A DNA stretch of 64,000 bases from an uncultured Bacilli bacterium (GTDB lineage: Bacteria > Bacillota_I > Bacilli_A > RF39 > UBA660): positions 35,781-99,780 of the forward strand of contig CAKOQQ010000001.1 of the NCBI GenBank assembly GCA_934101425.1. The letters are read 5' to 3'. How positions within the stretch are numbered: position 1 is the first letter of the stretch; each line of letters starts with the position of its first letter. This document shows, piece after piece, positions 1 to 64,000 of this stretch. The notes under the pieces were generated by a model, which was given only the letters and a program-made list of their open reading frames with translations, ran no database searches and had not been told where the DNA came from. A program made the translations under genes and the position numbers.

Positions 1-25
1 TTTTCTTTTTTCCATAATTTCCTCC

Positions 26-382
26 TTAGAATTCTAATCCGTTTTCACGTGCAGCATCAGCTAATGCTTTTACACGTCCATGATAAAGATATCCACCTCT
101 ATCAAATTTTACTTTTGAAATTTTTGCTTTTTTAGCTCTTTTAGCTAATAATTCTCCAACTTTTTTAGCAGCTTCTACATTGCCTCCATTTTCAAGTTTT
201 AACTCTTTGTCGATTGAAGAAGCACTAACTAAAGTTACTTTCTTTTCATCATCAATGATTTGTGCAAAGATATTACTATTTGATCTGAAAACATTTAATC
301 TTGGTTCGTTACCAACTAATTTAGCTTTTACACGATCATGTCTAACTTTACGCATTTCATTACGAGATACTTTGTTTATCAT
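26..382 (-). CDS. rplR: 50S ribosomal protein L18
   Basis: 118 aa with a typical L18 sequence ([18 protein letters not shown]...[18 protein letters not shown]). It sits downstream of rplF in spc-cluster order. Confidence 0.9.
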
Positions 383-405
383 AAGTATAATCTCCTTTAC
401 TCTAA

Positions 406-939
406 TTATTTAGAAGCTTTCTTTCCTTCTTTTCTTCTTACAACTTCATCCTTATAACGAATACCTTTTCCTTTATATGGTTCTGGTTGTCTTATTTTTC
501 TTACATTTGCAGCAAATTCACCTAATAATTGTTTATCAGCACTTGTAAGTACTAATTCAGTATTACTTGGGCATTCTGCTTTAATTCCATCTGGAATAAC
601 AACTTCAACTGGATGAGAATATCCAGCAGTTACAACTAATGTGTTACCTTTTAAATTGAAACGATAACCTACACCAATTGATTCTAATCCTTTTGTGAAA
701 CCTTCTGTAACACCAGTAATCATATTTGTGATGTTAGCATTTGCAGTTCCATGGAAGTTTTTGAATTCATCATTACTTCTAGTTAATGTTAATTCATTAT
801 CTTTAATTGTTACAGTTATATTTTGGTTAATTTCAGTTGAAAGAGTTCCTTTAGGTCCACTTACAGTAACTGTAGTACCTTCTACTTTTACAGTTACTCC
901 TTGTGGAATAGTAATTATTCTATTACCTATTCTACTCAT
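406..939 (-). CDS. rplF: 50S ribosomal protein L6
   Basis: 177 aa that starts [12 protein letters not shown] and has the tandem L6 domains. Its position in the spc cluster fits. Confidence 0.9.
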
Positions 940-940
940 A

Positions 941-1339
941 TTACCAAATGTATGCTAATACTTCTCCACCTAAAGATTCTTTTCTAGCTTCTTTATCAGT
1001 CATTATACCTTTAGATGTAGATATAATAGCGATTCCTAAACCATTTAATACTCTAGGTAGTTCTTCTACTTTAGCATAAACTCTAAGTCCTGGTTTACTA
1101 ATTCTCTTTAAACCAGTAATAACTCTTTCTTTCTTTTCACCATATTTTAAATTTAAAACCATAACATCTTGTACTTTATCTTTTTTAATTTTAACGTCAG
1201 AAATATATCCTTCTTCTTTTAAAATTCTTGCAATTTCTAATTTTATTCTTGAAGCGGGTACTTCAACTTCTTTATATCTCATTGCATTTGCATTACGAAT
1301 TCTTGTAAGCATATCTGCAATTGGATCTGTTACAACCAT
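941..1339 (-). CDS. rpsH: 30S ribosomal protein S8
   Basis: 132 aa with the S8 signature ([13 protein letters not shown]...GGEVLAYIW). Confidence 0.9.
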
Positions 1340-1356
1340 AATTATCCTCCCTTCAA

Positions 1357-1542
1357 TTACCAGCTAGATTTTCTAACACCTGGTATTTGTCCTTTGTAAG
1401 CTAATTCTCTAAAACAAATACGACATATTCCATATTTTTGTAATACTGCGTGAGGTCTACCACATCTGTTGCAGCGAGTATATTCACGGACTTTAAATTT
1501 TTGTTTACGATTAGCTTTATTAATCATACTTTTTTTAGCCAT
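1357..1542 (-). CDS. rpsN: 30S ribosomal protein S14, type Z (zinc-binding)
   Basis: 61 aa with a CxxC...CxxC zinc ribbon (CNRCGRP...CRICFREL). It lies between rplE and rpsH. Confidence 0.9.
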
Positions 1543-1556
1543 AATTTCCTCCTTAG

Positions 1557-2096
1557 CTACTTCTTAAATGGCATACCGAAGCCTTTTAATAAGTCGTACG
1601 CTTCTTCATTTGTCTTTGCTGTAGTTACAAAAACTATATCCATACCGCGTACTTTAACAACGTCATCATATACTATTTCTGAAAAAATTAATTGTTCAGT
1701 TAACCCTAAAGTGTAGTTTCCTCTTCCATCAAAAGCTTTATTAGAAATTCCTCTAAAGTCTCTAACACGAGGTAATGTAATACTAATTAATTTATCTAAG
1801 AAGTTATACATTTTTTCACCTCTTAAAGTTACTTTACATCCGATTGCTTGACCTTCTCTTAATTTAAATCCAGCGATTGCTTTCTTAGATTTAGTAGCAA
1901 CTGGTTTTTGATCTGTGATAGCTTCTAAGTCTTTCATAGCAGCTTCTATGAATTTTGCATTACTTGTAGCATCACCACATCCAATATTGATAACAATTTT
2001 ATCTAATTTTGGAGTTTCCATTTTATTTTTATAATTATATTTTTCAATTAAACTAGGTACGATTTCGTTTACATATTTTTCTTTTAGGCGGTTCAT
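1557..2096 (-). CDS. rplE: 50S ribosomal protein L5
   Basis: 179 aa that starts MNRLKEKY and carries the L5 motifs. Confidence 0.9.
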
Positions 2097-2114
2097 TTAA
2101 TGTCCTCCTTCCAA

Positions 2115-2423
2115 TTAATCAATACTTTCATTTGATTTTTTTGCAATTCTAATTTTTTTACCTTTTTTATCAGTAGAATGTCCTATTCTGGTAGGTTTCT
2201 TAGTTTTAGGATCTATTATCATTACATTAGAAGCGTGTATAGGAGCTTCCATTTCAGTAATAGTTCCACCATCGGCACCATTAGGTTTATTATGTTTTTT
2301 AACGATATTTACGCCTTCAACAATTACCTTATTATCTTTAGATAATGTTTTAGTAATTAAACCTTCTTTACCTTTATCTTTACCAGCGATAACAACTACT
2401 TTATCTCCAGTTTTTAATTTCAT
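2115..2423 (-). CDS. rplX: 50S ribosomal protein L24
   Basis: 102 aa with a KOW-type motif ([19 protein letters not shown]). Confidence 0.9.
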
Positions 2424-2432
2424 AATTTCCTC

Positions 2433-2801
2433 CTATAATACTTCTTTAGCAAGAGAAACAATCTTCATAAAATCTTTATCTCTTAATTCTCTTGCAACTG
2501 GTCCAAACACACGAGTTCCAATAGGGCTCTTATCATCTTTGATAATTACACAAGCATTATCATCGAATTTGATGTAGCTTCCATCTTCTCTTCTTAGACC
2601 GAATTTACTTCTAACTATTACAGCTTTAACAACTTTTCCTTTTTCAACCGTTCCATTAGGAGTTGCCTTTTTTACAGTTCCAACAACTATATCACCAATA
2701 TTACCAGTCTTAACTTTGCTTCCACCTAGAACTCTAATAACAAGTAGTTCACGAGCTCCAGAGTTATCAGCAACTTTTAAACGAGTTTCTTGTTGAATCA
2801 T
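2433..2801 (-). CDS. rplN: 50S ribosomal protein L14
   Basis: 122 aa that starts [16 protein letters not shown], a conserved L14 N-terminus. Confidence 0.9.
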
Positions 2802-2826
2802 ACGTTTTTCCTCCTTTTACTAACAG

Positions 2827-3081
2827 TTATAGAATAACTGCTTTTTCTACTATCTCAACTAATCTAAAATATTTAGTTTTTGATAATGGTCTTGTTTCAA
2901 CGATACGAACTGTATCGCCAACTTTAGCTTCATTCTTTTCATCATGAACACTATATTTTTTAGAAGATTTAATTCTTTTTTTATACAAGCTATCTTTTTT
3001 GTAAGTTTCAACTAAAACAGTAATAGTTTTATCTCTTTTGTCACTTACAACTTTACCAACTAATTCATGTCTTTCTTTCAT
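2827..3081 (-). CDS. rpsQ: 30S ribosomal protein S17
   Basis: 84 aa with S17-like sequence ([12 protein letters not shown]-like; KTITVLVE). Confidence 0.9.
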
Positions 3082-3089
3082 AATTCCTC

Positions 3090-3284
3090 CTATTTATTTA
3101 ATTCTCTTTCTCTAAGAACTGTTTTCATACGAGCAACTTGTTTTCTTAGTTCTCTCAATCTTGATGGTTTTTCAAGATTTCCTGTAGCTTGATTAAATCT
3201 TAAATTAAATAATTCTTCTTTAGATTCTTCGATCTTTTTAAGTAGTTCTTCGCTTGTCAAATCTCTTATTTCTTTGTTTGTCAT
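3090..3284 (-). CDS. rpmC: 50S ribosomal protein L29
   Basis: 64 aa with L29-like sequence ([19 protein letters not shown]). It overlaps the end of rplP by 4 nt. Confidence 0.85.
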
Positions 3285-3706
3285 GCTACATCACCACTTT
3301 CTTTTTTAACAAATTTGCACTTTATAGGTAATTTATGCATAGCTAATCTTAAAGCTTCTCTTGCTACTGCTTCATCAACACCAGCGATTTCAAACATAAT
3401 TTTACCTTTTTTAACTACTGCAACCCATGCTTCTGGTTGCCCTTTACCTTTACCCATACGAGTTTCTAAAGGAATTTTAGTTAATGATAAGTGTGGGAAA
3501 ATGTTTATCCAAACTTTTCCTCCTCTTTTCATATAACGAGTCATAGCTACACGAGCTGCTTCGATTTGTTGTTGAGTTATCCAAGCACCTTCTTGAGCCA
3601 TTAGGCCATATTCACCGAAATGTAAGCTTGTATTACCTCTACTTACACCATCATATTTTAAACGGTGAGGTCTACGATATTTAGTTCTTTTTGGTATGAC
3701 TGCCAT
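3281..3706 (-). CDS. rplP: 50S ribosomal protein L16
   Basis: 141 aa that starts [12 protein letters not shown] and contains [15 protein letters not shown], closely matching Bacillus L16. Confidence 0.9.
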
Positions 3707-4361
3707 TTTTACTACCTCCCTCAGTTTTCTTTTCAGGAAGGATTTCTCCTTTATAAATCCATACTTTTACACCGATTTTACCATAAGTAGTATCAGCTTC
3801 TTTATGAGCATAATCAACATCAGCTCTTAAAGTATGAAGTGGAATATTACCTTCAGTATAACCTTCTGTTCTAGCCATATCAGCTCCACCTAAACGGCCT
3901 GATACTGCAGTTTTAATTCCTTTTGCTCCTGCTTTCATTGTATTTCTAATTGCTCTTTTTTGAGCGATTCTAAATGATACACGATTTTCAATTTGATGTG
4001 CGATATTTTCTGCAACTAATGCAGCTACAAGATCTGGATTCTTAACTTCCATAATAGAAATTTGAATATTTTCTTTTACTAATTTAGTTAATTCCTTTTT
4101 AATCTTTTCGATTTCTTCTCCACCGTGACCCATAATAACACCAGGTTTAGCTGTATTAATTGTTATTTCTGTCTTAGCGTCTGTTCTATCGATAAGAATA
4201 CTTGAAACTGCTGCGTCTTTTACTTTTCCTGCTAAATATTTACGAATTTTATTATCGTTGTCTAAATATTTAGAAAAATTCTTATTATCTGCAAACCACT
4301 TAGATTCCCAAGTTTTATTAATTCCAATTCTCATTCCTATTGGACTAACTTTTTGACCCAT
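3681..4361 (-). CDS. rpsC: 30S ribosomal protein S3
   Basis: S3 KH-domain sequence ([18 protein letters not shown]...). I trimmed the start from the six-frame ORF to the internal ATG at 4361, which is preceded by a GGAGGT RBS. Confidence 0.9.
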
Positions 4362-4377
4362 CAGTTTACCTCCTTCA

Positions 4378-4713
4378 TTAATTTCTTTCACTTACTACTA
4401 CTGTTATATGACTTGTTCTTTTCATAATTGGATCTACATGTCCACGAGAACCCATTCTAGCTCTCTTCATAGTAGCGCCTTCATCTACAAAGGCTTCTTT
4501 TACATATAATTTATTTTTATCTAAACCTAAATTGTTTTCTGCATTTGCAGTAGCAGATACAAGAACTTTTTTTATAATTCTTGCTCCTTCTTTATTTAGG
4601 TTTTCTAATATATCTAAAGCTTCTTTAACATCTTTGTTACGAATTAAATCTATAACTAAACGAGCTTTACGAGGTGCAATTCTTACTGTCTTTGCAATCG
4701 CTTTTGCTTCCAT
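4378..4713 (-). CDS. rplV: 50S ribosomal protein L22
   Basis: 111 aa with L22-like sequence ([20 protein letters not shown]). Confidence 0.9.
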
Positions 4714-4733
4714 TTTAGTCCTCCCTTCGTTTA

Positions 4734-5006
4734 TTACTTACCAACTTTGTTTTCGCCATGTCCACCAAACTTACGAGTTGGAACAAATTCACCTAACTTA
4801 TGTCCAACCATATCTTCTGTTACATAAACTGGAATAAATTCTTTTCCATTATGAACAGCGAATGTGTGTCCGATAAATTCAGGATAAATAGTTGAACGGC
4901 GAGACCAAGTTTTAATTACTTCTTTTTTACCTGATTCGTTAACTTTTGAAATTTTAGCCATTAAATGGCCATCTACAAAAGGTCCTTTTTTTAAACTTCT
5001 TGCCAT
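4734..5006 (-). CDS. rpsS: 30S ribosomal protein S19
   Basis: 90 aa that starts [15 protein letters not shown], the S19 N-terminus. Confidence 0.9.
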
Positions 5007-5022
5007 TTAAACCATCCTTTCA

Positions 5023-5853
5023 CTATTTTTTACGACGACGTACAATTAAACTATTTGAAGCTTTTTTCTTGTTACGTGTCTTATATCCTAATGCTGGTTT
5101 ACCCCATGGAGTAACTGGTCCTTTACGTCCAATTGGAGCACGACCTTCTCCACCACCATGTGGGTGGTCATTAGGGTTCATAACAGAACCACGAACTGTT
5201 GGTTTGATACCCATATGTCTTTTTCTTCCTGCTTTACCAACATTTACTAATTCATGATCTGCATTTCCTACTTCACCGATAGTAGCTCTACAAGTTCCTA
5301 ATACTTTACGAACTTCACCACTAGTTAAGCGAAGTAAAACATATTTTCCTTCTTTACCTAAAATTTGTACTGAAGCACCAGCAGTTCTTGCCATTTGTGC
5401 TCCCTTACCAGCTTTAAGTTCAACATTGTGAACCATTGTTCCTTCAGGAATTTGTTCAAGTGGTAATGTATTACCAACTTTAATATCAACATTATTTCCG
5501 CTAACGATTCTATCATTAACTTTTAAACCTTTAGGTGCAATAATGTATCTTTTTTCACCATCAACATAATTAATTAAAGCTATGTTTGCTGTTCTATTTG
5601 GATCGTATTCGATTGAAGCTACAACACCTTCGATATTATCTTTATTTCTTAAGAAATCAATAACACGGTATTTTCTTTTAGCTCCACCACCACGATGCCT
5701 TAAAGTTATTTTTCCTTGATTATTTCTTCCGCCACTTTTTTTAGCAGTAACTAATAAACTTTTTTCTGGAGTTGTTTTAGTTATTTCGTCATTTATTAAA
5801 GTTGACATGCCACGTCTAGCGTTAGTTGTAGGTTTATAATTCTTTATTGCCAT
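5023..5853 (-). CDS. rplB: 50S ribosomal protein L2
   Basis: 276 aa containing the L2 signature [24 protein letters not shown]. Confidence 0.95.
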
Positions 5854-5867
5854 AATTTCACCCCACT

Positions 5868-6149
5868 TTAGTTAAGTTCAATAGAACTTCCTTCTTGTAA
5901 TTTTACGTATGCTTTTTTAACTTTGTTAGTATATCCAGTGTATTTACCAACTCTCTTTTTTCTTGGTCTTACATTAACTGTATTTACACTTTCTACTTTA
6001 ACATTAAATAACTTTTCAATAGCTTCTTTAATTTCTGTTTTATTAGCTTTAACTGAAACACTAAATACATAAGTGTTTTCTTTTTGTGCTAAGTCACTAC
6101 TTTTTTCTGTAATGATTGGTGCTTTAATAATATCTCTATAGTTATTCAT
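5868..6149 (-). CDS. rplW: 50S ribosomal protein L23
   Basis: 93 aa with L23-like sequence, lying between rplD and rplB. Confidence 0.85.
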
Positions 6150-6772
6150 TAACTAAGCACCTCCTCAATATTTTTAACAGCTTTTTCTGTAATTATTAAT
6201 TTATCAGCTGAAACTAAATCTAATACATTGATTTCATTATCTTGTAATAAAATAACTTCATCATTATTTCTTGTTGATAAAATAACATTTTCATCTAATT
6301 CATCTGTAACAACTAAGATATTTTTTGAAGCATTTAATGCTTTAAACATATTAGCTGATTCTTTATATTTGTTAGTTTCAAATTTTAAGTCATCAATAAC
6401 AACTAATTCACTATTGATAAATTTATATGATAATGCAGATAGAAGAGCTAATCTTCTTTCTTTCTTATTCATTTTCTTAGAGTATGATCTTGGATGTGGT
6501 CCAAATACTACTCCTCCACCTGGCCAGTGTGGAGCTCTTGTACTACCTTGTCTTGCTCTACCTGTACCTTTTTGTCTCCAAGGTTTTCTTCCTCCACCAG
6601 AAACTTCACTTCTAGTTTTTGTTGATGAAGTACCTTGTCTTTGATTGTTTTGTGCTAATACTATAGCATCATATAAAACTGCATCATTTGGTTCAATTCC
6701 CCAAACATTTTCATTTAAGTTAATATCTTTTACTTTTTCACCTTTAATATTTAAGACAGCAATTTTCTTCAT
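6149..6772 (-). CDS. rplD: 50S ribosomal protein L4
   Basis: 207 aa containing the L4 motif [16 protein letters not shown]. Confidence 0.9.
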
Positions 6773-6783
6773 ATTTGTCCTCC

Positions 6784-7512
6784 TTATTCAGTAACTTCAG
6801 TAGTTTCAGTTTCAACTACTTCTGCATTTTCAACTATAGGTGTTTCTTCATAAGATATTAATGCTGGGCGTTCATTAACTTTTCCTTCGTTTTTAGTTGC
6901 AGTTTTAATAATTACTAATGAATTTTTAGCTCCTGGAACATTTCCTTTTACTAAAATTACATTATTTTCAACATCTACAGAAACGATTTCAAGATTTTGA
7001 ATAGTTACTGTTAATGTTCCCATGTGTCCTGGTAATTTTTTACCTTTGAAAACACGCATTGGTCTCATAGTTCCCATTGAACCTGGTCTTCTATGATAAT
7101 GAGATCCATGTCCCATAGGTCCTCTACTTTGACCATGTCTTTTAATAACACCTTGGAACCCTTTACCTTTAGTAGTTCCAGTTACATCAACGATTTCTCC
7201 TTCAGCAAAAATATCAGCTTTGATTTCTTGTCCTAAAGAATATTCGTTAATATCTACATCCCTAATTTCTTTGAAGAAGCGCTTAGGTGTAGTCTTAGCT
7301 TTGTTAGTAATACCAACAGAAGCTTTAGTCGCTAACTTTTCTCTCTTTGTACTAAAACCTAATTGAATAGCTTCATAACCATCGTTATCTTTAGTTTTGA
7401 TTTGTGTAACAACATTTGGTTCAACTTCGATAACAGTTACAGGAACTACTTCACCATTAGTTCTGAATACTTGAGTCATTCCAATTTTACGACCTAAGAT
7501 TCCTTTTTTCAT
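6784..7512 (-). CDS. rplC: 50S ribosomal protein L3, with a roughly 30-aa acidic C-terminal extension
   Basis: 242 aa that starts [16 protein letters not shown]. The C-terminal tail ...[20 protein letters not shown] is longer than a typical L3. Confidence 0.9.
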
Positions 7513-7524
7513 ATTTTCCTCCTA

Positions 7525-7833
7525 TTATAATTTAATTTGAATATCAACACCACTTGGAATGTCAAGGTGAGTTAAAGCCTCAACTGTTTCCTTTGTAGGG
7601 TTTGTGATATCAATTAGTCTTTTGTGTGTTCTTTTTTCAAATTGTTCACGAGAATCTTTATATTTGTGAACAGCTCTTAAAATTGTAATTTTTTCAACTT
7701 CAGTTGGTAATGGAATTGGTCCACTTACTTCACCGCCAGTTCTTTTAACTGTTTCAACAATTTTAGCGCAAGCAGTATCAAGACTCTTGTGTTCAAATGC
7801 TTTTAATTTAATACGAACTTTGCTCTTAGACAT
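7525..7833 (-). CDS. rpsJ: 30S ribosomal protein S10
   Basis: 102 aa that starts [19 protein letters not shown]. It is the first gene of the S10 operon. Confidence 0.9.
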
Positions 7834-7966
7834 TTGGTATCCTCCTTTCGCCTATATCAAGTATAGACTTGCTCCGTGTAAAAACCTGATTTATAGTTTG
7901 ATTTTTGTAACAACTCAACCTGGTGTATCAGCAACCTCACACATCCACGCACGCTACACATACAAA
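7834..7966 (-). promoter_or_regulatory. 5' leader of the S10 operon, about 130 nt, comparatively GC-rich and structured. Possibly an L4-type autoregulatory leader.
   Basis: An untranslated stretch between a consensus promoter and rpsJ. It has locally higher GC (ccacgcacgctacac, cctggtgtatcagc) than its AT-rich surroundings. Confidence 0.35.
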
Positions 7967-7995
7967 ATTATATCTAATTATTATAAGAAAATCAA
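7967..7995 (-). promoter_or_regulatory. Sigma-A type promoter for the S10 operon, TTGATT-17-TATAAT
   Basis: On the minus strand there is a -35 TTGATT (plus 7990..7995), a 17-nt spacer and a -10 TATAAT (plus 7967..7972). Confidence 0.55.
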
Positions 7996-8003
7996 GTGTT
8001 TTT

Positions 8004-8031
8004 AGAAAAAAAATGAACTTTTATGTTCATT
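8004..8031 (-). terminator. Rho-independent terminator after pilin gene 8027..8950
   Basis: Hairpin AATGAAC-ataaaa-GTTCATT followed by a run of 9 T on the minus strand. It overlaps the stop codon. Confidence 0.6.
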
Positions 8032-8950
8032 TTAATTCTATTCTTTTTCCATGATTTTTAAACCATTTAATTACAACTGCATTTTTAACATCGTCGCCGC
8101 CAGTAATAGTTAATATTTTATATTTACTATTATACCAATTATTTTCTTCATAATAAGGGACATAAAACCCATTTTCTTTATCTATTGCATATAATATAAC
8201 ACCTTTATTAGCTTTTATGGTACTACCAAAAGGAAAATCTATTTTGTCAAAAGCTCCTGAAGTAAATCCGGCAGTAATACCAAAGGCACTAATTTGTAAA
8301 TCCATTGGTAATGGGGCATCAAACGGCAAATAAAGTGATGTAATACCTATATACTTTTTGCCATTAGAAGTAAATGTCAAGTTAGCATCTGATAAATCTA
8401 TTAGTTTATTAGCTTGTGAAGTAAAACCATCATTATAAGTAGAAACAGTACTAAATTTGTATCCTGTATCATCTAAAAGCCAAGTTGTATTAGTTAAATC
8501 TGTAACATCTTTATTTAATTCAATATAATTATCGGGTGTTTCTTCTTTTCCGTCTTCTTTCACTTCTTCAAATGTGCAATTCTTTTCACTTTCTTTATTA
8601 CTGTTTATAGTACCGTTAGCACTTATTTCTATGCAATAACCCGAAATGTACATTTTTCCATATGCATTACCTTCTTTATCATACTTTAAATATCCTTTGC
8701 TAGCCTTATCACCATCATAAGTAAATGGGCTATTCGATAAATCAATTTTATCTGTGTTTATATTATCCATTATATTTTGCAAATAATATGCTTTTGCTGC
8801 ACTCACTACATTTCTTGCGCTTGCTTCTGCCGCTGCTTTTTTAGAGTCTTCTATAATATTTAATACTGCTGGAGTTGCTATTAGTGCTATTACTGCTAGT
8901 ATCACTATTACGGCTAGTAACTCTATTAGTGTAAACCCTTTCTTTTTCAT
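8027..8950 (-). CDS. Type IV pilin-like protein with a class III signal peptide. One of three paralogs of about 300 aa.
   Basis: The N-terminus MKKKGFTLIELLAVIVILAVIALIATPAVLNIIEDSKK is a prepilin motif (G|FTLIE with Glu at +5). The first ~125 aa are near-identical to 38575..39474 and 44825..45733 (shared GYC(I/V)E...NGT motif), and the C-terminus is divergent. I trimmed the start to the internal ATG. Confidence 0.8.
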   Translation of the reverse strand: MKKKGFTLIELLAVIVILAVIALIATPAVLNIIEDSKKAAAEASARNVVSAAKAYYLQNIMDNINTDKIDLSNSPFTYDGDKASKGYLKYDKEGNAYGKMYISGYCIEISANGTINSNKESEKNCTFEEVKEDGKEETPDNYIELNKDVTDLTNTTWLLDDTGYKFSTVSTYNDGFTSQANKLIDLSDANLTFTSNGKKYIGITSLYLPFDAPLPMDLQISAFGITAGFTSGAFDKIDFPFGSTIKANKGVILYAIDKENGFYVPYYEENNWYNSKYKILTITGGDDVKNAVVIKWFKNHGKRIELK

Positions 8951-8971
8951 ATATCCTCCTCTATTTATAAG

Positions 8972-9007
8972 AAAACAAAAAAACAAAAAAACTAGGAATT
9001 TCCTAGG
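8972..9007 (-). terminator. Terminator-like or attenuator hairpin plus U-tract in the pilin leader (copy A)
   Basis: Minus-strand stem CTAGG-AAATT-CCTAG followed by TTTTTTTGTTTTTTTG. It lies between an upstream small ORF and the pilin RBS. Copy B at 45758..45792 has the same arrangement with a G.U-compensated stem. Confidence 0.45.
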
Positions 9008-9039
9008 TTTTATGTTTTATATATATGACTAATTACTAT

Positions 9040-9099
9040 TTAGTTAGTAAATAATATCGCCCAAGAAATATAAGAAGTATTATTTTTTGTATTAGCCAT
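9040..9099 (-). CDS. Conserved 19-aa upstream small ORF (MANTKNNTSYISWAILFTN), a possible leader peptide, preceding the pilin gene
   Basis: An ATG with an AAGGAAGT RBS 7 nt upstream. Its paralog at 45815..45880 encodes MANTNYNASHICVRVYLITIY. The first ~11 codons are conserved and the rest diverges. The six-frame track misses it because it is under 60 aa. Confidence 0.4.
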   Translation of the reverse strand: MANTKNNTSYISWAILFTN

Positions 9100-9122
9100 A
9101 CATTTACTTCCTTACTATATTA

Positions 9123-9151
9123 AGTATATATCTTTTCTATTAAGTTGTAAA
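9123..9151 (-). promoter_or_regulatory. Promoter TTTACA-17-TATACT driving the small ORF and the pilin gene (copy A)
   Basis: -35 TTTACA at plus 9146..9151, a 17-nt spacer, and -10 TATACT at plus 9123..9128. The identical architecture recurs at 45904..45932. Confidence 0.45.
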
Positions 9152-9165
9152 GAAGAATATATTAT

Positions 9166-9810
9166 TTAAAATGAATTCGATATTTTTCTTTTTATTAATA
9201 CATATAGTATTATTACTAAAAATGATGATCCACCAATGAGCATATAAGTTTTAATTGATACTTTTTGCTTTTCGCCTAATTTTATATATATTGTATGATC
9301 AACGCCTTCATCTAAATCACCACTTTCAAAACGCCATGTATATGTGTTTTGTTTTTTACTATGAGCATTAGTCTCTATTAATTTTCTATTTGTTTTTATA
9401 TTAATAACTACATCATCCAATTTGGTTCCATAATCACCATTTCTAATTGCATCAGAAGTTTTTATAGTTATTATATTATTTTCCTCTTTTATACTTACTT
9501 CATCATAAAATAAATTAACAATTGAATTTGATTCTAAATTTTTAATTTTTCCACTAGATGTATATTCATATCCAGTTACATCTATGCTTTTTTCTATAAT
9601 TTTTTCTTTATAGTTTGGCTTTTCTTGCCTAATAGTAGCTATCATAACATCAATGTTATTATCTTCTTCTTCAAGTTGTTCTTTCAATAAATTTTGATTT
9701 CCATATAAAAGCAAAGAATCTTTATAACTGTTATCTTTAATAATTAGATTATATTCAGCACTACATCCAGTTATGAATATAGCACATATTAAGATTAAAT
9801 ATTTTTTCAT
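9166..9810 (-). CDS. Lipoprotein with a C-terminal transmembrane anchor. An architectural paralog of 12529..13149.
   Basis: Signal peptide with a lipobox (LILICAIFITGC). A C-terminal hydrophobic helix (LIGGSSFLVIILYVLI) is followed by the basic tail KRKISNSF. Confidence 0.6.
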   Translation of the reverse strand: MKKYLILICAIFITGCSAEYNLIIKDNSYKDSLLLYGNQNLLKEQLEEEDNNIDVMIATIRQEKPNYKEKIIEKSIDVTGYEYTSSGKIKNLESNSIVNLFYDEVSIKEENNIITIKTSDAIRNGDYGTKLDDVVINIKTNRKLIETNAHSKKQNTYTWRFESGDLDEGVDHTIYIKLGEKQKVSIKTYMLIGGSSFLVIILYVLIKRKISNSF

Positions 9811-9818
9811 ATATACTC

Positions 9819-10841
9819 CTATGCGTATGGTCTAGTTACCATAATATACCATGGATTACCATTAGAAGGTGAAAATTTATATGACGGGCTATTTTTTATT
9901 TGAACTCCACCATTAGCTGAATGAATAATAGAAGTTATTCTTCCATTGGATACAGATAAAACGATTCCTACATGCAATATACAATTATATCTGTCGCATC
10001 TATCTCCGTGAGTAGTACCAACACAATTTGTACATTTACCACTTTTATTATACCTACTTGTAAAGAAAACATCGCCTGGTTTGATATCTGATTGTTTTAC
10101 ACATTTATTTCTTGTGTTTTTTGCTAATCTTGCAGCTGTTAAATCTGGAACATAATTTTTGTAAACCCAACTAACAAAATCAGAGCAATCCATCTTTTTA
10201 TATGGCGTTCCAATCTTAGTTTTTGCATTTGCTATTGCACTTTTAGCTATTCTTTCATTATATGTATTAGAACTAACAAAATTAGTACATCCTTTCCCAT
10301 ATGATGTTCCACCACTATAACCAGGTTCTTTATCATTATTGTTATTATTGTTACTATTGTTATTGTTGTTATTTTTATTATTGTTATTATTGTTATTTTT
10401 ATTTTCTTTCTCTTCTTTTATTTTTGCTTCTTCTCTTTTTATTTTTTCTTCTAGTTTCTTTTGAAGTTCCATTTCTTCTCTTAATTTTCTCTTTGCTTCT
10501 GCTTCTAAAATCTCTTTTTCTCTTAATGCTTTAATATTTTCATTTGTAGCATTAATCCAACAACTATTATTTTCTAATTTTTTTTCTCCAATTGACTCCA
10601 TTACAACATTATGTATTGGAATTATCAAAAATACCATTACACATGCTATTATTTTTTTTATAAATAGCATAGTGTATTCTCTCGAAACCTCTTTTGATAT
10701 AATTTGTTTAAGTAAAGTTATTGAAGAAGAAATAACTGTTATTATTGGTATAAAAACTAGTATAACCATCAAAATTGTTTTTATAATATAAATAACTCTT
10801 AAACTACTAGATGTGTTACATATTATTTGTAATATATTCAA
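9819..10841 (-). CDS. Membrane-anchored NlpC/P60 peptidoglycan endopeptidase with a poly-Asn linker
   Basis: Two N-terminal transmembrane helices, then a charged coiled region (KREEAKIKEEKENK), then an N-rich low-complexity linker. The C-terminal NlpC/P60 catalytic residues are present: DCSDFVSWVY (Cys), ILHVGIV (His) and IIHSANGG. Confidence 0.7.
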   Translation of the reverse strand: MNILQIICNTSSSLRVIYIIKTILMVILVFIPIITVISSSITLLKQIISKEVSREYTMLFIKKIIACVMVFLIIPIHNVVMESIGEKKLENNSCWINATNENIKALREKEILEAEAKRKLREEMELQKKLEEKIKREEAKIKEEKENKNNNNNNNKNNNNNNSNNNNNNDKEPGYSGGTSYGKGCTNFVSSNTYNERIAKSAIANAKTKIGTPYKKMDCSDFVSWVYKNYVPDLTAARLAKNTRNKCVKQSDIKPGDVFFTSRYNKSGKCTNCVGTTHGDRCDRYNCILHVGIVLSVSNGRITSIIHSANGGVQIKNSPSYKFSPSNGNPWYIMVTRPYA

Positions 10842-10842
10842 A

Positions 10843-11394
10843 TTAACCTCCTATTCTAAAGTCACATTTATCAATAAATTTATCTTTACTTTTTATACTA
10901 TATATTAATATAGTTGCCGCCAAAATGAAATTTACTATTAAAAATATTATTTTTATATTAGATTGTAAATTAGACCATAAATTCTTGAGAGCTTCAGTAT
11001 TTACAAATATCTTTTCATCATCAAATGTTTTTAAACTACTAACCATCTTATTAAACATTGAGTAATAGTTATACACTAATAACAAAATAAGTCCTACAAG
11101 TGAATACTTAAATACTTTTTCCCCATCATCTTTATAACAAACAAAATATTTAAAAGTATATTTTACACCATAAATTGTGGAAAAAAATACTATTAAGTAA
11201 TTTATAATACTTTTTGTACCAAAATAAATGTAATAATAACTACTACTTGTATTAGACATATTTTTAGCTAAAAAAGCAAATACTTTATTACTTACAAATC
11301 CGCCAATTAAAGTAAAAACAACAAAACATATTATAAAGACTATTATTAAATTAATAGTCATAACAATACTATTCATTAAAGGTCTTCTTCTCAT
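10843..11394 (-). CDS. Polytopic membrane protein, hypothetical
   Basis: 183 aa with about five hydrophobic segments. It sits immediately upstream of, and is co-oriented with, the NlpC/P60 gene (2-nt gap). Confidence 0.4.
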   Translation of the reverse strand: MRRRPLMNSIVMTINLIIVFIICFVVFTLIGGFVSNKVFAFLAKNMSNTSSSYYYIYFGTKSIINYLIVFFSTIYGVKYTFKYFVCYKDDGEKVFKYSLVGLILLLVYNYYSMFNKMVSSLKTFDDEKIFVNTEALKNLWSNLQSNIKIIFLIVNFILAATILIYSIKSKDKFIDKCDFRIGG

Positions 11395-11441
11395 ATTATC
11401 ACATCTTAATTATATCATAACTAAAAATAAAAAACCACTCA

Positions 11442-11660
11442 CTATTTAGTGAATGGTAAAATTGCCATAAATCTAGCTTTTTTAACTTCTTGAGCAATAT
11501 GTCTTTGATGTTTTGCACATGCACCAGTGATTCTTCTTGGTAAGATTTTACCTTTATCACCACTTACATATTTTTTTATAATATCAGCATCTTTGTAATC
11601 AACGCTTTTTCCTGCACACATTTGACATATTTTTTTCTTTTTTCTATAAAATTCTGCCAT
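11442..11660 (-). CDS. rpsR: 30S ribosomal protein S18
   Basis: 72 aa ending [10 protein letters not shown], an S18 signature. It follows ssb. Confidence 0.9.
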
Positions 11661-11673
11661 GTTTTCCTCCTTA

Positions 11674-12132
11674 TTAATCTAGGAAGTTGTCATCGATAGA
11701 AACGCTATCACCAAATTCAGCGAATGGATCATCATTAACATCTACATCATTATGTGGTGTATCTGCATAATCATATGGAGTAGGAGCACTACTACTTGTA
11801 CTAGGACTAGAGTCTTTCTTTCCTCCAACAAAATGAATTGTATCTACAACTACATCAAAACTTGATCTTCTATTTCCATCTTTATCATCGTAACTTCCAG
11901 TTTGTATTCTTCCTTCAAGAGCAATAAGACTTCCTTTATCAAAATATTGACATATAAGTTCTGCTTGTTTTCTCCAAGCTACAATATTTATAAAGTCAGC
12001 TTCTCTTTGACCTTGACTATTAGTAAAATTTCTATTTACTGCTATTGAAAATCTAGTTGTTGGAATATTAGTACTTGTGTATCTTAATTCAGGTTTAGCA
12101 GTAAGTCTTCCTAGTAAACAAACTCTATTCAT
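11674..12132 (-). CDS. ssb: Single-stranded DNA-binding protein
   Basis: An OB-fold N-terminus ([19 protein letters not shown]...), a Gly/Ser/Pro-rich linker and an acidic C-terminal tail (DDNFLD). It sits in the rpsF-ssb-rpsR arrangement. Confidence 0.85.
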
Positions 12133-12142
12133 TTTATACCTC

Positions 12143-12433
12143 TTAGTCTTCTTTCTTTGTAATTAAATGTCTTACGATGTCTGAACTGATTAATGCTAAT
12201 CTATCAAATTCTTTAATTGCTTTGTCATCATCAGCACTTACTTCTAGAACAAAATAATATCCACTTTTGAAATCTTTAATTTCATAAGCTAATTCTCTTT
12301 GTCCCATTTCAGTAAATTCGTTTACTTTTCCACCATTTGTAGTAATTACATTCTTAAAACTTTCAGTAACTTTTTTAAGATCGTCTTCACCTACTGTAGG
12401 TCTAACTATAAACATAATTTCATAATTTTTCAT
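12143..12433 (-). CDS. rpsF: 30S ribosomal protein S6
   Basis: 96 aa that starts MKNYEIMFIVRP, the S6 N-terminus. Confidence 0.9.
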   Translation of the reverse strand: MKNYEIMFIVRPTVGEDDLKKVTESFKNVITTNGGKVNEFTEMGQRELAYEIKDFKSGYYFVLEVSADDDKAIKEFDRLALISSDIVRHLITKKED

Positions 12434-12528
12434 TTCTACACCTCCTTATGGACTTTTGGCCTGTTTAGGCAAGGAGTAATTTAATACTCGTAATGATTAT
12501 AGCAAACTTAAATTATTTTGTAAAGCAT

Positions 12529-13149
12529 TTATATACTATTTGCTTTTCTTATCTTTTTAAGTACTATAAATAATATAACTACTGCTATTCCTAATATTAT
12601 ATATATAGTATATGAACTAGCAGATACTTTATCATATTCGTTAGAAAAAGTAATATTTATAGGTTTATCCATATAATTATCTTTATTTATAACCCATACA
12701 TAATATTTTCCTTCTCTTTTATCAGAATTATTATTTTTAGCTTTATACATTGACTTAATTCTTATTTTTACTTCTTCTAAATCAGGATACATATCAAAGC
12801 ACTTAAATTCTTCTGTTGTACTAACTACTATTTCTTGTCTTCTTACAACACTTACATTATCATAACACTTAGTTAAAAAAGTCATTAGTTCATAATTATC
12901 ATAGTCATTAGTATAAGTATATTCTTTTGAAATAGCACTATTAGAAGTATATATTAAATTTTTACTATAATTTTCAAAACCTTTTTCAAAGTTAGCAAAT
13001 TCACTAGTTAAATCTTTATCCTTCAAATACTCTTTTGTACCAGTTATTAGTAATGTTTCTTTTACTTCATCTCTTGAAAATTCTATTTCTATATTAGCAG
13101 TACAACCTGTTATTAATAGTAATAGTATTATTAAGTATAATTTTTTCAT
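12529..13149 (-). CDS. Lipoprotein with a C-terminal transmembrane anchor (paralog of 9166..9810)
   Basis: Lipobox LLLLITGC. C-terminal hydrophobic helix (IYIILGIAVVILFIVL) followed by KKIRKANSI. Its start overlaps the end of the upstream gene by 4 nt. Confidence 0.6.
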   Translation of the reverse strand: MKKLYLIILLLLITGCTANIEIEFSRDEVKETLLITGTKEYLKDKDLTSEFANFEKGFENYSKNLIYTSNSAISKEYTYTNDYDNYELMTFLTKCYDNVSVVRRQEIVVSTTEEFKCFDMYPDLEEVKIRIKSMYKAKNNNSDKREGKYYVWVINKDNYMDKPINITFSNEYDKVSASSYTIYIILGIAVVILFIVLKKIRKANSI

Positions 13150-14069
13150 TTTTCCACCTCACATAATTTCTTACATGTAGGATAGCTTTTATAAACTACT
13201 TTAGCAGGTTCAATTCTATCATCGCTTTTAAAGTATAGGCCATACTTATAAGCATTATTGTGTGCCCACTCTTTAGTCTTTTCATCGGCAAAATATAGAT
13301 TAGCACTTATTCCATAACTATATAATTCACTATCCGGATTTATAATATAATCACATTTAGTATTACAGTCATCATCACTACTATTCCATACTTCTAAAAA
13401 CTTATCATAACTTCTATAACCAATACTTATTTTTATTTTATTTTCAGAATCAGTTATCATTTTACTTAATCTATCATAAAATATTGGATTAAGACCATAA
13501 TTATTATCTCTTCTATTCATATCTTTTGCTGATCCTAATATATAAAATATACCATTTTTATATTCTAGATTTCCCCATTTATTATCATTAAATTTAGTTA
13601 TTATAGTAGATGTTCTTGTTTCATTATTATTTTTATTTTCAGAATTTATCTTTGATATTTCTTTTTTATTATATTCTTTAATACTATTTTCTAGTTTTAA
13701 GTATTCTTCTTCTACTACGTTTTTATTTTCTTCTACTTCTTTTTTATTCTTTTCTAAAATATTTATATTTTCTAAATTAGCGTATTTAAGGCAATAATTA
13801 ATATTTGATTTATATTCATCTAAGCCTTTAAATGAATATATAATTAAATACATTACTGATACAATAACTAGTGAAAGCAAAAATGATTTAAAAAAAGATT
13901 TCTTTGTTTTACTACTTCTAATACCAGTAATAAGATTATATATGATTTTTATTAAAAATATAAATGGTATTAAAGCACAAATAAATAATACTACATACTT
14001 AGTATATTTAATTATGTTAAATATTAGTTTCAAATCTTCTAACTTAGTACAATCTAAGAGTATATACAT
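13146..14069 (-). CDS. Membrane-anchored VanY/M15B-like D,D-carboxypeptidase domain protein with degenerate zinc ligands (probable pseudo-peptidase)
   Basis: N-terminal transmembrane helices and a charged coiled region. The C-terminus has the SIGYRSYD motif typical of M15B. In the expected SxHxxGxAxD block it reads SELYSYGISANL (His to Leu, Asp to Asn). In the expected EPWH block it reads IEPAKVVY (His to Lys). The neighbouring motif EWAHNNAYKYGLYF is conserved. Confidence 0.55.
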   Translation of the reverse strand: MYILLDCTKLEDLKLIFNIIKYTKYVVLFICALIPFIFLIKIIYNLITGIRSSKTKKSFFKSFLLSLVIVSVMYLIIYSFKGLDEYKSNINYCLKYANLENINILEKNKKEVEENKNVVEEEYLKLENSIKEYNKKEISKINSENKNNNETRTSTIITKFNDNKWGNLEYKNGIFYILGSAKDMNRRDNNYGLNPIFYDRLSKMITDSENKIKISIGYRSYDKFLEVWNSSDDDCNTKCDYIINPDSELYSYGISANLYFADEKTKEWAHNNAYKYGLYFKSDDRIEPAKVVYKSYPTCKKLCEVEK

Positions 14070-14104
14070 AAATCCTCCTCTAAAGAAAAAATGTGAAAAT
14101 AAAT

Positions 14105-15205
14105 TTACACATTAAATCTGAAATGACAAATATCCCCATCTTGCATAATGTAATCTTTTCCTTCAAGTCTCATAAGACCATTTGCTCTTACATTAGCTTC
14201 ATTACCACATTTTTCTAAAGCTTCATAGCTCATTACTTCTGCTCTTATAAATCCTCTTTCAAAATCACTATGAATAATACCAGCACATTCTGGAGCTTTC
14301 ATACCTTTAGTAAATGTCCAAGCTTTTACTTCATCAGATCCTACAGTAAAATATGTTGCAAGTCCAAGTAAATCATAAGTAGCTTTAATTAATTTATCAA
14401 GGCCACTTTCTTTAATGCCTAAATCTTCTAAGAATGTTTTTTTATCTTCATCAGATAATTCACTTAATTCTGATTCTATTTTAGCACAAACAGTTATAAC
14501 TTTACTATTTTCTTCTTTGGCATAATTACGAACTTTTTCTACATAATCATTTGTATCTGTAAGTAAATCACTTTCTTCTACATTTGCCATATATATAATT
14601 GGTTTTAAAGTTAAGAAATTAAAAGCTTTTATCATAGCTAATTCTTCACTAGTAAAATCTAGACTTCTTATCGGTTTATTTTGTATTAGCGCTTCTCTTA
14701 TCTTATTTAAAAGCTCAACTTCTTTAATAGTTTCTTTATCTTTACTCATAGAAGCTTTTTTACCAATTTTAGAAAGTCTCGTTTCTACAACTTCTAAATC
14801 TGCAAGTATAAGCTCTATATTTATTATTTCTATATCACGTATAGGATCAACACTAGATTCAACGTGAATAATGTTATTATCATCAAAACATCTAACAACT
14901 TCTACTATAGCATCTACTTCTCTTATATGTGATAAAAATTTATTTCCAAGTCCTTCACCTTTACTAGCTCCTTTTACAAGTCCTGCTATATCTGTGAATT
15001 CAAATGACGTAGGGATAACTCTTTCTGGAACATATAAGTTTTCTAAAAATTCCATTCTTTTATCTGGCACAATAACCATTCCTACATTTGGATCAATAGT
15101 TGCAAATGGATAATTTGCAGCTAATATATTTTTCTTTGTAATTGCATTAAATAATGTGGACTTTCCTACATTTGGAAGTCCTACAATTCCTGCTGTTAAA
15201 GCCAT
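14105..15205 (-). CDS. ychF: Ribosome-binding ATPase YchF (Obg-family GTPase)
   Basis: G1 motif GIVGLPNVGKSTLFNAIT and a C-terminal TGS domain. 366 aa, the usual YchF length. Confidence 0.9.
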   Translation of the reverse strand: MALTAGIVGLPNVGKSTLFNAITKKNILAANYPFATIDPNVGMVIVPDKRMEFLENLYVPERVIPTSFEFTDIAGLVKGASKGEGLGNKFLSHIREVDAIVEVVRCFDDNNIIHVESSVDPIRDIEIINIELILADLEVVETRLSKIGKKASMSKDKETIKEVELLNKIREALIQNKPIRSLDFTSEELAMIKAFNFLTLKPIIYMANVEESDLLTDTNDYVEKVRNYAKEENSKVITVCAKIESELSELSDEDKKTFLEDLGIKESGLDKLIKATYDLLGLATYFTVGSDEVKAWTFTKGMKAPECAGIIHSDFERGFIRAEVMSYEALEKCGNEANVRANGLMRLEGKDYIMQDGDICHFRFNV

Positions 15206-15217
15206 TTTATCCCCCCC

Positions 15218-16738
15218 CTATAAAATTACATGTGTACTAGGTCCAAGTGGTAAATTAGCTACATACCAACCTAATATAATTACTAACCAAGTACAAGCCA
15301 TAATAACTATAACTGGCATCATTAATTTTAATGTACCAAATATTGTAATTTTCTTTTTTTCATTTGTATTATATTTTTCTAGGAATGCTAATAAAATTAT
15401 AAAATATACAAATAATGGTGTAATACATTTTCCTATAGAATCTGCAGCTTTAAATACCATTTGTGCATAATCGGGACTAGTACTAGCTTTCATAAATAAT
15501 GGTACCATTATAGGTGATATAAGTGTCCATTTTTCTGTAGTACCAGGTATAAATATACTCATTATTATAATTGCAAAGAACATAACAACTACTAATATAA
15601 ATGCTGGTACATCAAGTCTACTAACTAAATTTACAAGACCAGAACTTATTACTTCTGGTATATTAGTCCAATTTAATAAGCCTAATAATTGAGCTGTAAA
15701 GAATAATAATACAAATAAATAACCTAATTCTTCAAAATTAACTGATAATCCTACACTATAATCATTTGTATCCTTAAAGTTTTTAGAAACAAAACCATAT
15801 ATAAAACTACAAATCATAAGTGTAATTAAAAATATAAATAATATGCCATAATTAAATGGTGATTCACTACCTAATAGTTTTTCAATATAAGTGTTACCAG
15901 GCCCTAATAATAATCCAGATTTATAGGCTCCTGGAACAATTTCATATATAACAGCTACTAAAATAAGTAAAAAAGCAATTAAACTATAAAATAAACCTTT
16001 TCCAGATTCTTTCTTTTCTTCTGTTATTATTTCATTTTTACCTATCTTAGGGTATAAAAATTTCTTTATAGCACTAGTACCAACAATACATAAAAGTATT
16101 GTAGCAGTAATCATTATATATAAATTTGATAATGGATTAAATACATATGTAGAATCAACTGTTGCTGTTGCTGCTGCACTTGTACTTATTCCCATAGTTA
16201 TATCATCCATATTATAGAATAATCCTGCACCATAACCAAGTGTAATACCTAAGAATATTGTATATATACCCAGTAATGGTTTTTTACCAGCTTGTTCATA
16301 TATAACAGCCACTAAAGGAATAAGTATTATATAACTATATTCTCCTATAATAGATGATACAACACCTACTAATAATGTTAAAAAGATAAGAAAATCAATA
16401 TTTATTTTTTTTACTTTTTTAAACATTACTTGGAATAATCCACTAGCTTCTCCTATACCAATAGCCATAAGAGACATTATAAGTAAAAATAATGGTCTTA
16501 ATAATTCTAAATTAGTAATAGAATTCTTAATTATAGAAATAATACCATTAAAACTAAGCGCATTATTAACAGTTATAATAGGTGATGATTCTAAAGTATT
16601 ATTGTTTATAACAGACTTTGAAACACCAACTTCCATCATAGATAAGACTGTGCTTGCAATCATAGTTATAAGTATTAATACTATAATAGTTATAACAGGC
16701 CCTACTGATAGTCTCTCTTTAATTGATTTTTTAGCCAT
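15218..16738 (-). CDS. AbgT-family transporter (p-aminobenzoyl-glutamate transporter family)
   Basis: 506-aa polytopic protein. Its C-terminal region (SPIMVPLFM...AQMVFKAADS...WLVIILGWYVANLPLGPS) parallels the E. coli AbgT C-terminus. Confidence 0.6.
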   Translation of the reverse strand: MAKKSIKERLSVGPVITIIVLILITMIASTVLSMMEVGVSKSVINNNTLESSPIITVNNALSFNGIISIIKNSITNLELLRPLFLLIMSLMAIGIGEASGLFQVMFKKVKKINIDFLIFLTLLVGVVSSIIGEYSYIILIPLVAVIYEQAGKKPLLGIYTIFLGITLGYGAGLFYNMDDITMGISTSAAATATVDSTYVFNPLSNLYIMITATILLCIVGTSAIKKFLYPKIGKNEIITEEKKESGKGLFYSLIAFLLILVAVIYEIVPGAYKSGLLLGPGNTYIEKLLGSESPFNYGILFIFLITLMICSFIYGFVSKNFKDTNDYSVGLSVNFEELGYLFVLLFFTAQLLGLLNWTNIPEVISSGLVNLVSRLDVPAFILVVVMFFAIIIMSIFIPGTTEKWTLISPIMVPLFMKASTSPDYAQMVFKAADSIGKCITPLFVYFIILLAFLEKYNTNEKKKITIFGTLKLMMPVIVIMACTWLVIILGWYVANLPLGPSTHVIL

Positions 16739-16746
16739 ATATCCTC

Positions 16747-16932
16747 CTAAAACTTAACTACTTTTTTTAGTTTCTTATTAAATTCTATTCTACTCATCAT
16801 TATAGCTCTTCCACAATTAAGACATTTAATCTTAATATCAGCACCTACTCTTGTTACTTCCCATTCATTAGTACCACAAGGATGAGCTTTTTTCATAATA
16901 ACAATACTTCCAACTTGATACATCTTATCCAT
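16747..16932 (-). CDS. DUF951 family small protein (YyzM-like)
   Basis: 61 aa containing CGTNEW...CLNCG. It lies in the ychF-parB neighbourhood, as it does in Bacillus. Confidence 0.55.
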   Translation of the reverse strand: MDKMYQVGSIVIMKKAHPCGTNEWEVTRVGADIKIKCLNCGRAIMMSRIEFNKKLKKVVKF

Positions 16933-17725
16933 TTCTTACCACCAATTGATCATATGGAATCGAAATATCATGTTTCTTTAATTCTTCAAATATTTCTTTT
17001 CTTAAAGTTCTTTGAACTGCAAAATGTGCTCCTGGTTTAGTTGTAACTGTAACTCTATAAGCTAGGCTAGAAGCATCATATGAGTTTATTCCAAGTATTG
17101 TTATATCGCCTTTTAAATCTTTCATAGTTTTAGATAATCTACTAAATAGATTATTTAAAACTTTTTCTAATTTATCTAAATCTTCTTCATAAGCTATAGG
17201 AATATCTATAATAGCTAAATCATTTGATACTGTATGATTTACTACTTCAGTAATATTTCTATTAGCTATCATAAATACTTCACCTTCATATGATTTTATT
17301 TTAGTAGTTTTAAGTCCCATATAAATAACATCGCCTCTAAAACCACTAATAGTAACATTATCACCAACTTCAAATTGATTTTCAAGTATTATAGTTATAC
17401 CAGATATAAAATCTTTTAAAGTATCTTGAACTGCAAGTCCAACTACTAAACTAAATACTCCAAGTGAAGCAATTAGTGATTTAGTATCAACATTATATAC
17501 CTCTAAAATCATAAGTAAAGCAATTATATATAAGAAATACTTAACTATATTAGTAGTTAATTGTCTTAATGTATTATGCTTTTTTTCATCCATAATTTTA
17601 GATTTACGACTAAATACGTTTAAAATTATTTTCTTTATTATCTTATATAAAATAGTAGTTACTATAAATATAATAATAGGGGCATAAAATCTCTTATCGA
17701 GAATTATACTTAATATATGTTTCAT
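16925..17725 (-). CDS. MscS-family mechanosensitive ion channel
   Basis: N-terminal transmembrane helices plus the MscS beta domain (GITIILENQFEVGDNVTISGFRGDVIYMGLKTTKIKSYEGEVFMIANRNI). Confidence 0.75.
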   Translation of the reverse strand: MKHILSIILDKRFYAPIIIFIVTTILYKIIKKIILNVFSRKSKIMDEKKHNTLRQLTTNIVKYFLYIIALLMILEVYNVDTKSLIASLGVFSLVVGLAVQDTLKDFISGITIILENQFEVGDNVTISGFRGDVIYMGLKTTKIKSYEGEVFMIANRNITEVVNHTVSNDLAIIDIPIAYEEDLDKLEKVLNNLFSRLSKTMKDLKGDITILGINSYDASSLAYRVTVTTKPGAHFAVQRTLRKEIFEELKKHDISIPYDQLVVRNG

Positions 17726-17728
17726 ATA

Positions 17729-18598
17729 TTACTCCTTTACATTTAATATTTCTAAAATTCTATTTAAATCTGCAACATTAGTAAAAGATATTTCAATTTT
17801 TTTATCTTTTATTTTAATTTTAGTATCAAGTTTATCTCTTAATAAATCTTCTACATACTTATAATCATTATTATCAACTTTTTTAGTAATTTTAACTTTC
17901 TTTTCTTCTTTTGAAGAAATATCTTCTACATCACGTACTGTAATATTTTCTTCATCTATTTTATGAGCTAACCTAATAATTTCTTCATCACTTTCAAGCT
18001 TACTTAATGCTCTAGCATGCCCCATACTTATTTTACCTTTAGAAACTAATTCTTGAACTTCACTAGGTAATCTAAGCAAACCAATTACATTAGTTATATA
18101 ACTTCTACTTTTACCAACTTTAGTACTTAAATTTTCATGAGTCATATGACTCTTTTCTAATAATTGTTTATAAGCTAAAGCTTCTTCAATTGGATTTAAA
18201 TTTTCTCTTTGAATATTTTCTAGTAATGAAATTTCTGCCATTTGTTCATCAGTAAATGGTCTTACTATTGCAGGAACTTTATCTAAACCAGCTAATTTAG
18301 AAGCTCTATATCTTCTTTCACCAGCAATAATTTCATAACCTTTAACACTCTTTTTAACAATAATAGGTTGAATAATACCATGTTCTTTAATTGATACTGC
18401 AAGTTCAGTTAACTTTTCAGGATCAAATTCTTTTCTAGGTTGATAAGGATTAGGTCTTAATTCAGATACATCAATTTCTACTATTTCTTCTTTAGGAGTA
18501 GATTCATAAATCTTTTTTTCGATACCCTCTAAATCTAAATTTTCATTATTGAATAATTGTTCTAACCCCATACCTAAAGCTCTTTTTCTATTTTCCAT
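17729..18598 (-). CDS. parB: Chromosome partitioning protein ParB/Spo0J
   Basis: ParB box (IQPIIVKK...YEIIAGERRYRAS) and an HTH. Its start overlaps the end of parA. Confidence 0.85.
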   Translation of the reverse strand: MENRKRALGMGLEQLFNNENLDLEGIEKKIYESTPKEEIVEIDVSELRPNPYQPRKEFDPEKLTELAVSIKEHGIIQPIIVKKSVKGYEIIAGERRYRASKLAGLDKVPAIVRPFTDEQMAEISLLENIQRENLNPIEEALAYKQLLEKSHMTHENLSTKVGKSRSYITNVIGLLRLPSEVQELVSKGKISMGHARALSKLESDEEIIRLAHKIDEENITVRDVEDISSKEEKKVKITKKVDNNDYKYVEDLLRDKLDTKIKIKDKKIEISFTNVADLNRILEILNVKE

Positions 18599-19373
18599 TT
18601 CTTAAAATAACCTCCTTTGCTAAATTAAGATATGCATCAGTACCTTTATTTCTTGGATCATAAGCAATAATTGGTTTACCATGTGATGGTGCTTCTGATA
18701 ATCTAACTAATCTAGGAATTATAGTATCATATACTTTTTCCTTAAAATAACTTCTTACATCTTCAGCTACTTCAAGTCCTAGTAATGTTCTACTATCTAA
18801 CATAGTTAGTAAAACACCTTCTATACTTAAAGTAGGATTTAAGTTCTTTTGTGCAAACATAATAGTATTTATAAGTTGCATAACACCTTCTAGTGCAAAA
18901 AATTCACATTGAATAGGTATTAATACTGAATCTGCTGCAGTTAATGCATTAGTAGTTAAAATACCTAAACTAGGTGGACAATCAATTATTATGTAATCAA
19001 ATACTTCTTTAGCTGCTTCAATATGTTTTTTTAGTTGCATACTTCTATTAAAAGTATTATCCACACTGCCCATTTGAATAAATTCAACATCTATACCAGC
19101 TAAGTTAACAGTAGCAGGTATTATATATAAATTTTTAAACTTTGTTTTAATAATAACTTCTTTTAAATTAGCTTTATTAGTTAATAATTCATATACGCTT
19201 TTATTATAATCTTTTTTAGATACGCCAAGTCCTGTAGTGCTATTACCTTGAGGATCTAGGTCTATTAAAAGGGCTTTTTTACCTAAAACACCTAATGATG
19301 CTGATAAATTTATACTAGTAGTAGTCTTACCTACACCGCCTTTTTGATTAACTAACGCTATAATTTTGCCCAT
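18588..19373 (-). CDS. parA: Chromosome partitioning ATPase ParA/Soj
   Basis: Deviant Walker A motif KGGVGKTTTSINL. 261 aa. Confidence 0.85.
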   Translation of the reverse strand: MGKIIALVNQKGGVGKTTTSINLSASLGVLGKKALLIDLDPQGNSTTGLGVSKKDYNKSVYELLTNKANLKEVIIKTKFKNLYIIPATVNLAGIDVEFIQMGSVDNTFNRSMQLKKHIEAAKEVFDYIIIDCPPSLGILTTNALTAADSVLIPIQCEFFALEGVMQLINTIMFAQKNLNPTLSIEGVLLTMLDSRTLLGLEVAEDVRSYFKEKVYDTIIPRLVRLSEAPSHGKPIIAYDPRNKGTDAYLNLAKEVILRNGK

Positions 19374-19493
19374 ATTATCACCATTTCTAATACTCTTTTA
19401 ACATATATTATTTTATCATAAATAGTCTAAAAAAAAAAGTAAATATATAATAAGTTAAAGTATTTTAATATTTTATTACACATAAATTTTATT

Positions 19494-19823
19494 ATGAAAG
19501 AATTTCCGCCAAATATAAATCCCGAGTATTTTTCTTTATTAGCAGTTATAAGTGCTTATGTATATGAAAATGATTATAATGCAAATGAATTAAATTCAAT
19601 AGGTAACTGGTTAATATTATTAGGTCAATTTTTACTTACAACAGCCGCACAACAGCAACTTATAAACGCTAGATACTCAAATAATACAGGTAGTAATATT
19701 AAAAGTGATAGCGATAACCATTATACTAAAAATAAAGAAAAAGCTAATAAAGAAGACTTAGATAATTTAAAGAAAATAGTAGATGAAATTTTAGTTGAAC
19801 TAAAAAGAATAAATGATAAATAA
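19494..19823 (+). CDS. Hypothetical small protein. The only plus-strand gene in this region.
   Basis: 109 aa with a hydrophobic or amphipathic central segment (NWLILLGQFLLTTAAQQQL) and a K/E/D-rich C-terminus. I do not recognise a family. Confidence 0.35.
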   Translation: MKEFPPNINPEYFSLLAVISAYVYENDYNANELNSIGNWLILLGQFLLTTAAQQQLINARYSNNTGSNIKSDSDNHYTKNKEKANKEDLDNLKKIVDEILVELKRINDK

Positions 19824-19827
19824 TCAT

Positions 19828-21441
19828 TTATTCACTTAATTCTTTTTCTAATTTACCTTGTTTATCACCAAGTATACTTCTTTGTTCATTTACTTTATTT
19901 ATAGCAGAATTTATAGTATCTATATAAGTTACAAAGTTTGGTGTACCATTTGTTCTTACCCCAAGAGCTGATGATGTAAATGTATATTTTAGAAGTCCTA
20001 ATTCTTTATCAATCGAATTACCTATTTTTAATACTTGGATACTATTAAAAGTAGTTTCATTATATATTCTATCTATTTCATCTTGTAAAGCTACCATTTC
20101 CTCCATGATAGAATTTATATCAGAATTACTATTACCATTAGCAGCTTTAACTGATAATTCATTCATTCTTTGTAATATACTATGAGTTTCTGTTAGTGCT
20201 CTTTCCATTATCTTTATCGCACTAATTAGATTTCGTTTATATGAATCCATATCATCAGGGTTTAATTCTTTGCCTACTAATTTATCTAATATAACCTTAT
20301 TAGCAGTTATTTTATCATCAGTTATATTATTTATATCAATAATAGTTAAGCCTGTTGCACTAAATTTCAAACTAGAATCATTTACTGAATTAGCTATTTC
20401 ATCTAAATTTCTTTTAAATAAAGTATTTGCTTCTATAATAAGTGCTTTTTTATCTATTTCAGTATTAGTAGCCATTAAAGCTTGTACATGTAACTCTTGA
20501 GCTCTAGATAATACTTTAGTATATAAAGCTCTTTTACAAGCCTCATCTGCACATGATTCTAAAGATTTACTATATTCTAATGAATTTTGATATGCTCCAA
20601 ATATACTTCTTTGTTCACTTACTTTATTTATAGCAGATTCTATTCTTTTCATATAATCTTTAAAATCAGGAGTTGTTCTTTGCTTTACATCTAATCCTTC
20701 TGAATTAATAGTATATTTTAATAAATCTACTATTTCATTAAACATATTATCTTCTTGTAAAACTTTTTCATTTTGAAAAGATGTTTCATTATATATTCTA
20801 TCTATTCCATCTTGTAGCTCTATTAGTTCATCCATAATAGAAGCTATATCAGAACTTGTATTAGTATCATTTGCAGCTTTAACTGATAATTCATTCATTT
20901 TTTGTAATATGCCATGAGTTTCTGTTAGTGCTCCTTCAGCAACTATAATTTCACGTAATAATAAATCATTAAAATTGGCACTTGACTTACTAACACAACT
21001 AGCACTAGTAGTAAACTCTTCTATTAAAAATTTATCTTCTTCTATACTATAATAATTACAATATTTATCATTATAAAATACTGCTGACACTAGTAATCTA
21101 TTAGTCTTACGAATATATCCTGTAGTATCATTCAAAGCTTTATCCATACTTACCGTTTCATTTTCTACTGTTACACCTTTAAGTTCTAAAACATTAATTT
21201 TACCTTCTGTTAATGAATAATAACTATCTTTCTCATCACCATTTAAAAAATCATAATTATTTACACTTCTCATTACACTTTGTACAGAAGCTTTAAAAGC
21301 TTCTCTTTTTGAGTCTTCTACAATATTTAATACAGCAGGTACCGCTATTGCTGCAATTATTGCTAGTATTACTATTACTGCGAGTAACTCTATTAGTGTA
21401 AATCCTTTCTTACTTTTATAATTACCTTTTACTTTCTTCAT
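19828..21441 (-). CDS. Type IV pilin-like protein fused to two tandem flagellin D1-like units (pilin-flagellin chimera)
   Basis: The N-terminus MKKVKGNYKSKKGFTLIELLAVIVILAIIAAIAVPAVLNIVEDSKRE is a prepilin signal. The body contains AEGALTETHGILQKMNELSVKAANDTNTSSDIASIMDELIELQDGIDRIYNETSFQNEKVL. This is near-identical to the B. subtilis Hag D1 N-helix (AEGALTETHAILQRVRELVVQAGN...EIDGISNRTEFNGKKLL). It also contains IESAINKVSEQRSIFGAYQNSLEYS, matching the Hag D1 C-helix (AINQVSSQRAKLGAVQNRLEHT). A second unit follows (ALTETHSILQRMNELSVKAANGNSNSDINSIMEEMVALQDEIDRIYNETTFN; INSAINKVNEQRSILGDKQ). The flagellin D0 termini are absent. Confidence 0.85.
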   Translation of the reverse strand: MKKVKGNYKSKKGFTLIELLAVIVILAIIAAIAVPAVLNIVEDSKREAFKASVQSVMRSVNNYDFLNGDEKDSYYSLTEGKINVLELKGVTVENETVSMDKALNDTTGYIRKTNRLLVSAVFYNDKYCNYYSIEEDKFLIEEFTTSASCVSKSSANFNDLLLREIIVAEGALTETHGILQKMNELSVKAANDTNTSSDIASIMDELIELQDGIDRIYNETSFQNEKVLQEDNMFNEIVDLLKYTINSEGLDVKQRTTPDFKDYMKRIESAINKVSEQRSIFGAYQNSLEYSKSLESCADEACKRALYTKVLSRAQELHVQALMATNTEIDKKALIIEANTLFKRNLDEIANSVNDSSLKFSATGLTIIDINNITDDKITANKVILDKLVGKELNPDDMDSYKRNLISAIKIMERALTETHSILQRMNELSVKAANGNSNSDINSIMEEMVALQDEIDRIYNETTFNSIQVLKIGNSIDKELGLLKYTFTSSALGVRTNGTPNFVTYIDTINSAINKVNEQRSILGDKQGKLEKELSE

Positions 21442-21502
21442 AATATCCCTTACTCTCTACTATAACAAATATAGCATATTTTAAACAAAAAAGGAAGACC
21501 AA

Positions 21503-21751
21503 TTAGTCTTCCATAAGTCCTACATATTCAAATATGGTTTGTGCTAAATCTAAGTCTGTAACTGCTTCTACAACTTTTACACCATCATTTAAGAATTCAT
21601 GTAATAGTTCGTATGAATCTGTTACTTCTTTTGCATCATCAGTTGTTTTTACACATACATAATAATTTTCATCTTCATATATAGCTTGTCTTAATATTAA
21701 ATATTTTTCACCATTGCCTAGTGTCATTACTTGATTAATTCTATTTTCCAT
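21503..21751 (-). CDS. Small acidic protein, possibly DUF1292 (YrzB-like)
   Basis: 82 aa. The pattern VMTLGNGEKYLILRQAIYEDENYYVCVKT, followed by an acidic C-terminus, resembles YrzB family proteins. Confidence 0.35.
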   Translation of the reverse strand: MENRINQVMTLGNGEKYLILRQAIYEDENYYVCVKTTDDAKEVTDSYELLHEFLNDGVKVVEAVTDLDLAQTIFEYVGLMED

Positions 21752-21759
21752 AAACTCTC

Positions 21760-24666
21760 CTATCTAGTTCTTCCACCAGTAGTATTTTCATTTACTTCTT
21801 CTGGAGGAGTTAATCCTAATGCTGCATAGAAGTTATTAGCATCATCTAATGAAATACTACTATCCATACTATTTTCTGATTGTACTTCTACAGGTGCTGG
21901 TGGTTCTACTGGCAATTCATAAATAGGTTCACTGCCAGCATGCCCAACTGGAACAAATTCTTCTTTTATAAGTTCATCATTTTCATTAACTTTTGAATCT
22001 TTTGATTCTTCAGGAGTTTTATTTACGTCATCATATGAAATTCCTAATGATTCATAGAAATCTTTAACATCATCTTCTGAAATTCCACTATCTAATTTAT
22101 TTTCACTTGAACTTGGATTTCCATTTGGATTATTTTTATCAACTGTAACATTTACTTGATTTCCATTTTTTTCTGCATCAATTATAGAATCTCCATAATT
22201 TGCATCTATATTACCATTATCATTATATACATATTCTCCACTACCATTTATTATAGATTCACCTGGATTTAATATAATTTCACTTAAATCTGGTGTAACT
22301 GGAGTTGGATCCGGAGTTACAGGTGTTGGATCTGGTGTAACTGGAGTTGGGTCCGGAGTTACAGGCGTTGGATCCGGTGTAACTGGAGTTGGATCTGGTG
22401 TAACTGGAGTTGGATCTGGTGTAACTGGAGTTGGATCCGGAGTTACAGGTGTTGGATCTGGTGTAACTGGAGTTGGGTCCGGAGTTACAGGCGTTGGATC
22501 CGGTGTAACTGGAGTTGGGTCTGGAGTTACAGGTGTTGGATCAGTATTTGATGGTGTAGAAGGTGTAGTTGGAGTCTTATCAGGAGTTGTTTTATCTGTC
22601 TTTGTTGGTGTTTCAGTATTAGTATTATTTTTTTCTTCTTCTAAATCATCAAAGTTAAATGTAGGCATTTCTACTTCATCTACTATGCCAGTAGTTGGAG
22701 CATCACTTATATTTCTAGTATTTGCATCACAACCTTTTAATCCTACTAAAAGCCCTGCTACTACTAATCCTCCAGCAGCAATTTGTTTCTTATGTTTTTT
22801 AACCCATTCTAATGCTTCTTTACCTTTTTCTCTCATTTTTTTACCAAGGTCTTTTAAAGCAACTATTACGCCTTTCTTTTCAGCGTCATTTTTTAATTCG
22901 TTAGATGCTGGTTCAAAAGCAACAACTGGAACTACTGTTTTACCTTTATCTTTTTCAGGTTCTACTACTGGAGCAACTGGTACTACTGTAGTTTTTTCTT
23001 CCTTTTCTTCTTCTTTAGTTTCTTCAGCAGCTGGAACAAGAATATTTTTAGGAATTTCAACCTTAAGTAATTCTTTACCATCTGGTCCAAAAATTACTAT
23101 AAAGTTTCTTCCATCTTTATCTTGGTTAACAACACCATTTAATGGTGTTGCACCTGTACCAAGTACAAATGGAACTGCTGTTTTATCTTTTTCTTCAGGT
23201 TCTACTACTGGAGCAACTGGTGTCACTGGAGTTTCTTCTTTAGCTTTTTCTTCAGCTTCTTTCTTTTCTGCTTCTTTTTTAGCTTTTATAGAAGCATCTA
23301 AATCACCAACTATATGATCTATAGTTTCAGAAACATTGAATTCAATAAATGCTAATCTTGATTTAGTAGCTGCTATACCTGCAACTAATTCATCTCTTTC
23401 AATTCTATCTAATCTTTGTTGTGATTTATTTATTTTCTTAGCATCTTCAGCTATTTCTTTATTTATTTTTTCTATTTCTGTTTTTAATGGTTTTGTTAAT
23501 TCTCTTAATCTATCAATATTACCACTTAACATGCCTTTTTCACTTCTTAAAGTATGCATTGTAGTCATATTTCTAGTAATTTCTTGATTTTTTCTTTCAA
23601 TTTCAGCTCTTAGGTGTTTTCTCATTGGATGGTTTTGACTAGGTAGACCATCCATTTCTTTTTGTCTTTGTTCAATTATTCTTTGAGCTGATATATTTGC
23701 AGCTTCTAACTTACGAACTTCATTATTAATTTCTGCAATTCTAGCTCCATTAGCTTTAATTTCATCAGTATAACTATCTAAGTCATTTTGTTTAGATTCT
23801 TTTATTTCAGTTAATCTAGCACCTAAAACACCACGATAATTATCTTCATTTGATAATTTTTCTTCTAATTCAGCTAATCTGGGTTCATATTTAGCTAATG
23901 CATCTTCTAGTTGTATTCTTTCTTCACTTCTAGCTGCTGCATCTCTAAGTAAGAATTGTTTAGGTAATCTATCTCTATATTCTTCTAACTTAGCCATTAC
24001 AACTTCTTCACTAATGTTACCTCTTTCAACATCAGTAATTAAATCATTTAATGAAGTTGCAAAATTATATTCAGCTAACATAGATTCAGTACTAGCATTC
24101 TTAATTTCAGTATTTAATCTAGTTATTTCAGCTCTATCAGCATCTTTTAATGCTTCAATATCAACTGTTGCACTACCTGTAGTAGCTTCTTCTTGTTCTT
24201 TTATTGCTTCTTCAAGTTCATGTATGTTAGCATTTAATTCTTCTAAGTCGCTATTTCTTTTAGCAGCTCTTCTTTCTAATCTTTGAATATTAGAATCTAA
24301 AGTAGTAAGTAAAGCTTGATCATTATATTGTTCAGCTAATTCTCTATTTTTTCTTTCTTGTTCTAATCTTCTATCGATACCAATAATATCAGCTGCAAGT
24401 CTATCACTTCTAGCAATCATATCTTCTAAGTCTACTTTATTTTGTTCAACACTATTGTCATATAAAGCAACTCTACCAGTTCTATAATTTTCATCATTTT
24501 TTAATTTTTCTTCTAATTCGCTAATTCTTCTTTCAGCACGTTCAGTAACTCTTCTTGCTTGATCAAATCTTTTAGCTTGTTCACTAATAGTTACTTCATC
24601 TAATCCGTCAATAGGTAATTGACTTTTTAAATCTCTTAGACTTTTTAATATTTCTTCTCTTTCCAT
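21760..24666 (-). CDS. Large membrane protein with four parts. There is an N-terminal coiled coil of about 470 aa, then a single transmembrane segment, then a PT-rich linker of 14 tandem DPTPVTP repeats, and a C-terminal region.
   Basis: 968 aa with no signal peptide. The first ~470 aa is a heptad-rich R/E/L/A/D-rich sequence. The hydrophobic segment is IAAGGLVVAGLLVGL. The tandem repeat is (DPTPVTP)x14. Two C-terminal motifs have the pattern DDxxxFYxxLG(I/L). Confidence 0.6.
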   Translation of the reverse strand: MEREEILKSLRDLKSQLPIDGLDEVTISEQAKRFDQARRVTERAERRISELEEKLKNDENYRTGRVALYDNSVEQNKVDLEDMIARSDRLAADIIGIDRRLEQERKNRELAEQYNDQALLTTLDSNIQRLERRAAKRNSDLEELNANIHELEEAIKEQEEATTGSATVDIEALKDADRAEITRLNTEIKNASTESMLAEYNFATSLNDLITDVERGNISEEVVMAKLEEYRDRLPKQFLLRDAAARSEERIQLEDALAKYEPRLAELEEKLSNEDNYRGVLGARLTEIKESKQNDLDSYTDEIKANGARIAEINNEVRKLEAANISAQRIIEQRQKEMDGLPSQNHPMRKHLRAEIERKNQEITRNMTTMHTLRSEKGMLSGNIDRLRELTKPLKTEIEKINKEIAEDAKKINKSQQRLDRIERDELVAGIAATKSRLAFIEFNVSETIDHIVGDLDASIKAKKEAEKKEAEEKAKEETPVTPVAPVVEPEEKDKTAVPFVLGTGATPLNGVVNQDKDGRNFIVIFGPDGKELLKVEIPKNILVPAAEETKEEEKEEKTTVVPVAPVVEPEKDKGKTVVPVVAFEPASNELKNDAEKKGVIVALKDLGKKMREKGKEALEWVKKHKKQIAAGGLVVAGLLVGLKGCDANTRNISDAPTTGIVDEVEMPTFNFDDLEEEKNNTNTETPTKTDKTTPDKTPTTPSTPSNTDPTPVTPDPTPVTPDPTPVTPDPTPVTPDPTPVTPDPTPVTPDPTPVTPDPTPVTPDPTPVTPDPTPVTPDPTPVTPDPTPVTPDLSEIILNPGESIINGSGEYVYNDNGNIDANYGDSIIDAEKNGNQVNVTVDKNNPNGNPSSSENKLDSGISEDDVKDFYESLGISYDDVNKTPEESKDSKVNENDELIKEEFVPVGHAGSEPIYELPVEPPAPVEVQSENSMDSSISLDDANNFYAALGLTPPEEVNENTTGGRTR
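22292..22542. repeat. Coding tandem repeat with a 21-nt unit (42-nt super-unit), about 12 copies, encoding DPTPVTP
   Basis: ggtgtaactggagttggatcc / ggagttacaggtgttggatct alternate on the plus strand within CDS 21760..24666. Confidence 0.85.
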
Positions 24667-24680
24667 TCTTTACCTCCTCT

Positions 24681-26048
24681 TTATTTTCTATTACAGTATT
24701 TGAATATTACTTCAACCTTTAATTCTTCATTATCTTCAATATCTTTTAAAGATTTAACATCATATTCAAGTTCTTCTAAACTTTTTAACATTTCATTTTT
24801 CTTTAATGCTTCTTTATTTACTTTAACCCATTCACTTGAAGTAGAAGGCATTTTGTCGTCTTTTTCTAACTTATAGAATCTATATACTGTAGCTTTAGTA
24901 GATTCATCTTTAATATATCCACTTGCTGGTGCAGATAAATAATATGTATTTTCATCACTAGCACTTGTTTTATTTGATGGATAATATGATCTATATGATT
25001 TAGTATTCTTATACCATTGATATGCAGTTACTGTTTTACTTTGACATCTAATGCCATTAAATCTATAATCTGCGCTATTCTTTTCTGATTCTTTACATAC
25101 TGTTGTAGTCCAATTACTCCAGTTTTCACATACTGTTCCGTCTTGTACTACTGTGTGCCCATCACAAGTTGCCACTATACCATTTGTTCCTTGTGAAGTA
25201 TCTACTTCTAAGAATGAACCTGTAGTTCTATTTGGACAATATACTGTAGATAAAACATTTTGTCCTGGTAGTCTAGAATCTTTACATACAAATCTCCATT
25301 TTGCTACTACTTGTTTTCTATAATAAGTAATATTTTTAGAATTTCCTTTATTTGGATAACCACTTGGTGCAGTTGCACTATAAGCGCCATTATTCCAGTA
25401 TGAAGTTCCACCAGCTACTTCTTTATAATATTTGTAACCAGTAGATCCTTTGTCATCTGTTAAATTATATTCACTATTTGGAGCAGTTTTATAATATTCC
25501 TTAACTTTGTTAATATCAGTTTCTTTGTTAGGATAATATACTTTAGTTCCTTTTTCTAATCTAGAAGCTATGAAACTAAATTCTACATTTGATGAATCAA
25601 CTTCTAAATCTGATTCTTTGCCTGTAACACATCCGCCAAAAGTAGTTTCTTCGCTAGTACAATTTAAAACTGGTGTATATTGATAATTTCCACTTTCTAA
25701 TTTACTAACTTTTACATAAGTACTTGCATCAGCACAATCACTAAATGAATCTGGATACTTAAGTAAATTTTCACTCTTTAAATCTTTTAAAGTAACAGTT
25801 ACTTGATCACCATAAGATTCAGGTAACTTATCTGCATAATTCTTATAGTATTCTTTAGCAGCTTTTACTAAATCATCGTATCTATCTACATTAGATTTTC
25901 CACAACCTTTTAGTAAAAGTAATATAATAATAACTGCAACAATTACTAGTATACCAAAAAAGATTCCCTTTACTATTTTCTTTCTATTCTCTTCTTTTTC
26001 TTCGTCTAATTCTTCACTTTCGTATTCATACGAATCGTTTTTAAACAT
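24681..26048 (-). CDS. Type II membrane protein with an acidic cytoplasmic tail and a Cys-rich extracellular domain, hypothetical
   Basis: 455 aa. An N-terminal E/D-rich segment (ESEELDEEKEENRKK) is followed by one transmembrane helix (IFFGILVIVAVIIILLLL). The ectodomain has about 16 Cys and many Tyr, Asn and Thr. A 14-nt gap separates it from the upstream large gene. Confidence 0.45.
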   Translation of the reverse strand: MFKNDSYEYESEELDEEKEENRKKIVKGIFFGILVIVAVIIILLLLKGCGKSNVDRYDDLVKAAKEYYKNYADKLPESYGDQVTVTLKDLKSENLLKYPDSFSDCADASTYVKVSKLESGNYQYTPVLNCTSEETTFGGCVTGKESDLEVDSSNVEFSFIASRLEKGTKVYYPNKETDINKVKEYYKTAPNSEYNLTDDKGSTGYKYYKEVAGGTSYWNNGAYSATAPSGYPNKGNSKNITYYRKQVVAKWRFVCKDSRLPGQNVLSTVYCPNRTTGSFLEVDTSQGTNGIVATCDGHTVVQDGTVCENWSNWTTTVCKESEKNSADYRFNGIRCQSKTVTAYQWYKNTKSYRSYYPSNKTSASDENTYYLSAPASGYIKDESTKATVYRFYKLEKDDKMPSTSSEWVKVNKEALKKNEMLKSLEELEYDVKSLKDIEDNEELKVEVIFKYCNRK

Positions 26049-26122
26049 AAAATCACCATTCCCTCAAGTATAATATACCATTTTTATTATAATTTATCAA
26101 GAAAAAAGAAGATTTTATCTTC

Positions 26123-27370
26123 TTATTTTACATAATTTACAAATTCAGCAAATGTTGTTGTAGAAGCTATTGTATATCTTGGTATTCTGTATAAATCCGT
26201 TCGCTTTTGGTATGCAACACCTTTTACACCTGCAGCCCCTATAAATGCCATCCTATATCCAGCTTTAATTAATTCTTGTTTTGAATAATCATTATATTCA
26301 TAAAATGGATAGCAGAATACTTTAGAGCCGCCTAAAATTTCGCTACTTTTCTTTAAATCTTCTTGAATAGTTGCACTAGGCAAGCACTTAATTCCGCCGC
26401 CTTGACCACCAGGACAAACACCAGTAACATGCATACCATGGCTATGTGAGTGTAATTCTAAATAATCACTTTTAAAATTTTCTGGTTTATATGTATTTGT
26501 AATTAAAAACATAGTTGCATGAACTTTATACTTTTCAAGAATTGGAATTGCTCTAAGTCCTAAATATCCATCATCAATAGTTATAACGGCACTTTTTTCT
26601 GGAATTCTAATTTTACCAGTTAAAAATAATTCTAAATCATTCATTTTTAAAGTAAAATATCCGTTTTCACTTAGATAACCCATATGAGATGAGAACTGGC
26701 TTTCAGTATGACAAATGATATTTGTACATACTTCTGTTTTAGGATCATAAATCGCATGATAAACTAAAGTTCTAATCCACGTTCTTGTCTTAGCTTCAGT
26801 ATTGATTTTATCGACTATAGTAGCATCATCTTTTAAGATATACATTAGTTTATTATTATATTCAACATAATACTTATCATCATCAAGAATAATAATCGGT
26901 AAACTAACTCCTTCATTTATACTATATGTTAACTTTCCATCAATATATAAATTCGTAGTATCTTTAGTAACTGCATTTACGTTAAATACAACATAATTTT
27001 TATACCAGTCATCAACTTCAGTAAGACTATCTATTTTCTTTATATCTTTATAATCTATATACCAATCCTTATTTTTAATTTTAAAATATTTAGTGTTTTC
27101 ATCTATTTCAGTTTCATCTAATTCTAATTCATCATTTACTTTACCTATTATATTACCATTAGCGTCATATAAATTAACCAAATCATTAGTTTTAACATAT
27201 TTACTATAACAATTTTGTATTTCTGCTTTTTTAGCTAATCTTTCATTTTCATTATATATTTTTTCTTTTTTTAGTTTTTCTCTACTATAAAACGAATACC
27301 CAAATATTCCTGCTATAATAATAACCAATATTATAAACATAGCTCTTATCTGTTTCATAAAATCACCCAT
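26123..27370 (-). CDS. Membrane-anchored polysaccharide deacetylase (CE4/NodB family)
   Basis: An N-terminal transmembrane helix and CE4 motifs: ITIDDGY, HATMFLI, LELHSHSHGMH, YRIPRY. Confidence 0.75.
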   Translation of the reverse strand: MGDFMKQIRAMFIILVIIIAGIFGYSFYSREKLKKEKIYNENERLAKKAEIQNCYSKYVKTNDLVNLYDANGNIIGKVNDELELDETEIDENTKYFKIKNKDWYIDYKDIKKIDSLTEVDDWYKNYVVFNVNAVTKDTTNLYIDGKLTYSINEGVSLPIIILDDDKYYVEYNNKLMYILKDDATIVDKINTEAKTRTWIRTLVYHAIYDPKTEVCTNIICHTESQFSSHMGYLSENGYFTLKMNDLELFLTGKIRIPEKSAVITIDDGYLGLRAIPILEKYKVHATMFLITNTYKPENFKSDYLELHSHSHGMHVTGVCPGGQGGGIKCLPSATIQEDLKKSSEILGGSKVFCYPFYEYNDYSKQELIKAGYRMAFIGAAGVKGVAYQKRTDLYRIPRYTIASTTTFAEFVNYVK

Positions 27371-27407
27371 TTTATTATACCATAAGTATACAAAAAAGAA
27401 GCACTAT

Positions 27408-28505
27408 TTATGCTTCATTTAAACTTTTTGTTAATTTAATTTTAATTTCTTTAAATTTAGAATCTCTATAACATTTAACAGTAATAGTGTCTCCTACATC
27501 GTATTTATATAATAAATATCTAAAATGAGCACTACTTTTTACTTTAACATTATCAACAGATGCTATAACATCTCCTTTTTTAAGTCCTGCAATATCTGCT
27601 GGGCTACCATCTTCTACTGATGTTATAACCACTCCATTTTCTACTTCATCATCTATTTTTATGCCTTCTCTATATAAATTCCATTCATCAGTAATTTCAG
27701 TCATAGTTACGCCTAAGTATGGTCTTACTATAGCTTCTCCCTTTTCAAGCCTATCAGTTAATCCCATAACTATTTCAATAGGAATAGCAAAACCCATACC
27801 TTCTACATTTTCATCCACTATTTTTAGAGAATTAACACCAATTACCTCTCCATTTATATTACATAAAGGTCCTCCACTATTTCCTGGAGAAATAGCTGCA
27901 TCAGTTTGAATTACTTCCATAATAACACTGGTATTATTTGATTTAACAGAAACTTCTCTTGCAGTACCTGATAAAATACCTTTTGTAACAGTACCAATAT
28001 ATTCTATGCCAAGTGGTGATCCTACTGTAAATAATGTATCACCAAGTTTAAGAGAAGTACTATCTCCAATACTTGCAACACCTTCTACACCATCAACATC
28101 TATTGCTAAAACAGCTATATCAGCATATTCATCACTACCTAAAACTTTAGCTTCTAAAGTAGCACCTGATGTACTAGTTACCATAACACTAGTTGCACCA
28201 TTTATTACATGATGATTAGTTATAATATAACCATATTTAGAATCTTTTTTATATACAAAACCTGTTCCGCTTGATGATAAAGTTTTATTTTTATATGAAG
28301 CTATATAATATACAGCATCATATATTTTTTCAATACCAGGTTGTATAGTATCATTTTCAGTAACAGAAACTGTTTTTACTTCTTCCTTTTTTACTATTTC
28401 AGTGTTTTCACCTTTCAAATAATTTTTATATATGAAAGCGCCACCGAAAAAACCTATAAATAAAGTTACTAAGACAGTAACAATATATACTATCTTTTGT
28501 CTCAT
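27408..28505 (-). CDS. htrA: HtrA/DegP-family serine protease with a PDZ domain
   Basis: Transmembrane anchor, then a trypsin-like domain with catalytic His (ITNHHVI), Asp and Ser (GNSGGPL), then a C-terminal PDZ (GVVITSVEDGSPADIAGLKKGDVI). Confidence 0.85.
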   Translation of the reverse strand: MRQKIVYIVTVLVTLFIGFFGGAFIYKNYLKGENTEIVKKEEVKTVSVTENDTIQPGIEKIYDAVYYIASYKNKTLSSSGTGFVYKKDSKYGYIITNHHVINGATSVMVTSTSGATLEAKVLGSDEYADIAVLAIDVDGVEGVASIGDSTSLKLGDTLFTVGSPLGIEYIGTVTKGILSGTAREVSVKSNNTSVIMEVIQTDAAISPGNSGGPLCNINGEVIGVNSLKIVDENVEGMGFAIPIEIVMGLTDRLEKGEAIVRPYLGVTMTEITDEWNLYREGIKIDDEVENGVVITSVEDGSPADIAGLKKGDVIASVDNVKVKSSAHFRYLLYKYDVGDTITVKCYRDSKFKEIKIKLTKSLNEA

Positions 28506-28513
28506 AAAGCCTC

Positions 28514-29443
28514 CTATATTTCTTTTATATCTTCGAAGTTATTAGGGAAACCTAATTTCATAAGTAAAGTTTCTTTAGATAAAGTAAGTATTTTACTTTC
28601 AAGTATCTTCATTTCGTAATTAAACTCATTAAAAAAATCATTAAAATCTGATTTAGTTAATAATTCCTTTAACATTATAATAACTGAGAATAAATCATTT
28701 TTACCATATATATACTCATCATCTATTTTATTTATCTTTAATATTTCATGAATTTTATTATCAGGAATAGACTTTTGAGTTCTATTAGAATATAACATAT
28801 CTTCATGAGCACATAAATTTCTATAGTTTGCAAGTATACTTAAATATATTTTCATAGTATCAACTGAGACACCAAAATAAGCAGCTATTTCAGTTTGATC
28901 TTCTATTGTTAATATGCTATAAAATTCAGATACAATACCTAAAGAAAGTACTTTTACTAAGATCCATAAAGGTATATAACCGTAATTATTTATATAGTGC
29001 AAAGTAGCTGAATGTTTAGTTCCATTAACTCTTATTTGTCTTTTCATTTTATTTAATACATCTTTTACTTGTCTACTCTTTAATGGATCTTGATTAAAAT
29101 TCTTAGGATTTAAATAATCTCTATCTTTAAACCCATACTTTTTAGAAAGTTGATAACTCATAATAGACTTAATATTGTTTTCAATAACTAAAATGTTTTT
29201 AAAAAATATATTTCTTATTCTTCTATCAAAAGTAAAAACTCCATAAAGTTCATCAAAAGTAGTACCATCTATATATTTATCTTCTCTAGTATTTTGCATA
29301 AATAAATGTCTATATCCATTTAAGAAAAAATAATTTTCACGAAGTAAAATTTCTTTTGCTCTATCATAATCTTCTACGATTAACCCTCTTGACTCTAAAA
29401 TATCAATTTGTTCATTAATTGTCTTAAATATTTTGCTCTTCAT
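28514..29443 (-). CDS. Abi_2 family abortive-infection protein (AbiD/AbiF-like)
   Basis: The N-terminus (FKTINEQIDILESRGLIVEDYDRAKEILLRENYFFLNGY) matches the Abi_2 N-terminal region, which has the form IDEQIELLKSRGL...YYRLSGY. 309 aa. Confidence 0.65.
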   Translation of the reverse strand: MKSKIFKTINEQIDILESRGLIVEDYDRAKEILLRENYFFLNGYRHLFMQNTREDKYIDGTTFDELYGVFTFDRRIRNIFFKNILVIENNIKSIMSYQLSKKYGFKDRDYLNPKNFNQDPLKSRQVKDVLNKMKRQIRVNGTKHSATLHYINNYGYIPLWILVKVLSLGIVSEFYSILTIEDQTEIAAYFGVSVDTMKIYLSILANYRNLCAHEDMLYSNRTQKSIPDNKIHEILKINKIDDEYIYGKNDLFSVIIMLKELLTKSDFNDFFNEFNYEMKILESKILTLSKETLLMKLGFPNNFEDIKEI

Positions 29444-29467
29444 ATTATCACCACTCTTATTATATCA

Positions 29468-30106
29468 TTATTTTAAATATTCTTTTATACCATTACATAA
29501 GCTTTTACTAACTTTTTCTTGATATTTACTATTTGTAAGCAAATATCTTTCATTTTCATTAGATAAAAACCCAACCTCTACAAGTATTCCTGGTATTTTT
29601 ATATTTTTTAGCAAATATAAATTATTTTTCTTTTTATAAGTTCTATTGCCATTTAAATTTTTAATGTTTTTATCCATTATAGAAGCTAAAACTTCATTAG
29701 TAGAATTATTATCATCATAAAATATTTGTACTCCATGCCAAGAAGTACCATATGAATTTAAATGAATAGAAATAAATAAATCAGCATTTGAATTATTTAT
29801 AGCTCGCACACGATTATTTAAATCACTCTTTTTGTGATTATTAGTACTAATAGATAAATCTATATCATCATATCTAGTTAAATAAACAATCGCCCCATTA
29901 TTTTCTAATTCTTTTTTTAACTTTAAGGCTATAGATAAATTAATATCTTTTTCATATATATCTTTATAAGTTGCACCAGGATCTATTCCACCATGCCCTG
30001 GATCAATATATATTACTTTACCTATTAAATCTAAATTTTCTCCTTTCACATAACTAATAATAGATATATTTAGTATGAGCAATACTAAAGCAAATAATTT
30101 TTTCAT
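29468..30106 (-). CDS. cwlD: N-acetylmuramoyl-L-alanine amidase (Amidase_3 family, CwlD-like)
   Basis: Signal peptide, then the motif IYIDPGHGGIDPGA, and a 212-aa size typical of CwlD. Confidence 0.7.
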   Translation of the reverse strand: MKKLFALVLLILNISIISYVKGENLDLIGKVIYIDPGHGGIDPGATYKDIYEKDINLSIALKLKKELENNGAIVYLTRYDDIDLSISTNNHKKSDLNNRVRAINNSNADLFISIHLNSYGTSWHGVQIFYDDNNSTNEVLASIMDKNIKNLNGNRTYKKKNNLYLLKNIKIPGILVEVGFLSNENERYLLTNSKYQEKVSKSLCNGIKEYLK

Positions 30107-30174
30107 AAGATCACCAATTAATCTTATGCAATAATTTTAAAACTTAATTATGTGAAATTTATGTATAAAATATG

Positions 30175-30822
30175 TTAATTTTTAAAACCTATAGCAGCAT
30201 CTACCGGTATAGAAAAGCATATTCCTTTTCCATCAGTATTTAATCCTACTTTTTTATTGATTGCTTCCATTACTTTAATCTTTATATCATTATCTACAAT
30301 AATCATAACAATTTCTTTTTCTGGATCAATACTAATACCTAGTATTTTAGTCGCTTCTTTAGCTTGAAGGCCACGGCCTCTAATTAGAGTTCCCCCTGTT
30401 GCACCAGATTTTTTTGCAGCATTCATAACTTCTTCAAAATATCCTTCAGTCACAATAGTAAATATAAGTGATTTGTTAGATTTATCCATATGAATAACCT
30501 CCTTATTATTTTTAAATTTATCTTGTAAGAATTTATTAGAAGCAGTTATAGGAATACTATAAGCAACTCCAGCACCTGGATACTTTAATAATTCTTTTAA
30601 TACAGTACATATATCATACTCTAAATATTCAGGAATAATACACATTACTATCTGTTTTTTTACTTCATTTAATCCAAAATAATCCATTAAACTAGGTGAA
30701 GCTGTACCTAAAGCTCTAGTTAAAGTAAATGAATTTATTTCAAAACCTTTAAGCACATTTATAAACTTATCTTCACTACCCATTTCAGTTACGATAGTAA
30801 GTAACTTAATTCTAGTTAGCAT
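30175..30822 (-). CDS. Tandem P-II-like domain protein that partners the DUF1538 membrane protein
   Basis: Two GlnB-like repeats (KLLTIVTE...G and LIFTIVTEGYFEEVMNAAKKSGATGGT). Its start overlaps the upstream DUF1538 gene. I trimmed the start to MLTRIKL, which has a GGAGTG RBS. Confidence 0.5.
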   Translation of the reverse strand: MLTRIKLLTIVTEMGSEDKFINVLKGFEINSFTLTRALGTASPSLMDYFGLNEVKKQIVMCIIPEYLEYDICTVLKELLKYPGAGVAYSIPITASNKFLQDKFKNNKEVIHMDKSNKSLIFTIVTEGYFEEVMNAAKKSGATGGTLIRGRGLQAKEATKILGISIDPEKEIVMIIVDNDIKIKVMEAINKKVGLNTDGKGICFSIPVDAAIGFKN

Positions 30823-32323
30823 AAGTATCACTCCAATCATATTCAACAATTTCTGTATGATATCTATGTTTATCCTTGTATTTTTCTTTAACTTTATATA
30901 CTAATCCTAATATTTGAATCATAATAAGTGGAGTCATAGCAACAAGTGCAACTAATCCAAAAGCATCAGTTAAGGGATTACCACAAACTCCTACACTAGC
31001 ACCTATACTAATAGGTAGTAAGAATGTAGCAGTCATAGGTCCAGATGCAGCTCCACCAGAATCAAAGGCAATAGATGTAAACAAGCTTGGAGTAAATAAA
31101 GTTAGTAATAAAGTAACTAAATACCCTGGAACTATTATATATAAAATAGATATACCAGTTAAACTTCTTAACATAGCTAATCCAACAGATGCACTTACTC
31201 CAATAGATAAGAAGATACTTATCATATTTTTCTTTATAGCACCTTCAGTAATTTCTTCTATTTGACTAGTTAATACTTTAACAGCCGGTTCCGCTTTAAC
31301 AGTAACAAAACCAATTACAAATCCAAGGGGTATAAGCATCCACTTATAAGCAGTTTTAGAAATACTATTACCAATAAAAGAACCTACAGGCATAAGTCCC
31401 ATATTAGCACCTAATAAAAACACACTTAAACCAATTATAGTTATTATCATACCTAAAAAAACTTTTCTAGTATCTTTTTTATTAGTAATTTTATACTTAA
31501 ACAAGAAATATAAGTATACAACTAATATAGGTATAATAGCTTCTAATACTTCTATAAAATAAGATAAAATACCAGTTGAATATACATTTATTACCTCAAA
31601 TAAACTTTCATATTGCTTTACTACACTAGGTACATATGAAGTATTTAAATTAAAAATAATTCCCAATAATAATACAACTAATATAGGTCCAACAGAACAT
31701 AAACCAACTAAGCCAAAACTACTTTCTTTTTCTTTCTTACTTACATTAACACTAGCAAGACCTACACCAAGAGCAACAATAAAAGGTACACTAATAGGAC
31801 CAGTTGTAACTCCACCAGAATCAAACGCTAATGGAATAAATTCATTTGGTGTAATAAATAGTATTAAGAATATAATTATATAAGCAAAAATAAGCACTTT
31901 AGTTAAATTAATATTATATTTGGTCTTAAGCACAGCAAAAACTAAAAACATACCAACACCTATACCTACAGATAATATAAGAATAATATTAGGTATAGAT
32001 GTCATTTGTTCCGCTAAAACCTTTAAATCAGGTTCAGCAACAGTTATTACAATACCAATTATAAAAATAAGTATACAAGATATAAATAATCTACTCTTTT
32101 TAACTAAAATATTACCAACCTTTTCACCAATAAGTTCCATAGAAACTTCAGAGCCAAAAGTAAATAAACTAATGCCAACTATAATAAGCACCATAGAAAT
32201 ACTAAAAGAAAGTAATGTAGATCTAGTAAAATCTATAAAAAAACTAAGCATCACTACAATTAGTATTATTGGTAAAACAGATGTAATTGAATCTTTAAAA
32301 ATATTTTTTAATTTTTTTATCAT
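30812..32323 (-). CDS. DUF1538 family membrane protein (internally duplicated)
   Basis: About 500 aa and polytopic. It has duplicated motifs (FDSGGVTTGPISVPFIVALGVG and FDSGGAASGPMTATFLLPISIG). I trimmed the start to MIKKLK, which follows a GGAGAG RBS. Confidence 0.5.
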   Translation of the reverse strand: MIKKLKNIFKDSITSVLPIILIVVMLSFFIDFTRSTLLSFSISMVLIIVGISLFTFGSEVSMELIGEKVGNILVKKSRLFISCILIFIIGIVITVAEPDLKVLAEQMTSIPNIILILSVGIGVGMFLVFAVLKTKYNINLTKVLIFAYIIIFLILFITPNEFIPLAFDSGGVTTGPISVPFIVALGVGLASVNVSKKEKESSFGLVGLCSVGPILVVLLLGIIFNLNTSYVPSVVKQYESLFEVINVYSTGILSYFIEVLEAIIPILVVYLYFLFKYKITNKKDTRKVFLGMIITIIGLSVFLLGANMGLMPVGSFIGNSISKTAYKWMLIPLGFVIGFVTVKAEPAVKVLTSQIEEITEGAIKKNMISIFLSIGVSASVGLAMLRSLTGISILYIIVPGYLVTLLLTLFTPSLFTSIAFDSGGAASGPMTATFLLPISIGASVGVCGNPLTDAFGLVALVAMTPLIMIQILGLVYKVKEKYKDKHRYHTEIVEYDWSDTYAN

Positions 32324-32382
32324 AGTACTCTCCATTATAATTATAACACGATATTATTATTTTTTTATTATTTAGACACTAT

Positions 32383-32412
32383 TTTACAAAAAAAGATAGA
32401 ATAATCTATCTT
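32383..32412 (-). terminator. Rho-independent terminator of pilin paralog A
   Basis: AAGATAGA-ataa-TCTATCTT followed by TTTTTTTG on the minus strand. It overlaps the stop codon. Confidence 0.6.
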
Positions 32413-33647
32413 AATTTATCTCTACTTACTTCTATAACTGGGCGCACACCGGGGCCGCTTGCATTAGCCACGTTGTTGTCGTGGCTCAAGATGCCAATGT
32501 AGTAAACGGTAAAAGCGGTGTTAAAATTGCCGGAATATGCAGTATTTGTCCAGTATGCACCGGCACTAGAATCAGCTACATTACATCCATATGTTGTACA
32601 TTCTCTTGTATTATCAAATAGCCATGCATATCTGTTTGTTCCTGCTGCTCCTTTGTATTCTGTATTTGAATTTGTATGGAAGTAATAACGGTTATTATTC
32701 CAATTTGGATATCCTGTTATTTTTGCTATTTCACTTGCTTCTATTAGTCTAGCTGTACTTTTAACAGCACCATTCCAAGAAGCTATATCATTTTCTAATT
32801 GTGTTTTTACTTCAACTGGACCATTGGCATTTTTTCCACTTGATGCCCATGCAACTTTTGCTGTTGTATTATGATCTAGTAGTAAATTAACTGTATTATT
32901 TCCTTCATCATTAAATGCATACCATTTCATACATCCATTACTTTTACTAGTATTTGATGTAGCTTCTTCTTTAGAACAAACACTATTACTATTTGGATTA
33001 AAATATATAGCTGTTCCATTTGCATATTTATTATTTGATACATATACATTTCTATATACTGTCGAGCTTATTCCTTTTGTATCTGTAGCTGTATATTTTA
33101 CTTGATATATTCCTTCAGCACTCATCACTAAATTACTTTTATCTATAACTATATTTGATATGGCATTACCATCAGAATCAGTTGCAGAGGCACCAAGTTC
33201 AGTATAAGTAGCATTTAAATTATAAGTAACCATTGGTGATCCATTAAAATTTATTATAGGAGACTTTTCTCCATCTCTAGTAGTAATAGTACTTTCTACT
33301 ATATCATAAGTATAAGTTTCACCTTTTTTCTTTATTTCAATTGTAAGAGCATCATCAAAATATTTATCATCATTAGGATTTTTTACTTCTTTTTTTATTA
33401 GTCCTGAACTTTTTAATTGACCTAATGTTATTTTAACAACAAATTCTTCTTTTCTTGGAAGTAAGCCTGAATTAGCACTTGCATAAGCCTGAACTGCTTC
33501 TATTATTGTACTTATTTGTGTATTATAAGCTTTTTCTTTTGATTGCTTTATATATTTATTTACTGATGGTACTGCAATTACTAGTATTAGCGACAATATA
33601 ACTATTACTGCTAGTAATTCTACTAATGTAAAACCTTTCTTTTTCAT
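32406..33647 (-). CDS. Pilin-like protein (class III signal) with a DUF5011 Ig-like domain and a C-terminal DUF1566/lectin-like domain. Tandem paralog A.
   Basis: The N-terminus is MKKKGFTLVELLAVIVILSLILVIAVPSVNKYIKQSKEKAY. The Ig-like segment is GSPMVTYNLNATYTELGASATDSDGNAI...YQVKYTATDTKGISSTVYRNVYV. The C-terminal domain (MKWYAF...ARLIEASEIAKITGYPNW...YWTNTAY...GVRPVIEVS) resembles DUF1566. Confidence 0.7.
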   Translation of the reverse strand: MKKKGFTLVELLAVIVILSLILVIAVPSVNKYIKQSKEKAYNTQISTIIEAVQAYASANSGLLPRKEEFVVKITLGQLKSSGLIKKEVKNPNDDKYFDDALTIEIKKKGETYTYDIVESTITTRDGEKSPIINFNGSPMVTYNLNATYTELGASATDSDGNAISNIVIDKSNLVMSAEGIYQVKYTATDTKGISSTVYRNVYVSNNKYANGTAIYFNPNSNSVCSKEEATSNTSKSNGCMKWYAFNDEGNNTVNLLLDHNTTAKVAWASSGKNANGPVEVKTQLENDIASWNGAVKSTARLIEASEIAKITGYPNWNNNRYYFHTNSNTEYKGAAGTNRYAWLFDNTRECTTYGCNVADSSAGAYWTNTAYSGNFNTAFTVYYIGILSHDNNVANASGPGVRPVIEVSRDKLR

Positions 33648-33669
33648 ATTATTCCTACTTTCTACATTA

Positions 33670-33698
33670 ATTATATTTATTTATCTTTTATAAGTCAA
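33670..33698 (-). promoter_or_regulatory. Perfect consensus sigma-A promoter TTGACT-17-TATAAT for paralog A
   Basis: Minus strand: -35 TTGACT (plus 33693..33698), a 17-nt spacer, and -10 TATAAT (plus 33670..33675). It lies directly downstream of paralog B's terminator. Confidence 0.6.
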
Positions 33699-33708
33699 GA
33701 AATAAAAA

Positions 33709-33728
33709 AAGATAGAATATTCTATCTT
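33709..33728 (-). terminator. Rho-independent terminator of pilin paralog B
   Basis: Perfect 20-bp palindrome AAGATAGAATATTCTATCTT followed by a run of 7 T. Confidence 0.6.
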
Positions 33729-35002
33729 AATTTACTTTTTAATACGGTAATAACTGGGCGAACACCGAGGAAGTCTGAATCAGCCACGTCGGTGCTGTAG
33801 AAGGAGCCCTCGTTGGACACGAACCAAGCGAAGCCAGAACTGCCGGAATATGCAGTATTTGTCCAGTATCCATAAGTACTAGAATCTGCTACATTACATC
33901 CATATGTTGTACATTTATATGTATTATCAAATAGCCATGCATATTTGTTTGTTCCTGCTGCTCCTTTATATTCTGTTTGTGTATTATCATGAAAATAATA
34001 CCCGTTATTATTCCAATTTGGATATCCTGTTATAGTAGCTATTTCACTTGCTTCTATTAGTCTAGGGTTTAAACTACTTTTCCAAGCTTTTGTATCGCTT
34101 TTTAGTTGTTTTAATGCTGTAATTGGGCCTTTACTATTATTTCCATAACTCCCATACTCCGCTTCTGTTCCACCAGCTTCAATATAATCTTCTTTTGATG
34201 CCCACGCAACTTCATCTGTCGTATTATGGTCTAGTATTAACTTTATATAAAGACTTCCATCATCTAAAAAACTATACCATTTCATACACCCATTACTTTT
34301 ACTTGTATTTATACTAGCTTCTTCTTTAGAACAAACACTATTACTGTTAGGATTAAAATATATAGTTGTTCCATTTGCATATTTATCTTTTATTACATAT
34401 ACATTTCTATATACTGTTGAGCTTATTCCTTTTGTATCTGTTACTGTATACTTTACTTGATATATTCCTTCAGTACTCATAACTAAATTACTTTTATTTA
34501 TAACTATATTTGTTAAAGCTTTTCCATCAGAATCAGTTGCTGAGGCACCTAAATCATTATATGTATCATTTAAATTATAAATAACCATTGGTGATCCATT
34601 TAAAGTTATCTTAGGAGCTTCTTCTCCATCTCTAGTAGTAATAGTGTTTTCTACTACTTCATATATATAATTTTCTTTATTTTTCTTTATTTTAATTGTA
34701 AGTGCATCATCAAAGTATTTATCATCATTAGGATTTTTTACTTCTTCTTTTATTAACCCTGCACTTTTTAATTGACCTAATGTTATTTTAACAGATATAT
34801 TTTCTCTATTTGGAAGTAACTCAAGATTTGTGCTTGCATAAGCCTGTGCTGCTTCTATTATTGTACTTATTTGTGCATCATATGCTTTTTCTTTTGATTG
34901 CTTTATATATTTATTTACTGATGGTACTGCAATTACTAGTACTAGTGATAATATAATTATTACTGCTAATAATTCTACTAATGTGAAACCTTTCTTTTTC
35001 AT
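33722..35002 (-). CDS. Pilin-like protein with DUF5011 Ig-like and DUF1566-like domains. Tandem paralog B.
   Basis: 426 aa. It has the same N-terminal prepilin sequence and the same C-terminal GVRPVITV...KLR ending as paralogs A and C. Confidence 0.7.
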   Translation of the reverse strand: MKKKGFTLVELLAVIIILSLVLVIAVPSVNKYIKQSKEKAYDAQISTIIEAAQAYASTNLELLPNRENISVKITLGQLKSAGLIKEEVKNPNDDKYFDDALTIKIKKNKENYIYEVVENTITTRDGEEAPKITLNGSPMVIYNLNDTYNDLGASATDSDGKALTNIVINKSNLVMSTEGIYQVKYTVTDTKGISSTVYRNVYVIKDKYANGTTIYFNPNSNSVCSKEEASINTSKSNGCMKWYSFLDDGSLYIKLILDHNTTDEVAWASKEDYIEAGGTEAEYGSYGNNSKGPITALKQLKSDTKAWKSSLNPRLIEASEIATITGYPNWNNNGYYFHDNTQTEYKGAAGTNKYAWLFDNTYKCTTYGCNVADSSTYGYWTNTAYSGSSGFAWFVSNEGSFYSTDVADSDFLGVRPVITVLKSKLR

Positions 35003-35021
35003 ATTATTCCTACTTTCTACA

Positions 35022-35050
35022 TTAATTATATTTATTTATCTTTTATAAGT
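35022..35050 (-). promoter_or_regulatory. Perfect consensus sigma-A promoter TTGACT-17-TATAAT for paralog B
   Basis: -35 at plus 35045..35050, a 17-nt spacer, and -10 at plus 35022..35027. Confidence 0.6.
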
Positions 35051-35062
35051 CAAGAAATAAAA

Positions 35063-35082
35063 AAGATAGAATATTCTATCTT
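35063..35082 (-). terminator. Rho-independent terminator of pilin paralog C
   Basis: The same AAGATAGAATATTCTATCTT palindrome followed by a T-run. Confidence 0.6.
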
Positions 35083-36332
35083 AATATACTTCTTGATACA
35101 GTGATAACTGGGCGCACACCGTAATTTGAACGGACAACTTGATAATAACGTAATACTCCATCAGAATCAATTATCCAAGCATAATCATTAAATCTAGTAT
35201 ATGCAGTGTTTGTCCAATATCCAAAAGTACTAGAATCAGCTACATTACATCCATATGTTGTACAAGAGCTTGTATTATCAAATAGCCATGCATATTTGTT
35301 TGTTCCAACACTTCCTGTATATTCTGTTGTACTATTATTATGCAAATAATAATAATCTGCACCAGCTGTCCAACTAGGATTATCAGTTATTGTAGCTATT
35401 TCACTTGCTTCTATTAGTCTAGCTGTACTTTTAATAGCACTATTCCAAGAAGCTATATCACTATTTAATTGTGTTAATACTTCTTGTGGGCCATCTTCAT
35501 TAGTACCACTAGATGCCCATGCAACTGTTGCTGTCGTATTATGATCTAATAATAAAGTCATTTTTTCACTAGTTCCATTATCTAATATACTATACCATTT
35601 CATACAACCTGTTTTAGTGCCTGTTGTGCTTACTGCTTCAGCACTAGTACATTTAGCATTTGTAACTGGGTTATAATAGTATACTCGACCACTTACTAAA
35701 TTAGATACTGCACCATCTCTTACTACTACATTTCTATATATTGTTGTAGTAGTTCCATATGAATCAGTTGCTGTATATTTAATATAATATACACCTTTTA
35801 CACTCATATCTAGTGATGATGAATCAACATTAACATCACTTATTACTTTTCCATTATAGTCATAGGCACTAGAGCCTTCTTCTTGATAAGAAGAATTTAT
35901 ACTATAATAAACTACTGTATTTCCTGTCAATTTTATTGAAGGACTATTATTAGTAGTTTCTCTTACCTTTATAGTATCCTCATCTATTTCATATGTATAT
36001 CTATTACCTTTTTTCTTTATAATAAAAGTTAATGCATCATCAAAGTATTTATCATTATAAGGATTTTTTGTATCATTTTTTACAATACCTTCTATCTTTA
36101 ATTGACCTAATGTTATTTTTATTATTTCATCATCGTTTTCTGGCAATATTTCATTATTCATGTTGGCATATGATTCTACAGCATCTAATAATTCACTTAT
36201 TTGAACTTTATATGCTTTTTCTTTTGATTGTTTTATATATCTATTTACTGATGGGACAGCAATTACTAATATTATTGATAATATTACTATTACAGCGAGT
36301 AACTCTACTAACGTAAATCCCTTTTTATTCAT
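35076..36332 (-). CDS. Pilin-like protein with DUF5011 Ig-like and DUF1566-like domains. Tandem paralog C.
   Basis: 418 aa. The N-terminus is MNKKGFTLVELLAVIVILSIILVIAVPSVNRYIKQSKEKAY. It shares the C-terminal domain and ends GVRPVITVSRSILR. Confidence 0.7.
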   Translation of the reverse strand: MNKKGFTLVELLAVIVILSIILVIAVPSVNRYIKQSKEKAYKVQISELLDAVESYANMNNEILPENDDEIIKITLGQLKIEGIVKNDTKNPYNDKYFDDALTFIIKKKGNRYTYEIDEDTIKVRETTNNSPSIKLTGNTVVYYSINSSYQEEGSSAYDYNGKVISDVNVDSSSLDMSVKGVYYIKYTATDSYGTTTTIYRNVVVRDGAVSNLVSGRVYYYNPVTNAKCTSAEAVSTTGTKTGCMKWYSILDNGTSEKMTLLLDHNTTATVAWASSGTNEDGPQEVLTQLNSDIASWNSAIKSTARLIEASEIATITDNPSWTAGADYYYLHNNSTTEYTGSVGTNKYAWLFDNTSSCTTYGCNVADSSTFGYWTNTAYTRFNDYAWIIDSDGVLRYYQVVRSNYGVRPVITVSRSILR

Positions 36333-36357
36333 ATTTTTCCTACTTTCTACTATATTA

Positions 36358-36386
36358 ATTATATTTATTTATTTTTTATAAGTCAA
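36358..36386 (-). promoter_or_regulatory. Consensus sigma-A promoter TTGACT-17-TATAAT for paralog C
   Basis: -35 at plus 36381..36386 and -10 at plus 36358..36363. Confidence 0.55.
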
Positions 36387-36495
36387 GATTTGATTTATAT
36401 ATCATATAAATTAGTAATAATAGGTTTTTTATTCACACCCTTTTTAAGTAAGTGAATATCCTATTAATGAAAATAAATGAAGGGGTGGATTATAT

Positions 36496-36930
36496 ATGTG
36501 TAATAATAATGAGACAAATAATACTTCATGCATATCTGAAATTTTAGCTGTTATATGTCTTTTACAACAAAACGCTAGTTGCTGTGGTGACACTTGCCTA
36601 GATACTTGTGATAGAGGTTTCTTAGGTTGTGGAACTACTAGTTTAGGTTGTAATACAAGACCTATAATTCTATATACGACTGCAGGAAACGGAACACCAT
36701 TTTCTATGCCAACCACTAAAACAGCATTAACTTGTGATGGTGCTACTTGCTCCAGTGTATGCAGAATTGAAAAAATAGATGGAAATTGTGCAACATTTAG
36801 AGTATTACAAGAAAATACAGATCAAACATCAGCTTATCCTTATGAAGCTACAAACTCATTTTTTACAATGAATTTAAATTGCTTATGTGCAATTAGATGC
36901 TTAAATGATACTTACGTAGAATGCATATAA
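36496..36930 (+). CDS. cotZ: CotY/CotZ-family spore coat or exosporium protein (Cys-rich)
   Basis: 144 aa. DGNCATFRVL and LNCLCAIRCLND parallel B. subtilis CotZ (HGSCATLSLL and LDCFCAINCLNP). Confidence 0.7.
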   Translation: MCNNNETNNTSCISEILAVICLLQQNASCCGDTCLDTCDRGFLGCGTTSLGCNTRPIILYTTAGNGTPFSMPTTKTALTCDGATCSSVCRIEKIDGNCATFRVLQENTDQTSAYPYEATNSFFTMNLNCLCAIRCLNDTYVECI

Positions 36931-36957
36931 AAACTTCACATTGTGAAGTTTTTTTAT
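36931..36957. terminator. Bidirectional terminator between cotZ-like (+) and 36954..37256 (-)
   Basis: AAACTTCACA-tt-GTGAAGTTT flanked by A and T runs. Confidence 0.55.
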
Positions 36958-37256
36958 TTGGCATAATTTATATCTATAATATCATTTATATTAATTCTTT
37001 CATTTTGCATAGTAAGAATATAGTCAGGACCTCTACCAATAATTCTTTTTGTTATAGTTTTATCTTCTAAAGTTATTTCTACATCAGCTTTATATATATA
37101 GTTTTTAGCATTAAAAATAGCATCTATTTTATCTCTAACACTTTTACCTATTAGACTAGGTCTTTTATTTTTTTCATCTAATTTAGAATAATATACAGAA
37201 TTATTATTAGCATTCCTTATATTCTTATTAGCAAATACTTTAGGAAGTTTATCCAT
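36954..37256 (-). CDS. Hypothetical 100-aa protein, possibly YabP/YqfC-like and sporulation-associated
   Basis: Weak resemblance only: C-terminal ...ININDIIDINYAK, size, and a neighbouring cotZ. Confidence 0.2.
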   Translation of the reverse strand: MDKLPKVFANKNIRNANNNSVYYSKLDEKNKRPSLIGKSVRDKIDAIFNAKNYIYKADVEITLEDKTITKRIIGRGPDYILTMQNERININDIIDINYAK

Positions 37257-37289
37257 ATTTCACCTCACTAAAGTTTATTCTTATATATT

Positions 37290-38519
37290 TTATTTTATAC
37301 CATGAGTACGAATATAATTATGTATTACTTTTGAGCCTTCCTTACCAATGTGATTTATATCACCACTTTTTTCATATCCACTTTTTAAATGTCCTTCGCT
37401 ATTTTTTAATGATTCAGCCACATTTAAGAAATATACATTTTCTTCTTCGCACATTTCAGCTAAATAGTAGTTATATTTGTTTATTTTTTCATTAGTTAAA
37501 TTACCTTTTAAACTAGTAGCTTTTGGTACTGGAAGTATTGATTGAATAACTACTACTGTATTTGGACTAGATTCTTTTATTTCTTTTATTAATTCTCTAT
37601 AGTTAGATATAAAGAAATCTTTTTCTTCTGTTGCAACAGAATTTTCACCAAGAGCGATAATTATTTTTTTTGGCTTCTTTTCTTTTACCATTTCTACTAA
37701 TGTTTTACCGGTTTCTTGATAATTTACATCTATTTTAGCCGTTAACATTTGTTCTGAAGTAGCTCCATTTTTCTTCCATAAAGCTACTGGATAATAACTT
37801 TTATAATATATGAAAGTAGAATCTCCAGCAAATACGAAACTATTCGCATAATTTTCTCCCATATCACTTGTTTCTTTTAATATAGCTTTAGTAAAATATC
37901 CATCTAAACTAAAATCAGTTAAAGATTGTTCAGTAGGACTATTGGTAACTACTTTTACTACTCTAGTTTCTTTAGCTTCATTACCACTATTATCTCTTAC
38001 AGTATATGATACTTCATATGTACCTTCTTTAGTACTATCTATATTATTAGTAATTTTTACATTTTTAGTAATATCTTTATCTAAATTATCTGATGCTGTA
38101 TAACCCGGTTCATTATATTTTTCGTTTTTCTTAAGTACTACAGTGCCACCTTTTAATATAATAGTTGGTTTTATACTATCTTTTATTCTAACTAATTTTT
38201 TAGTACTAACACTTTTTTTACCTTCCCTATAAGTAAAAGTTACTTCATATTTGCCACTTTTATAACTAATATCAGTTACTTCTACATTACTAGTTACATC
38301 TTTCTTCTTATAAGTAGCTTTAAAACTAATGTCTACACCACTTTCATTAGAAATAAAGTATTCTTCACTTATATTTATTTTTAAATTACTTTTAAATATT
38401 AATTTTATTAGTCCTATAAATAAGTATATTATTAAAAATAATACTACTAATGCTGTAAAAACTCTTTTATAATTTAATCTTCTTTTCTTTTTCTTAGCCA
38501 TTTTTATCCTCCATATCAT
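37290..38519 (-). CDS. Membrane-anchored protein with a DUF5011 Ig-like domain and a C-terminal SGNH/GDSL hydrolase domain
   Basis: N-terminal transmembrane helix. The Ig-like segment (IKPTIILKGG...YNEPGYTASDNLDKDIT...GTYEVSYTVRDNSGNEAKETRVVKV) is the same type of domain as in the tandem pilins. SGNH blocks present: VFAGDST, ALGEN, DINH. Confidence 0.6.
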   Translation of the reverse strand: MIWRIKMAKKKKRRLNYKRVFTALVVLFLIIYLFIGLIKLIFKSNLKINISEEYFISNESGVDISFKATYKKKDVTSNVEVTDISYKSGKYEVTFTYREGKKSVSTKKLVRIKDSIKPTIILKGGTVVLKKNEKYNEPGYTASDNLDKDITKNVKITNNIDSTKEGTYEVSYTVRDNSGNEAKETRVVKVVTNSPTEQSLTDFSLDGYFTKAILKETSDMGENYANSFVFAGDSTFIYYKSYYPVALWKKNGATSEQMLTAKIDVNYQETGKTLVEMVKEKKPKKIIIALGENSVATEEKDFFISNYRELIKEIKESSPNTVVVIQSILPVPKATSLKGNLTNEKINKYNYYLAEMCEEENVYFLNVAESLKNSEGHLKSGYEKSGDINHIGKEGSKVIHNYIRTHGIK

Positions 38520-38574
38520 AATAACGATTATAACACAAAATTAATATAATAAAAAGGATAGTTTAACTATCCTT

Positions 38575-39474
38575 CTATATTTTAGATAATACTGTTACTA
38601 ATCCTAAACTTGGTAAGTCAAGTGTCATATACCCATACTCACTATCAAACTCAGTTAATTCAATTAATGATACTTCTTCAGTATTAGGATTTATTAGCAT
38701 AACTAATAAATTATTCATTTCTTCTACTTTAGCGGCTTCACATGTAAATGTTAAAGTTATATTTTTATCATGAGTAAATGATAAAGTATTGCCTTCTTTT
38801 ATAGCTATATCATAAATAGGTGTTAAAGCATCATAATCTTCTACATTTACTTTTACTCCTGTAGTAGTTACTAAATTAGTTGTGTTTTTATTTAAAGCAT
38901 TAAGTAATTCTTCAAATGTAACTATTTCATCATCACTATTAAATCTTTCTACAGCCTTACTTACTAAAGTACTAGAATATCTTTTAGGATTAGATATATA
39001 TACTTTAATATTACTATTTCCAACTAAAATATTTTCTATGATAAAGCCTGCTCTACCATCTGTAAGTACTGGATTATCTTCTATTACTGGTGTTTCTATA
39101 GTGCATTCACTTTCATCTGTTTTAGTGCTTGTAATAGTTCCATTAGATGATACTTCAATGCAGTATCCTGATATATACATTTTACCACTTGCATTACCGT
39201 TAGTATCATAACTAAGTAATCCTTTTTTAGCTTGTTCTCCATCATATTTTAATGTGTTAGTGCTTAAATCAACATTAGAATTTGGCTTATTATCCATTTT
39301 ATTTTGCATATAATGTTTTTTTGCAGTGTCTACTATATTTCTTGCACTTGCTTCTGCTGCACTTTTCTTTGAGTCTTCTATAATATTTAATACTGCAGGG
39401 GTTGCAATTAGTGCTATTACTGCTAATATTACTATAACCGCTAATAGCTCTATTAATGTAAATCCTTTTTTCAT
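38575..39474 (-). CDS. Type IV pilin-like protein, paralog of 8027 and 44825
   Basis: MKKGFTLIELLAVIVILAVIALIATPAVLNIIEDSKK plus the shared ~125-aa N-terminal domain. I trimmed the start to the ATG that follows a GGAAG RBS. It appears co-transcribed with the upstream DUF368-like gene. Confidence 0.8.
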   Translation of the reverse strand: MKKGFTLIELLAVIVILAVIALIATPAVLNIIEDSKKSAAEASARNIVDTAKKHYMQNKMDNKPNSNVDLSTNTLKYDGEQAKKGLLSYDTNGNASGKMYISGYCIEVSSNGTITSTKTDESECTIETPVIEDNPVLTDGRAGFIIENILVGNSNIKVYISNPKRYSSTLVSKAVERFNSDDEIVTFEELLNALNKNTTNLVTTTGVKVNVEDYDALTPIYDIAIKEGNTLSFTHDKNITLTFTCEAAKVEEMNNLLVMLINPNTEEVSLIELTEFDSEYGYMTLDLPSLGLVTVLSKI

Positions 39475-39529
39475 ATAATCTTCCTTTTCACAAAAATAAT
39501 TATAACATACTATCAAATATTTTTAAATT

Positions 39530-40303
39530 CTATTTATTTAATTTATAACCAAAATATATACCAGTAATAAACAAGATTATTCCTATAATGTATTCATGTA
39601 TTAAATAAGTACTTATAATCATTTTTAATAAAACTAAAATAGATGATAATGAAAAACCTAATATAACAAAATAAAAGTCTATTTTATAATTATCGAGTAA
39701 ATACTTTATTAACTTTGTTAGCAAAAAAAGAAATATTGCCATACCTAATAAAAAAGGCACTAGATCTATTATTAATAATTTACTAAACATCGTCATTATG
39801 TAATTATAACTACCTAACATTAAATGGATACTAGTTCCACTTACTCCTGGTACTATCATGCTTATTAGTTCTATACCACCTAGCATAATAAGCGTTATAA
39901 AACTATAATTAGTTATTTTTATATTTACATTATTAATTAATATCATTAAAAGTATGGGAATAATACTAAGTAAGATGTTTTTTATAGTAATTTTTGATTT
40001 AATTTCTACTAATATTTCTTTTAATCCGCCAATAATTAGTCCTATAAAAAGTAACATAGTCCAAAAATAATAGTTATTTACAAAATATAGCACAACATTA
40101 CTAAAAAAAACTATAGAAATACCCATTCCAATACTTAATAATGTCAAATATTGTATACTTTTTTTGTTAAATAAATTATTTAAAGCTCTAATACTTTCTT
40201 CGTATACTCCTAAGCTAATTGCAAGTACAGCTCCACTTACTCCTGGTAGTATTTTACCTATGCCAATTATAAAACCATATAGTATTAATTTAAACATATT
40301 CAC
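39530..40303 (-). CDS. Polytopic membrane protein with a duplicated PGVSG motif (DUF368-like)
   Basis: 257 aa, about 8 transmembrane segments, with internal repeats ILPGVSGAVLAISLG and IVPGVSGTSIHLMLG. Confidence 0.4.
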   Translation of the reverse strand: MNMFKLILYGFIIGIGKILPGVSGAVLAISLGVYEESIRALNNLFNKKSIQYLTLLSIGMGISIVFFSNVVLYFVNNYYFWTMLLFIGLIIGGLKEILVEIKSKITIKNILLSIIPILLMILINNVNIKITNYSFITLIMLGGIELISMIVPGVSGTSIHLMLGSYNYIMTMFSKLLIIDLVPFLLGMAIFLFLLTKLIKYLLDNYKIDFYFVILGFSLSSILVLLKMIISTYLIHEYIIGIILFITGIYFGYKLNK

Positions 40304-40351
40304 CTCTATACATTGTATTTATTTATATGGTAAAATATTATTGGTGATGAT

Positions 40352-41734
40352 ATGTATGATGTAGCGGTAGTAGGAGCTGGTCCTGCTGGATTATTTGCTT
40401 GTTATGAACTTATAGAAAATAATCCCAAATTAAAAGTAATATTAATAGACAAAGGTAAAAAAGCAGAAAATAGAGTATGCCCTATGACTAAAAATGGTGG
40501 CAAATGTTTAAATTGTAATCCATGTGCAATTTTATCAGGTTATGGCGGAGCTGGAACTTTTTCTGATGGCAAATTAAATTTTATTCCTAAACTTGGTAAA
40601 TCTGATTTATTTAAATATATGAGTATAACAGAAGCTAATAAACTAATTGACGATACTGAAGTTATATTTAATAAATTTCATATGGATGCCGAAGTATATC
40701 CATCAAATATTGATGAAGCAAATGAAATAAAAAAAGAAGTAGCTAAAACAGGAGCTAGACTTTTACTTATTCGTCAAAAACACTTAGGTAGTGATAAGTT
40801 ACCTCACTATATTAAAGAATTTAGTGATTATTTAGAAAACAAAGGTGTAACTTTAAAAGAAAACTTAGATGTACTTGATATTAAAAGTATTAAAAAAGAT
40901 GAACATGAAATAATAACTAATAAAGAAATTATAAAAGCTAAAAAAGTTATAGTAGCACCTGGTAGAACCGGCGCTAAATGGATACAAAGTCTAGCAGACA
41001 AATATAATATTTCTTATGTATCACAAAGTATAGAAATCGGTGTTAGGGTAGAAGTTAGAAAAGAAATATTAGAAGATATAACTAATGTAATATATGATCC
41101 TACAATATTTATTAAGACTGATACATATTCAGATGAAATAAGAACATTTTGTACTAATCCTGGTGGATTTGTTGCAAAAGAAAACTACTATGGATATATT
41201 TGTGTAAATGGACATTCGCTAAAAGACATTAAATCGGATAATTCTAATTTTGCTTTTATAAGTAAAGTTGGACTTACTCATCCTGTTACTAACACTAGAG
41301 AATATGGAGAATCTATAGCTCATATCGCTAATGTTCTTGGAGATTCTAAACCTATAATTCAAACACTTAGAGATTTGAAAAAAGGCAGAAGAAGTGAATG
41401 GAAAAGAATAAATAAAGGATTTATAGAACCTACACTAAAAGATTGTGTAGCAGGTGATTTAGCTTTAGTATTACCTCATAGAATAATTACTAATATAATA
41501 GAAGGGCTTGAAAAATTAGATAAAATTATTCCTGGTGTAAATAATGATGAAACACTTTTATATGGTCCTGAAATTAAATTCTTTAGTAATGAAATAACTA
41601 CTAATAATAATTTCAAATTAGAAGATTATGATATATATTTTGTAGGTGATGGAGCTGGCAAAGCAGGAAATATAGTTACAGCCGCTGCAACTGGTTTAGT
41701 AGCCGCTAGAGACATAATAAAGAACGCTAAATAG
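40352..41734 (+). CDS. FAD-dependent oxidoreductase (COG2509-type NAD(FAD)-utilising dehydrogenase)
   Basis: N-terminal Rossmann motif DVAVVGAGPAGLFA and C-terminal FVGDGAGKAGNIVTAAATG. 460 aa. Confidence 0.65.
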   Translation: MYDVAVVGAGPAGLFACYELIENNPKLKVILIDKGKKAENRVCPMTKNGGKCLNCNPCAILSGYGGAGTFSDGKLNFIPKLGKSDLFKYMSITEANKLIDDTEVIFNKFHMDAEVYPSNIDEANEIKKEVAKTGARLLLIRQKHLGSDKLPHYIKEFSDYLENKGVTLKENLDVLDIKSIKKDEHEIITNKEIIKAKKVIVAPGRTGAKWIQSLADKYNISYVSQSIEIGVRVEVRKEILEDITNVIYDPTIFIKTDTYSDEIRTFCTNPGGFVAKENYYGYICVNGHSLKDIKSDNSNFAFISKVGLTHPVTNTREYGESIAHIANVLGDSKPIIQTLRDLKKGRRSEWKRINKGFIEPTLKDCVAGDLALVLPHRIITNIIEGLEKLDKIIPGVNNDETLLYGPEIKFFSNEITTNNNFKLEDYDIYFVGDGAGKAGNIVTAAATGLVAARDIIKNAK

Positions 41735-41745
41735 CGTTCTTTTTC
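41722..41745. terminator. Bidirectional terminator between the FAD gene (+) and the P-type ATPase (-)
   Basis: GAACGCTA-aa-TAGCGTTC followed by TTTTTC. Confidence 0.5.
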
Positions 41746-44356
41746 ATACACCAGTATTTATACCTTTCTTCTTTAATATATATTTTCTTATAAAATCTAC
41801 AGGAATTACAGTACTAGATATAAGAATCATAATAAATAATTCTTTTAAAGTAAGACCAGAAGTTCTAAATATAGTACCACCATAATATATAAGTAAAAGT
41901 TGTATAACAAGTATTAAACTTATTATAAATATAAATACTCTATTTTTTATTAAATTAGATAATATATTAAGTCTATTAGTACGAGCATTAAAACTATTAA
42001 ATATAGATATAAATATAAATAAACCAAAAAAAGCAGTCATTAAGTATATATTATTTGGACTAGGTCTAAATAAACTATTTATAAATTTACTCTTTAAAAA
42101 GAATATACATAATAAAGATGAATATATACCAGTAAATAATATTTCATTTAGCATATAACTATTTATTATATGTTCATTTTTATTTTTAGGCTTTTCATGC
42201 ATATACTCAGTAAGAGCTGGTTCATAAGAAAAAGCAAGTCCAGCAAGAGTATCCATTACCATATTTATCCATAACATTTGAATAACTGTAACTGGTACTC
42301 CAACTCCTATGAATGGTCCTATTATTGATAAAGATACAGCACACAAATTTACAGTAAGCTGAAATATTATAAATTTTCTAATACTTTTAAATATTGTTCT
42401 ACCATACAAAATAGCAGATGTAATAGATTTAAAATTATCATCTAATATAACAATATCAGCAGCTTCCTTAGCAACTTCAGTCCCACTTCCCATAGCAAAT
42501 CCTATATCAGCTTTTTTTAAAGCAGGAGCATCGTTTACTCCATCTCCAGTCATACCTACTACTAAATCCATTTCTTGAGATAATCTAACTAATCTACTTT
42601 TATCAATAGGTAAAGCTCTAGCAACTACTCTTATTTTACTTAATTTTTGTTTTACTTCTTCATCAGTCATCTTATCTAACTCATCACTAGTTAAAACTAA
42701 ACTATCTTTTTCAATTAAACCTATTTCATTAGCAATATTATAAGCAGTATCTTTATTATCTCCTGTAATCATAACAGTTTGTATGCCAGAAGATTTAACT
42801 AATTGAATGCTTTCTTTAATATTTTTTCTTATTTCATCTTTTATAAGAATAATACCTACTAAAGTTATACTTCTTGTAGTAGCAGAAAAAGTACCTACTA
42901 ATATTACTCTAATACCTCTTTTAGTATAACTATCAATTAAACTATTAATTTTACTTTTACTATATATTTTCTTTATATTACCTAAATTATCATAATAATT
43001 AGTTACATAAGGTAATATTTTTTCTGGTGCCCCTTTAATTAAATTTATATTATCAGTATAAGTAATTGAATACTTATTTTTGCTATCAAAAGGTACCACT
43101 TTATTTTTATTTATTTTTACTTCTTCCATAAAAAAACCTAGTAAAGCTCTATCAGTAATATTACTACCAGTAATTACATTATTTTCAATAAAACTATCAT
43201 TGTTACCAACCATACTAAGTTTTAATATGTCATAATACTTTCTATTTTTTATTTCATTCTTATTGTAATAGTGATTTAAATCTCCATCTATTACATCAAT
43301 TACTTCTAATTTACCATTTGTAAGAGTCCCTGTTTTATCAGTAAATAAAATATTTATATTTCCAGAAGTTTCTATACCTACTAATTTTCTTACTAAAACA
43401 TTATTTTTAAGCATACGCTTCATATTTGATGATAATACTAAAGTAATCATCATAGGAAGTCCTTCTGGTACAGCTACTACTATAACAGTTACAGTAAGAG
43501 TTAGTGCATATAAAATATAGCCAAACATTAATCTAAAGTTAGTTATAGTATTTATAATATTATTTATATTATAACCATTATCAATTACTATAACTTTAAA
43601 TAAATAAGAAAAACTAACTAAAAATGAGGCTATATATCCTAATTTGCTAATAATAGATGCTAACTTACGTAATCTTATTTTTAAAGGACTATCTATTTTC
43701 TTTTCTTGTAGTTCTAATGATAACTTACCATAAAAAGTATTATTACCAACACTAGTAACTTTCATTTTACCTCTTTTACTATATACAGTAGTTCCTCTAT
43801 ATAAAGTGTTTTCATAAATAGTTTTAACAGCTTCTTTAGTTTCACCATTTATAGATGATTCATTTACTTCAATAGTTCCTTCAATTAAAATTCCATCGGC
43901 AGGTATCATATCACCAGACTCTAATAAAACAATATCACCTACTACAATATCATCTATATTTACAGTTACTAATTTATTATCTCTATATACTTTTGCTTTT
44001 AATTTAGAAGATTCTTCTTGCAACTTTATAAAAGCTTTTTCACTACCATATTCAGATATAGTAGATATAAAAGATGCTAAAAATATAGCTATTACTATAC
44101 CAATAGTTTCATACCAATCAAAATTTTTCATAAAGAATACTAATTTAATTGCAAGAGCTATTAAAAGAATTCTAATTATAGGATCTCCAAAAGATTCTAA
44201 TAATAAACTTAAAAAACTATTCTTTTTGCTAGTTGTTATACTATTATTTCCATATTTATTTCTACTAATTTCTACCTCTTTGAAATCAAGTCCCATATTG
44301 CCTCCTAATAAAGTATATAAACTACTTTCTTTATTAGAAGAAAATTTATTCGACAA
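41744..44356 (-). CDS. Cation-transporting P-type ATPase (type IIA, Ca2+-ATPase-like)
   Basis: DKTGTLT phosphorylation site, MITGDN, GDGVNDAPALKKADIGFAMG, and 10 transmembrane segments. 870 aa. Confidence 0.85.
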   Translation of the reverse strand: MSNKFSSNKESSLYTLLGGNMGLDFKEVEISRNKYGNNSITTSKKNSFLSLLLESFGDPIIRILLIALAIKLVFFMKNFDWYETIGIVIAIFLASFISTISEYGSEKAFIKLQEESSKLKAKVYRDNKLVTVNIDDIVVGDIVLLESGDMIPADGILIEGTIEVNESSINGETKEAVKTIYENTLYRGTTVYSKRGKMKVTSVGNNTFYGKLSLELQEKKIDSPLKIRLRKLASIISKLGYIASFLVSFSYLFKVIVIDNGYNINNIINTITNFRLMFGYILYALTLTVTVIVVAVPEGLPMMITLVLSSNMKRMLKNNVLVRKLVGIETSGNINILFTDKTGTLTNGKLEVIDVIDGDLNHYYNKNEIKNRKYYDILKLSMVGNNDSFIENNVITGSNITDRALLGFFMEEVKINKNKVVPFDSKNKYSITYTDNINLIKGAPEKILPYVTNYYDNLGNIKKIYSKSKINSLIDSYTKRGIRVILVGTFSATTRSITLVGIILIKDEIRKNIKESIQLVKSSGIQTVMITGDNKDTAYNIANEIGLIEKDSLVLTSDELDKMTDEEVKQKLSKIRVVARALPIDKSRLVRLSQEMDLVVGMTGDGVNDAPALKKADIGFAMGSGTEVAKEAADIVILDDNFKSITSAILYGRTIFKSIRKFIIFQLTVNLCAVSLSIIGPFIGVGVPVTVIQMLWINMVMDTLAGLAFSYEPALTEYMHEKPKNKNEHIINSYMLNEILFTGIYSSLLCIFFLKSKFINSLFRPSPNNIYLMTAFFGLFIFISIFNSFNARTNRLNILSNLIKNRVFIFIISLILVIQLLLIYYGGTIFRTSGLTLKELFIMILISSTVIPVDFIRKYILKKKGINTGV

Positions 44357-44367
44357 AAAAAGTAGAA

Positions 44368-44763
44368 TTATCTTTCTACTTTTCTTTTTACTAATTCTTT
44401 AGCTTTCATAACAGCTAATTCTTTTTTAGCTACTTCATCACCATAAGAAGCAAGAACAGAAACCATTATCTTATCATATTTAACAGAAACACCAGCATAT
44501 CTAGAATTAGACATTACATAATGATCTACATCACTTGGTAATACTTTACCACTTAAAATTCTATTTTTTAATTCATGGCATTTAACAAGTGACATCTTTT
44601 TTGTATCTATATCTACAAAAATAGGTGTTACACTAATTCCAGCATCTTTCATTAATGTTTCAAATATTTGATAAGAAACTTCTCCTCTTTCAAATTTAGA
44701 TAATCTAAAACCAATTTGCATAACTTCAGGTGAAGTTAAAACATCTCTATAATTTTTTTCCAT
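44368..44763 (-). CDS. Hypothetical cytoplasmic protein
   Basis: I trimmed the start to MEKNYRDV, which follows a GGGGGT RBS. A candidate TTGACA-17-TATTAT promoter lies upstream. I do not recognise a family. Confidence 0.35.
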   Translation of the reverse strand: MEKNYRDVLTSPEVMQIGFRLSKFERGEVSYQIFETLMKDAGISVTPIFVDIDTKKMSLVKCHELKNRILSGKVLPSDVDHYVMSNSRYAGVSVKYDKIMVSVLASYGDEVAKKELAVMKAKELVKRKVER

Positions 44764-44824
44764 ATTAAAACCCCCATTTGTGTTATATATAATAACACCA
44801 AAATAGGAGTTTGTCAAAATTTAA

Positions 44825-45733
44825 CTATACCTTCATTGCAAACATCGTAGGGCCAAGGATTGGTAATGTTACAGTTGCATATCCATTTTTTTCGTCATAA
44901 TCACTTAAAGAAACAAAATATACTTTTCCAGTTTCAGAATCTACTTGTATAACTATTAAATCTTCTTTTGTTAGATTTTTAATACCTTCTGATTCTATAA
45001 TAAGTTCTATTTCTGAACTTGTTTCAAAAGATAATGTATTATTTTCTAAGATAGCGATATCATAAAAACTAGTAAATATTTCATAATTATTTAAATTAAT
45101 AACTTCGCCACTAGTATTTTTAATATTTTCTGTTGTATCAACAGACAAGTTAGTTAACATATCTTGTAAGTTCATTGTAGAATTTTCTTTATTGCGATTT
45201 TTTACTACTTCTCCAACAGTTTTGTTAAGATAAGCATCTGGCCTTGCTACATATGCGCCAATATTTGAGTTTCCTGATATAACTTTATTAACAGCAATAC
45301 CATTAAAAGCATCTGAAGCTACTGGATTATCAGTAGTTGTTGAATCATTTTCTATACTACATTCACTTTCTTTTACTTTGTCACTACTTACTGTTCCATC
45401 GCTTTTAATTTCTACACAGTAACCTGATACATACATTTTTCCATATGCATTACCATTCTTATCATAGCTTATAGATCCTTTAGTAGCTTGTTCACCATCA
45501 TATGCTAAAGTCTTTTTGGATAAGTCTATTGTTCCTATGCTTATGTTATCCATTAAATTTTGCATATAATATGATTTTGCTGCACTCACTATATTTCTTG
45601 CACTTGCTTCTGCTGCTGCTTTTTTAGAGTCTTCTATAATATTTAATACTGCAGGAGTTGCAATTAGTGCTATTACTGCTAGTATCACTATTACGGCTAA
45701 GAGCTCTATTAATGTAAATCCTTTCTTTTTCAT
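44825..45733 (-). CDS. Type IV pilin-like protein, paralog of 8027 and 38575
   Basis: MKKKGFTLIELLAVIVILAVIALIATPAVLNIIEDSKKAAAEASARNIVSAAK... Its N-terminal ~125 aa are near-identical to the other two. The C-terminal region is related to that of 38575. Confidence 0.8.
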   Translation of the reverse strand: MKKKGFTLIELLAVIVILAVIALIATPAVLNIIEDSKKAAAEASARNIVSAAKSYYMQNLMDNISIGTIDLSKKTLAYDGEQATKGSISYDKNGNAYGKMYVSGYCVEIKSDGTVSSDKVKESECSIENDSTTTDNPVASDAFNGIAVNKVISGNSNIGAYVARPDAYLNKTVGEVVKNRNKENSTMNLQDMLTNLSVDTTENIKNTSGEVINLNNYEIFTSFYDIAILENNTLSFETSSEIELIIESEGIKNLTKEDLIVIQVDSETGKVYFVSLSDYDEKNGYATVTLPILGPTMFAMKV

Positions 45734-45757
45734 ATTCCCTCCTTCTATTTATAAGAA

Positions 45758-45792
45758 AACAAAAAAAACACAAAAATCCAGGAATTTCCTAG
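45758..45792 (-). terminator. Attenuator-like hairpin plus U-tract in the pilin leader (copy B)
   Basis: Minus-strand CTAGG-AAATT-CCTGG (one G.U wobble relative to copy A) followed by ATTTTTGTGTTTTTTTTG. Confidence 0.4.
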
Positions 45793-45814
45793 TTTTTATG
45801 TTTTATATACATGA

Positions 45815-45880
45815 CTAATAGATGGTTATTAAATATACCCTCACGCAAATGTGAGAAGCATTATAATTTGTATTAGCCAT
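45815..45880 (-). CDS. Conserved 21-aa upstream small ORF (MANTNYNASHICVRVYLITIY), paralog of 9040..9099
   Basis: AAGGAAGTG RBS followed by an ATG. The N-terminus MANT.N.S.I is shared with copy A. It contains an internal inverted repeat CTCACatttgcGTGAG. Confidence 0.4.
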   Translation of the reverse strand: MANTNYNASHICVRVYLITIY

Positions 45881-45903
45881 ATACTTCACTTCCTTATTGT
45901 ATA

Positions 45904-45932
45904 AGTATAATACTTTTTATTTTGTTTGTAAA
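45904..45932 (-). promoter_or_regulatory. Promoter TTTACA-17-TATACT (copy B), identical in architecture to 9123..9151
   Basis: -35 at plus 45927..45932 and -10 at plus 45904..45909. Confidence 0.45.
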
Positions 45933-45934
45933 TA

Positions 45935-47650
45935 TTATTTTAACTTACTATAGTAATCCTTTTCTAATATTAATCTTGAATATCTATATTCTTTAAATAT
46001 ACTATCTCTTATTTCTTCTACTTCTGTTTTACTAAGTAGACCACTAGTTACTTTTTCATAATTAGCGTTATACTTATTACCATTGTAAATAAAACTTCCT
46101 GTTTGAAATACTATTGTACTTATATCATCACTAAAAATATCTTTTCCCATAAGTAATTTATTGTCATAAGTTATACCAAACAAATTTAATACTGTTGGAA
46201 GTACATCTATAGTACTGCAATATTTATCTACTACAGTATTTTTTATTTCACTATTATAGATTATTAAATTAGTATGATATCTATCAAAATAATCATTTAT
46301 TTTTTTTCTTTCTTTTAATTCACTTTCACTTAGTGTATATGGTGGGTGATCACCCGCTAATACTATTACAGTATCTTCTAATTTATTTTTTTCTTTTAAA
46401 GCATTTATCAAATATTCTAGTGCTTTATCTAGTTCTATTTGTGATGCCATATAATTTTTTACTATTTCACTATATGGTAAATCTTCTACTAAATATTTAT
46501 TTTTCTTAATTGAATATCTAGTGTCATCATAATTAGCATGTCCACTCATAGTTGTGTAATATACTAAAAAGTTATCTAAATCTATATAATCACTAACTGT
46601 AGATGAAATCATATCATAATCGCTTTGTCTTGAACAATCAATTCGTTTTTCTAAACCATTTCCGCAAGCTAAATAAGTTTGATATCCCATATTTTTCATG
46701 TATTTATCTCTATCATAATAATTATATTCATAATTATGATAAGAAAAACTTTTATAATTTAATACATGTGGATACGAATATATAAAGTAGTTATTTACAC
46801 TATCTTTCATACTAGTAGTGTTATTTGCAGGAAGTAGTGAAGTATCAAGTACATACTGACTATCTGCAGTAGATACTGGATATAATGGTGTATAATAATT
46901 TGTAAAATTAAATCCACTATTTATCATTTCATAAAGTGTTGGGGTAGTTTCTTTTGATACTCCTATTGGATAAAATGATTCTGCTAATATAACTATTAAA
47001 TTCTTACCTTTAAATATACCAGTATAAGCATTATTAGAGTGATTATCTTTGCTAGATAAATATTCACTTATTTCACATATCTCATCATTATCACATATGC
47101 TATTTAAATTATATATATCGTGATCTTTAAATTTAAATATTGTTTTAAATAAATCTAATTTCAAACTTGTAATAAGACCAAATTCTTTAACATTTTCATC
47201 ATTATTTTGAATTTTAAAATATAAATTATATTTACTATATAAAGATTTATTATCTGCTAATATAATTATCATTGATATTAAGTATAGTAATACTACTATT
47301 ATTAATTTTATTTTTATACTTATCTTTATTTTTTTGAAGTTAATATTAACTAAAATAAGTGGTATAAAAAATAATAATAATTTTAAACTTAATTTACCAA
47401 TTACTACTGAAGTAAATTTTACTGCTTTAACATTATTAAATATATTTGATATTGTTAAATTACATTCAAACATACTAAAATACATATAATAGCCTATAAA
47501 TATTATTGTAAATAAGCTATATATTATATTTTTTATCCATTTTTTATTTATTAAACTCATAAGTATGTCACATATAGTTGCTACTAAAATAGCTACTATA
47601 GATATAGTCCTTTTACATAAAATGGCATACAATATTTCTAAATACAACAT
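45935..47650 (-). CDS. LtaS-family lipoteichoic acid synthase-like protein (sulfatase/alkaline phosphatase superfamily)
   Basis: An N-terminal 5-transmembrane domain plus an extracellular domain containing NLIVILAESF and the Thr-nucleophile motif VSTADSQY (as in LtaS GKTADSE). 571 aa. Confidence 0.65.
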   Translation of the reverse strand: MLYLEILYAILCKRTISIVAILVATICDILMSLINKKWIKNIIYSLFTIIFIGYYMYFSMFECNLTISNIFNNVKAVKFTSVVIGKLSLKLLLFFIPLILVNINFKKIKISIKIKLIIVVLLYLISMIIILADNKSLYSKYNLYFKIQNNDENVKEFGLITSLKLDLFKTIFKFKDHDIYNLNSICDNDEICEISEYLSSKDNHSNNAYTGIFKGKNLIVILAESFYPIGVSKETTPTLYEMINSGFNFTNYYTPLYPVSTADSQYVLDTSLLPANNTTSMKDSVNNYFIYSYPHVLNYKSFSYHNYEYNYYDRDKYMKNMGYQTYLACGNGLEKRIDCSRQSDYDMISSTVSDYIDLDNFLVYYTTMSGHANYDDTRYSIKKNKYLVEDLPYSEIVKNYMASQIELDKALEYLINALKEKNKLEDTVIVLAGDHPPYTLSESELKERKKINDYFDRYHTNLIIYNSEIKNTVVDKYCSTIDVLPTVLNLFGITYDNKLLMGKDIFSDDISTIVFQTGSFIYNGNKYNANYEKVTSGLLSKTEVEEIRDSIFKEYRYSRLILEKDYYSKLK

Positions 47651-47678
47651 ATTATCACCATATCAATTATATCATGTA

Positions 47679-48470
47679 TTATTTTTTTATTTTATTAAAA
47701 TTACAATGTTTGCACAATTTTTCACATTTTTTATTATTTTTAAAGCCATTTAACATATCAGTATATCGTTTACTATTTATAACATCACTAATATTATCTT
47801 TATAGATATTACCTAAAGTAATTATTCCATTACTATCTAGACAACAGGGTACTATAGAACCGTCTACTAATATACCTATATGATCTCTTAATGCGTAACA
47901 AGTTCCTTCATTGTATATATTGTTATTTACATCAGGCCAAATAAATTCTTCATCTATATCCAAAAAGATATTTTCTTTTATCTTACATTTTTTTAATTCT
48001 TCTATATTTGTATTAAAATACTTATTTATATATTTGAGTATATCTTTACTATATTTGTTTTCAGTCCAAAATCTTAATGAAATATAAGTGTATTTAGATA
48101 ATATATCTATACTATCTAAAATATTAGATATATATTTTTCTAAAGGAATATTACCACTATAGCTATGTAGTGATATATTTATTTGTCTTATGTTTTTATT
48201 ATTTTTAATCTTATCTATTAAATAGCCATTTGTAGTTATATTTATTTTATATCTTTTAGAAGCTACATCAATTATTTCATTTATATTAGGGTGCAATAAA
48301 GGTTCACCTAACACATGTAAATATAAATATTTAGTATAATTTTCTAACTTATCTAATATTAAATTAAAATTATCCAATGTTATAAATTCATTTTTTCTTT
48401 TATTATGTGGACAAAAATCACATGATAAATTACAATTGTTAGTTATTTCTATATAAACTTTTTTATACAT
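47679..48470 (-). CDS. Radical SAM protein with a C-terminal SPASM/twitch Cys cluster
   Basis: CNLSCDFC (CxxxCxxC) near the N-terminus, a GEPLL motif, and C-terminal Cys motifs (CYALRDH...VPCCLD...CEKLCKHC). 263 aa. Confidence 0.6.
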   Translation of the reverse strand: MYKKVYIEITNNCNLSCDFCPHNKRKNEFITLDNFNLILDKLENYTKYLYLHVLGEPLLHPNINEIIDVASKRYKINITTNGYLIDKIKNNKNIRQINISLHSYSGNIPLEKYISNILDSIDILSKYTYISLRFWTENKYSKDILKYINKYFNTNIEELKKCKIKENIFLDIDEEFIWPDVNNNIYNEGTCYALRDHIGILVDGSIVPCCLDSNGIITLGNIYKDNISDVINSKRYTDMLNGFKNNKKCEKLCKHCNFNKIKK

Positions 48471-48506
48471 ATTTACCTCTCTTAAACAAAAAAATAAACC
48501 ATAAGT

Positions 48507-48833
48507 TTATTTTTCATCTTTCTTTATTGCATTATATATACATGAATAACTTCTAGTGTTATAAAATTTACAAAATTTTCTAATACTAACAGTTGATTTT
48601 GAATATAATTTTCTTATTTTGTCTTTTTCTTCTTCTGATAAAGCGTTTATGGGTTTCCTATCTTTATTTCCATGAACCAAACTAATAGTATTATTTTCTA
48701 TTTGTTTTTTTAGTTTAAATATATATTTTGGATGGTAACCACATATTTCAGCTATTTCATTATAAGTTAAATAACTTTCTTTATTTAACTTCTTTTTTAT
48801 TAATTTAATAGCTTCTTCTTTATCATTTTTCAT
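48507..48833 (-). CDS. HTH-domain protein that resembles the N-terminal (OrfA-like) part of an IS-family transposase. A possible remnant.
   Basis: Its sequence (YLTYNEIAEICGYHPKYIFKLKKQ...HGNKDRKPINALSEEEKDKIRKLY) is HTH-like and resembles the DNA-binding part of an IS630/IS3-type transposase. A second short ORF of about 56 aa (MIEKILFDKDL...) lies just upstream at roughly 48840..49010. No catalytic domain follows either of them. Confidence 0.3.
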   Translation of the reverse strand: MKNDKEEAIKLIKKKLNKESYLTYNEIAEICGYHPKYIFKLKKQIENNTISLVHGNKDRKPINALSEEEKDKIRKLYSKSTVSIRKFCKFYNTRSYSCIYNAIKKDEK

Positions 48834-49048
48834 TTTATCACCTATATATTAATAACTTTATCATAACTAATCATTTTATATGTATCATTCATATCAGTTC
48901 TATAAAAAGCTTTTCTTTCTTTAGGATTATATTTTAAGAATAATATATTTATATTTTTTCTACCTATTACTTTTTCTATTAAGTCTTTATCAAATAATAT
49001 TTTTTCTATCATAACTTTCCCTTCTCGGGTAGTTATTATATATTATTT

Positions 49049-50353
49049 TTAATTTTTGTCAAATTCAAAGAAAACAATATAACTATTATTTGTAAGATAT
49101 TCATATACTTTATCATTAGTATCTAATATATTTTTCTTATCACTCACCATTAGTATATCATAACTACTAGTTTTTTTTAACTTATAATCGTATTTATCTA
49201 ATTTATAAGATTTATTATTAGTAGTTACTACAGAAAAATTATTAGAATTAGTATATAAATTTACTTTACCATCATAATTAAGAGTATCTATATATCTACC
49301 AAATATATCTACTACTATTATCTTACCATTTTCATAATTAAAGAATAATTTATTATCATAAATATTTAATGTATTTAAATAAGCATCATTTTCTAAATTA
49401 TTAGTATATAATTTATCAGCTAATCCGGATGTATTAAATATAGCAAAAGAGGCTACTCCCTTTATATTATATACATAGTAATTATTATTATAATATACTA
49501 GTTTTCCCGCTTTAAATCCATTTAATTTGTTATCGGCAACATCTAATTCAATTGTTTCTACTTCATCATCTATTACATTTATTTCTTTACCATCTATTAT
49601 TACTAATTTATTATCTATTATAAAGGCATTTGATACTATCATATCAGCACTTACCTTTTTTTGCCATACTTTAATTCCATTATTTAGTTTAAGAGTAAAA
49701 ACAGTTGCTGCATCATCATTTAAATAACCGATTACATAAATATCATCATTATTCTTAACAATATTAGTTACATCTATCCCTTTATCTTTTTCTAATCCAA
49801 AATCAGCGTATGAAATATCATATGACCATTCTAAATCCAAATCTTTATTAAATTTTAAAATAGAAGATGTTTTAGTACCATTACTAATATATGATGCACC
49901 AATATATCCATCGTCCACTTCTTCTAGTTTATATAAATTACCATTGCCATTTAAATTACCTATAACCTTTAATTTAAAATAAACTCCAGAATCATCTTTA
50001 CATGTACTATCTATAGAAATAGTATATACTCCATTATCTAATTTTTTATAAATCGATTTACCTTTACAATCATTACTTTTAACAATATCATTATTATTAA
50101 ATTCTTTTTCTTCTTCTACTTCTTCTTTTATAAAACTTTCAATATTATTTAATACTTCAATATTATAAGTAGTTGCTAGTGACTTTTTAACTTTTTCATC
50201 GTCATCTACTTTTATATTTATAGTTCCTATATTTACTTTTCTTTCTTCTTCTACTTTTTCTTTTTTATTACCATATTTATCTACCGCTACATAAATAGTT
50301 AATCCTACTATAAATATAAATATTATTCCTAATATTATTGTTCCTTTTTTCAC
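49049..50353 (-). CDS. Membrane-anchored hypothetical protein with a repeat-rich extracytoplasmic domain that may be a beta-propeller
   Basis: N-terminal transmembrane helix (IILGIIFIFIVGLTIYVAV) plus an N/Y/D-rich repetitive body. 434 aa. Confidence 0.35.
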   Translation of the reverse strand: MKKGTIILGIIFIFIVGLTIYVAVDKYGNKKEKVEEERKVNIGTINIKVDDDEKVKKSLATTYNIEVLNNIESFIKEEVEEEKEFNNNDIVKSNDCKGKSIYKKLDNGVYTISIDSTCKDDSGVYFKLKVIGNLNGNGNLYKLEEVDDGYIGASYISNGTKTSSILKFNKDLDLEWSYDISYADFGLEKDKGIDVTNIVKNNDDIYVIGYLNDDAATVFTLKLNNGIKVWQKKVSADMIVSNAFIIDNKLVIIDGKEINVIDDEVETIELDVADNKLNGFKAGKLVYYNNNYYVYNIKGVASFAIFNTSGLADKLYTNNLENDAYLNTLNIYDNKLFFNYENGKIIVVDIFGRYIDTLNYDGKVNLYTNSNNFSVVTTNNKSYKLDKYDYKLKKTSSYDILMVSDKKNILDTNDKVYEYLTNNSYIVFFEFDKN

Positions 50354-50393
50354 GTTATCACCTAATTAATTATATCATAAAAAAGCTAGAGAA

Positions 50394-52190
50394 TTAACTT
50401 TTCTTTTCTAGCATTTTTATTTTAACTCTTTCAGATATTAATCTAGATGTTTCTTTGTCATAACCTAATCTAATTTTTAATTCATCTATAGTTTCTTTAT
50501 TAAGATTACCACTTATTTTTAATACTTCAAATATTTCATCTATTAAAGCATCATATTTATCATCTATAGTTTTTAATTCTCTATCTATTTCTTTAACTCT
50601 TTTTTTATGCATACCTTTTACTACGCTGGCACTATTTAAATCAAGTGCACTAGTCATTTCACTATATACATCATCTACATGAGTTCTTGGTATACCATCT
50701 ATTTTTCCTTCTTTTTCTTCTTCGATTAAAGTAATATTTCTTTTACCTACATAACCTCTTTTTTTATCTATTAAATATACTGAATGACCTTGTCTTTGTC
50801 CCAAATAACAATTACCATAATGCCATGAATCAATACCTGTTAATGAAGCTGTTCTAAGTACTGTTACTTTATCAAATTTAGTTTCACTATCTTGATGTAA
50901 ATGTCCTACAAATACATATACATTTTTAGCTTTATTATATTCATTAGGATATTGATATTTTACTGCTTCTGCAATAACTTTATCAGAAAGATTTTTGCCT
51001 TCTGGATTCTTACCATGACTAAATACTATTAGATTATCACCAAAAGAATAACAAGTAGTATATCTTAAATCTTGATAACCAAAACTAACTTCAACTTTAG
51101 GATCATCTGTTAAATTATATAAATCATATAAATTTGTAAACAAACTAAAGCTTGATTTTTCATCATGATTACCTGGATTACCTTTAAGTATTACTTTATC
51201 AAATTCTCGCTTTAAAGTTTCAATCATTCTAATATATCCAACTTTACCCCATAAATAAACTTCTTTAAATCTTGTATCATTATTTTGAGGAGTACCTGCA
51301 GTAGTTTTATCATCTACAGTATCACTATTAAAGAAATCATTACCAACACCTAGTATTAAGTTAGATGCTTTTATTCTTCTTTGATAATCTACTATTTCTT
51401 CTACTACTTTTTTTATTCTATACATAGCTTGTTTTGTAGAATAATCTTCACTATCTACTATAGATGCTAATTTACCTAAATGAAGTTCAAGACCAGGGGA
51501 TACCATTAATAAATCTTTATCTAAATCTAAAGGAGTCATTTCTTCTTTATTAAATAAATCAAAAGGAGTTAACTTTCTTTGTTTTAAAAAATCACTTAAA
51601 AATTTATCACATTCTTCTTTACTATAAAATAGAATTGGATTTTTTCTTCTTCCTATTACTACAGTAAATTTATCATTTAATACTTTATTTAATTGATCTG
51701 TGCCATCACTATTTTTAGTTTTAACAGGGGTATTCCAACCACCCATTACTACTTTTTTTACTTCAAAATTACTAGGATCAAATCCTAAATAATTAAGTAG
51801 AAATGCTTCATTATTTATTTTTTCAAGTACTTTTCTTCTTATTTCTTCAGGACTATCTGTTAAATCAACATTAAATATATCCTTATAATCACTTTTAGGA
51901 ATTGATAATGTTCTAGTTAGTGGTGTATCACTATCAATAACTTCTTCATGTATTTCTTCTTTTTTCTTTAATTTTGGTGTGTACTTACAATATTCAAAAA
52001 ATAATTGTGGATTTACTGATGTTGTAAAATTAATTGATTTAAATCTCGATGATAATAAACTAGGTGTTATCTCTTTTTTCTCTATATCAAAATATATTTT
52101 AGCTCCTTCACTCCAAGTAGTAATTATTCCTTCATTTTTTAATGTACCTATATAAAAGATAAGTGTTTCATTTAATTCTATTTTCCCCAT
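50394..52190 (-). CDS. Calcineurin-like metallophosphoesterase domain protein, with N- and C-terminal extensions
   Basis: The central region has the GNDFF (GDxxD-like), GNHD and GHLH motifs of the metallophosphatase fold. 598 aa. Confidence 0.5.
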   Translation of the reverse strand: MGKIELNETLIFYIGTLKNEGIITTWSEGAKIYFDIEKKEITPSLLSSRFKSINFTTSVNPQLFFEYCKYTPKLKKKEEIHEEVIDSDTPLTRTLSIPKSDYKDIFNVDLTDSPEEIRRKVLEKINNEAFLLNYLGFDPSNFEVKKVVMGGWNTPVKTKNSDGTDQLNKVLNDKFTVVIGRRKNPILFYSKEECDKFLSDFLKQRKLTPFDLFNKEEMTPLDLDKDLLMVSPGLELHLGKLASIVDSEDYSTKQAMYRIKKVVEEIVDYQRRIKASNLILGVGNDFFNSDTVDDKTTAGTPQNNDTRFKEVYLWGKVGYIRMIETLKREFDKVILKGNPGNHDEKSSFSLFTNLYDLYNLTDDPKVEVSFGYQDLRYTTCYSFGDNLIVFSHGKNPEGKNLSDKVIAEAVKYQYPNEYNKAKNVYVFVGHLHQDSETKFDKVTVLRTASLTGIDSWHYGNCYLGQRQGHSVYLIDKKRGYVGKRNITLIEEEKEGKIDGIPRTHVDDVYSEMTSALDLNSASVVKGMHKKRVKEIDRELKTIDDKYDALIDEIFEVLKISGNLNKETIDELKIRLGYDKETSRLISERVKIKMLEKKS

Positions 52191-52206
52191 TTTTCCTCCT
52201 AAAAAA

Positions 52207-52232
52207 AAGACTACAAAAAAGTAGTCTTATAA
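52207..52232. terminator. Bidirectional terminator hairpin AAGACTAC-aaaaaa-GTAGTCTT
   Basis: Perfect 8-bp stem flanked by A and T runs, downstream of 50394..52190. Confidence 0.5.
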
Positions 52233-52483
52233 ACTAATAACTAAATCGCAATGTAATCTTCTTATTCCCATATCAATCACTCGCTTACTATATTAATAAT
52301 AACACTATATATTATTTTATGCAATAAAAAAAGAGATATTTCTCTTTTTATGTGTTTTGTACTAGTTAGTTATAAAAGCCAACCCCTTTATAATACAAAA
52401 CACATGAGTACTCTAATTTAAGTATAATATATTTATATATTTTTGCAATACTAAATTAAAAAACTTTACATGTGTTTTGTAAA

Positions 52484-52849
52484 CTATTTTTTAGTACAAT
52501 CTACTGTAGTTAAAGAACCAGAGCATACATAGCCGTCTATCTCAACATCTCTAATTACTATATCTTCCAATTCTTCATCATAATTCCACATACCTACATA
52601 AACTTTATCAATAGGTAAATCGCCAACTCTACCATATGCTTCATATGTTTTATTTAATATATTTGTTTCATATTGAGTCTTAGCCGCTGTAAGTACTGCT
52701 TTAGCACTAATAATTGCAGCATCTTTAGTAACCTCTAAAGTATCATCCTTCTTAGGTGGAGTATTTTTATTTTCTTCATTATCATCTTTATTATTACAAC
52801 CTGATAATAATAACATTCCACATAAAAGTACTAAATATAATTTTTTCAT
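52484..52849 (-). CDS. Small lipoprotein
   Basis: Signal peptide with a lipobox (LLLSGC). 121 aa. Confidence 0.5.
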   Translation of the reverse strand: MKKLYLVLLCGMLLLSGCNNKDDNEENKNTPPKKDDTLEVTKDAAIISAKAVLTAAKTQYETNILNKTYEAYGRVGDLPIDKVYVGMWNYDEELEDIVIRDVEIDGYVCSGSLTTVDCTKK

Positions 52850-52865
52850 ATCATCACCAATTATA

Positions 52866-53957
52866 TTATATCATACTTTTTATTAAATCTACTTTATTTA
52901 ATTTTTCATAACTTAAATTATTTTTACCAAAATGTCCAAAACAAGTAGTTTTAGTATAATCTAAATGTTTTAGATCTAACTCACTAATTATATTTTTAAC
53001 ACTAAAATCAAATACTTTATTTATTATACCTAGTATTTTTTCTTCAGATATTTTATTTGTATTAAATGTATTTATACTTATAGATATAGGATTTTTAACA
53101 CCTATTAAGTATGATACTTGTATTTCTATTTTATCAGTTATACCAGCAGCTACTACATTTTTAGCTACATATCTTGCATAATAAGCAGCACTTCTATCTA
53201 CTTTTGATGGATCTTTTCCTGAAAAGGCTCCACCACCAACTTTAGCAAAAGAATGATAACTATCTACTACTATTTTTCTACCAGTTAATCCTGCATCACC
53301 ACTAAATCCCCCTATATTAAATCTACCTGTTGGATTAGTTATAAATTCATCTACAGATACATTATACTTATTACATATTTCTTTTGCTAATTTAATAATA
53401 ATTTTATCAGTTTCTTCTCTTTCTAACTCAGTATTTTGATAACAAATTGTAAAATTAGTTATTTTAATTAACTTATCATTATCATATAAACCAGTTATTT
53501 CAGCTTTACCATCAGGTAAAAATCTATTATCTTCTTTAACTAAATTAGCATATGCTTCACTAAATAATTGTAGTATTACCATAGAAACTGGTAAATAATA
53601 TTCGGTATCATTAGTAGCATAGCCAAACATCATACCATTATCACCAGCACCATTTACTTCTTCATTAGTACCAAGAGCTATATCAGTACTTTGAACTCCT
53701 AAATTATTTATTATTTCATAATTAGTATCATATCCAACAGAATCAAGTACAGCCTTAACTATTTTTTCTACGTTGATACTTGCTTTTGTTGTGACTTCTC
53801 CAGTTACAAATATTTTACCTTTACCACCACATACTTCTATACCACATCTTGAATTTTCATCAGACTTTAAACACACCTCTAAAATGGCATCACTTATTTG
53901 ATCACATACTTTATCTGGGTGTCCCCTAAATACTATTTCATTACTATATAACTTCAT
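52866..53957 (-). CDS. metK: S-adenosylmethionine synthase
   Basis: GHPDKVCDQISDA near the N-terminus and GGGAFSGKDPSKVDRSAAYYARYVAKNVVAAG near the C-terminus, both matching conserved MetK blocks. Confidence 0.9.
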   Translation of the reverse strand: MKLYSNEIVFRGHPDKVCDQISDAILEVCLKSDENSRCGIEVCGGKGKIFVTGEVTTKASINVEKIVKAVLDSVGYDTNYEIINNLGVQSTDIALGTNEEVNGAGDNGMMFGYATNDTEYYLPVSMVILQLFSEAYANLVKEDNRFLPDGKAEITGLYDNDKLIKITNFTICYQNTELEREETDKIIIKLAKEICNKYNVSVDEFITNPTGRFNIGGFSGDAGLTGRKIVVDSYHSFAKVGGGAFSGKDPSKVDRSAAYYARYVAKNVVAAGITDKIEIQVSYLIGVKNPISISINTFNTNKISEEKILGIINKVFDFSVKNIISELDLKHLDYTKTTCFGHFGKNNLSYEKLNKVDLIKSMI

Positions 53958-53989
53958 AAATCCTCCTTACAAATGAAATAAATCATCCT

Positions 53990-54115
53990 ATAAAGAAAAA
54001 ACACACTCAAAGATAACCATGAGTGTGTTATCTTATAGACTCTAGCATTACCACCTAACTAAATAGGTTGGTGTGATTTCATAGGGCTAGTCCCTCCATC
54101 ACTCTTTATAAGATG
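53990..54115 (-). ncRNA. SAM-I (S-box) riboswitch with an intrinsic terminator, in the metK leader
   Basis: Minus strand: CUUAUAAAGAGUGAUGGAGGGACUAGCCCUAUGAAAUCACACCAACC...GGUGGUAAUGCUAGAG...UAUAAGAUAAC, with P1 CUUAUA/UAUAAG and the GGAGGGAC-GCCC-AUGAA core. It is followed by the hairpin AACACACUCA...UGAGUGUGUU plus UUUUUU. Confidence 0.85.
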
Positions 54116-54137
54116 TATCTTAATTTTATATCATAAA

Positions 54138-54449
54138 TTATTTGTTGTCAATAACACTTTCTAAATAAATTTTATTTTTAAAAGCCCCTCTTTTTTCTAC
54201 CTTCATTTTCCTTATAATATCAAATTCTATTAAAGACATTTTTTTATAATCTAATATAGCTAACATAACTTCATATAAATCTGCTAGTTCTTCTATATCA
54301 TTTCCATCTAAATATTCATTTAATTCTTCTTTTAATTTCCTATTAAGTTCTTTAAAATATTCCTCATCATCTAATATTCTAACTATTGGAGTAGCTCCAT
54401 TTTTTTTAATAATATCAGGAATATTATCTCTTACTAACTTATTATACAT
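54138..54449 (-). CDS. MazG-like nucleoside triphosphate pyrophosphohydrolase (small all-alpha NTP-PPase)
   Basis: 103 aa that starts MYNKLVRDNIPDII, the pattern typical of the MazG/HisE-like family. Confidence 0.55.
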   Translation of the reverse strand: MYNKLVRDNIPDIIKKNGATPIVRILDDEEYFKELNRKLKEELNEYLDGNDIEELADLYEVMLAILDYKKMSLIEFDIIRKMKVEKRGAFKNKIYLESVIDNK

Positions 54450-55092
54450 GAAACATCCTCATAAATTCAGATGGAACTTTACTTTCAAATGTCATAACTT
54501 CATTAGTAATTGGATGTCTTATAACCAATTTATTGGCATGAAGTCCTAGTCTTCTTAAAGGATTAGTTTTAGCATTATACTTTTTATCGCCTATAATAGG
54601 TGAACCTATATTACTTAATTGAGCTCTTATTTGATTTTTTCTACCAGTAGTTATTACTATGTCAAGTAAACTATAACTTTTACTTTCTTTTAAAACTTTA
54701 TATTTAGTTATTGCTAATTTACCATTATCACTTACATATACATGATGAATGCTATTTTCCATTAAGTGATTTTTTAAAGTATCTTCTTTTTTCTTTAATT
54801 TTCCTTCTACTACAGCTACATATTTTCTTTCAATAGCATATATATCCCAATTATTTTGTAAGATATCTTTTATTTCTTCTCTTTTGGCAAATAATACTAA
54901 ACCACTAGTTTCCTTATCTAATCTATGAACAATAAAAATTTTGTTACTTTTTCTTTTCGTTTTTTCATACATAAGAACTTTATGATATAAAGTATTATCT
55001 CGTTCTTTTTCTGTACCTATTGTAAGTAAATGAGCATCTTTATTTACTACAATTATATCTTTATCTTGATAAACAATATCTAACTTCTTCAT
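54442..55092 (-). CDS. RluA-family pseudouridine synthase
   Basis: The catalytic motif HRLDKETSGLVLFAK is present. 216 aa. Confidence 0.8.
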   Translation of the reverse strand: MKKLDIVYQDKDIIVVNKDAHLLTIGTEKERDNTLYHKVLMYEKTKRKSNKIFIVHRLDKETSGLVLFAKREEIKDILQNNWDIYAIERKYVAVVEGKLKKKEDTLKNHLMENSIHHVYVSDNGKLAITKYKVLKESKSYSLLDIVITTGRKNQIRAQLSNIGSPIIGDKKYNAKTNPLRRLGLHANKLVIRHPITNEVMTFESKVPSEFMRMFHV

Positions 55093-55099
55093 AACCCTC

Positions 55100-55675
55100 C
55101 TATAAATTATCTTTTATTTCACTAAATAAATCATATACATTATATCCAAGTAGTGAATCTATATACTCTTTTAATTTATATACTTCTTTAATATGATACT
55201 GTGTACTTTCTGTTACCCCTCTTCTTAAAATAATATCAATAAGTCTTTTATCTACTGTATTTACTACATTCGTACACATCAAATCACACAAATTTATAAT
55301 TTTTTCATAAATAGTATACTCATGATTTTTAATAAATTGTGTTCTAAATGGTATATCTTCTGGAAGACTTCCAGCTGTGCATAAATAATCATTATTTAAG
55401 TATGAATGAGTTAAACAAATATTGGCATATTCATCACTATATCCTAACTCTTTAATATAATTAAATCCATTTAAATCATGAAGTGGAAAACTACCAAATC
55501 TTTTACCAATATCATGAATATAACCTAATACTCTAGCTTTTTCTTTATCTAAATTTAATTTTTCTGCAATAACACTTGCAGTATCTCCAACACATATACT
55601 ATGGCTAATCCATCTATTATCAGGAGCTAAACTACCTTCTTCATTTAACAATTTTAAAGCTTCTTCTTTATTCAT
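55100..55675 (-). CDS. HD-domain phosphohydrolase (YqeK-like)
   Basis: HSICVGDTASVIAEKL...GYIHDIGK. 191 aa. Confidence 0.6.
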   Translation of the reverse strand: MNKEEALKLLNEEGSLAPDNRWISHSICVGDTASVIAEKLNLDKEKARVLGYIHDIGKRFGSFPLHDLNGFNYIKELGYSDEYANICLTHSYLNNDYLCTAGSLPEDIPFRTQFIKNHEYTIYEKIINLCDLMCTNVVNTVDKRLIDIILRRGVTESTQYHIKEVYKLKEYIDSLLGYNVYDLFSEIKDNL

Positions 55676-55774
55676 ACTATCACCTATTTAATTATATCAT
55701 ATTTTTTTACAAAAATATACAAACATTTGTTTGCTTTTAAACAAAATATATTGTATACTTAAATAGGTGGTAAT

Positions 55775-56980
55775 ATGGACATAAAAGAAAAATTAAAAAT
55801 ACTTGCAGATAGCGCTAAATATGATGCTTCTTGTTCATCAAGCGGTAGCAATAGAAAAGGAAGCTATGGAAATGCTAATATATCTGGTATATGCCATTCA
55901 TTCTCTAGTGATGGTAGATGTATTTCTCTTTTAAAAATTCTTATGACTAATATTTGTATATATGATTGCAAATATTGTATAAATAGAAGATCAAATAATA
56001 ATGTAAGAACTATATTTACTCCTTATGAAATATGTAATATTACTATGAATTTCTATAAAAGAAATTATATAGAGGGATTATTTTTAAGTTCTGGTATTAT
56101 TAAAAGTCCTGATTATACAATGGAAAAAATGATAGAAACGATAACACTACTTAGAAGAAAATACAAATTTAGTGGGTATATACATGCTAAAGCAATACCA
56201 GGTTGTAGTGAGGCACTCTTAAAAAAATTAGGATACTTAGTTGATAGGTTAAGTGCCAATATAGAATTACCAACTGATAATGGATTAAAATTACTAGCAC
56301 CAAATAAAGATTTAAATAAAGTAAGTAAAATTATGAAATATGTAAATACTAATAAAAATAAAAGTTTTGTTAGAGCTGGTCAAAGCACACAAATGATTAT
56401 AGGCGCCACAAATGAAAGCGATTTGGATATAATTAGTAAAAGTGAAAACTTATATAATACTTATAATTTAAAAAGAGTATTTTATTCAGCTTATATACCA
56501 GTTAATAAAGATAAAAATTTACCAGCACTTATAGTTCCACCATTAAAAAGAGAACATAGACTTTATCAAGCAGACTTCTTGCTTAGATATTATAATTTTA
56601 CTGTGGAAAACTTACTTGATAAAAATAATCCAAATTTTAATATACTTTTAGATCCAAAATGTGATTGGGCAGTAAAACATTTAGATGAGTTTCCAAAAGA
56701 AATAAATACATGCTCATATAATGACCTACTTAAAATACCAGGAATAGGAGTTTTAAGCGCTAAAAGAATAATATCATCTAGAAAATACTTTAATTTGGAT
56801 TTTAAAGACTTAAAGAAAATGGGTGTTGTTCTTAAACGAGCTATATATTTTATAACATGTAATAATAAATACTATATAAGTCATAAATATTTTAAAAAAA
56901 GTTTTATTGTGGAAAACTTATTATTAGAAGATAAAACTACTAAAATAGAAACTAATAATACACAACTTACATTATTTTAA
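55775..56980 (+). CDS. Putative DNA modification/repair radical SAM protein (TIGR03916-like)
   Basis: The Cys cluster CIYDCKYC, a size of about 400 aa, and a conserved operon partner (DUF4130) immediately downstream with an ATGA overlap. Confidence 0.6.
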   Translation: MDIKEKLKILADSAKYDASCSSSGSNRKGSYGNANISGICHSFSSDGRCISLLKILMTNICIYDCKYCINRRSNNNVRTIFTPYEICNITMNFYKRNYIEGLFLSSGIIKSPDYTMEKMIETITLLRRKYKFSGYIHAKAIPGCSEALLKKLGYLVDRLSANIELPTDNGLKLLAPNKDLNKVSKIMKYVNTNKNKSFVRAGQSTQMIIGATNESDLDIISKSENLYNTYNLKRVFYSAYIPVNKDKNLPALIVPPLKREHRLYQADFLLRYYNFTVENLLDKNNPNFNILLDPKCDWAVKHLDEFPKEINTCSYNDLLKIPGIGVLSAKRIISSRKYFNLDFKDLKKMGVVLKRAIYFITCNNKYYISHKYFKKSFIVENLLLEDKTTKIETNNTQLTLF

Positions 56981-57735
56981 TGAATAAATTATATACATAT
57001 AAAGATACTTTTAGTAGTTTACTAAGTTTAATAAAATATTTATCCACATTTAATATAAAAAATATAAATATTAAAAATGACTTATACACACCTAATTTAT
57101 TAGAAAGAGAGATATTTTTAGATATAAATACTCTAAATATAGAGGCAGTAATCATAAATGATATAGGCATAATTAACTTTAATGTACTATTTTACCTTTA
57201 TTTATCTAATGAAAAAAATAAAGAAAATATAATGTATTACTTTTATTTAAATGCATTAAGATATAAAGATACTATATTAAAAAGAAGAAATTTAAATTGT
57301 GTTACTGAAGCAAATAGAATTATCAAATATGTAAAAGGTGAAAATCATAAGTTTAAAGGATTTGTTAGATTTAAAGAACTTAATAGTAAAATACTTTATT
57401 CAGAAATAAATCCAACCAATAATATATTACCAATACTCTCTATTCATTTTAAAAATAGACTTAAAGAAGAATGTTGGATTATTAAAGATGTTAATAGAAA
57501 TATATATGCGTTATATGATAAAAAAGCTATACAAATAGTGAATGTGGAAAAAATCCCCTTAAATGTGGAAAACTTGAGTAATACCGAAATAGAAATGGAA
57601 ACCATGTGGAAAACTTTTTATAATACTATTGGTATAGAAGAAAGAAAAAATAATAGATGTAGAATGAACTTTATGCCTAAAAAATATTGGAAATACATTT
57701 TAGAAGTGAGGGATATAAATGAAGAAAGTAATTAG
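56980..57735 (+). CDS. DUF4130 domain protein (TIGR03915-like partner of the radical SAM protein)
   Basis: KGFVRFKEL...ILPILSIHFKNRL...CWIIKDVNRNIYALYD and a C-terminal ...MPKKYWKYI, the pattern typical of DUF4130. Confidence 0.55.
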   Translation: MNKLYTYKDTFSSLLSLIKYLSTFNIKNINIKNDLYTPNLLEREIFLDINTLNIEAVIINDIGIINFNVLFYLYLSNEKNKENIMYYFYLNALRYKDTILKRRNLNCVTEANRIIKYVKGENHKFKGFVRFKELNSKILYSEINPTNNILPILSIHFKNRLKEECWIIKDVNRNIYALYDKKAIQIVNVEKIPLNVENLSNTEIEMETMWKTFYNTIGIEERKNNRCRMNFMPKKYWKYILEVRDINEESN

Positions 57736-59206
57736 TGGAAATGAATTATATGACAATATGACAAAAGCAACAAGCTTAATTTGTAGTACTGTTAAAACTA
57801 CATTAGGGCCTAAAGGATGTAATGTTATAATTGATGAATCAAACTTATCACCATATATTACAAATGATGGTGTCACAATTGCTAATAATATTTGTAGTGA
57901 CGATGAAGTAATAAACGCTATACTAACTATTACTAAAGAAGCTAGTATAAAAACTAATAATGATGTTGGTGATGGTACTACTTCCACATTAGTACTTTTA
58001 GAAAAAATATTTAATGAAGGACTAAAAGAAATAAAATGTGGAAAAAATCCTATGATACTAAAAAAAGAGCTTTATGAAGATTTAGAAGATATAATATTAG
58101 AAATAAATAAATATAATAAGAAACCTTCTAATGATGATTTACTTAAAATAGCAACTATATCAGGTGGTAATAATAAAATAGGAGAAAATGTTACTAAGTC
58201 TTATTTAAAAAGTAATGAAATAGAAATTATAGAAGACACTGAAACTTATATAGAAGAAATAAATGGTTATACATTTGATACCATAATCGCAAGTCCATAT
58301 TTCTTCAAATATAATAAAGAACTATCATATAATAATTCTTACATTATACTTTTTGATAATGATATATGTAGTACCGAAGAAATCGCTAATATATTAAACT
58401 ATACAATAAATAATGATAGATCACTAATTATAGTAGCAAATGATTACAGTGAAAATTTTATAAATGAAACAATTAATTTATATTTAGATAGTGATATAAA
58501 AATATGTCTACTTAAAAATCCCGAATATGGCATAAGAAGATATCAACTATATGAAGATTTAAAAGCTATAACAAAAGCAAATATAACTAATGATATTATT
58601 ACAATAAACGATATTGGTACTATAAACACTATAAAAATAAATAATGAAAATACAAATATAATGTTTACATATGATAATGATATAAAAAATAGAATAAAAG
58701 AAATAACAAAAAGTGGATTTGATGAATACTATATAAGTCAAAAATTAGCAATGTTTACATCATCTCTTATAAAAATACATATTAGTGCAAATACAGATAC
58801 TGAAAGAAAAGAGATGAAAATGCGTTATGATGATGCCTTATGTGCTATAAGAGAAGCTAAAAATGGTATTATTCCTGGTAGTGGACTTATTTTATATCAA
58901 ATAAGTAACAAATGTAAAAATAAAATATTTAAAAACTCTCTTTCAGCTATTTTAGATCAAATACTATATAATGCCGGATTAGATGAAAATAAAATAAAAG
59001 ATTACATAAAAAGTAACAATTTCCAAAAAATATACAATATTATTAATGACATGTATGAAAGTGTAGATGATACTAGTGTACTAGATCCTACATCTGTGGT
59101 AATAAATAGCTTAGTAAATGCAACTTCCATAGCTAGTATGTTACTTACTACTACATCAATTATAGTAAATGAGCATATAGAAACTCACTATACAAATGAA
59201 ATTTGA
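57719..59206 (+). CDS. Divergent, truncated GroEL/Cpn60-like chaperonin paralog
   Basis: TLGPKGCNVIIDES (GroEL has TLGPKGRNVVLDKS). NDVGDGTTSTLVLLEKIFNEGLKEI (GroEL has NDAAGDGTTTATVLAQAI..EGLKAV). GKNPMILKKEL, ATISGGNNKIGENV, SPYFFKYNKE, and RYDDALCAIREAKNGIIPGSGLIL (GroEL has [25 protein letters not shown]). It is 495 aa, with no GGM tail. Its start overlaps the DUF4130 gene by 17 nt. Confidence 0.75.
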   Translation: MKKVISGNELYDNMTKATSLICSTVKTTLGPKGCNVIIDESNLSPYITNDGVTIANNICSDDEVINAILTITKEASIKTNNDVGDGTTSTLVLLEKIFNEGLKEIKCGKNPMILKKELYEDLEDIILEINKYNKKPSNDDLLKIATISGGNNKIGENVTKSYLKSNEIEIIEDTETYIEEINGYTFDTIIASPYFFKYNKELSYNNSYIILFDNDICSTEEIANILNYTINNDRSLIIVANDYSENFINETINLYLDSDIKICLLKNPEYGIRRYQLYEDLKAITKANITNDIITINDIGTINTIKINNENTNIMFTYDNDIKNRIKEITKSGFDEYYISQKLAMFTSSLIKIHISANTDTERKEMKMRYDDALCAIREAKNGIIPGSGLILYQISNKCKNKIFKNSLSAILDQILYNAGLDENKIKDYIKSNNFQKIYNIINDMYESVDDTSVLDPTSVVINSLVNATSIASMLLTTTSIIVNEHIETHYTNEI

Positions 59207-59252
59207 TTTTTTTAATTAAACATGCTAAAATACATAACTCGTAGGTGATTAT

Positions 59253-59900
59253 ATGGAATATGAAAATAAAGAGTTATGTTCTTCTTGTAAAGGTATGTGC
59301 TGTAAGAAAAGTGGTTGTGACTACTTTGTTAGTGATTTTGAAAGAATTACAAAAGATGAAATATTAAAAGCTCTTTTACCTGGTAAAATATCAATTGTTT
59401 CAGCATTTAAAAAAAGTGTTATAAATGGTAAAGTTATACTTACACCATTCTTATATTTACGAGCTAGAAATAAAGATAGAGATATAGTAGACTTATTCTC
59501 TATGAAAAAAACTTGTTCAATGCTTACTGATACTGGATGCTCATATAGTTTAGAAGATAGACCTGGTGGAGGCGTAAACCTTATACCTAAGAAAAACGGT
59601 TGTAAACCTCTTAAAGATCCTATTGAAGAAATGAGAAAATGGGAACCATATCAAGGAGTACTAGCAAAAATTGTAAAAAGAATAACAGGCAAAAGTGTTG
59701 ATAAAGTTTTAAGAGAAGATGTTGAAGAAGTATTGTATCAAATATTAACAGAACAATTTGATGGAATAAGTAAAAGAGAAATAGCTGATATAGTAAGTGG
59801 ATTACAAGATTTAATATTAGCATTTCCTAATGAATATGAAAACGCTAAAATAAGAGCAAAGAAATATATTAAAATATACGAAAAAAAGACTACTGAGTAG
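59253..59900 (+). CDS. YkgJ-type CxxCxxCC zinc/iron-chelating domain protein (FliB/UPF0153-like family)
   Basis: N-terminal CSSCKGMCCKKSGCDY. 215 aa. It is the last gene of the radical SAM / DUF4130 / GroEL-like operon. Confidence 0.5.
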   Translation: MEYENKELCSSCKGMCCKKSGCDYFVSDFERITKDEILKALLPGKISIVSAFKKSVINGKVILTPFLYLRARNKDRDIVDLFSMKKTCSMLTDTGCSYSLEDRPGGGVNLIPKKNGCKPLKDPIEEMRKWEPYQGVLAKIVKRITGKSVDKVLREDVEEVLYQILTEQFDGISKREIADIVSGLQDLILAFPNEYENAKIRAKKYIKIYEKKTTE

Positions 59901-59910
59901 TCTTTTTATT
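59884..59910. terminator. Bidirectional terminator AGACTAC-tga-GTAGTCT plus a T-run
   Basis: It overlaps the stop of 59253..59900 and shares its stem sequence with the hairpin at 52207..52232. Confidence 0.5.
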
Positions 59911-59916
59911 ATCTAA

Positions 59917-59993
59917 TGGGGCGACATAAGGGAATCGAACCCTTGCATAACGGAACCACAATCCGCCGTGTTAACCCCTTCACCAATGTCGCC
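59917..59993 (-). tRNA. tRNA-His (anticodon GTG) with an encoded G-1 and CCA
   Basis: Minus strand: G-GCGACAT-TG-GTGA-AGGGGTTA-ACAC-G-GCGGA-TTGTGGT-TCCGT-TATGC-AAGGG-TTCGATT-CCCTT-ATGTCGC-C-CCA. The 7-bp acceptor stem, T-loop TTCGATT, anticodon loop with GTG, G-1:C73 and discriminator C are hallmarks of tRNA-His. Confidence 0.85.
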
Positions 59994-60053
59994 ATGTCAT
60001 ATAGACATATATATAATATCAGTTTTTTATTGTTTTGGCAATACTTTTTTTTA

Positions 60054-60080
60054 ATAATTAAAACACCTATACACATAACA
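60054..60080 (+). promoter_or_regulatory. Candidate sigma-E-like sporulation promoter upstream of cotJ (ATAATT-14-CATAACA)
   Basis: -35-like ATAATT at 60054..60059, a 14-nt spacer, and -10-like CATAACA at 60074..60080. The sigma-E consensus is ATATT-14-CATACA-T. By analogy, cotJ is sigma-E dependent in Bacillus. Confidence 0.3.
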
Positions 60081-60114
60081 CCTAATTACATAAATTATGT
60101 TAGGAGGTAAGTCA

Positions 60115-60573
60115 ATGAATAATAATTATTATAATCAAAATATGTTTGATACTACAAACTTAACTAGTGACTATTATAATTATGTAAATAATAATTATAA
60201 TCAGCCATATAATCAAAATATGAAGAATATAAATATATATAACCCATATCAAGGTTATATAAGAGGTAATATGTTTCCTGATTTATATAACACATATAAA
60301 ATAAATGCACCTTTTGAAATTGAGCCATTAAATGAACAGGCTGATATGCTTACTAATATTGACGCTTATTCATTTGCATTAAAAGACTTAAATTTATATT
60401 TAGATGTTTACCCTAATGATAAAACTATGATTGATTTATATAATAGATATTTAATGCAAAAAAAGCAAATTGTTAGAGATTACGAAAATAAATATGGGCC
60501 TTTAACATTAGATAGTGAATCATTAAATAAATATCCTTGGGCGTGGGATGGTAAACTCCCATGGGATAGATAG
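60115..60573 (+). CDS. cotJB: Spore coat protein CotJA-CotJB fusion with an N/Y-rich low-complexity N-terminus
   Basis: The N-terminal part has the CotJA motif PYQGYIRGNMFPDLYNTY. The C-terminal part, AYSFALKDLNLYLDVYPNDKTMIDLYNRYLMQKKQIVRDYENKYGPLT...PWAWD, matches CotJB. I trimmed the start to the ATG after the AGGAGGT RBS. Confidence 0.75.
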   Translation: MNNNYYNQNMFDTTNLTSDYYNYVNNNYNQPYNQNMKNINIYNPYQGYIRGNMFPDLYNTYKINAPFEIEPLNEQADMLTNIDAYSFALKDLNLYLDVYPNDKTMIDLYNRYLMQKKQIVRDYENKYGPLTLDSESLNKYPWAWDGKLPWDR

Positions 60574-60582
60574 GAGGTTAAT

Positions 60583-61143
60583 ATGTGGGCATATGAAAAA
60601 AAATTACAATATCCTGTTAACATAAACAAAAAGGATTTGAAATTAGCTAAATATTTACTAAGTCAATATGGTGGTCCTGATTCAGAACTTGCTGCTGCTA
60701 CTAGATATCTAAATCAAAGATATACTATGCCAGATGATAAGGGGAAAACACTTCTTACTGATATTGGTACTGAAGAATTAGGTCACTGGGAAATGATCGC
60801 CGCTATGATATATCAACTTATGAAAGGTGCAACTATAGAAGAATTAAAAGAAGCTGGATTAGGTGCAAATTTTGCACAACACGATCATGCTCTTTTCATA
60901 ACAGATGCTAATGGAGTACCTTTTACTACTTCTTATATAGAAGCTAGTGGAGATTTTATAGCTGATTTAGAAAGTGATATGGCAGCTGAACAAAGAGCTA
61001 GAGCTACTTATGAACATTTAATGGATTTAACTACTGATCCAGAAGTAATAGCACCACTAGCATTTTTAAGACAAAGAGAAATTGTTCATTATCAAAGATT
61101 TAAAGAACTAAGAAATTACTATTTAGAAAATAATACTAAATAG
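60583..61143 (+). CDS. cotJC: Spore coat protein CotJC (manganese catalase family)
   Basis: MWAYEKKLQYPVNI...ELAAATRYLNQRY...EELGHWEMIAAMIYQL. 186 aa, directly downstream of cotJB. Confidence 0.85.
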   Translation: MWAYEKKLQYPVNINKKDLKLAKYLLSQYGGPDSELAAATRYLNQRYTMPDDKGKTLLTDIGTEELGHWEMIAAMIYQLMKGATIEELKEAGLGANFAQHDHALFITDANGVPFTTSYIEASGDFIADLESDMAAEQRARATYEHLMDLTTDPEVIAPLAFLRQREIVHYQRFKELRNYYLENNTK

Positions 61144-61185
61144 TATTTTTTTTTATTTTTTTTACATAATAATATTGGTGACTTT

Positions 61186-61812
61186 ATGAAATATATTATG
61201 ATGCTATTATTATTATTTACTGTAGGGTGTACAAAAAATATAAATATAGATAATATACAAAATATAAATTATAAAAATGTAGCATTTTTAGATTATGATT
61301 ATAAAAATATAATTGATAATGTTAATGGGAAATATAGTAAAACTAATAAAATTGATGATAACAATAGTACTATAACAATTGTAGATAAATATAATATAAA
61401 TACTTTTTATATTACTAAAAATAAAATATATACAGTTTATGATAATGATATATACTATAAAGAAAATAAGGACTTATTATCAATCTTAGATAGTAAATAT
61501 CTAGAATATACTAATACTAATTTCTTTACTATTACATATAATACTACCTACACTAAAAGTGATTCTTTAAATATTAAACTTGATAATACTGATAATAATT
61601 ATAATTTGGAATTAAAAGATACAATATATAATTTAAATATATATGATAACAGTAATGATGAACTTTTATATAGCATTGATAATATAGATAATAACTCTAT
61701 AAATATAAGAACTAATAAAGATATTAAAATAACTTTTGAAAATAAATATAACTTTATATTTTCTATAACAAGAGATAATGATGAATTTATTACAAAAATA
61801 AAACAAAAGTAA
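61186..61812 (+). CDS. Asn/Tyr-rich lipoprotein, hypothetical
   Basis: Signal peptide with a lipobox (LLLFTVGC). Low-complexity body rich in N, Y, I, D and K. Confidence 0.45.
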   Translation: MKYIMMLLLLFTVGCTKNINIDNIQNINYKNVAFLDYDYKNIIDNVNGKYSKTNKIDDNNSTITIVDKYNINTFYITKNKIYTVYDNDIYYKENKDLLSILDSKYLEYTNTNFFTITYNTTYTKSDSLNIKLDNTDNNYNLELKDTIYNLNIYDNSNDELLYSIDNIDNNSINIRTNKDIKITFENKYNFIFSITRDNDEFITKIKQK

Positions 61813-61980
61813 TTACTTTTGTTTTTCATTCATACGAGCTTTTTTAGCTTCACGGCATTCTTTACATCTAACAGGTTCATTAGTAAAACCTTTTTCTTGA
61901 TAAAATTCTTGTTCACCAACAGTGAAAATGAATTCTTTACCGCAGTCTTTACAAATAATCTTCTTATCTTGTTTTTCCAT
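61813..61980 (-). CDS. Small zinc-ribbon protein of 55 aa
   Basis: MEKQDKKIICKDCGKEFIFTVGEQEFYQEKGFTNEPVRCKECREAKKARMNEKQK. This follows the CxxC...GEQEFY.EKGF.NEP.RC..CR pattern of a conserved small zinc-ribbon family. The six-frame track misses it because it is under 60 aa. Confidence 0.5.
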   Translation of the reverse strand: MEKQDKKIICKDCGKEFIFTVGEQEFYQEKGFTNEPVRCKECREAKKARMNEKQK

Positions 61981-62111
61981 ATTATCCCTCCTTCATTAGA
62001 TTGATTTAAAGTTATAGTTCCTAAAGGAAGTGATAATTTTTAAACCTTTATAAATATATCATATTCATTAAAAATAATCAATAAATTGAATATAATTTAT
62101 TAGAGGTGAAT

Positions 62112-63035
62112 ATGAAAAAAGTATTATTACTTTATGGTGGAATGTCAACTGAACATGATGTTTCCTTGTCTTCCGCTAAAAGTATATTAGATAATTATGA
62201 TACAAACTTATTTGAAATAACACCAGTTTATGTAGATAAAAATAATAACTGGTGTTTAAATAATAGTAAAATTGATAATATCATATCATTTTTAAAAGAA
62301 TTTGATATAGTATTTCCCATAATTCATGGTTATGGTGGAGAAGATGGAAAATTAGCTGGATTACTTGATATGTTTGATATTAAGTATGTTGGATCTGGAG
62401 TATTATCTAGTGCAATAGGTATGGATAAGGAAATAGCTAAAATAATATTTAATTATTTAAATATACCTACAGTTCCTTCCTATACTATTAGAAATCTAAA
62501 AGATATTAAAAAAATGCCATTTTCTTATCCTGTTATAGTTAAACCAGCTAATGGTGGTTCATCAGTAGGTATTAGTAAAGTAAATAATAAAAATGAATTA
62601 AAAGAAAAAGTAATGGAAGCATTTAAATATGATAATAAGGTACTAATAGAAAAATATATTAAAGCTAGAGAATTAGAATGTGCAATATTAAAATATAAGA
62701 AACTTATAGTATCTGATATTGGTGAAATTAAAAGTGAAAATGAATTATATGATTATGAAGCTAAATATATTAAAAAATCAAATACTATAGTACCTGCAAA
62801 TATCCCTAAAAATATTAAAAAAATAATTCAAGAATATTCTAGACGAGTATTTGATTTCTTAGATTGTAAAAATTTATGTAGAATTGATTTTTTCTACAAT
62901 GAAGAAAATGATAAAATATATTTAAATGAAATAAATACTTTGCCAGGATTTACCGAAATAAGTATGTACCCTAAATTAATGATAAATGAAAAAATAAGTT
63001 ATAAAAATCTTATAACTTATTTACTTCAAGAATAA
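62112..63035 (+). CDS. ddl: D-alanine--D-alanine ligase
   Basis: MKKVLLLYGGMSTEHDVSLSSA, the ATP-grasp motif VIVKPANGGSSVGISKV, and a C-terminal EINTLPGFTEISMYPKL. It is unusually short at about 307 aa. Confidence 0.8.
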   Translation: MKKVLLLYGGMSTEHDVSLSSAKSILDNYDTNLFEITPVYVDKNNNWCLNNSKIDNIISFLKEFDIVFPIIHGYGGEDGKLAGLLDMFDIKYVGSGVLSSAIGMDKEIAKIIFNYLNIPTVPSYTIRNLKDIKKMPFSYPVIVKPANGGSSVGISKVNNKNELKEKVMEAFKYDNKVLIEKYIKARELECAILKYKKLIVSDIGEIKSENELYDYEAKYIKKSNTIVPANIPKNIKKIIQEYSRRVFDFLDCKNLCRIDFFYNEENDKIYLNEINTLPGFTEISMYPKLMINEKISYKNLITYLLQE

Positions 63036-63215
63036 ATCATCAGGGTGCATATTAAAATATTTAGATATTTTAATCGCTTCATCATAATGTAATTTTCTTT
63101 TTCTTGTTTCTAACATATGATAATAAGCTACACTAGTATTTAAAACTTTAGCCATCTCTTTTAATGTAATTTTATTTTCTTTTCGCATTTTTATTAGTTT
63201 ATTAGTATTATACAT
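63021..63215 (-). CDS. XRE-family HTH transcriptional regulator (small, Cro/CI-like)
   Basis: ITLKEMAKVLNTSVAYYHMLE is an HTH. 64 aa. It overlaps the 3' end of ddl convergently. The true start may be an internal Met. Confidence 0.55.
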   Translation of the reverse strand: MYNTNKLIKMRKENKITLKEMAKVLNTSVAYYHMLETRKRKLHYDEAIKISKYFNMHPDDLFLK

Positions 63216-63295
63216 ATTTTTATTGTAACATAACCTAGACTATTAGTCTATATTTAATATTGGTATTTTATTATAAAATTAATTTAGGTGATATT

Positions 63296-63508
63296 GTGAC
63301 TAATATATATAATACAATTGGTAAAAACATTAAAAAGTATCGGAAGTTAAAAGGTTGGACACAACGTGAACTAGCTGAAAAGTTATATGTTAGTGAAAGT
63401 TTTATATCAAAATTAGAATCAGTCACATATCAAACTATAGCAATAGATACCTTAGAACAAATTGCTAAATTATTAGATACAAGTATTAAAAATTTCTTTG
63501 ATGAATAA
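63296..63508 (+). CDS. XRE-family HTH transcriptional regulator, divergent from 63021..63215
   Basis: KNIKKYRKLKGWTQRELAEKLYVSESFISKLE. I placed the start at the GTG that follows an AGGTGA RBS. Confidence 0.55.
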   Translation: MTNIYNTIGKNIKKYRKLKGWTQRELAEKLYVSESFISKLESVTYQTIAIDTLEQIAKLLDTSIKNFFDE

Positions 63509-63513
63509 TAAAA

Positions 63514-63542
63514 AAGCTATGATCTTAACATAGCTTTTTTTC
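63514..63542. terminator. Bidirectional terminator AAGCTATG-atcttaa-CATAGCTT plus a T-run
   Basis: It lies between the plus-strand XRE gene and the minus-strand typA. Confidence 0.5.
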
Positions 63543-64000
63543 TATCGTTTGCATTTAATATCTTTTTTCTTAATCTTATACTATTTGGTGTAACTTCTAC
63601 AAGTTCATCAAAATTTATATAATCAAGAGCATATTCTAGACTAATTGGTCTTGGTCTTTTTAAGACTACTGTATGATCTGAACCAGCAGCTCTTGTATTA
63701 GTTAATTGTTTACCTTTTACTGGGTTAACAGCTAAATCATTATCTCTAGAACATTCTCCAACTATTTCTCCTTCATATACATCTACACCAGGTCCTACAA
63801 ACATGGTTCCTCTATCTTCTAATAATCCTAATGCATATGCAGTTGTTTTACCATTTTCCATAGAAACTAATACCCCTTCTTTTCTTTCTACAGTAATATT
63901 ATTTTCGTATGGAAGATATTCTTTAAAGCTATGATTCATAATTCCATAACCTTTAGTAATATTCATAAATTCAGTTGCAAATCCAATTAAGCTTCTAGAT
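63517..64000 (-). CDS. typA: Translational GTPase TypA/BipA, C-terminal portion (the gene continues beyond the window)
   Basis: ...KQLTNTRAAGSDHTVVLKRPRPISLEYALDYINFDELVEVTPNSIRLRKKIL matches the BipA C-terminus. The 5' end lies off the window edge. Confidence 0.75.
   Translation of the reverse strand, partial: SRSLIGFATEFMNITKGYGIMNHSFKEYLPYENNITVERKEGVLVSMENGKTTAYALGLLEDRGTMFVGPGVDVYEGEIVGECSRDNDLAVNPVKGKQLTNTRAAGSDHTVVLKRPRPISLEYALDYINFDELVEVTPNSIRLRKKILNANDRKKAMLRS

Follow-up and report, generated by a model that had tools for sequence, protein, structure and literature searches.

Modular pilins combine an N-terminal pilin module with a domain that is unspecific to pilus biology (PMC8179133). 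[quoted passage not shown] This fragment signals 269-1355-fold less, and in flagellar filaments the same residues form an inter-protofilament contact (PMC5247705). There are also 'silent' flagellins, which bind through D1 and do not signal because they are without the D0 site, as described in PMC13353774.

Here we describe a protein that unites these two normally separate filament systems. Its host is a spore-forming, uncultured, low-GC (~26%) member of the Bacilli from the human gut. The protein consists of a pilin followed by three D0-less flagellin cores with the TLR5 hot spot, a combination for which no description was found in the literature. A preliminary description had already regarded the architecture as undescribed, and our literature search likewise returned no pilin-flagellin fusion; for Dataset S1 of PMC8179133 this statement extends to a part of the dataset, and absence there is no proof. 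The conserved core of flagellin is the part which is recognised by innate immunity.

Architecture of the protein

The gene is located on the minus strand of the window, which is the whole 64 kb stretch of DNA analysed in this study. Recomputing the ORF boundaries gave exactly 19828..21441, encoding 537 aa plus the stop codon, and the GC content is uniform. The upstream control region (21440..21512, minus strand) was annotated by consensus matches only. It contains a terminator-like hairpin belonging to the upstream ORF (21512-21493), a promoter-like TTGTTA-17-TATTAT (21468-21440) and the purine-rich SD AAGGGA (21451-21446), all on the minus strand. Going by these motifs, the gene seems to be its own transcription unit with its own promoter and terminator.

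The N-terminus is of the prepilin type. Both the N_methyl model (Pfam: PF07963; residues 9-33, E 1.2e-8, 34.6 bits, cut-off 21.2) and the IV_pilin_GFxxxE model (NCBIfam: TIGR02532; 33.7 bits, cut-off 16.3) were recovered above their cut-offs, which bears out the canonical class III signal with Glu5 proposed in the preliminary description. The leader (residues 1-13, MKKVKGNYKSKKG; 21403..21441, minus strand) is short and basic and ends in Gly at position -1, where the P0002 orthologue has Ala. The cleavage site is followed by FTLIELL with Glu5. The mature N-terminus FTLIELLAVIVILAIIAAIAVPA (21334..21402, minus strand) starts with Phe+1, carries Glu+5 and forms the hydrophobic alpha1-N helix with about 20 hydrophobic residues beyond these positions; it is nearly identical to the same segment of three paralogous pilins within the window. 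In the AlphaFold2 (AF2) model the helix spans residues 16-61. A search against the sequences in the PDB matched PilE1 of S. sanguinis (8pfb_G) with an E-value of 1.1e-5.

The remaining pilin module, approximately residues 37-150 (20992..21333, minus strand), contains Cys128 and Cys149 and is referred to as carrier type A. It is common to P0175 (z 9.2) and P0084 (z 6.2), and homologous modules are present in other N_methyl proteins. AF2 modelled residues 24-156 with a pLDDT of ~30 and a few predicted strands, so the fold of the pilin head is without a confident model. The N-terminal part probably represents a complete pilin module of ~150 aa, beyond a bare signal. A Pfam match to Chordopox_A33R (25.7 bits, residues 3-107) was rejected as spurious, an effect of the transmembrane helix and the composition.

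[quoted passage not shown] Flagellin_N (Pfam: PF00669) was found in three stretches with an E-value of 7.7e-26, covering only the profile positions 71-137 of 139, and Flagellin_C (Pfam: PF00700) in two stretches with an E-value of 8.3e-6, covering only the positions 1-27 of 86. The D1 helices were thus recovered far beyond chance. The top solved-structure match by sequence is 5gy2_C, a B. subtilis flagellin (E 1.9e-18). In NCBIfam the best flagellin match is Hag with 127.1 bits, which is far under the cut-off of 352. A relatedness to FlgL (HAP3) was rejected, with 52 bits versus 127 for Hag.

For the segment map an HMM with 383 nodes was built from 15 flagellins. Residues 165-231 correspond to nodes 73-139, residues 236-291 to nodes 271-324, residues 309-354 to nodes 85-129, residues 383-472 to nodes 47-137 and residues 472-533 to nodes 259-323. 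The preliminary description had claimed two N-helix/C-helix pairs, with D0 absent at both ends, and the peptides it quoted are located at residues 168-191, 214-223, 270-286 and 513-528. Both pairs proved to be homologous to flagellin, but the count was too low, as residues 309-354 represent a third, degenerate N-D1 that had been missed. Its statement on D0 holds: the matches start at node 47 at the earliest and none goes past node 324 of 383, so that neither the N-D0 and spoke (nodes 1-46) nor the distal C-D1 and C-D0 (nodes 325-383) of this HMM have a match in the chimera.

From this mapping we read the array as three flagellin-derived units, of which the middle one is degenerate. Unit 1 (residues 157-296; 20554..20973, minus strand) is composed of an N-D1 (165-231), a spacer or hairpin remnant and a proximal C-D1 (260-296). 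At the junction to unit 2 lies the Cys loop CADEAC (20536..20553, minus strand), whose Cys297 and Cys302 show no variation in alignment A1 and occur in all but one of the 8 members of alignment A2, P0175 being the exception. Unit 2 (residues 303-395; 20257..20535, minus strand) has an N-D1-like helical hairpin (309-354, HMM nodes 85-129) and a linker that resembles the segment in front of C-D1; it is the best-modelled part of the AF2 prediction (pLDDT 81-88). Unit 3 (residues 396-537; 19831..20256, minus strand) comprises an N-D1 up to residue 472, with the HMM match beginning at 383, and a proximal C-D1 (503-536). The protein ends at the point where the distal C-D1 and D0 would start.

The two well-kept units, 1 and 3, share 57% identity over 128 aa and are homogenised in N-D1, where they are 75% identical. 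Since only the proximal half of C-D1 is present, each of them equals a 'flagellin-cent' fragment. With D0 and the distal D1 helices lost, flagellar type III export, FliS binding and polymerisation into a flagellar filament would be precluded.

The AF2 predictions had a mean pLDDT of 51 with 3 sequences and of 56 with 8 sequences, and the array was laid out in tandem and all-helical. An alignment enriched in flagellins was discarded as AF2 input, as unit 1 attracted every one of the flagellins, which pushed their D0 onto regions unrelated to it. In a Foldseek search against the PDB, flagellins rank at the top, with 5gy2_C (the flagellin-cent/TLR5 complex) first at a TM-score of 0.64 over all 169 target residues, yet every E-value is above 1e-3 because of the low-confidence model.

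Relatives and module shuffling

A survey for orthologs showed the architecture to be very rare: out of billions of proteins only ~8 sequence clusters have it, none of them named. An 8-member profile, run against a database of 5.8 billion clusters in which the word pre-filter was swamped by ordinary flagellins, added two fragments and no more. The source labels of the relatives are 'Bacilli bacterium' or Clostridium sp. CAG:1000. At 24-32% identity the same architecture is found in P0003, P0160-P0163 and P0175. The family members occur in tandem gene arrays of 2-3 paralogues and are invariably located amid housekeeping genes.

N_methyl and Flagellin_N/Flagellin_C are found together in one ORF, and the two parts are separable. 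The payloads of both carrier groups are homologous (z 31), whereas the globular modules of their pilins, carrier A and the carrier of the P0003 group, are unrelated (z -1.4). Carrier B alone is found as a 168-aa pilin in Clostridium sp. CAG:1000, which stops 4 residues past the last Cys that it shares with the chimeras, at a point where these run on. Furthermore, carriers are found with other payloads: P0186 combines carrier B with a BspA-type LRR payload (LRR_5 2e-53) and P0084 combines carrier A with a different payload of 400 aa. Modules have been shuffled between pilin carriers and payloads. As the carriers are also found by themselves or joined to other payloads, and the payload is found on two unrelated carriers, we classify the chimera as a modular type IV pilin. 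Its flagellin-derived payload is new, and the protein itself falls within the known modular-pilin concept and forms no separate category.

There is a second family of D0-less tandem D1 proteins (P0164, P0165, P0166 and P0176). Like the chimera, they have 2-3 D1 units without D0 and a hydrophobic pilin-like N-terminus, are known from metagenomes only and are located amid housekeeping genes. They differ in their N-terminus KGITLLALVITIIVL, which is without Glu5 and leaves N_methyl under the cut-off, in an extra conserved C-terminal domain of their own, in units that are nearer to true flagellins, and in having neither the Cys loop nor the degenerate alternating unit.

Paralogous prepilins and genomic context

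The window holds seven prepilin genes whose G|FTL[IV]ELLAVI N-termini are nearly identical, against none expected by chance, and an eighth lies just outside. Besides the chimera these are a 307-aa prepilin with N_methyl and an unknown C-terminal module (8027..8950), three tandem modular prepilins of 413, 426 and 418 aa with N_methyl and a bacterial Ig-like domain (32406..36332), two of which have a weak DUF6273 match, and prepilins of 299 aa (38575..39474) and 302 aa (44825..45733), all encoded on the minus strand. The seven pilins are all large (299-537 aa) with no obvious small major pilin seen among them, and the genes are dispersed among housekeeping genes.

Neither the 64 kb window with its two 10 kb flanks nor the loci of the relatives contained a gene for a prepilin peptidase, assembly ATPase or platform protein. 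A scan of 1.65 Mb of loci for motifs of the T2SSE ATPase and the A24 peptidase gave nothing in the window or in close relatives. Co-occurrence with flagellar genes was checked as well, and the 84 kb examined contain none. Since these 84 kb hold neither pilus nor flagellar machinery, both the export route and the function, be it as adhesin or as TLR5 ligand, are putative. The neighbouring genes (82, 968, 455 and 109 aa) gave no match in Pfam or PHROGs and are not conserved beside P0003-type chimeras, and therefore provide no functional lead. The chimera itself gave nothing informative against PHROGs. The viral scan matched the pilin N-terminus only, with no indication of a phage origin.

We consider it probable that the protein is a type IV pilin of the modular kind, or else a pseudopilin, which displays the D1 array as a ligand-binding module, with host TLR5 as the leading candidate ligand. 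A prepilin peptidase would remove the 13-residue leader after Gly-1. The hydrophobic alpha1-N helix, which is almost identical to that of the paralogous pilins, would serve as membrane anchor and allow the protein to enter a type IV filament, where it would most likely be a tip subunit or one of low abundance. The C-terminal payload, in which three D1 'central' bundles of flagellin origin are predicted to form an elongated and entirely helical array, would thereby be displayed outside the cell.

The same observations could fit a membrane-anchored surface protein that is no filament subunit and uses the class III signal only for processing and anchoring. The missing pilus machinery in the neighbourhood of all 8 prepilin genes, their dispersal among housekeeping genes and the size of the paralogues (all 299-537 aa) speak for it, and the second D1-repeat family, with its pilin-like N-terminus without Glu5 and its weak N_methyl, suggests that a simple anchor can suffice. 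However, Glu5 and alpha1-N are strictly conserved in all paralogues and family members, a pattern that marks selection for filament assembly as opposed to mere anchoring, and the stand-alone pilin of carrier B has the classical size of 168 aa. We rate the anchored surface protein as unlikely. The D1 array would in that case be a stalk or adhesin projecting unpolymerised from the cell, comparable to many archaeal proteins with a class III signal.

TLR5 hot spot and ligand binding

Unit 3 has the full hot-spot quartet R/L/I/E, while unit 1 has K/L/I/E and unit 2 has R/L/L/E. The quartet is retained in most units of both D1-repeat families. The interface-A residues N211, H215 and N219 are not conserved in the units of the chimera. 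As the D1 patch that combines the inter-subunit contact and the TLR5 hot spot has been retained, we take the array of the proposed modular pilin to be a ligand-binding effector module, for which host TLR5 would be the leading candidate ligand in the gut, with a role in adhesion or immune modulation. The hot-spot residues are also structural and filament-packing residues in true flagellins, so their retention is no proof of TLR5 binding. With D0 absent, strong TLR5 agonism is not expected, and recognition would be of the 'silent' type with weak or no signalling. The specific proposal that a pilus-displayed D0-less D1 array binds TLR5 via the R89 hot spot without signalling is a speculative one, which we put forward as rather doubtful.

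If it is true, the protein would be a pilus-borne 'silent' TLR5 ligand for mucosal adhesion, or a competitive antagonist or decoy against anti-flagellin immunity, and the TLR5 recognition surface would have been exapted from the flagellum to another filament system. Surveys of the gut 'flagellome' would then overlook one class of TLR5 ligands. An array that binds TLR5 would be a natural D0-less ligand with predicted binding without activation. It would then bear on the tolerance of commensals, on the serology of anti-flagellin responses in IBD and on how flagellin-based adjuvants or antagonists are designed.

The D1 patch might also have been kept for packing between units or between neighbouring molecules, comparable to that in flagellar protofilaments, without any host ligand. 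The inter-protofilament contact made by the hot-spot residues in flagellar filaments (PMC5247705), the tandem and all-helical layout, the arrays of 2-3 paralogous genes and the homogenised units 1 and 3 with their 75% identical N-D1 are all consistent with such a self-association or scaffold role. Against it, flagellin packing relies for the most part on D0 and on the distal helices of D1, both absent here, and the other payloads on the same carriers (BspA LRR, Ig-like) are typical ligand-binding modules, which makes this role improbable in our assessment. Its outcome would be bundled pili, aggregated cells or a rigid helical spacer.

The homology to the filament-forming core and the retained packing patch are the only points in favour of an array that docks on flagellar filaments, flagellin monomers or flagellin-binding proteins, either of the own cell or of other bacteria. 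This is very improbable given that the 84 kb have no flagellar gene, that the C-terminal regions bound by FliS and FliW are absent and that no precedent was found in the literature. Tethering to motile neighbours and interfering with their flagella would be examples of such docking.

Conservation and selection

The 90% cluster of the chimera contains 52 sequence variants on more than 100 gut-metagenome contigs, and every one of the 15 listed members has 537 aa. The contigs derive from human-gut metagenomes of several studies, those of the Hadza among them. An orthologue with 88% identity retains the synteny. The dN/dS ratio is 0.30 overall and 0.19-0.28 in four of the five regions tested, and the gene is under purifying selection. 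The number of variants and contigs and the constant length of the listed members exclude an assembly artefact. A mis-assembly of pilin and flagellin genes or a pseudogenised flagellin, for which nothing except the oddity of the architecture speaks, can thus be dismissed in view of the identical-length ORF on independent contigs, the orthologue with conserved synteny, the dN/dS, the distant relatives with the same layout and the uniform GC. When the chimera was searched against the GTDB representative genome collection, no match was found, which places the species or the gene outside the GTDB representative set.

Comparison with known systems

Archaellins are also 'flagellins' with a class III signal which are assembled by a type IV pilus-like machinery. 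They are not homologous to bacterial flagellin, whereas the chimera matches the bacterial Flagellin_N and Flagellin_C families, so the resemblance is in name only. A reading of the chimera as an archaellin was discarded, with no archaeal flagellin family among the Pfam matches even at E-values up to 10.

The proteins p5 and p6 of Sphingomonas sp. A1 have a role in alginate binding. Their structures (PDB: 2ZBI, 3K8V and 3K8W) are among the PDB sequence matches of the chimera, and they are similar to it in being flagellin homologues exapted as non-motility surface binding proteins. In contrast to the chimera, p5 and p6 still have both termini of flagellin, and they contain neither a pilin module nor tandem D1 units.

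The 'silent' flagellins from Lachnospiraceae of the gut (Clasen et al., presented in PMC13353774) are a conceptual analogy: they belong to gut commensals, their D1 is able to bind TLR5, and they are without the D0 site needed for signalling. They are complete and filament-forming with a variant D0, whereas the chimera has no D0, is built on a pilin carrier and has a predicted TLR5 binding.

Closer in sequence is the engineered 'flagellin-cent' of B. subtilis Hag/FliC (PDB: 5GY2; PMC5247705), which consists of the N-D1 helices, a turn and the proximal C-D1. The good units are 40-60% identical to it in N-D1 and keep R89/L93/I111/E114, and 5gy2_C is the best match by sequence and by fold. The chimera differs in being natural and in having three tandem units fused to a pilin. 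Compared with B. subtilis Hag/FliC itself, it has no D0, no type III export signal and no FliS site, and the interface-A residues are not conserved.

The closest concept is that of the modular pilins PilB (vWA) and PilC (lectin) of S. sanguinis (Raynaud et al. 2021, PMC8179133). They share with the chimera an IPR012902/N_methyl module followed by a pilus-unrelated domain, the use of one carrier with different payloads and the predicted role of presenting an effector on the filament. In the chimera the payload is a tandem of truncated flagellin D1 domains, which has no counterpart in the text and the accessible parts of the supplement of PMC8179133; its genes lie outside any pilus operon and its incorporation into a filament is a prediction. 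The flagellin core has been trimmed to the minimal TLR5-binding fragment, multiplied and grafted on pilin carriers in uncultured, reduced-genome gut Bacilli. Even without TLR5 binding, the protein clearly exemplifies how a flagellin domain is exapted as payload of a pilus and how payloads are shuffled among pilin carriers that are unrelated to each other, and it extends the catalogue of modular pilins.

Domain composition of the chimera

The open reading frame at 19828-21441 on the minus strand of the window is real and encodes 537 amino acids. Flagellin_N matches in three stretches (E 7.7e-26) and Flagellin_C in two (E 8.3e-6); N_methyl scores E 1.2e-8, and all three Pfam models pass their curated cut-offs. 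The NCBIfam prepilin cleavage/methylation domain TIGR02532 is also above its cut-off, and many NCBIfam flagellin models match far under theirs (best Hag, 127 bits vs 352). The nearest sequence with a solved structure is the B. subtilis flagellin 5gy2_C (E 1.9e-18), and the N-terminus matches PilE1 of S. sanguinis.

An HMM built from 15 ordinary flagellins maps five homologous segments on the chimera. Unit 1 consists of an N-D1 (residues 165-231, HMM nodes 73-139) and a spacer with the proximal C-D1 (residues 236-291, nodes 271-324), unit 2 is a degenerate N-D1 (residues 309-354, nodes 85-129), and unit 3 has again an N-D1 (residues 383-472, nodes 47-137) and a spacer with the proximal C-D1 (residues 472-533, nodes 259-323). 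No chimera segment matches nodes 1-46 of this HMM, the N-terminal D0 and spoke, or nodes 325-383, the distal C-D1 and C-terminal D0. The map and the unmatched D0 nodes, together with the prepilin models, thus bear out the preliminary description of a type IV pilin N-terminus fused to flagellin D1 without D0. Its two N-D1/C-D1 pairs stand, with a third, degenerate flagellin-like unit to be added between them and the C-D1 helices reduced to their proximal halves. Since it lacks D0, the chimera, judged by its sequence, can neither form part of a flagellar filament nor serve as a type III substrate.

The N-D1 domains of units 1 and 3 are 75% identical to each other, while these units share 49-65% identity with true flagellins and 39-49% with those of the distant chimera P0003. 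Their closeness points to concerted evolution or re-duplication. Overall confidence of the AF2 model is low (mean pLDDT 56.5), but it shows the expected helices and has a pLDDT of 60-88 over the flagellin-derived region. Among PDB entries it matches 5gy2_C best, over all 169 target residues with a target-normalised TM of 0.64, but an E-value of 0.025.

The leader is MKKVKGNYKSKKG, followed by FTLIELLAVIVILAIIAAIAVPA with Phe at +1 and Glu at +5, and at the sequence level the chimera carries all hallmarks of a prepilin. Six other prepilin genes of the window share the start G/FTL[IV]ELLAVI (slash, cleavage site), as does an eighth just beyond its edge; seven matches were found in the window vs 0 expected by chance. 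Since the first 30 mature residues are nearly the same in the chimera and three paralogous prepilins, co-assembly into one filament is plausible. The C-terminal parts of the paralogues diverge, three being Ig-like and the others modules of no known family. The three Ig-like paralogues stand in tandem (413, 426 and 418 aa; 32406-36332, minus strand) and combine the bacterial Ig-like domain with a C-terminal domain that contains Cys and, in two of them, weakly matches DUF6273. This Ig-like domain recurs in a GDSL-lipase protein encoded nearby at 37290-38519.

Conservation and genomic surroundings

The 90% cluster containing the exact chimera protein comprises 52 sequence variants from well over 100 contigs, and all 15 listed members are 537 aa long. 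An 88%-identical orthologue (P0002, L001 10001-11617) lies in the same gene neighbourhood, and dN/dS against it is 0.30 overall and 0.19-0.28 in four of five regions tested. The chimera gene is real and under selection. In unit 3 (window 19831-20256) dN/dS is 0.81, but dS there is only 0.067, far below the 0.17-0.25 of the other modules; this low dS and the similarity of units 1 and 3 could stem from gene conversion, either from unit to unit or from strain to strain. The P0002 leader differs at many positions and has Ala instead of Gly at -1 of the cleavage site (KKKEA/FTLIELL). Consensus matches 5' of the chimera ATG point to a terminator-like hairpin, a promoter-like site and a purine-rich ribosome-binding site. 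The GC content is about 26% throughout.

The window covers a part of the chromosome close to the origin, with ribosomal protein operons, parAB, ssb and ychF; its L2 protein carries the annotation 'MAG: Bacillales bacterium'. Contigs with the chimera come from Hadza and other human-gut metagenomes, and one record name hints at a study of pig gut. This low-GC gut Bacilli MAG appears to have kept sporulation, since the spore-coat genes CotZ (5e-15), CotJB and CotJC (Mn-catalase family) are present (36496-36930 and 60097-61143, plus strand). In the window and 10 kb of flank on either side, no assembly ATPase, platform protein, prepilin peptidase or flagellar genes were found.

The N-terminal half of a 968-aa protein (21760-24666, minus strand) is a long coiled coil. 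The protein also has one predicted transmembrane segment and some 13 nearly perfect copies of a PDPTPVT repeat, and it matches nothing in Pfam or PHROG; its gene is syntenic with the chimera on the orthologue's contig and absent beside P0003-type chimeras. The genes at 9819-10841 and 13146-14069 (minus strand) encode membrane proteins in which an Asn/Lys-rich spacer of low complexity links the N-terminal transmembrane region to a C-terminus resembling cell-wall hydrolases (NlpC/P60 in one), each followed by a small lipoprotein-like gene, so that the pair occurs twice in the window. A similar protein is found near chimeras of a related organism (L028 2340-3599). At 57719-59206 (plus strand) there is a 495-aa Cpn60/TCP1-family paralogue in a neighbourhood unusual for a chaperonin homologue, directly preceded by a radical-SAM protein (55775-56980) and a DUF4130 protein (56980-57735). 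Strains vary just past the window: compared with its right flank (L005), one gut-metagenome contig (L006 15868-20561) has a type II-A CRISPR-Cas system (Cas9, Cas1, Cas2, Csn2) after bipA, where the Hadza contig has a peptidase U32 and other genes.

Relatives and module shuffling

An exhaustive HMMER search of 1.84 billion representatives returned only 14 matches at E <=1e-30. The full-length relatives are P0001, P0160 (627 aa), P0162 (617 aa), P0161 (389 aa), P0163 (393 aa) and P0175 (376 aa); P0002 and P0003 come from another database. All family proteins are metagenomic and none carries a protein name. Their layout is one or two repeats of N-D1, proximal C-D1, Cys loop, degenerate N-D1 hairpin and linker. 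A Hadza MAG labelled 'Bacilli bacterium' and a related contig, representing a low-GC (27%) related organism, carry three tandem chimera genes (631, 634 and 627 aa) directly 3' of valS (L171/L173, CAKOHZ010000002.1; L028 7982-12761).

A second, distinct family of about 15 clusters (P0164, P0165, P0166, P0176, P0399-P0410) has two to three D0-less tandem flagellin D1 units in 469-681 aa. Its hydrophobic, pilin-like N-terminus, KGITLLALVITIIVL, is without Glu5 and reaches N_methyl only at an E-value of about 3e-3, and the C-terminus is a conserved 'LYYTGT..E..WA' domain. These unnamed, metagenome-only proteins are encoded among housekeeping genes; two adjoining paralogues (536 and 633 aa) lie between the upp and transketolase genes (L007 8329-11902). 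With both families, D0-less flagellin cores on membrane-anchoring N-termini are a small, recurrent theme.

The payloads of the window-type and P0003-type chimeras are clearly homologous (z 31), including the chimera-specific unit 2 and linker (z 6.9), whereas the pilin globular modules have no similarity (z -1.4). The window carrier also bears an unrelated 400-aa payload (P0084), and the P0003-type carrier a BspA-type leucine-rich-repeat payload (P0186, 2e-53). The latter carrier also stands alone as pilins of 168-172 aa (L169 6520-7038; L170 6374-6880, the 168-aa pilin of Clostridium sp. CAG:1000, HG000340.1), which end four residues past the shared last Cys, where chimeras run into the D1 array. 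The chimera thus belongs to a set of carrier-plus-payload proteins.

Possible function and comparison with known systems

The chimera is confirmed as an observation and its interpretation as a pilin-flagellin fusion supported, with a putative export route and function. A prepilin peptidase would cleave the leader, and the protein would be extracted from the membrane and join a type IV filament, probably as a minor subunit or at its tip. The helical array of three D1 bundles would then be displayed outside the cell as a binding module.

The TLR5 hot spot (R89/L93/I111/E114, B. subtilis flagellin numbering) is complete in unit 3 (R/L/I/E), and unit 1 has K/L/I/E and unit 2 R/L/L/E; most units of all the relatives preserve these residues, even where overall identity is down to 24-32%. 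Interface-A residues are not conserved. Because the organism lives in the human gut, the hot spot is kept and D0 is missing, TLR5 binding without signalling is the most interesting candidate function of the payload. In flagellar filaments these residues have a role in packing as well (PMC5247705), so self-association of the D1 array with no host ligand, or a purely structural role, is possible too.

For TLR5 binding, each good unit corresponds to 'flagellin-cent' (B. subtilis flagellin residues 54-222). This fragment, crystallised in complex with TLR5, binds the receptor but signals 269-1355 times less than full-length flagellin (PMC5247705). By analogy, the chimera may resemble the 'silent' gut flagellins, which bind TLR5 via D1 without signalling (PMC13353774). 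As a loose precedent, a different uncultured gut clade has an immunoactive pilin (PMC11680825). The reuse of carriers and payloads is the pattern which defines modular pilins in PMC8179133, with 264 architectures listed; the term flagellin was not found in its text or available supplements. On these comparisons the chimera fits best among the modular type IV pilins, as one whose payload derives from flagellin; it is neither a flagellin nor a new category of system.

Follow-up and report, generated by a model that had tools for sequence, protein, structure and literature searches.

A conserved three-gene operon of uncultured gut Bacilli encoding a possible envelope-spanning assembly

Our analysis of a 64,000-nucleotide stretch of DNA from an uncultured Bacilli bacterium (hereafter the window) revealed a real but uncharacterised operon, whose products are a membrane protein carrying a pilin-like outer domain (B), a giant coiled-coil membrane protein (A) and a small cytoplasmic protein (C). 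It is quite possible that in uncultured gut Bacilli with small genomes the three proteins build a structural assembly that is specific to the lineage and spans the cell envelope, a reading that we favour tentatively. In such an assembly the coiled-coil rods of A, probably as dimers or higher oligomers, would build a cytoplasmic platform to which C would bind, the spacer of A would thread the peptidoglycan layer, and its conserved tip would touch the wall or the ectodomain of B. From the proposed spacer, tip and platform it would follow that the complex ties cytoplasmic position or structure to the wall.

Operon layout and conservation

The three open reading frames recorded in the initial annotation were present; all lie on the minus strand, where B comes first, followed by A and then C (Table 1). 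As transcription proceeds from right to left, the cysteine-containing B gene lies upstream of A, and C lies downstream; the annotation had given the distance between the A and B genes correctly as 14 nt, and had placed both neighbours of A on the wrong side. The gap between A and C is 8 nt. The promoter pattern TTGnnn-N13-15-TGnTAnnnT precedes the start of B by 33-69 nt in 25 of 28 loci, versus an occurrence in 3.2 % of background segments of 130 nt. The terminator-like hairpin has an 8-bp stem with 4 GC pairs, followed by TTTTTTGTTT. The short gaps, the conserved sigma-A-type extended -10 promoter and the terminator after C mark B-A-C as a single predicted operon, and its own conserved promoter is best read as housekeeping-type; on our favoured reading the operon would be constitutively expressed.

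Table 1. Positions of the predicted operon features in the window
Feature	Residues	Position	Strand	Remarks and basis
Gene B		24681..26048	-	455 aa, first cistron; ORF list
Gene A		21760..24666	-	968 aa, second cistron; ORF list
Gene C		21503..21751	-	82 aa, third cistron, cytoplasmic DUF1292-like protein; ORF list
Operon promoter		26072..26100	-	sigma-A-type: TTGATA, 17 nt, TG-extended TATATT; promoter scan
Terminator-like hairpin and T-run		21493..21512	-	end of gene C; terminator scan
A, coiled-coil module 1	1-214	24025..24666	-	antiparallel helical hairpin; AlphaFold2
A, coiled-coil module 2	215-476	23239..24024	-	duplicate of module 1; BLASTP and AlphaFold2
A, small cytoplasmic beta module	498-538	23053..23175	-	AlphaFold2 strands, block pLDDT about 44-69
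A, transmembrane segment IAAGGLVVAGLLVGL	629-643	22738..22782	-	inner KKHKKQ, outer LKGC646
A, tandem repeat, 21/42 nt	709-792	22288..22542	-	12 x DPTPVTP; TRF
A, extracellular beta module (LNPGESI...)	796-842	22141..22281	-	conserved; AlphaFold2 strands, pLDDT 45-62
A, first DDxxxFYxxLG motif	865-875	22042..22074	-	regex; short helix 864-873 in model
A, second DDxxxFYxxLG motif and C-terminal end ...NTTGGRTR	941-951 (motif)	21763..21846	-	regex; helix 940-949
B, transmembrane helix	28-46	25911..25967	-	Kyte-Doolittle 3.4; then LKGC49
B, membrane-proximal ectodomain	about 55-132	25653..25886	-	homologous to equivalent prepilin-type domain
B, family-specific beta-rich ectodomain	about 150-455	24684..25601	-	conserved Cys; two YYPxN...YYxxAP...YKxYK repeats

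The triad, with gaps of at most 20 nt, was recovered from two metagenome contexts as well as some 20 GTDB genomes of related uncultured Bacilli, whose MAG labels include Bacilli, Bacillales, Tenericutes, 'Acholeplasma sp. CAG:878' and 'Clostridium sp. CAG:1000'. The co-conservation of the A and B genes proved strict, and what had been described as a pair is a triad, since the DUF1292-like gene is conserved with both. The commonest arrangement in relatives is cwlD-B-A-C-abiD-htrA; in the window the triad is intact though shifted relative to cwlD, abiD and htrA, and the neighbouring AbiD gene at 28514-29443 is separate from it. The polysaccharide deacetylase gene adjoins B in the window, and both it and HtrA lie ahead of the operon, where the annotation had put them behind it; their proximity is synteny within the lineage, not co-transcription. 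The switch in GC skew and coding strand near 55.7 kb was considered as a replication origin and rejected, the genes there encoding a radical SAM protein, DUF4130 and a chaperonin and not dnaA or dnaN.

Features of proteins A, B and C

Orthologues of A, assigned by position in about 20 loci, range from 558 to 1030 aa and share 16-26 % identity in the alignment, and their BLASTP matches to the window protein reached E-values down to 4e-16. The AlphaFold2 model of A has a mean pLDDT of 58.6 and was built from a shallow alignment of 8 sequences, because the word-index search with a profile of the coiled-coil region yielded hardly any sequences from other species. Residues 1-476 are all-helical in this model, with helices 24-113 and 117-214 in module 1 (block pLDDT up to 93), which carries the motif LEEKLKNDENYR, and helices 236-339, 347-417 and 420-476 in module 2. 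Residues 1-215 matched residues 216-480 in BLASTP (E 2e-11), and a home-made heptad-periodicity score stood 8.5 SD above shuffles. According to the model, the cytoplasmic half of A consists of an antiparallel coiled-coil hairpin present in duplicate, whose helices measure roughly 55-105 residues, in agreement with the coiled coil of about 470 residues originally proposed, and the atypical composition of residues 1-476 was also evident in comparison with the window proteome (R 9.7 vs 3.1 %, E 14.7 vs 6.5 %, A 9.9 vs 4.9 %). The following small beta module is deleted in one relative (P0036), between two PVAPVVEPE repeats, and is missing from some strain variants; such a deletion could also explain the shorter proteins P0034 and P0035.

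The Kyte-Doolittle maximum of the putative transmembrane segment IAAGGLVVAGLLVGL is borderline (1.62), and the assignment is backed by the preceding KKHKKQ, by a helix at residues 626-643 in the model and by the stronger values of the aligned orthologue segments (1.8-2.6). As a working assumption both A and B are treated as bitopic proteins with the N-terminus inside and the C-terminus outside, on the grounds of hydropathy, basic residues before each helix (positive-inside rule) and a CW_7 or pilin-like domain C-terminal of the helix; this supports the earlier picture of a giant protein whose large coiled coil lies in the cytoplasm and whose proline-rich spacer lies outside the cell. The wall context had been a guess from neighbouring genes and now gains a further indication, as the peptidoglycan-binding repeat CW_7 directly follows the transmembrane helix in 3 of 19 A orthologues (P0038, P0039 and the orthologue at L011; best E 1e-19). 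The A protein of the window itself gave no profile match to CW_7 (PF08230) or to another recognised wall-binding domain.

Both A and B carry the sequence LKGC just outside the membrane. Lipoprotein processing at this site was rejected against a lipobox defined as [LVI]-[ASTVI]-[GAS]-C, with an invariant Cys, closing an N-terminal signal peptide: position -2 is occupied by K or R, Cys646 of A lies outside any signal peptide, and for A as for B 6 of 21 orthologues lack the Cys. A disulfide between A and B through co-varying juxtamembrane cysteines was unconvincing, with 15 concordant and 6 discordant loci from closely related genomes. LPxTG was found in neither A nor B, and A, whose C-terminus is hydrophilic (...GGRTR) and has no LPXTG-hydrophobic-basic end, was not accepted as a sortase-anchored surface protein.

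The spacer of A (residues about 644-795) has no secondary structure in the model and is predicted to be disordered. The region behind the membrane consists of 50-71 % P/T/S/E/D/N in all complete orthologues but one, and across the family the spacer is P/T- or P/E-rich and 130-380 residues long, with a length that differs between species and strains. The repeat described initially as 14 DPTPVTP units contains 12 exact ones, encoded by 7 synonymous DNA variants with a GC content of 0.518 versus 0.266 for the window; the announced 21/42-nt periodicity is real (TRF: period 21, 12.1 copies; period 42, 90 % matches). Its supposed tendency to vary in length is seen in near-identical metagenomic copies, which have 3-12 units, a range that rests on short-read metagenome assemblies and may partly reflect collapse artefacts.

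Beyond the spacer, the x-(P/E)-G-(E/D) start of the extracellular beta module aligns among orthologues, and the two DDxxxFYxxLG motifs, reported earlier, begin at residues 865 and 941, the first being kept in P0038 and P0039. Across the family, one or two short helices of amphipathic character belong to this outer part. The final residue is K or R in 21 of 22 complete orthologues, commonly within GG[KR][ST]R. Thus, the tip and the C-terminus of A are conserved among orthologues and the spacer is not.

The B family comprised 42 word-index matches and 64 HMMER representatives at E<=1e-30. In the AlphaFold2 model of B (pLDDT 86.8) the helix extends over residues 14-47, with the acidic cytoplasmic tail in front, as was first described; the ectodomain had been credited with about 16 cysteines, and the protein has 11, of which 10 lie outside the membrane anchor. 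B had no match in Pfam or NCBIfam, and neither B nor C nor the C-family profile had a match among PDB sequences. The ectodomain aligned with P0184 in hhalign (97.5 %, E 7.5e-12) and with P0170 in BLASTP (E 7e-8), and hundreds of proteins matched positions 14-130 of the B profile in part, 7 of 10 sampled passing the N_methyl threshold. By these alignments the globular domain after the N-terminal helix is homologous to the prepilin-type domain; for the rest of B no solved fold was matched. B itself is not a true prepilin as defined by a short basic leader ending in Gly and a hydrophobic N-terminus with F/M-T-L-x-E: it has no N_methyl (PF07963) match and begins with a 27-residue acidic tail and a transmembrane helix, and the family alignment contains no conserved leader Gly, no Glu5 equivalent and no prepilin motif.

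An orthologue of C (78-96 aa) is located 3' of the A gene in 19 loci, and tblastn detected a relative of C downstream of B in 22 loci. The family alignment has a mean column identity of 46 % and a strongly conserved N-terminus (MENRINQ..EL.NGKKY.ILKQAIY). PF06949 (DUF1292) matched 8 of 13 orthologues, with a best E-value of 6.5e-4, whereas C of the window gave no Pfam match to it even at a maximum E-value of 10. The DUF1292 kinship assumed initially is therefore weak and visible through orthologues, and the data fit a distant relative of DUF1292 rather than a certified member, for which a match to the Pfam profile at its gathering threshold or better would be required.

The original statement that no characterised family is recognisable held for division, morphogenesis, sporulation and anti-sigma families (EzrA, DivIVA/GpsB, MapZ, RodZ, RsgI, SpoIIIAH and others), for which Pfam and NCBIfam gave no match apart from sub-threshold coiled-coil noise (TACC_C 15.8 bits vs a cutoff of 29.9; SMC 22 bits vs 729); it did not hold for the prepilin-homologous domain of B. 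Among defence families (PADLOC) A, B and C had weak coiled-coil matches only (LmuB, E 5e-4), among phage families (PHROGs) no match better than E 0.007, and an IMG/VR scan contained no viral relatives of B.

Possible functions of the triad

The scaffold reading draws together the unity of the operon, which is kept where all flanking genes differ (L003, L024-L030), the coiled coil of A with its modelled helices, internal duplication and heptad score, the disordered variable spacer in front of a conserved tip and C-terminus, and the domains that directly follow the membrane helix, CW_7 in some A orthologues and the pilin-like domain in B. It also agrees with the lack of recognisable enzyme, sensor or regulator domains, of viral relatives of B, and of defence or phage kinship. 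Against it stand the borderline hydrophobicity of the A helix, the shallow alignment behind the A model and the lack of a recognised wall-binding domain in A of the window, and the links among the three proteins consist of co-transcription and co-conservation only. Moreover, the relatives all belong to one clade, so that common ancestry, and not selection, may account for the synteny. A more specific version, which we regard as improbable, is that the triad is an unrecognised envelope-organising system that marks or holds a cell position (division site, pole or wall-synthesis zone) in reduced-genome gut Bacilli related to Mycoplasmatales. If true, it would provide the first functional context for DUF1292 and would show a tie between cytoplasm and wall in lineages of which some reportedly lack sortases and many wall enzymes.

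Surface-display proteins are no less typically built with long coiled coils and proline-rich spacers, and an adhesin-like system, although rather unlikely in our view, is the next explanation to be weighed. Here A would be a membrane-anchored stalk pushing a small tip through and beyond the wall to contact the host, mucus, other cells or phage, B would be a co-displayed pilin-derived surface protein, the variable repeat would tune reach or evade recognition, and the coiled coil would serve for anchoring and oligomerisation only. The strain-variable proline-rich tandem-repeat spacer would suit this role, as far as its copy numbers are not assembly artefacts, and so would B, whose first domain is common to many large prepilin-type surface proteins with Ig-like, Laminin_G or TSP1 domains; prepilin-type surface proteins abound in the window, with six N_methyl ORFs. 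The related uncultured orders RFN20 and ML615J-28 have been reported to lack sortases (PMC10868615), and other anchoring routes are therefore to be expected. However, display has no need of a 470-residue duplicated coiled coil that is homologous across the clade, nor of the conserved partner C, and the exposed tip of A is small and contains no recognisable adhesin domain.

The strongest conserved neighbour of the triad hints at another biology: cwlD, a spore-cortex gene, directly precedes B in 18 distinct related loci. The operon could accordingly encode part of the envelope needed in sporulation or germination, working on the spore cortex together with CwlD and the deacetylase, for instance by scaffolding the forespore or mother-cell membrane. 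The gene run ecfA-ecfA'-ecfT-truA-rplM-rpsI...cwlD at L001 presumably mirrors the cwlD region of Bacillus subtilis, and the clade possesses spore genes (CotZ-like and CotJB in the window, GPR in L003). Nevertheless, L003 and L024-L030, which branch more deeply, keep the triad intact in the absence of cwlD, no sporulation family was matched in Pfam or NCBIfam, and the promoter is a textbook sigma-A extended -10 promoter, which we take not to fit the sigma-E, -K, -F or -G consensus. We consider a sporulation role distinctly unlikely.

A part in type IV filaments, with B as a pilin-like subunit that stays uncleaved in the membrane and with A and C as platform or alignment parts for the many prepilin-type proteins of these genomes, appears less probable still. 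A prepilin-type gene does follow the operon in the window, but this neighbour is not conserved, abiD occupying the place in other genomes, and B, as described above, lacks the leader, the motif (G/FTLxE) and the Glu5 equivalent of prepilins. Near the triad, neither the window nor the surveyed loci showed a pilus ATPase, a platform protein or a prepilin peptidase, no pilus machinery was found between positions 30 and 54 kb in the window, and A resembles none of the PilM, PilN, PilO and GspL/GspM families in Pfam.

The signalling device proposed at first, here including an anti-sigma-like one, is very improbable: bitopic topology with domains on both membrane sides is all that speaks for it, while in none of the three proteins did Pfam and NCBIfam detect an enzyme, sensor, kinase, anti-sigma or regulator domain, and no regulator or sigma factor gene is kept beside the triad in the window and the surveyed loci.

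For now, the triad is a well-described hypothetical operon and not a new mechanism. Its hosts are abundant uncultured small-genome gut Bacilli whose cell biology is nearly unknown, and a strongly promoted, clade-wide and putatively envelope-spanning operon is a plausible entry into the organisation of their wall and surface. DUF1292, for which no functional information was found in the literature searched, gains a conserved partner in the coiled-coil membrane protein A; B shows the re-use of a membrane-proximal pilin domain on an ordinary membrane anchor; and the strain-variable proline-rich repeat of A offers a ready strain marker for metagenomes.

Comparison with known systems

Each of the three proteins has counterparts that it resembles in part. 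Prepilin-type (N_methyl, PF07963) surface proteins of Firmicutes share with B the domain after the N-terminal helix, homologous to B residues 55-132; B differs from them in its acidic tail and its ordinary transmembrane anchor, in having no cleavable leader, and in about 300 further residues that are family-specific. Proteins of the DUF1292/UPF0473 group, such as B. subtilis YrzB, are of the same size as C and related to it through the weak PF06949 matches, whereas C has its own conserved N-terminus and a fixed position after A. The single CW_7 repeat directly outside the membrane likens three A orthologues, though not A of the window, to proteins of the Cpl-7 type; CW_7 normally occurs in phage or bacterial lysins and not in coiled-coil membrane proteins.

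As a whole, the triad recalls the morphogenetic scaffolds of Firmicutes. Known bitopic scaffolds (MapZ, RodZ, EzrA with GpsB) link cytoplasmic positions or structures with the wall, as is proposed for the triad. EzrA with GpsB (about 100 aa) and RodZ, which has a proline-rich extracellular segment, belong to these scaffolds and, similarly to the triad, combine a membrane-anchored helical-repeat or coiled-coil scaffold on the cytoplasmic face with a small cytoplasmic adaptor. A also has a parallel in MapZ/LocZ of streptococci, reportedly described in 2014 by Fleurie et al. and by Holeckova et al. Both are bitopic with the N-terminus inside, and have a cytoplasmic N-terminal domain, one transmembrane helix, a flexible low-complexity extracellular linker and a wall-binding end, which is putative in A, and both are confined to one lineage. 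A is distinguished from MapZ by the lack of sequence or profile similarity, by a 470-residue duplicated coiled coil that makes the cytoplasmic part about three times longer, and by two obligatory operon partners, B and C; FtsZ binding and phosphorylation are known in this comparison for MapZ only. The triad is best read, by analogy, as MapZ-, RodZ- or EzrA-like in layout and not by homology.

A conserved three-gene operon

Our comparative analysis revealed that gene B (coding for a Cys-containing membrane protein), gene A (coding for a coiled-coil protein) and gene C (coding for a DUF1292-like protein) form a conserved three-gene operon with a housekeeping-type promoter. The gene pair described at 21503-26048 in the initial annotation is real, and three consecutive ORFs occupy this region on the minus strand, separated by 14 nt from B to A, as had been stated, and by 8 nt from A to C. 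Since transcription goes from high to low coordinates, the neighbours placed upstream and downstream in that annotation had to be swapped. The order along the strand is CwlD-like amidase, AbiD/Abi_2, HtrA, deacetylase, B, A, C, prepilin/flagellin chimera, ParA and ParB. With a promoter-like site 5' of B, a terminator after C and a further terminator-like site after HtrA, B-A-C looks like a separate transcription unit.

Features of the triad and of the surrounding window
Feature	Position	Strand	Remarks
Gene B	26048-24681	-	ORF, 455 aa
Gene A	24666-21760	-	ORF, 968 aa
Gene C	21751-21503	-	ORF, 82 aa
Promoter-like site, TG-extended -10	26100-26072	-	just 5' of B
Hairpin and T-run	21512-21493	-	end of gene C
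B internal repeat, YYPxN..x(V)xEYYxxAPxxxY...D....YKxYK	24850-25540	-	sequence motif; residues 171-215, 355-400
DPTPVTP-encoding tandem repeat	22288-22542		21/42 nt
A C-terminal tail, GG[KR][ST]R-COOH type	21763-21777	-	residues 964-968; also in orthologues in L001-L030 (related genome loci)
L-K-G-C directly after transmembrane helix	A 22729-22740; B 25902-25913	-	A residues 643-646; B residues 46-49
CwlD-like amidase	29468-30106	-	TIGR02883, 204.7 bits vs cutoff 221.6
AbiD/Abi_2	28514-29443	-	abortive-infection-type gene
HtrA	27408-28505		PDZ-containing; precedes deacetylase and triad in transcription order
Membrane polysaccharide deacetylase	26123-27370	-	N-terminal membrane anchor
Prepilin/flagellin chimera	19828-21441	-	537 aa, directly downstream of operon terminator
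Five further N_methyl ORFs	32406-36332, 38575-39516, 44825-45733	-	
CotZ-like ORF, CotJB	36496-36930, 60097-60573	+	
Radical SAM/SPASM enzyme and 108-aa ORF	47679-48833	-	
SAM riboswitch	54030-54114	-	precedes metK (52866-53957)
Radical SAM and DUF4130 pair	55775-57735	+	
S10 ribosomal-protein leader	7848-7955	-	

DNA around relatives of B was fetched from two metagenome contexts and 26 GTDB genomes. Wherever the contig was long enough, B was followed within 20 nt by a gene for 558-1030 aa and this, again within 20 nt, by one for 78-96 aa. The two genes first described are thus conserved together, but the unit is the triad including C, intact across loci. The hosts, without exception MAGs of uncultured Bacilli, carry labels such as Bacilli, Bacillales, Bacillota, Tenericutes, Mycoplasmatota, 'Acholeplasma sp. 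CAG:878' and 'Clostridium sp. CAG:1000'; the Muribaculaceae label of a few is taken to be a binning error. Viral contigs held no relatives of B, the first cistron. In 25 of 28 loci, a sigma-A-type extended -10 promoter (TTGnnn-N13-15-TGnTAnnnT) was located 33-69 nt 5' of B, a pattern seen in 3.2 % of background segments.

The usual arrangement is cwlD-B-A-C-abiD-htrA, the full six-gene run being present in 12 distinct genome loci and cwlD lying immediately 5' of B in 18. The window differs in that the triad is placed after htrA and the deacetylase, the latter adjoining the triad only in the window genome among the loci surveyed. In deeper branches (L003, L024-L030) only B-A-C remain together. 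Being relocated in the window and alone intact in these branches, the triad moves as a unit. The AbiD/Abi_2 gene keeps its place beside htrA, at 57-62 % identity, in 12 distinct related loci (L001, L005-L007, L009-L011, L016, L017, L019, L021, L022), a stability of synteny that is unusual for a defence gene. The deacetylase carries a domain of ~200 residues without assignment between its membrane anchor and catalytic domain.

Architecture of the three proteins

A and B are predicted N-in, C-out bitopic proteins, and C a small soluble protein. A combines a duplicated cytoplasmic coiled coil with a variable disordered spacer, a conserved tip and, occasionally, a peptidoglycan-binding CW_7 repeat. 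The claimed coiled coil of ~470 residues and its atypical composition were borne out: residues 1-476 are predicted all-helical, exceed shuffles by 8.5 SD in a simple heptad score and contain much more R, E, A and Q than the other window ORFs. Residues 1-215 match 216-480 (BLASTP, E 2e-11), and LEEKLxN(D/E)(E/D)NYR is present in both halves. An AlphaFold2 model (shallow alignment, mean pLDDT 58.6, blocks within helices up to 95) predicts two helical hairpins (H24-113 with H117-214; H236-339 with H347-417 and H420-476), a small beta module (498-538), a helix (589-643) that takes in the transmembrane segment, no secondary structure at 644-795, a second beta module (796-842) and short helices at both FYxxLG motifs. 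The single transmembrane segment claimed earlier falls at residues 629-643, preceded by KKHKKQ; its Kyte-Doolittle value of 1.62 is borderline, and it is backed by the modelled helix and by alignment with stronger hydrophobic segments (1.8-2.6) in orthologues.

The DPTPVTP array exists, with exactly 12 units (residues 709-792) instead of the 14 reported, and it is encoded by the 21/42-nt tandem repeat described, in seven synonymous DNA variants. The predicted length variation was found among near-identical metagenomic copies of A (37 copies, 83-97 % identity; one annotated merely as hypothetical protein in a 'Bacillales bacterium' MAG), which hold 3 to 12 units, a range to be read with the caution that short-read assemblies can collapse repeats. 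Both DDxxxFYxxLG motifs are present, at residues 865 and 941. The homologue P0036 is devoid of the small cytoplasmic beta module (window residues ~495-560, 23000-23180), which is deleted between two PVAPVVEPE repeats, and P0034 and P0035, judged by length, apparently miss it too; A would then have a second site of length polymorphism beside the array.

Positional orthologues of A are 16-26 % identical to the window protein, with BLASTP E-values between cytoplasmic regions down to 4e-16. All share a long helical region, a basic stretch, one transmembrane helix and 130-380 residues of P/T/E/D/N-rich low complexity; the shared C-terminal side comprises a small beta module with x-(P/E)-G-(E/D) at its start, a helix that is acidic and amphipathic, and a basic C-terminus, ending in K or R in 21 of 22 complete sequences, often as GG[KR][ST]R. 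In P0038 and P0039, more distant homologues (57-60 % identity), CW_7 directly follows the transmembrane helix. HtrA with a PDZ domain is syntenic in most genomes, and the tail is a possible docking peptide.

B has, as proposed, an acidic tail and a single helix (a tail of 27 N-terminal residues, then a very hydrophobic helix at 28-46), and contains 11 cysteines, not about 16. Its family, 28-67 % identical to the window protein, gave a profile that retrieved 64 representatives at E<=1e-30 and 1298 at E<=1e-3 in an exhaustive HMMER search. The weaker matches were mostly confined to positions ~14-130, the anchor helix and first ectodomain; among ten sampled partial matches, seven passed the threshold of N_methyl, the prepilin-type N-terminal methylation motif, and some sampled matches carried Laminin_G or TSP1 domains. 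Alignment of the family with the homologue P0184 reached 97.5 % probability (hhalign, E 7.5e-12, B residues 40-132), and B matched a 138-aa pilin at E 7e-8 (BLASTP). The prepilin motif itself is absent from B, both in the Pfam scan and in the family alignment. Homology to a prepilin-type domain together with absence of the motif indicates that in B a pilin-derived domain sits on an ordinary N-terminal anchor. Beyond it lies a beta-rich region specific to the family, which has conserved Cys residues and repeats YYPxN...YYxxAP...YKxYK internally; this repeat matched no Pfam repeat family and has extra copies in the divergent members P0079 and P0081.

L-[KR]-[GAS]-C follows both transmembrane helices; it resembles a lipobox but fails the definition, and the Cys is not conserved, being present in both A and B in 12 loci, in one only in 6 and in neither in 3. 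The L-K-G-C could be coincidental, belong to a disulfide or be a relaxed form of lipobox.

Of the three proteins, conservation is highest in C (mean column identity 46 %). The DUF1292 likeness claimed for it holds for 8 of 13 orthologues (best E 6.5e-4) but not for the window protein itself, which has no Pfam match; C thus appears to be a divergent DUF1292 relative. The literature searched gave no function for DUF1292.

Other surface- and spore-related features of the window

The 537-aa protein downstream of the operon contains a prepilin methylation motif (residues 9-33), a Flagellin_C fragment and the flagellin N-terminal helical region twice (~165-231 and 402-472), and is a pilin/flagellin chimera. 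Of the five further N_methyl ORFs, three stand in tandem as paralogues that share a Bact_surface_Ig-like domain. The CwlD-like amidase scores just under its equivalog cutoff; together with the CotZ-like ORF, CotJB and a GPR protease in a relative (L003 3892-4662), it suggests that the clade can sporulate. The radical SAM/SPASM enzyme adjoins an ORF without family, possibly as a peptide-modification pair. Gene orientation and GC skew both flip near 55.7 kb, where neither dnaA nor dnaN was found.

Candidate functions of the triad

A, B and C matched no division, morphogenesis, sporulation, anti-sigma, defence or phage family in Pfam, NCBIfam, PADLOC or PHROGs, including the division, sporulation and anti-sigma families raised in the initial annotation. 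Our leading, still tentative, reading is that the triad is an envelope-spanning scaffold joining a cytoplasmic platform to the wall. The three proteins would form one complex in which the spacer of A crosses the peptidoglycan layer, its tip contacts the wall or B, and C docks on the coiled coil; such an assembly would couple the cytoplasmic platform to the wall.

A surface-display stalk is a doubtful alternative. The variable DPTPVTP repeat and the kinship of B with surface proteins fit it, as does the report that related orders have no sortases (PMC10868615), in which case these bacteria may generally rely on the prepilin motif for surface anchoring; no LPXTG was found in A or B. The large conserved cytoplasmic domain of A and the presence of C argue against display. 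A role in sporulation or germination agrees with cwlD synteny and with the spore genes of the clade, and is improbable given the sigma-A promoter and the triads without cwlD. Less probable again is an accessory of type IV filaments; between 30 and 54 kb, the window showed neither a pilus ATPase nor a platform protein or peptidase. The signalling device proposed initially is very improbable.

The initial observation was hence largely accurate apart from counts and gene orientation, and its interpretation is supported in part. That no characterised family was recognised holds for the ensemble but not for B with its pilin-related domain: the parts are of known kinds, the whole has no characterised counterpart, and its function is proposed from sequence. 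As an envelope-spanning scaffold, the triad would resemble MapZ, RodZ and EzrA with GpsB in layout, while being a member of none of them.

Follow-up and report, generated by a model that had tools for sequence, protein, structure and literature searches.

Here, we show that two of three tandem genes in a 64-kb stretch of DNA (the window) end in segments that carry the footprint of mutagenesis by a diversity-generating retroelement (DGR). Taking all evidence together, we consider it likely that the genes encode modular type IV pilin-like adhesins whose tips were written by a DGR and are now frozen, the DGR cassette presumably having been lost and the tips being reshuffled by gene conversion.

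The genes are co-oriented paralogs on the minus strand, as the earlier note had described them. The most upstream copy, g3 (35076..36332, 418 aa), has a leader (MNKKG/FTLVE), a pilin module, a DUF5011 domain and a DUF6273-like C-terminus with a native AT-rich tail. The middle copy g2 (33722..35002, 426 aa) has the architecture of g3 plus a 16-aa insertion cassette (KEDYIEAGGTEAEYGSYG..), and the downstream copy g1 (32406..33647, 413 aa) is built in the same way as g2 and g3. The 16-aa cassette is also present in unrelated paralogs. The prepilin N-terminus that had been read from the sequence is recovered by N_methyl (PF07963), which scores above cutoff in all three proteins (E=2e-7 to 1.5e-6), and the features of a class III signal peptide are in place (MKKKG/FTLVELLAVI.., with a short basic leader, G-1, F+1, E+5 and a hydrophobic alpha-1 helix). 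A profile search matches PilE1 (8pfb, E=5e-5), geopilin and PilA, and AlphaFold models a helix (8-58) followed by a beta domain at a pLDDT of 80-92. DUF5011 was likewise found where it had been expected, as Bact_surface_Ig-like (PF16403), with 44.5-53 bits in g1-g3 against a cutoff of 27 and with 69.8 bits in the neighbouring SGNH gene (37290..38519), which also matches GDSL lipase. No prepilin peptidase and no assembly ATPase or platform gene occurs among the ~27 ORFs scanned in the 64-kb window. The domain matches support a view of g1-g3 as modular type IV pilin-like surface proteins, in which a predicted leader and a pilin module are followed by a single Ig-like spacer and then by a C-terminal domain. 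A prepilin peptidase would process the products, which may then serve as adhesins on a type IV filament.

The C-terminal domain had been assigned to DUF1566, and this assignment did not hold. The best match of Lcl_C (PF07603) reaches 12.9 bits (E = 0.14) against a cutoff of 34.9 and is seen in g3 only; 4 of 14 family members match this model at E<=1. DUF6273 (PF19789) is the nearest model, with 17.8-20.7 bits for g1-g3, which is under the cutoff of 23.5. Matches to it at E<=1 are seen in 11 of 14 members, the best at 1.7e-5, and all fall on profile positions ~103-170 of 172. The variable regions (VRs) of DGR targets have been mapped to this C-terminal end of DUF6273 (PMC11792537, PMC10743442). 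Two AlphaFold models stay below a pLDDT of 50 across the domain, and a search for sequence matches in the PDB returned nothing beyond a sub-significant collagen IV NC1 motif (E=0.022). With its profile matches below the Pfam cutoff, the C-terminus is read as a candidate ligand-binding domain that resembles DUF6273 and C-type lectins and has a putative lectin fold.

No part of the window departs further from its G+C content than the final ~95 nt of g1 and of g2 (0.52-0.60 against a mean of 0.266, sd 0.065). The VR of g2 (33754..33847, minus strand) is a block of NNC codons that ends at the boundary GGTGTTCGCCCAG and is the top outlier with a G+C of 0.58-0.60, while that of g1 (32438..32534, minus strand) is longer by one codon, ends in GGTGTGCGCCCAG and is marked by its G+C, its scaffold and its adenine depletion. 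Third-position C accounts for 46-61% in the G+C-rich tails and for 3-5% elsewhere. In eight independent G+C-rich tails adenine occupies 1 of 31 invariant columns, compared to 285 of 643 elsewhere in the gene (Fisher p=7e-7). Tail variation affects 20, 22 and 11 columns at codon positions 1, 2 and 3, whereas elsewhere position 3 dominates. Divergence had been thought to concentrate in the middle of the proteins. The dN/dS analysis along the genes that the earlier note had suggested locates the sharpest hotspot in the last ~30 codons instead; for g1 versus g2 the ratio is 5.8 over the last ~30-40 codons and 0.1-1.1 elsewhere. A second divergent region, which bears indels, spans alignment columns 245-323. 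NNC codons set on a scaffold of G, C and T, as in the tails of g1 and g2, are the trace that a DGR leaves when it mutates the adenines of a template rich in AAC. The homologous tail of g3 (35108..35198, minus strand) is not diversified and has kept the G+C-rich boundary GGTGTGCGCCCAG alone. Its third-position C (7%) and G+C (0.28) match the rest of g3, it mismatches the sister-species templates at 36-49% of non-adenine sites, and it does not carry the footprint of a DGR target.

The intergenic units are nearly identical, as had been reported (73 of 74 positions between the g3-g2 and the g2-g1 unit), and their motifs support three separately promoted genes. A promoter-like TTGACT-17-TATAAT motif lies upstream of g3 (36358..36386, with the RBS AGGA), g2 (35025..35053) and g1 (33670..33698), in each case on the minus strand. 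These sites had been called perfect consensus promoters. They are found at all three genes with the 17-nt spacing, but they match TTGACA/TATAAT at 11 of 12 positions and are hence not perfect. As predicted sigma-70-type sites they are placed 8-9 nt past a T-run and ~35 nt ahead of the start codon at all three genes. A perfect 20-bp palindrome, AAGATAGAATATTCTATCTT, with an 8-bp stem and a 4-nt loop and followed by the T-run, overlaps the stop codons of g3 (35063..35082) and g2 (33709..33728). Past g1 (32393..32412) the stem is kept and the T-run follows, but the loop is changed to TTAT. With 6-7 U the hairpins fold better than shuffled sequences (z = -2.8 to -5.1) and are putative terminators; a terminator scan did not call them, and their stems hold 2 G-C pairs only. 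The palindrome begins 25 nt past the VR boundary, with the stop codon inside the stem. For DGRs, a hairpin/cruciform with a 7-10 bp stem and a 4-nt loop has been described 4-34 bp downstream of the VR (PMC3240598). The geometry seen here fits this element, although the stem consists largely of A and T and the loop reads ATAT rather than GRNA. RNAalifold detected no conserved structure, and the active targets of sister species show weak hairpins only.

In sister species (67-77% ParA/ParB/YchF identity to the species of the window, G+C 0.24-0.28) homologous prepilin-type genes adjoin a full cassette, located next to parA and composed of a template repeat (TR), a MutS-like gene (MSL), the accessory variability determinant (Avd) bAvd and a reverse transcriptase (RT). 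The locus L043 contains an N_methyl target, a TR, MutS_I, bAvd (PF22296) and RVT_1 (E=8e-17) with the motifs LPIGNMSSQ, of the (I/L)GxxxSQ type that marks DGR RTs, and YMDD. Cassettes of this type adjoin parA also in L044, L049/50 and L051/52, and bAvd PF22296 together with MutS_I was found in L043, L044, L045, L049 and L051. A cognate TR-VR pair is demonstrated in L040 only, where the VR differs from its TR at 18 of 34 A sites and at 1 of 69 non-A sites, every A of the TR being unchanged across 5 contigs. The VR of the orthologous target differs among L039, L040, L042, L043 and L045, and it varies from sample to sample. The prepilin-type homologs of the sister species are proven DGR targets. 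The L043 target matches g1-g3 in tblastn searches with E values of 1e-40 to 1e-44 and 33-39% identity, and a C-terminal alignment of the window genes with the proven targets has W, YWT and GVRPVI as invariant positions. Among 11 targets with the boundary motif, 10 have their stop codon 32 nt past it.

None of this machinery was found around g1-g3. RT, Avd and MSL gave no tblastn match in the 64-kb window, and no ORF with YxDD is present there. The landmark gene parA (18588..19373, minus strand) is retained, its upstream slot being free of RT, Avd and MSL, and the parA-adjacent cassette is missing in 10 of 10 strain neighbourhoods. No TR was detected in the window or in L001-L005. No cognate template was found for the window VRs, which the TRs of the sister species mismatch at 21-29% of non-adenine sites. 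A matching template was absent from the genome, metagenome and viral collections searched; since even the VRs did not turn up in the genome scans, the species of the window may be missing from the collections. In a collection of 5.8 billion proteins an ORF encoded by a template of the right scaffold was found 0 times and the sister-species template ORF 14 times.

Each lineage has fixed VR alleles; these pass between paralogs, and strains come to differ, through recombination of larger 3' segments. The g1 tail allele is nearly invariant in 88 of 120 homologs among those listed. The earlier note had proposed diversifying selection or recombination among copies and had called for a search for the latter. 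Recombination was indeed found, with a mosaic allele in slot a of L002 and an indel cassette that is shared out of register with the remaining gene; selection on the middle of the protein was not supported, the C-terminal ~95 nt carrying the DGR footprint instead. As the cassette is absent from its parA site and from the 64-kb window, the VR alleles are fixed and 3' segments recombine, a frozen repertoire is therefore most likely the present state.

Since the genome of this species was read over 64 kb, a remote RT acting in trans has to be weighed. A DGR elsewhere in the genome might still diversify g1 and g2 as remote targets, in the style of Treponema or Legionella, and consensus assemblies would hide the minority variants. 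The boundary GGTGTKCGCCCAG and the 8-bp/4-nt hairpin 25 nt downstream are intact, non-phage DGRs are known to have remote targets >100 kb away from their RT (PMC5758913), and slot-b VRs differ between strains with 97-99% identical flanks. However, dozens of assemblies in the same 90% cluster have the same VR despite variation elsewhere in the protein, and strain differences run well outside the VR, reaching ~360 nt beyond it. Together with the empty DGR site that is otherwise conserved in the clade and the missing template ORF, this makes ongoing diversification in trans unlikely. Far less probable is an origin without any retroelement, in which gene conversion and diversifying selection on ordinary point mutations drove the paralogs apart, as had been proposed from the sequence alone. 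Recombination among the copies is real and dN/dS is near 1 in mid-gene, but this scenario leaves unexplained the switch to NNC codons in a genome of 27% G+C, the virtual lack of A in invariant columns and the nucleotide-level likeness to the AAC-rich templates of the sister species. That the tails are short segments acquired horizontally from a G+C-rich donor would suit the sharp compositional break but is the least credible account, as many paralogs and sister species with an equally low G+C share the scaffold, which is always in frame 32 nt from the stop codon and matches resident templates.

In the frozen-tip scenario that we favor, an AAC-rich TR would have been reverse-transcribed with random misincorporation opposite adenines. 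The cDNA would then have replaced the target segment up to the G+C-rich boundary GGTGTKCGCCCAG (mutagenic retrohoming), which would yield NNC codons on an invariant G/C/T scaffold, and the last ~30 codons of g1 and g2 would be the VR written in this way. The cassette was probably lost in this species rather than relocated. The three copies, each separately promoted and terminated, would most likely keep the frozen DGR-generated repertoire, with gene conversion reshuffling it, and the g3 tail would be native, either never diversified or else reverted. More tentatively, we propose that a low-G+C, uncultured, spore-forming gut clade carries a vertically inherited chromosomal DGR serving type IV pilin-like tips, and that the very common species of the window may have lost the retroelement while keeping frozen VR alleles in tandem and dispersed, separately promoted copies that diversify by recombination.

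To our knowledge, DGRs are the sole prokaryotic system for targeted protein hypermutation. Most DGR targets characterised in gut bacteria so far are type V pilins of Bacteroides and phage receptor-binding proteins, and we know of no characterised type IV pilin-like display scaffold for DGRs. Here, the lectin-like variable tip appears to be mounted on type IV prepilins in a widespread uncultured gut lineage of the Gram-positive type, and several sister species have the cassette in a fixed position beside a chromosomal landmark. The species of the window would represent an evolutionary end state, with orphan VRs, no retroelement in sight, fixed alleles and shuffling by recombination. If true, this would be a natural switch from retroelement hypermutation to cassette shuffling. 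It makes testable how DGR targets persist after loss of the RT, whether bulky diversified lectin heads can be carried on type IV filaments and to what the bacteria bind in the gut.

Several known systems share parts of this arrangement. The TvpA DGR of Treponema denticola serves seven remote targets (PMC5758913), and there, too, multiple paralogous targets are scattered over the genome far from the RT; in Treponema, the element has its RT and TR and the VRs follow their cognate TR, whereas neither a cognate TR nor an RT was found here. Phage DGR targets with DUF6273 (Faecalibacterium prophages, PMC11792537; tentaclins, PMC10743442) act in receptor binding or decoration, whereas the proteins described here are cellular, of prepilin type and match the model below the Pfam cutoff. 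The Legionella pneumophila DGR combines the target LdtA, which has a CLec2/DUF1566-type VR, with MSL, Avd and RT (architecture class D; Wu et al. 2018, PMC5758913). It resembles the sister-species cassette of MutS-like gene, avd and RT, is chromosomal rather than phage-borne, and has its VR at the very C-terminal end of a lectin-like domain with weak, mixed DUF1566-type matches. In contrast, its target is anchored by a lipoprotein signal and not by a type IV prepilin leader, the nearest Pfam model here is DUF6273 instead of DUF1566, and the window is devoid of RT, Avd, MSL and TR. The modular type IV pilins of monoderms, such as PilB of Streptococcus sanguinis (PMC8179133), also join a pilin moiety to a grafted adhesive module, the proposed source of the filament's binding specificity. 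Their modules (e.g. vWA) are not hypervariable and are not targeted by a retroelement, and the window genes, unlike PilB, lie outside any visible pil operon. The DGRs of Bacteroides type V pilus tip adhesins (bioRxiv 10.1101/2024.11.15.621889) likewise belong to gut bacteria and diversify a C-terminal lectin-like head on a pilin scaffold, and some of these elements also have Msl plus Avd. However, their pilins are type V lipoproteins assembled by strand exchange, whereas the pilins found here are type IV prepilins that have an N-terminal methylation motif, and the Bacteroides elements frequently reside on ICEs or prophages and are active, while the site in the sister species is chromosomal next to parA and the alleles of the window are frozen.

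Two of the three tandem pilin-like genes in the window carry tips very probably written by a retroelement, and the retroelement is missing from the window and from its conserved site. The genes were found as co-oriented open reading frames on the minus strand, g3 being the most upstream (35076..36332, 418 aa), followed by g2 (33722..35002, 426 aa) and g1 (32406..33647, 413 aa), at the lengths an earlier note had given for its paralogs. All three share the N-terminus M(K/N)KKG|FTLVELLAVI and carry the prokaryotic N-terminal methylation motif (PF07963) and the Ig-like domain DUF5011 (PF16403) above the Pfam cutoffs, as had been claimed, and PF16403 was likewise found in the SGNH/GDSL neighbour. 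A family profile matches the N-termini of the solved type IV pilins PilE1, PilA and geopilin, and also the Ig domains of Clostridium perfringens ZmpB-type proteins. The C-terminal DUF1566 (Lcl_C) domain proposed before could not be retained, since its sole Pfam match is in g3 with E = 0.14. Predicted models of the whole protein, and of the C-terminal domain by itself, have a pLDDT below 50 in this domain because the alignments are shallow, and Foldseek returned weak Ig matches only. When a profile of the C-terminal domains of the window genes and of their sister-species relatives was searched against the PDB, the motif C..A....YW.ST was matched to collagen IV NC1 domains at a sub-significant E=0.022. 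Collagen IV NC1 domains are grouped with C-type-lectin-like folds. Judged by their sequences, g1-g3 are probably variable pilin-like adhesins of the type diversified by diversity-generating retroelements (DGRs).

The 64 kb hold at least seven prepilin-type genes (N_methyl or pilin-leader; 8027..8986, 19828..21441, 32406..36332, 38575..39516, 44825..45733), and the window ORFs scanned yielded no ATPase for pilus assembly, no platform protein and no prepilin peptidase. Between g3 and the SGNH/DUF5011 gene, on the opposite strand, lies a CotZ-like Cys-rich spore coat gene (36496..36930, plus strand; PF10612, E=5e-15) that is kept at the syntenic loci of other strains (L001, L002). An Abi_2 family (abortive-infection-like) gene (28514..29443, minus strand), flanked by htrA-like and cwlD-like genes, is found about 3 kb past the downstream end of the pilin array. 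A SAM riboswitch (54030..54114, minus strand), located upstream of metK (52866..53957), and a ribosomal leader of the S10-Clostridia family (7848..7955, minus strand) are ordinary elements that fit a spore former of Firmicutes type with 26.6% G+C.

In g1 and g2 the final ~95 nt stand out as the top G+C outliers of the entire window, with values in 90-nt windows of 0.53 and 0.60 against a mean of 0.266 (sd 0.065). The remaining G+C islands are the rplB/rplD ribosomal protein genes, tRNA-His and a Pro/Thr repeat, and these were dismissed as candidate templates. The Pro/Thr-type tandem repeat (…TPDPTPVTP…, around 22380..22580) lies in a 968-aa protein without Pfam match (21760..24666, minus strand), which measures 916, 950, 951 or 968 aa in the strain neighbourhoods L057-L062 and whose gene appears broken in L053-L056. 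Codon alignment resolves the g1 and g2 tails into NNC codons set on a fixed scaffold, roughly TCC GGC nnT TCT nnC nnC GCT TGG nnC GTG nnC TnC nnT GGC nnC TTG nnC nnC nnC nnC GTG ... GGT GTk CGC CCA G, whereas the homologous g3 tail uses the AT-rich codons usual for the genome. Across eight independent G+C-rich tails from the window, the two other strains and three dispersed paralog loci (L003-L005), adenine occupies 1/31 invariant columns in the tail and 285/643 in the remainder of the gene (Fisher p = 7e-7). C at the third codon position reaches 46-61% in the tails compared with 3-5% elsewhere, and the varying sites are codon positions 1 and 2 in the tail, while position 3 predominates elsewhere. 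Divergence had been thought to concentrate in the middle of the proteins; pairwise dN/dS between g1 and g2 instead peaks over the last 40 codons (5.8) and is 0.1-1.1 in all other parts. Such a pattern is the outcome of a DGR copying an AAC-rich template with random misincorporation opposite adenine, and a DGR origin of the g1 and g2 tails is highly probable. What the earlier note observed was largely correct, and its interpretation must be replaced by DGR-type variable tips.

Neither BLAST (word size 7) nor regular expressions found a template inside the window or the syntenic loci, no reverse transcriptase (RT) was found in the window, and none was found near the dispersed paralogs (L003-L005). 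Exact all-A template guesses and tolerant N-patterns gave no match in the genome-contig collection; the variable regions (VRs) themselves were not recovered there either, and therefore the species is probably unrepresented in it or the VRs of its representative deviate. Scans of viral contigs gave no match or unrelated phage templates that fit ~25/51 scaffold positions, and a metagenome scan returned a single match, a sibling template (L006). The template-encoded peptide was predicted with Asn at every variable site, and its profile pulled out a 64-aa ORF called across a template repeat. On the contigs that carry this ORF (L039-L042) the 3' end of a family member is followed ~250 nt on by an all-AAC copy of the same segment. 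In one cognate pair (L040) the VR differs from the template at 18/34 adenines and at 1/69 other positions. The template is constant at every adenine across five contigs, and the orthologous target has a different VR in each of five samples.

A search with the small ORF that follows the template led to full cassettes. On L043 a 395-aa prepilin-type target comes first, and behind it lie the template repeat, a gene with MutS domain I, the accessory gene bAvd (PF22296) and an RT (RVT_1, with motifs LPIGNMSSQ and YMDD), beyond which lie Bro-N genes and then parA-parB-mscS-abgT-ychF-rpsF-ssb. The MutS-like (MSL)-Avd-RT cassette with N_methyl targets adjoins parA in two more species-level groups (L049/50 and L051/52). 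Over their C-terminal domains g1-g3 can be aligned with these targets, with W, YWT and GVRPVI invariant, and in 10/11 targets with the boundary motif the stop codon ends exactly 32 nt past the CGCCCAG boundary. The cognate VR/template pair and the cassettes of the sister species are proof that the family of g1-g3 is a DGR target. In L046/47 only the MutS-like gene is retained, beside a decayed target; here (L046 8238..10527; L047) Avd and RT are missing, and the adjoining 390-aa protein combines an ordinary signal-peptide-like N-terminus with the C-terminal domain of the family and an AT-rich, decayed tail. The locus is an independent case both of a decaying DGR and of a variable domain borne by a scaffold other than a pilin. 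Strains seem to exchange template variants: the L045 template (1589..1697 vs 1190..1293) departs in its 5' half, contains the GGC AAC TTG scaffold and does not fit the adjacent VR, which is of GCT … GTG type. A pair of IS21-family transposase genes comes after the RT on this contig. In the P0157 cluster and L039, L041 and L042, one template body with template-specific 5' flank occurs with at least six distinct 3' ends that resemble targets (among them …VITVLKTNLS, …VIEVLKSKLD and …VITVSKSQLG) and also with the template's own flank, …DFLRCLDLYG. These joins are all on contigs of at most 1.3 kb and reflect either chimeric assembly at the boundary that template and target share or true template/target recombination.

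The window has the parA-to-ssb block at about 11.8-19.4 kb, with 70-75% nucleotide and 67-77% protein identity to the DGR-bearing contigs, which therefore derive from sister species. The slot upstream of parA holds a 537-aa gene in place of the cassette. This gene (19828..21441, minus strand) encodes PF07963 (E=1e-8) together with the helical regions of both flagellin termini (Flagellin_N E=8e-26), and is kept in 9/10 strain neighbourhoods, missing in L056. The organism is very common in gut metagenomes; its ParA protein occurs in identical form in 529 listed blocks of the collection, and the 10 distinct neighbourhoods returned contain no RT, Avd or MSL. The known sister templates were rejected as source of the window VRs, with 21-29% non-adenine mismatches compared with 1-6% in cognate pairs. 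Single pieces of the window scaffold are nevertheless found in separate sister templates, namely TCC AGC AAT TC (L049), GGC AAC TTG (L045) and GGT GTG CGC CCA G (L040), and the likely writer of the window VRs is therefore an unobserved template of this family.

Within 90%-identity clusters the VR is identical over dozens of contigs while other residues vary, and 88/120 listed homologs have the tail of g1, altered by a few substitutions at most. The alleles of the second tandem position (slot b) differ between strains despite 97-99% identical flanks, and the differences reach ~360 nt upstream of the VR. A DGR that acts rarely and from a distant place in the genome is an unlikely explanation. 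The simplest reading is that the VRs were written by a DGR in the past, are now stable alleles, and move between paralogs, both tandem and dispersed, through homologous recombination; we lean towards a DGR system that is now inactive or lost in this species. Recombination among copies had been suggested before and is borne out by slot a of L002, a mosaic that is g3-like towards its 5' end and slot-b-like towards its 3' end, and by a 16-aa insertion cassette whose distribution is out of step with overall similarity.

The intergenic units are nearly identical, as described earlier (73/74 positions between g3-g2 and g2-g1), and consist of a 20-bp palindrome over the stop codon, a T-run, TTGACT-17-TATAAT and an AGGA ribosome-binding site. 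The promoter-like element, previously called perfect, matches the consensus at 11/12 positions. A perfect palindrome in every unit holds after g3 (35063..35082) and g2 (33709..33728), but the copy after g1 (32393..32412) has an altered loop on an unchanged stem. The hairpins (8-bp stem, 4-nt loop, two G-C pairs) fold more stably than shuffled sequences (z = -2.8 to -5.1) and fall short of the G-C criterion in a terminator scan. Homing of the phage BPP-1 DGR requires a hairpin or cruciform just 3' of the VR, with a 7-10 bp stem and 4-nt loop, 4-34 bp away, of which the stem structure counts and not the sequence (PMC3240598). The window palindrome resembles this element in stem and loop and lies 25 nt from the boundary with the stop codon in its stem. 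Active sister targets have only weak hairpins at the corresponding place. RNAalifold gave no consensus for a post-VR hairpin across lineages, on an unreliable alignment, and we do not claim the palindrome as a DGR recognition element. Because it is AT-rich with the loop ATAT, is directly followed by the T-run and promoter, and has no conserved counterpart, we treat it primarily as a putative weak intrinsic terminator dividing three transcription units; by analogy with BPP-1, a role in retrohoming is a possibility.

The DGR mechanism, the MSL plus Avd accessory class and pilus-adhesin diversification in Bacteroides type V pili (bioRxiv 10.1101/2024.11.15.621889) are already known. The MutS-like and Avd genes of the sister-species cassettes are the accessory set of architecture class D of Wu et al. 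2018, for example in Legionella, whose targets belong to the DUF1566-type CLec2 category (PMC5758913). Prepilin or G-type pilin targets of DGRs have received passing mentions only, as 'scarcely represented' or 'putative pilin structures'. Streptococcus sanguinis has modular type IV pilins with grafted adhesive modules (PMC8179133), but in contrast to the family described here these are not hypervariable. Three things are new: a DGR lectin-type tip combined with a type IV prepilin scaffold, which in some members has an Ig spacer; the fixed chromosomal position of the cassette over several uncultured sister species; and, in the window, orphan, probably frozen VRs maintained as a tandem triplet with putative separate promoters.
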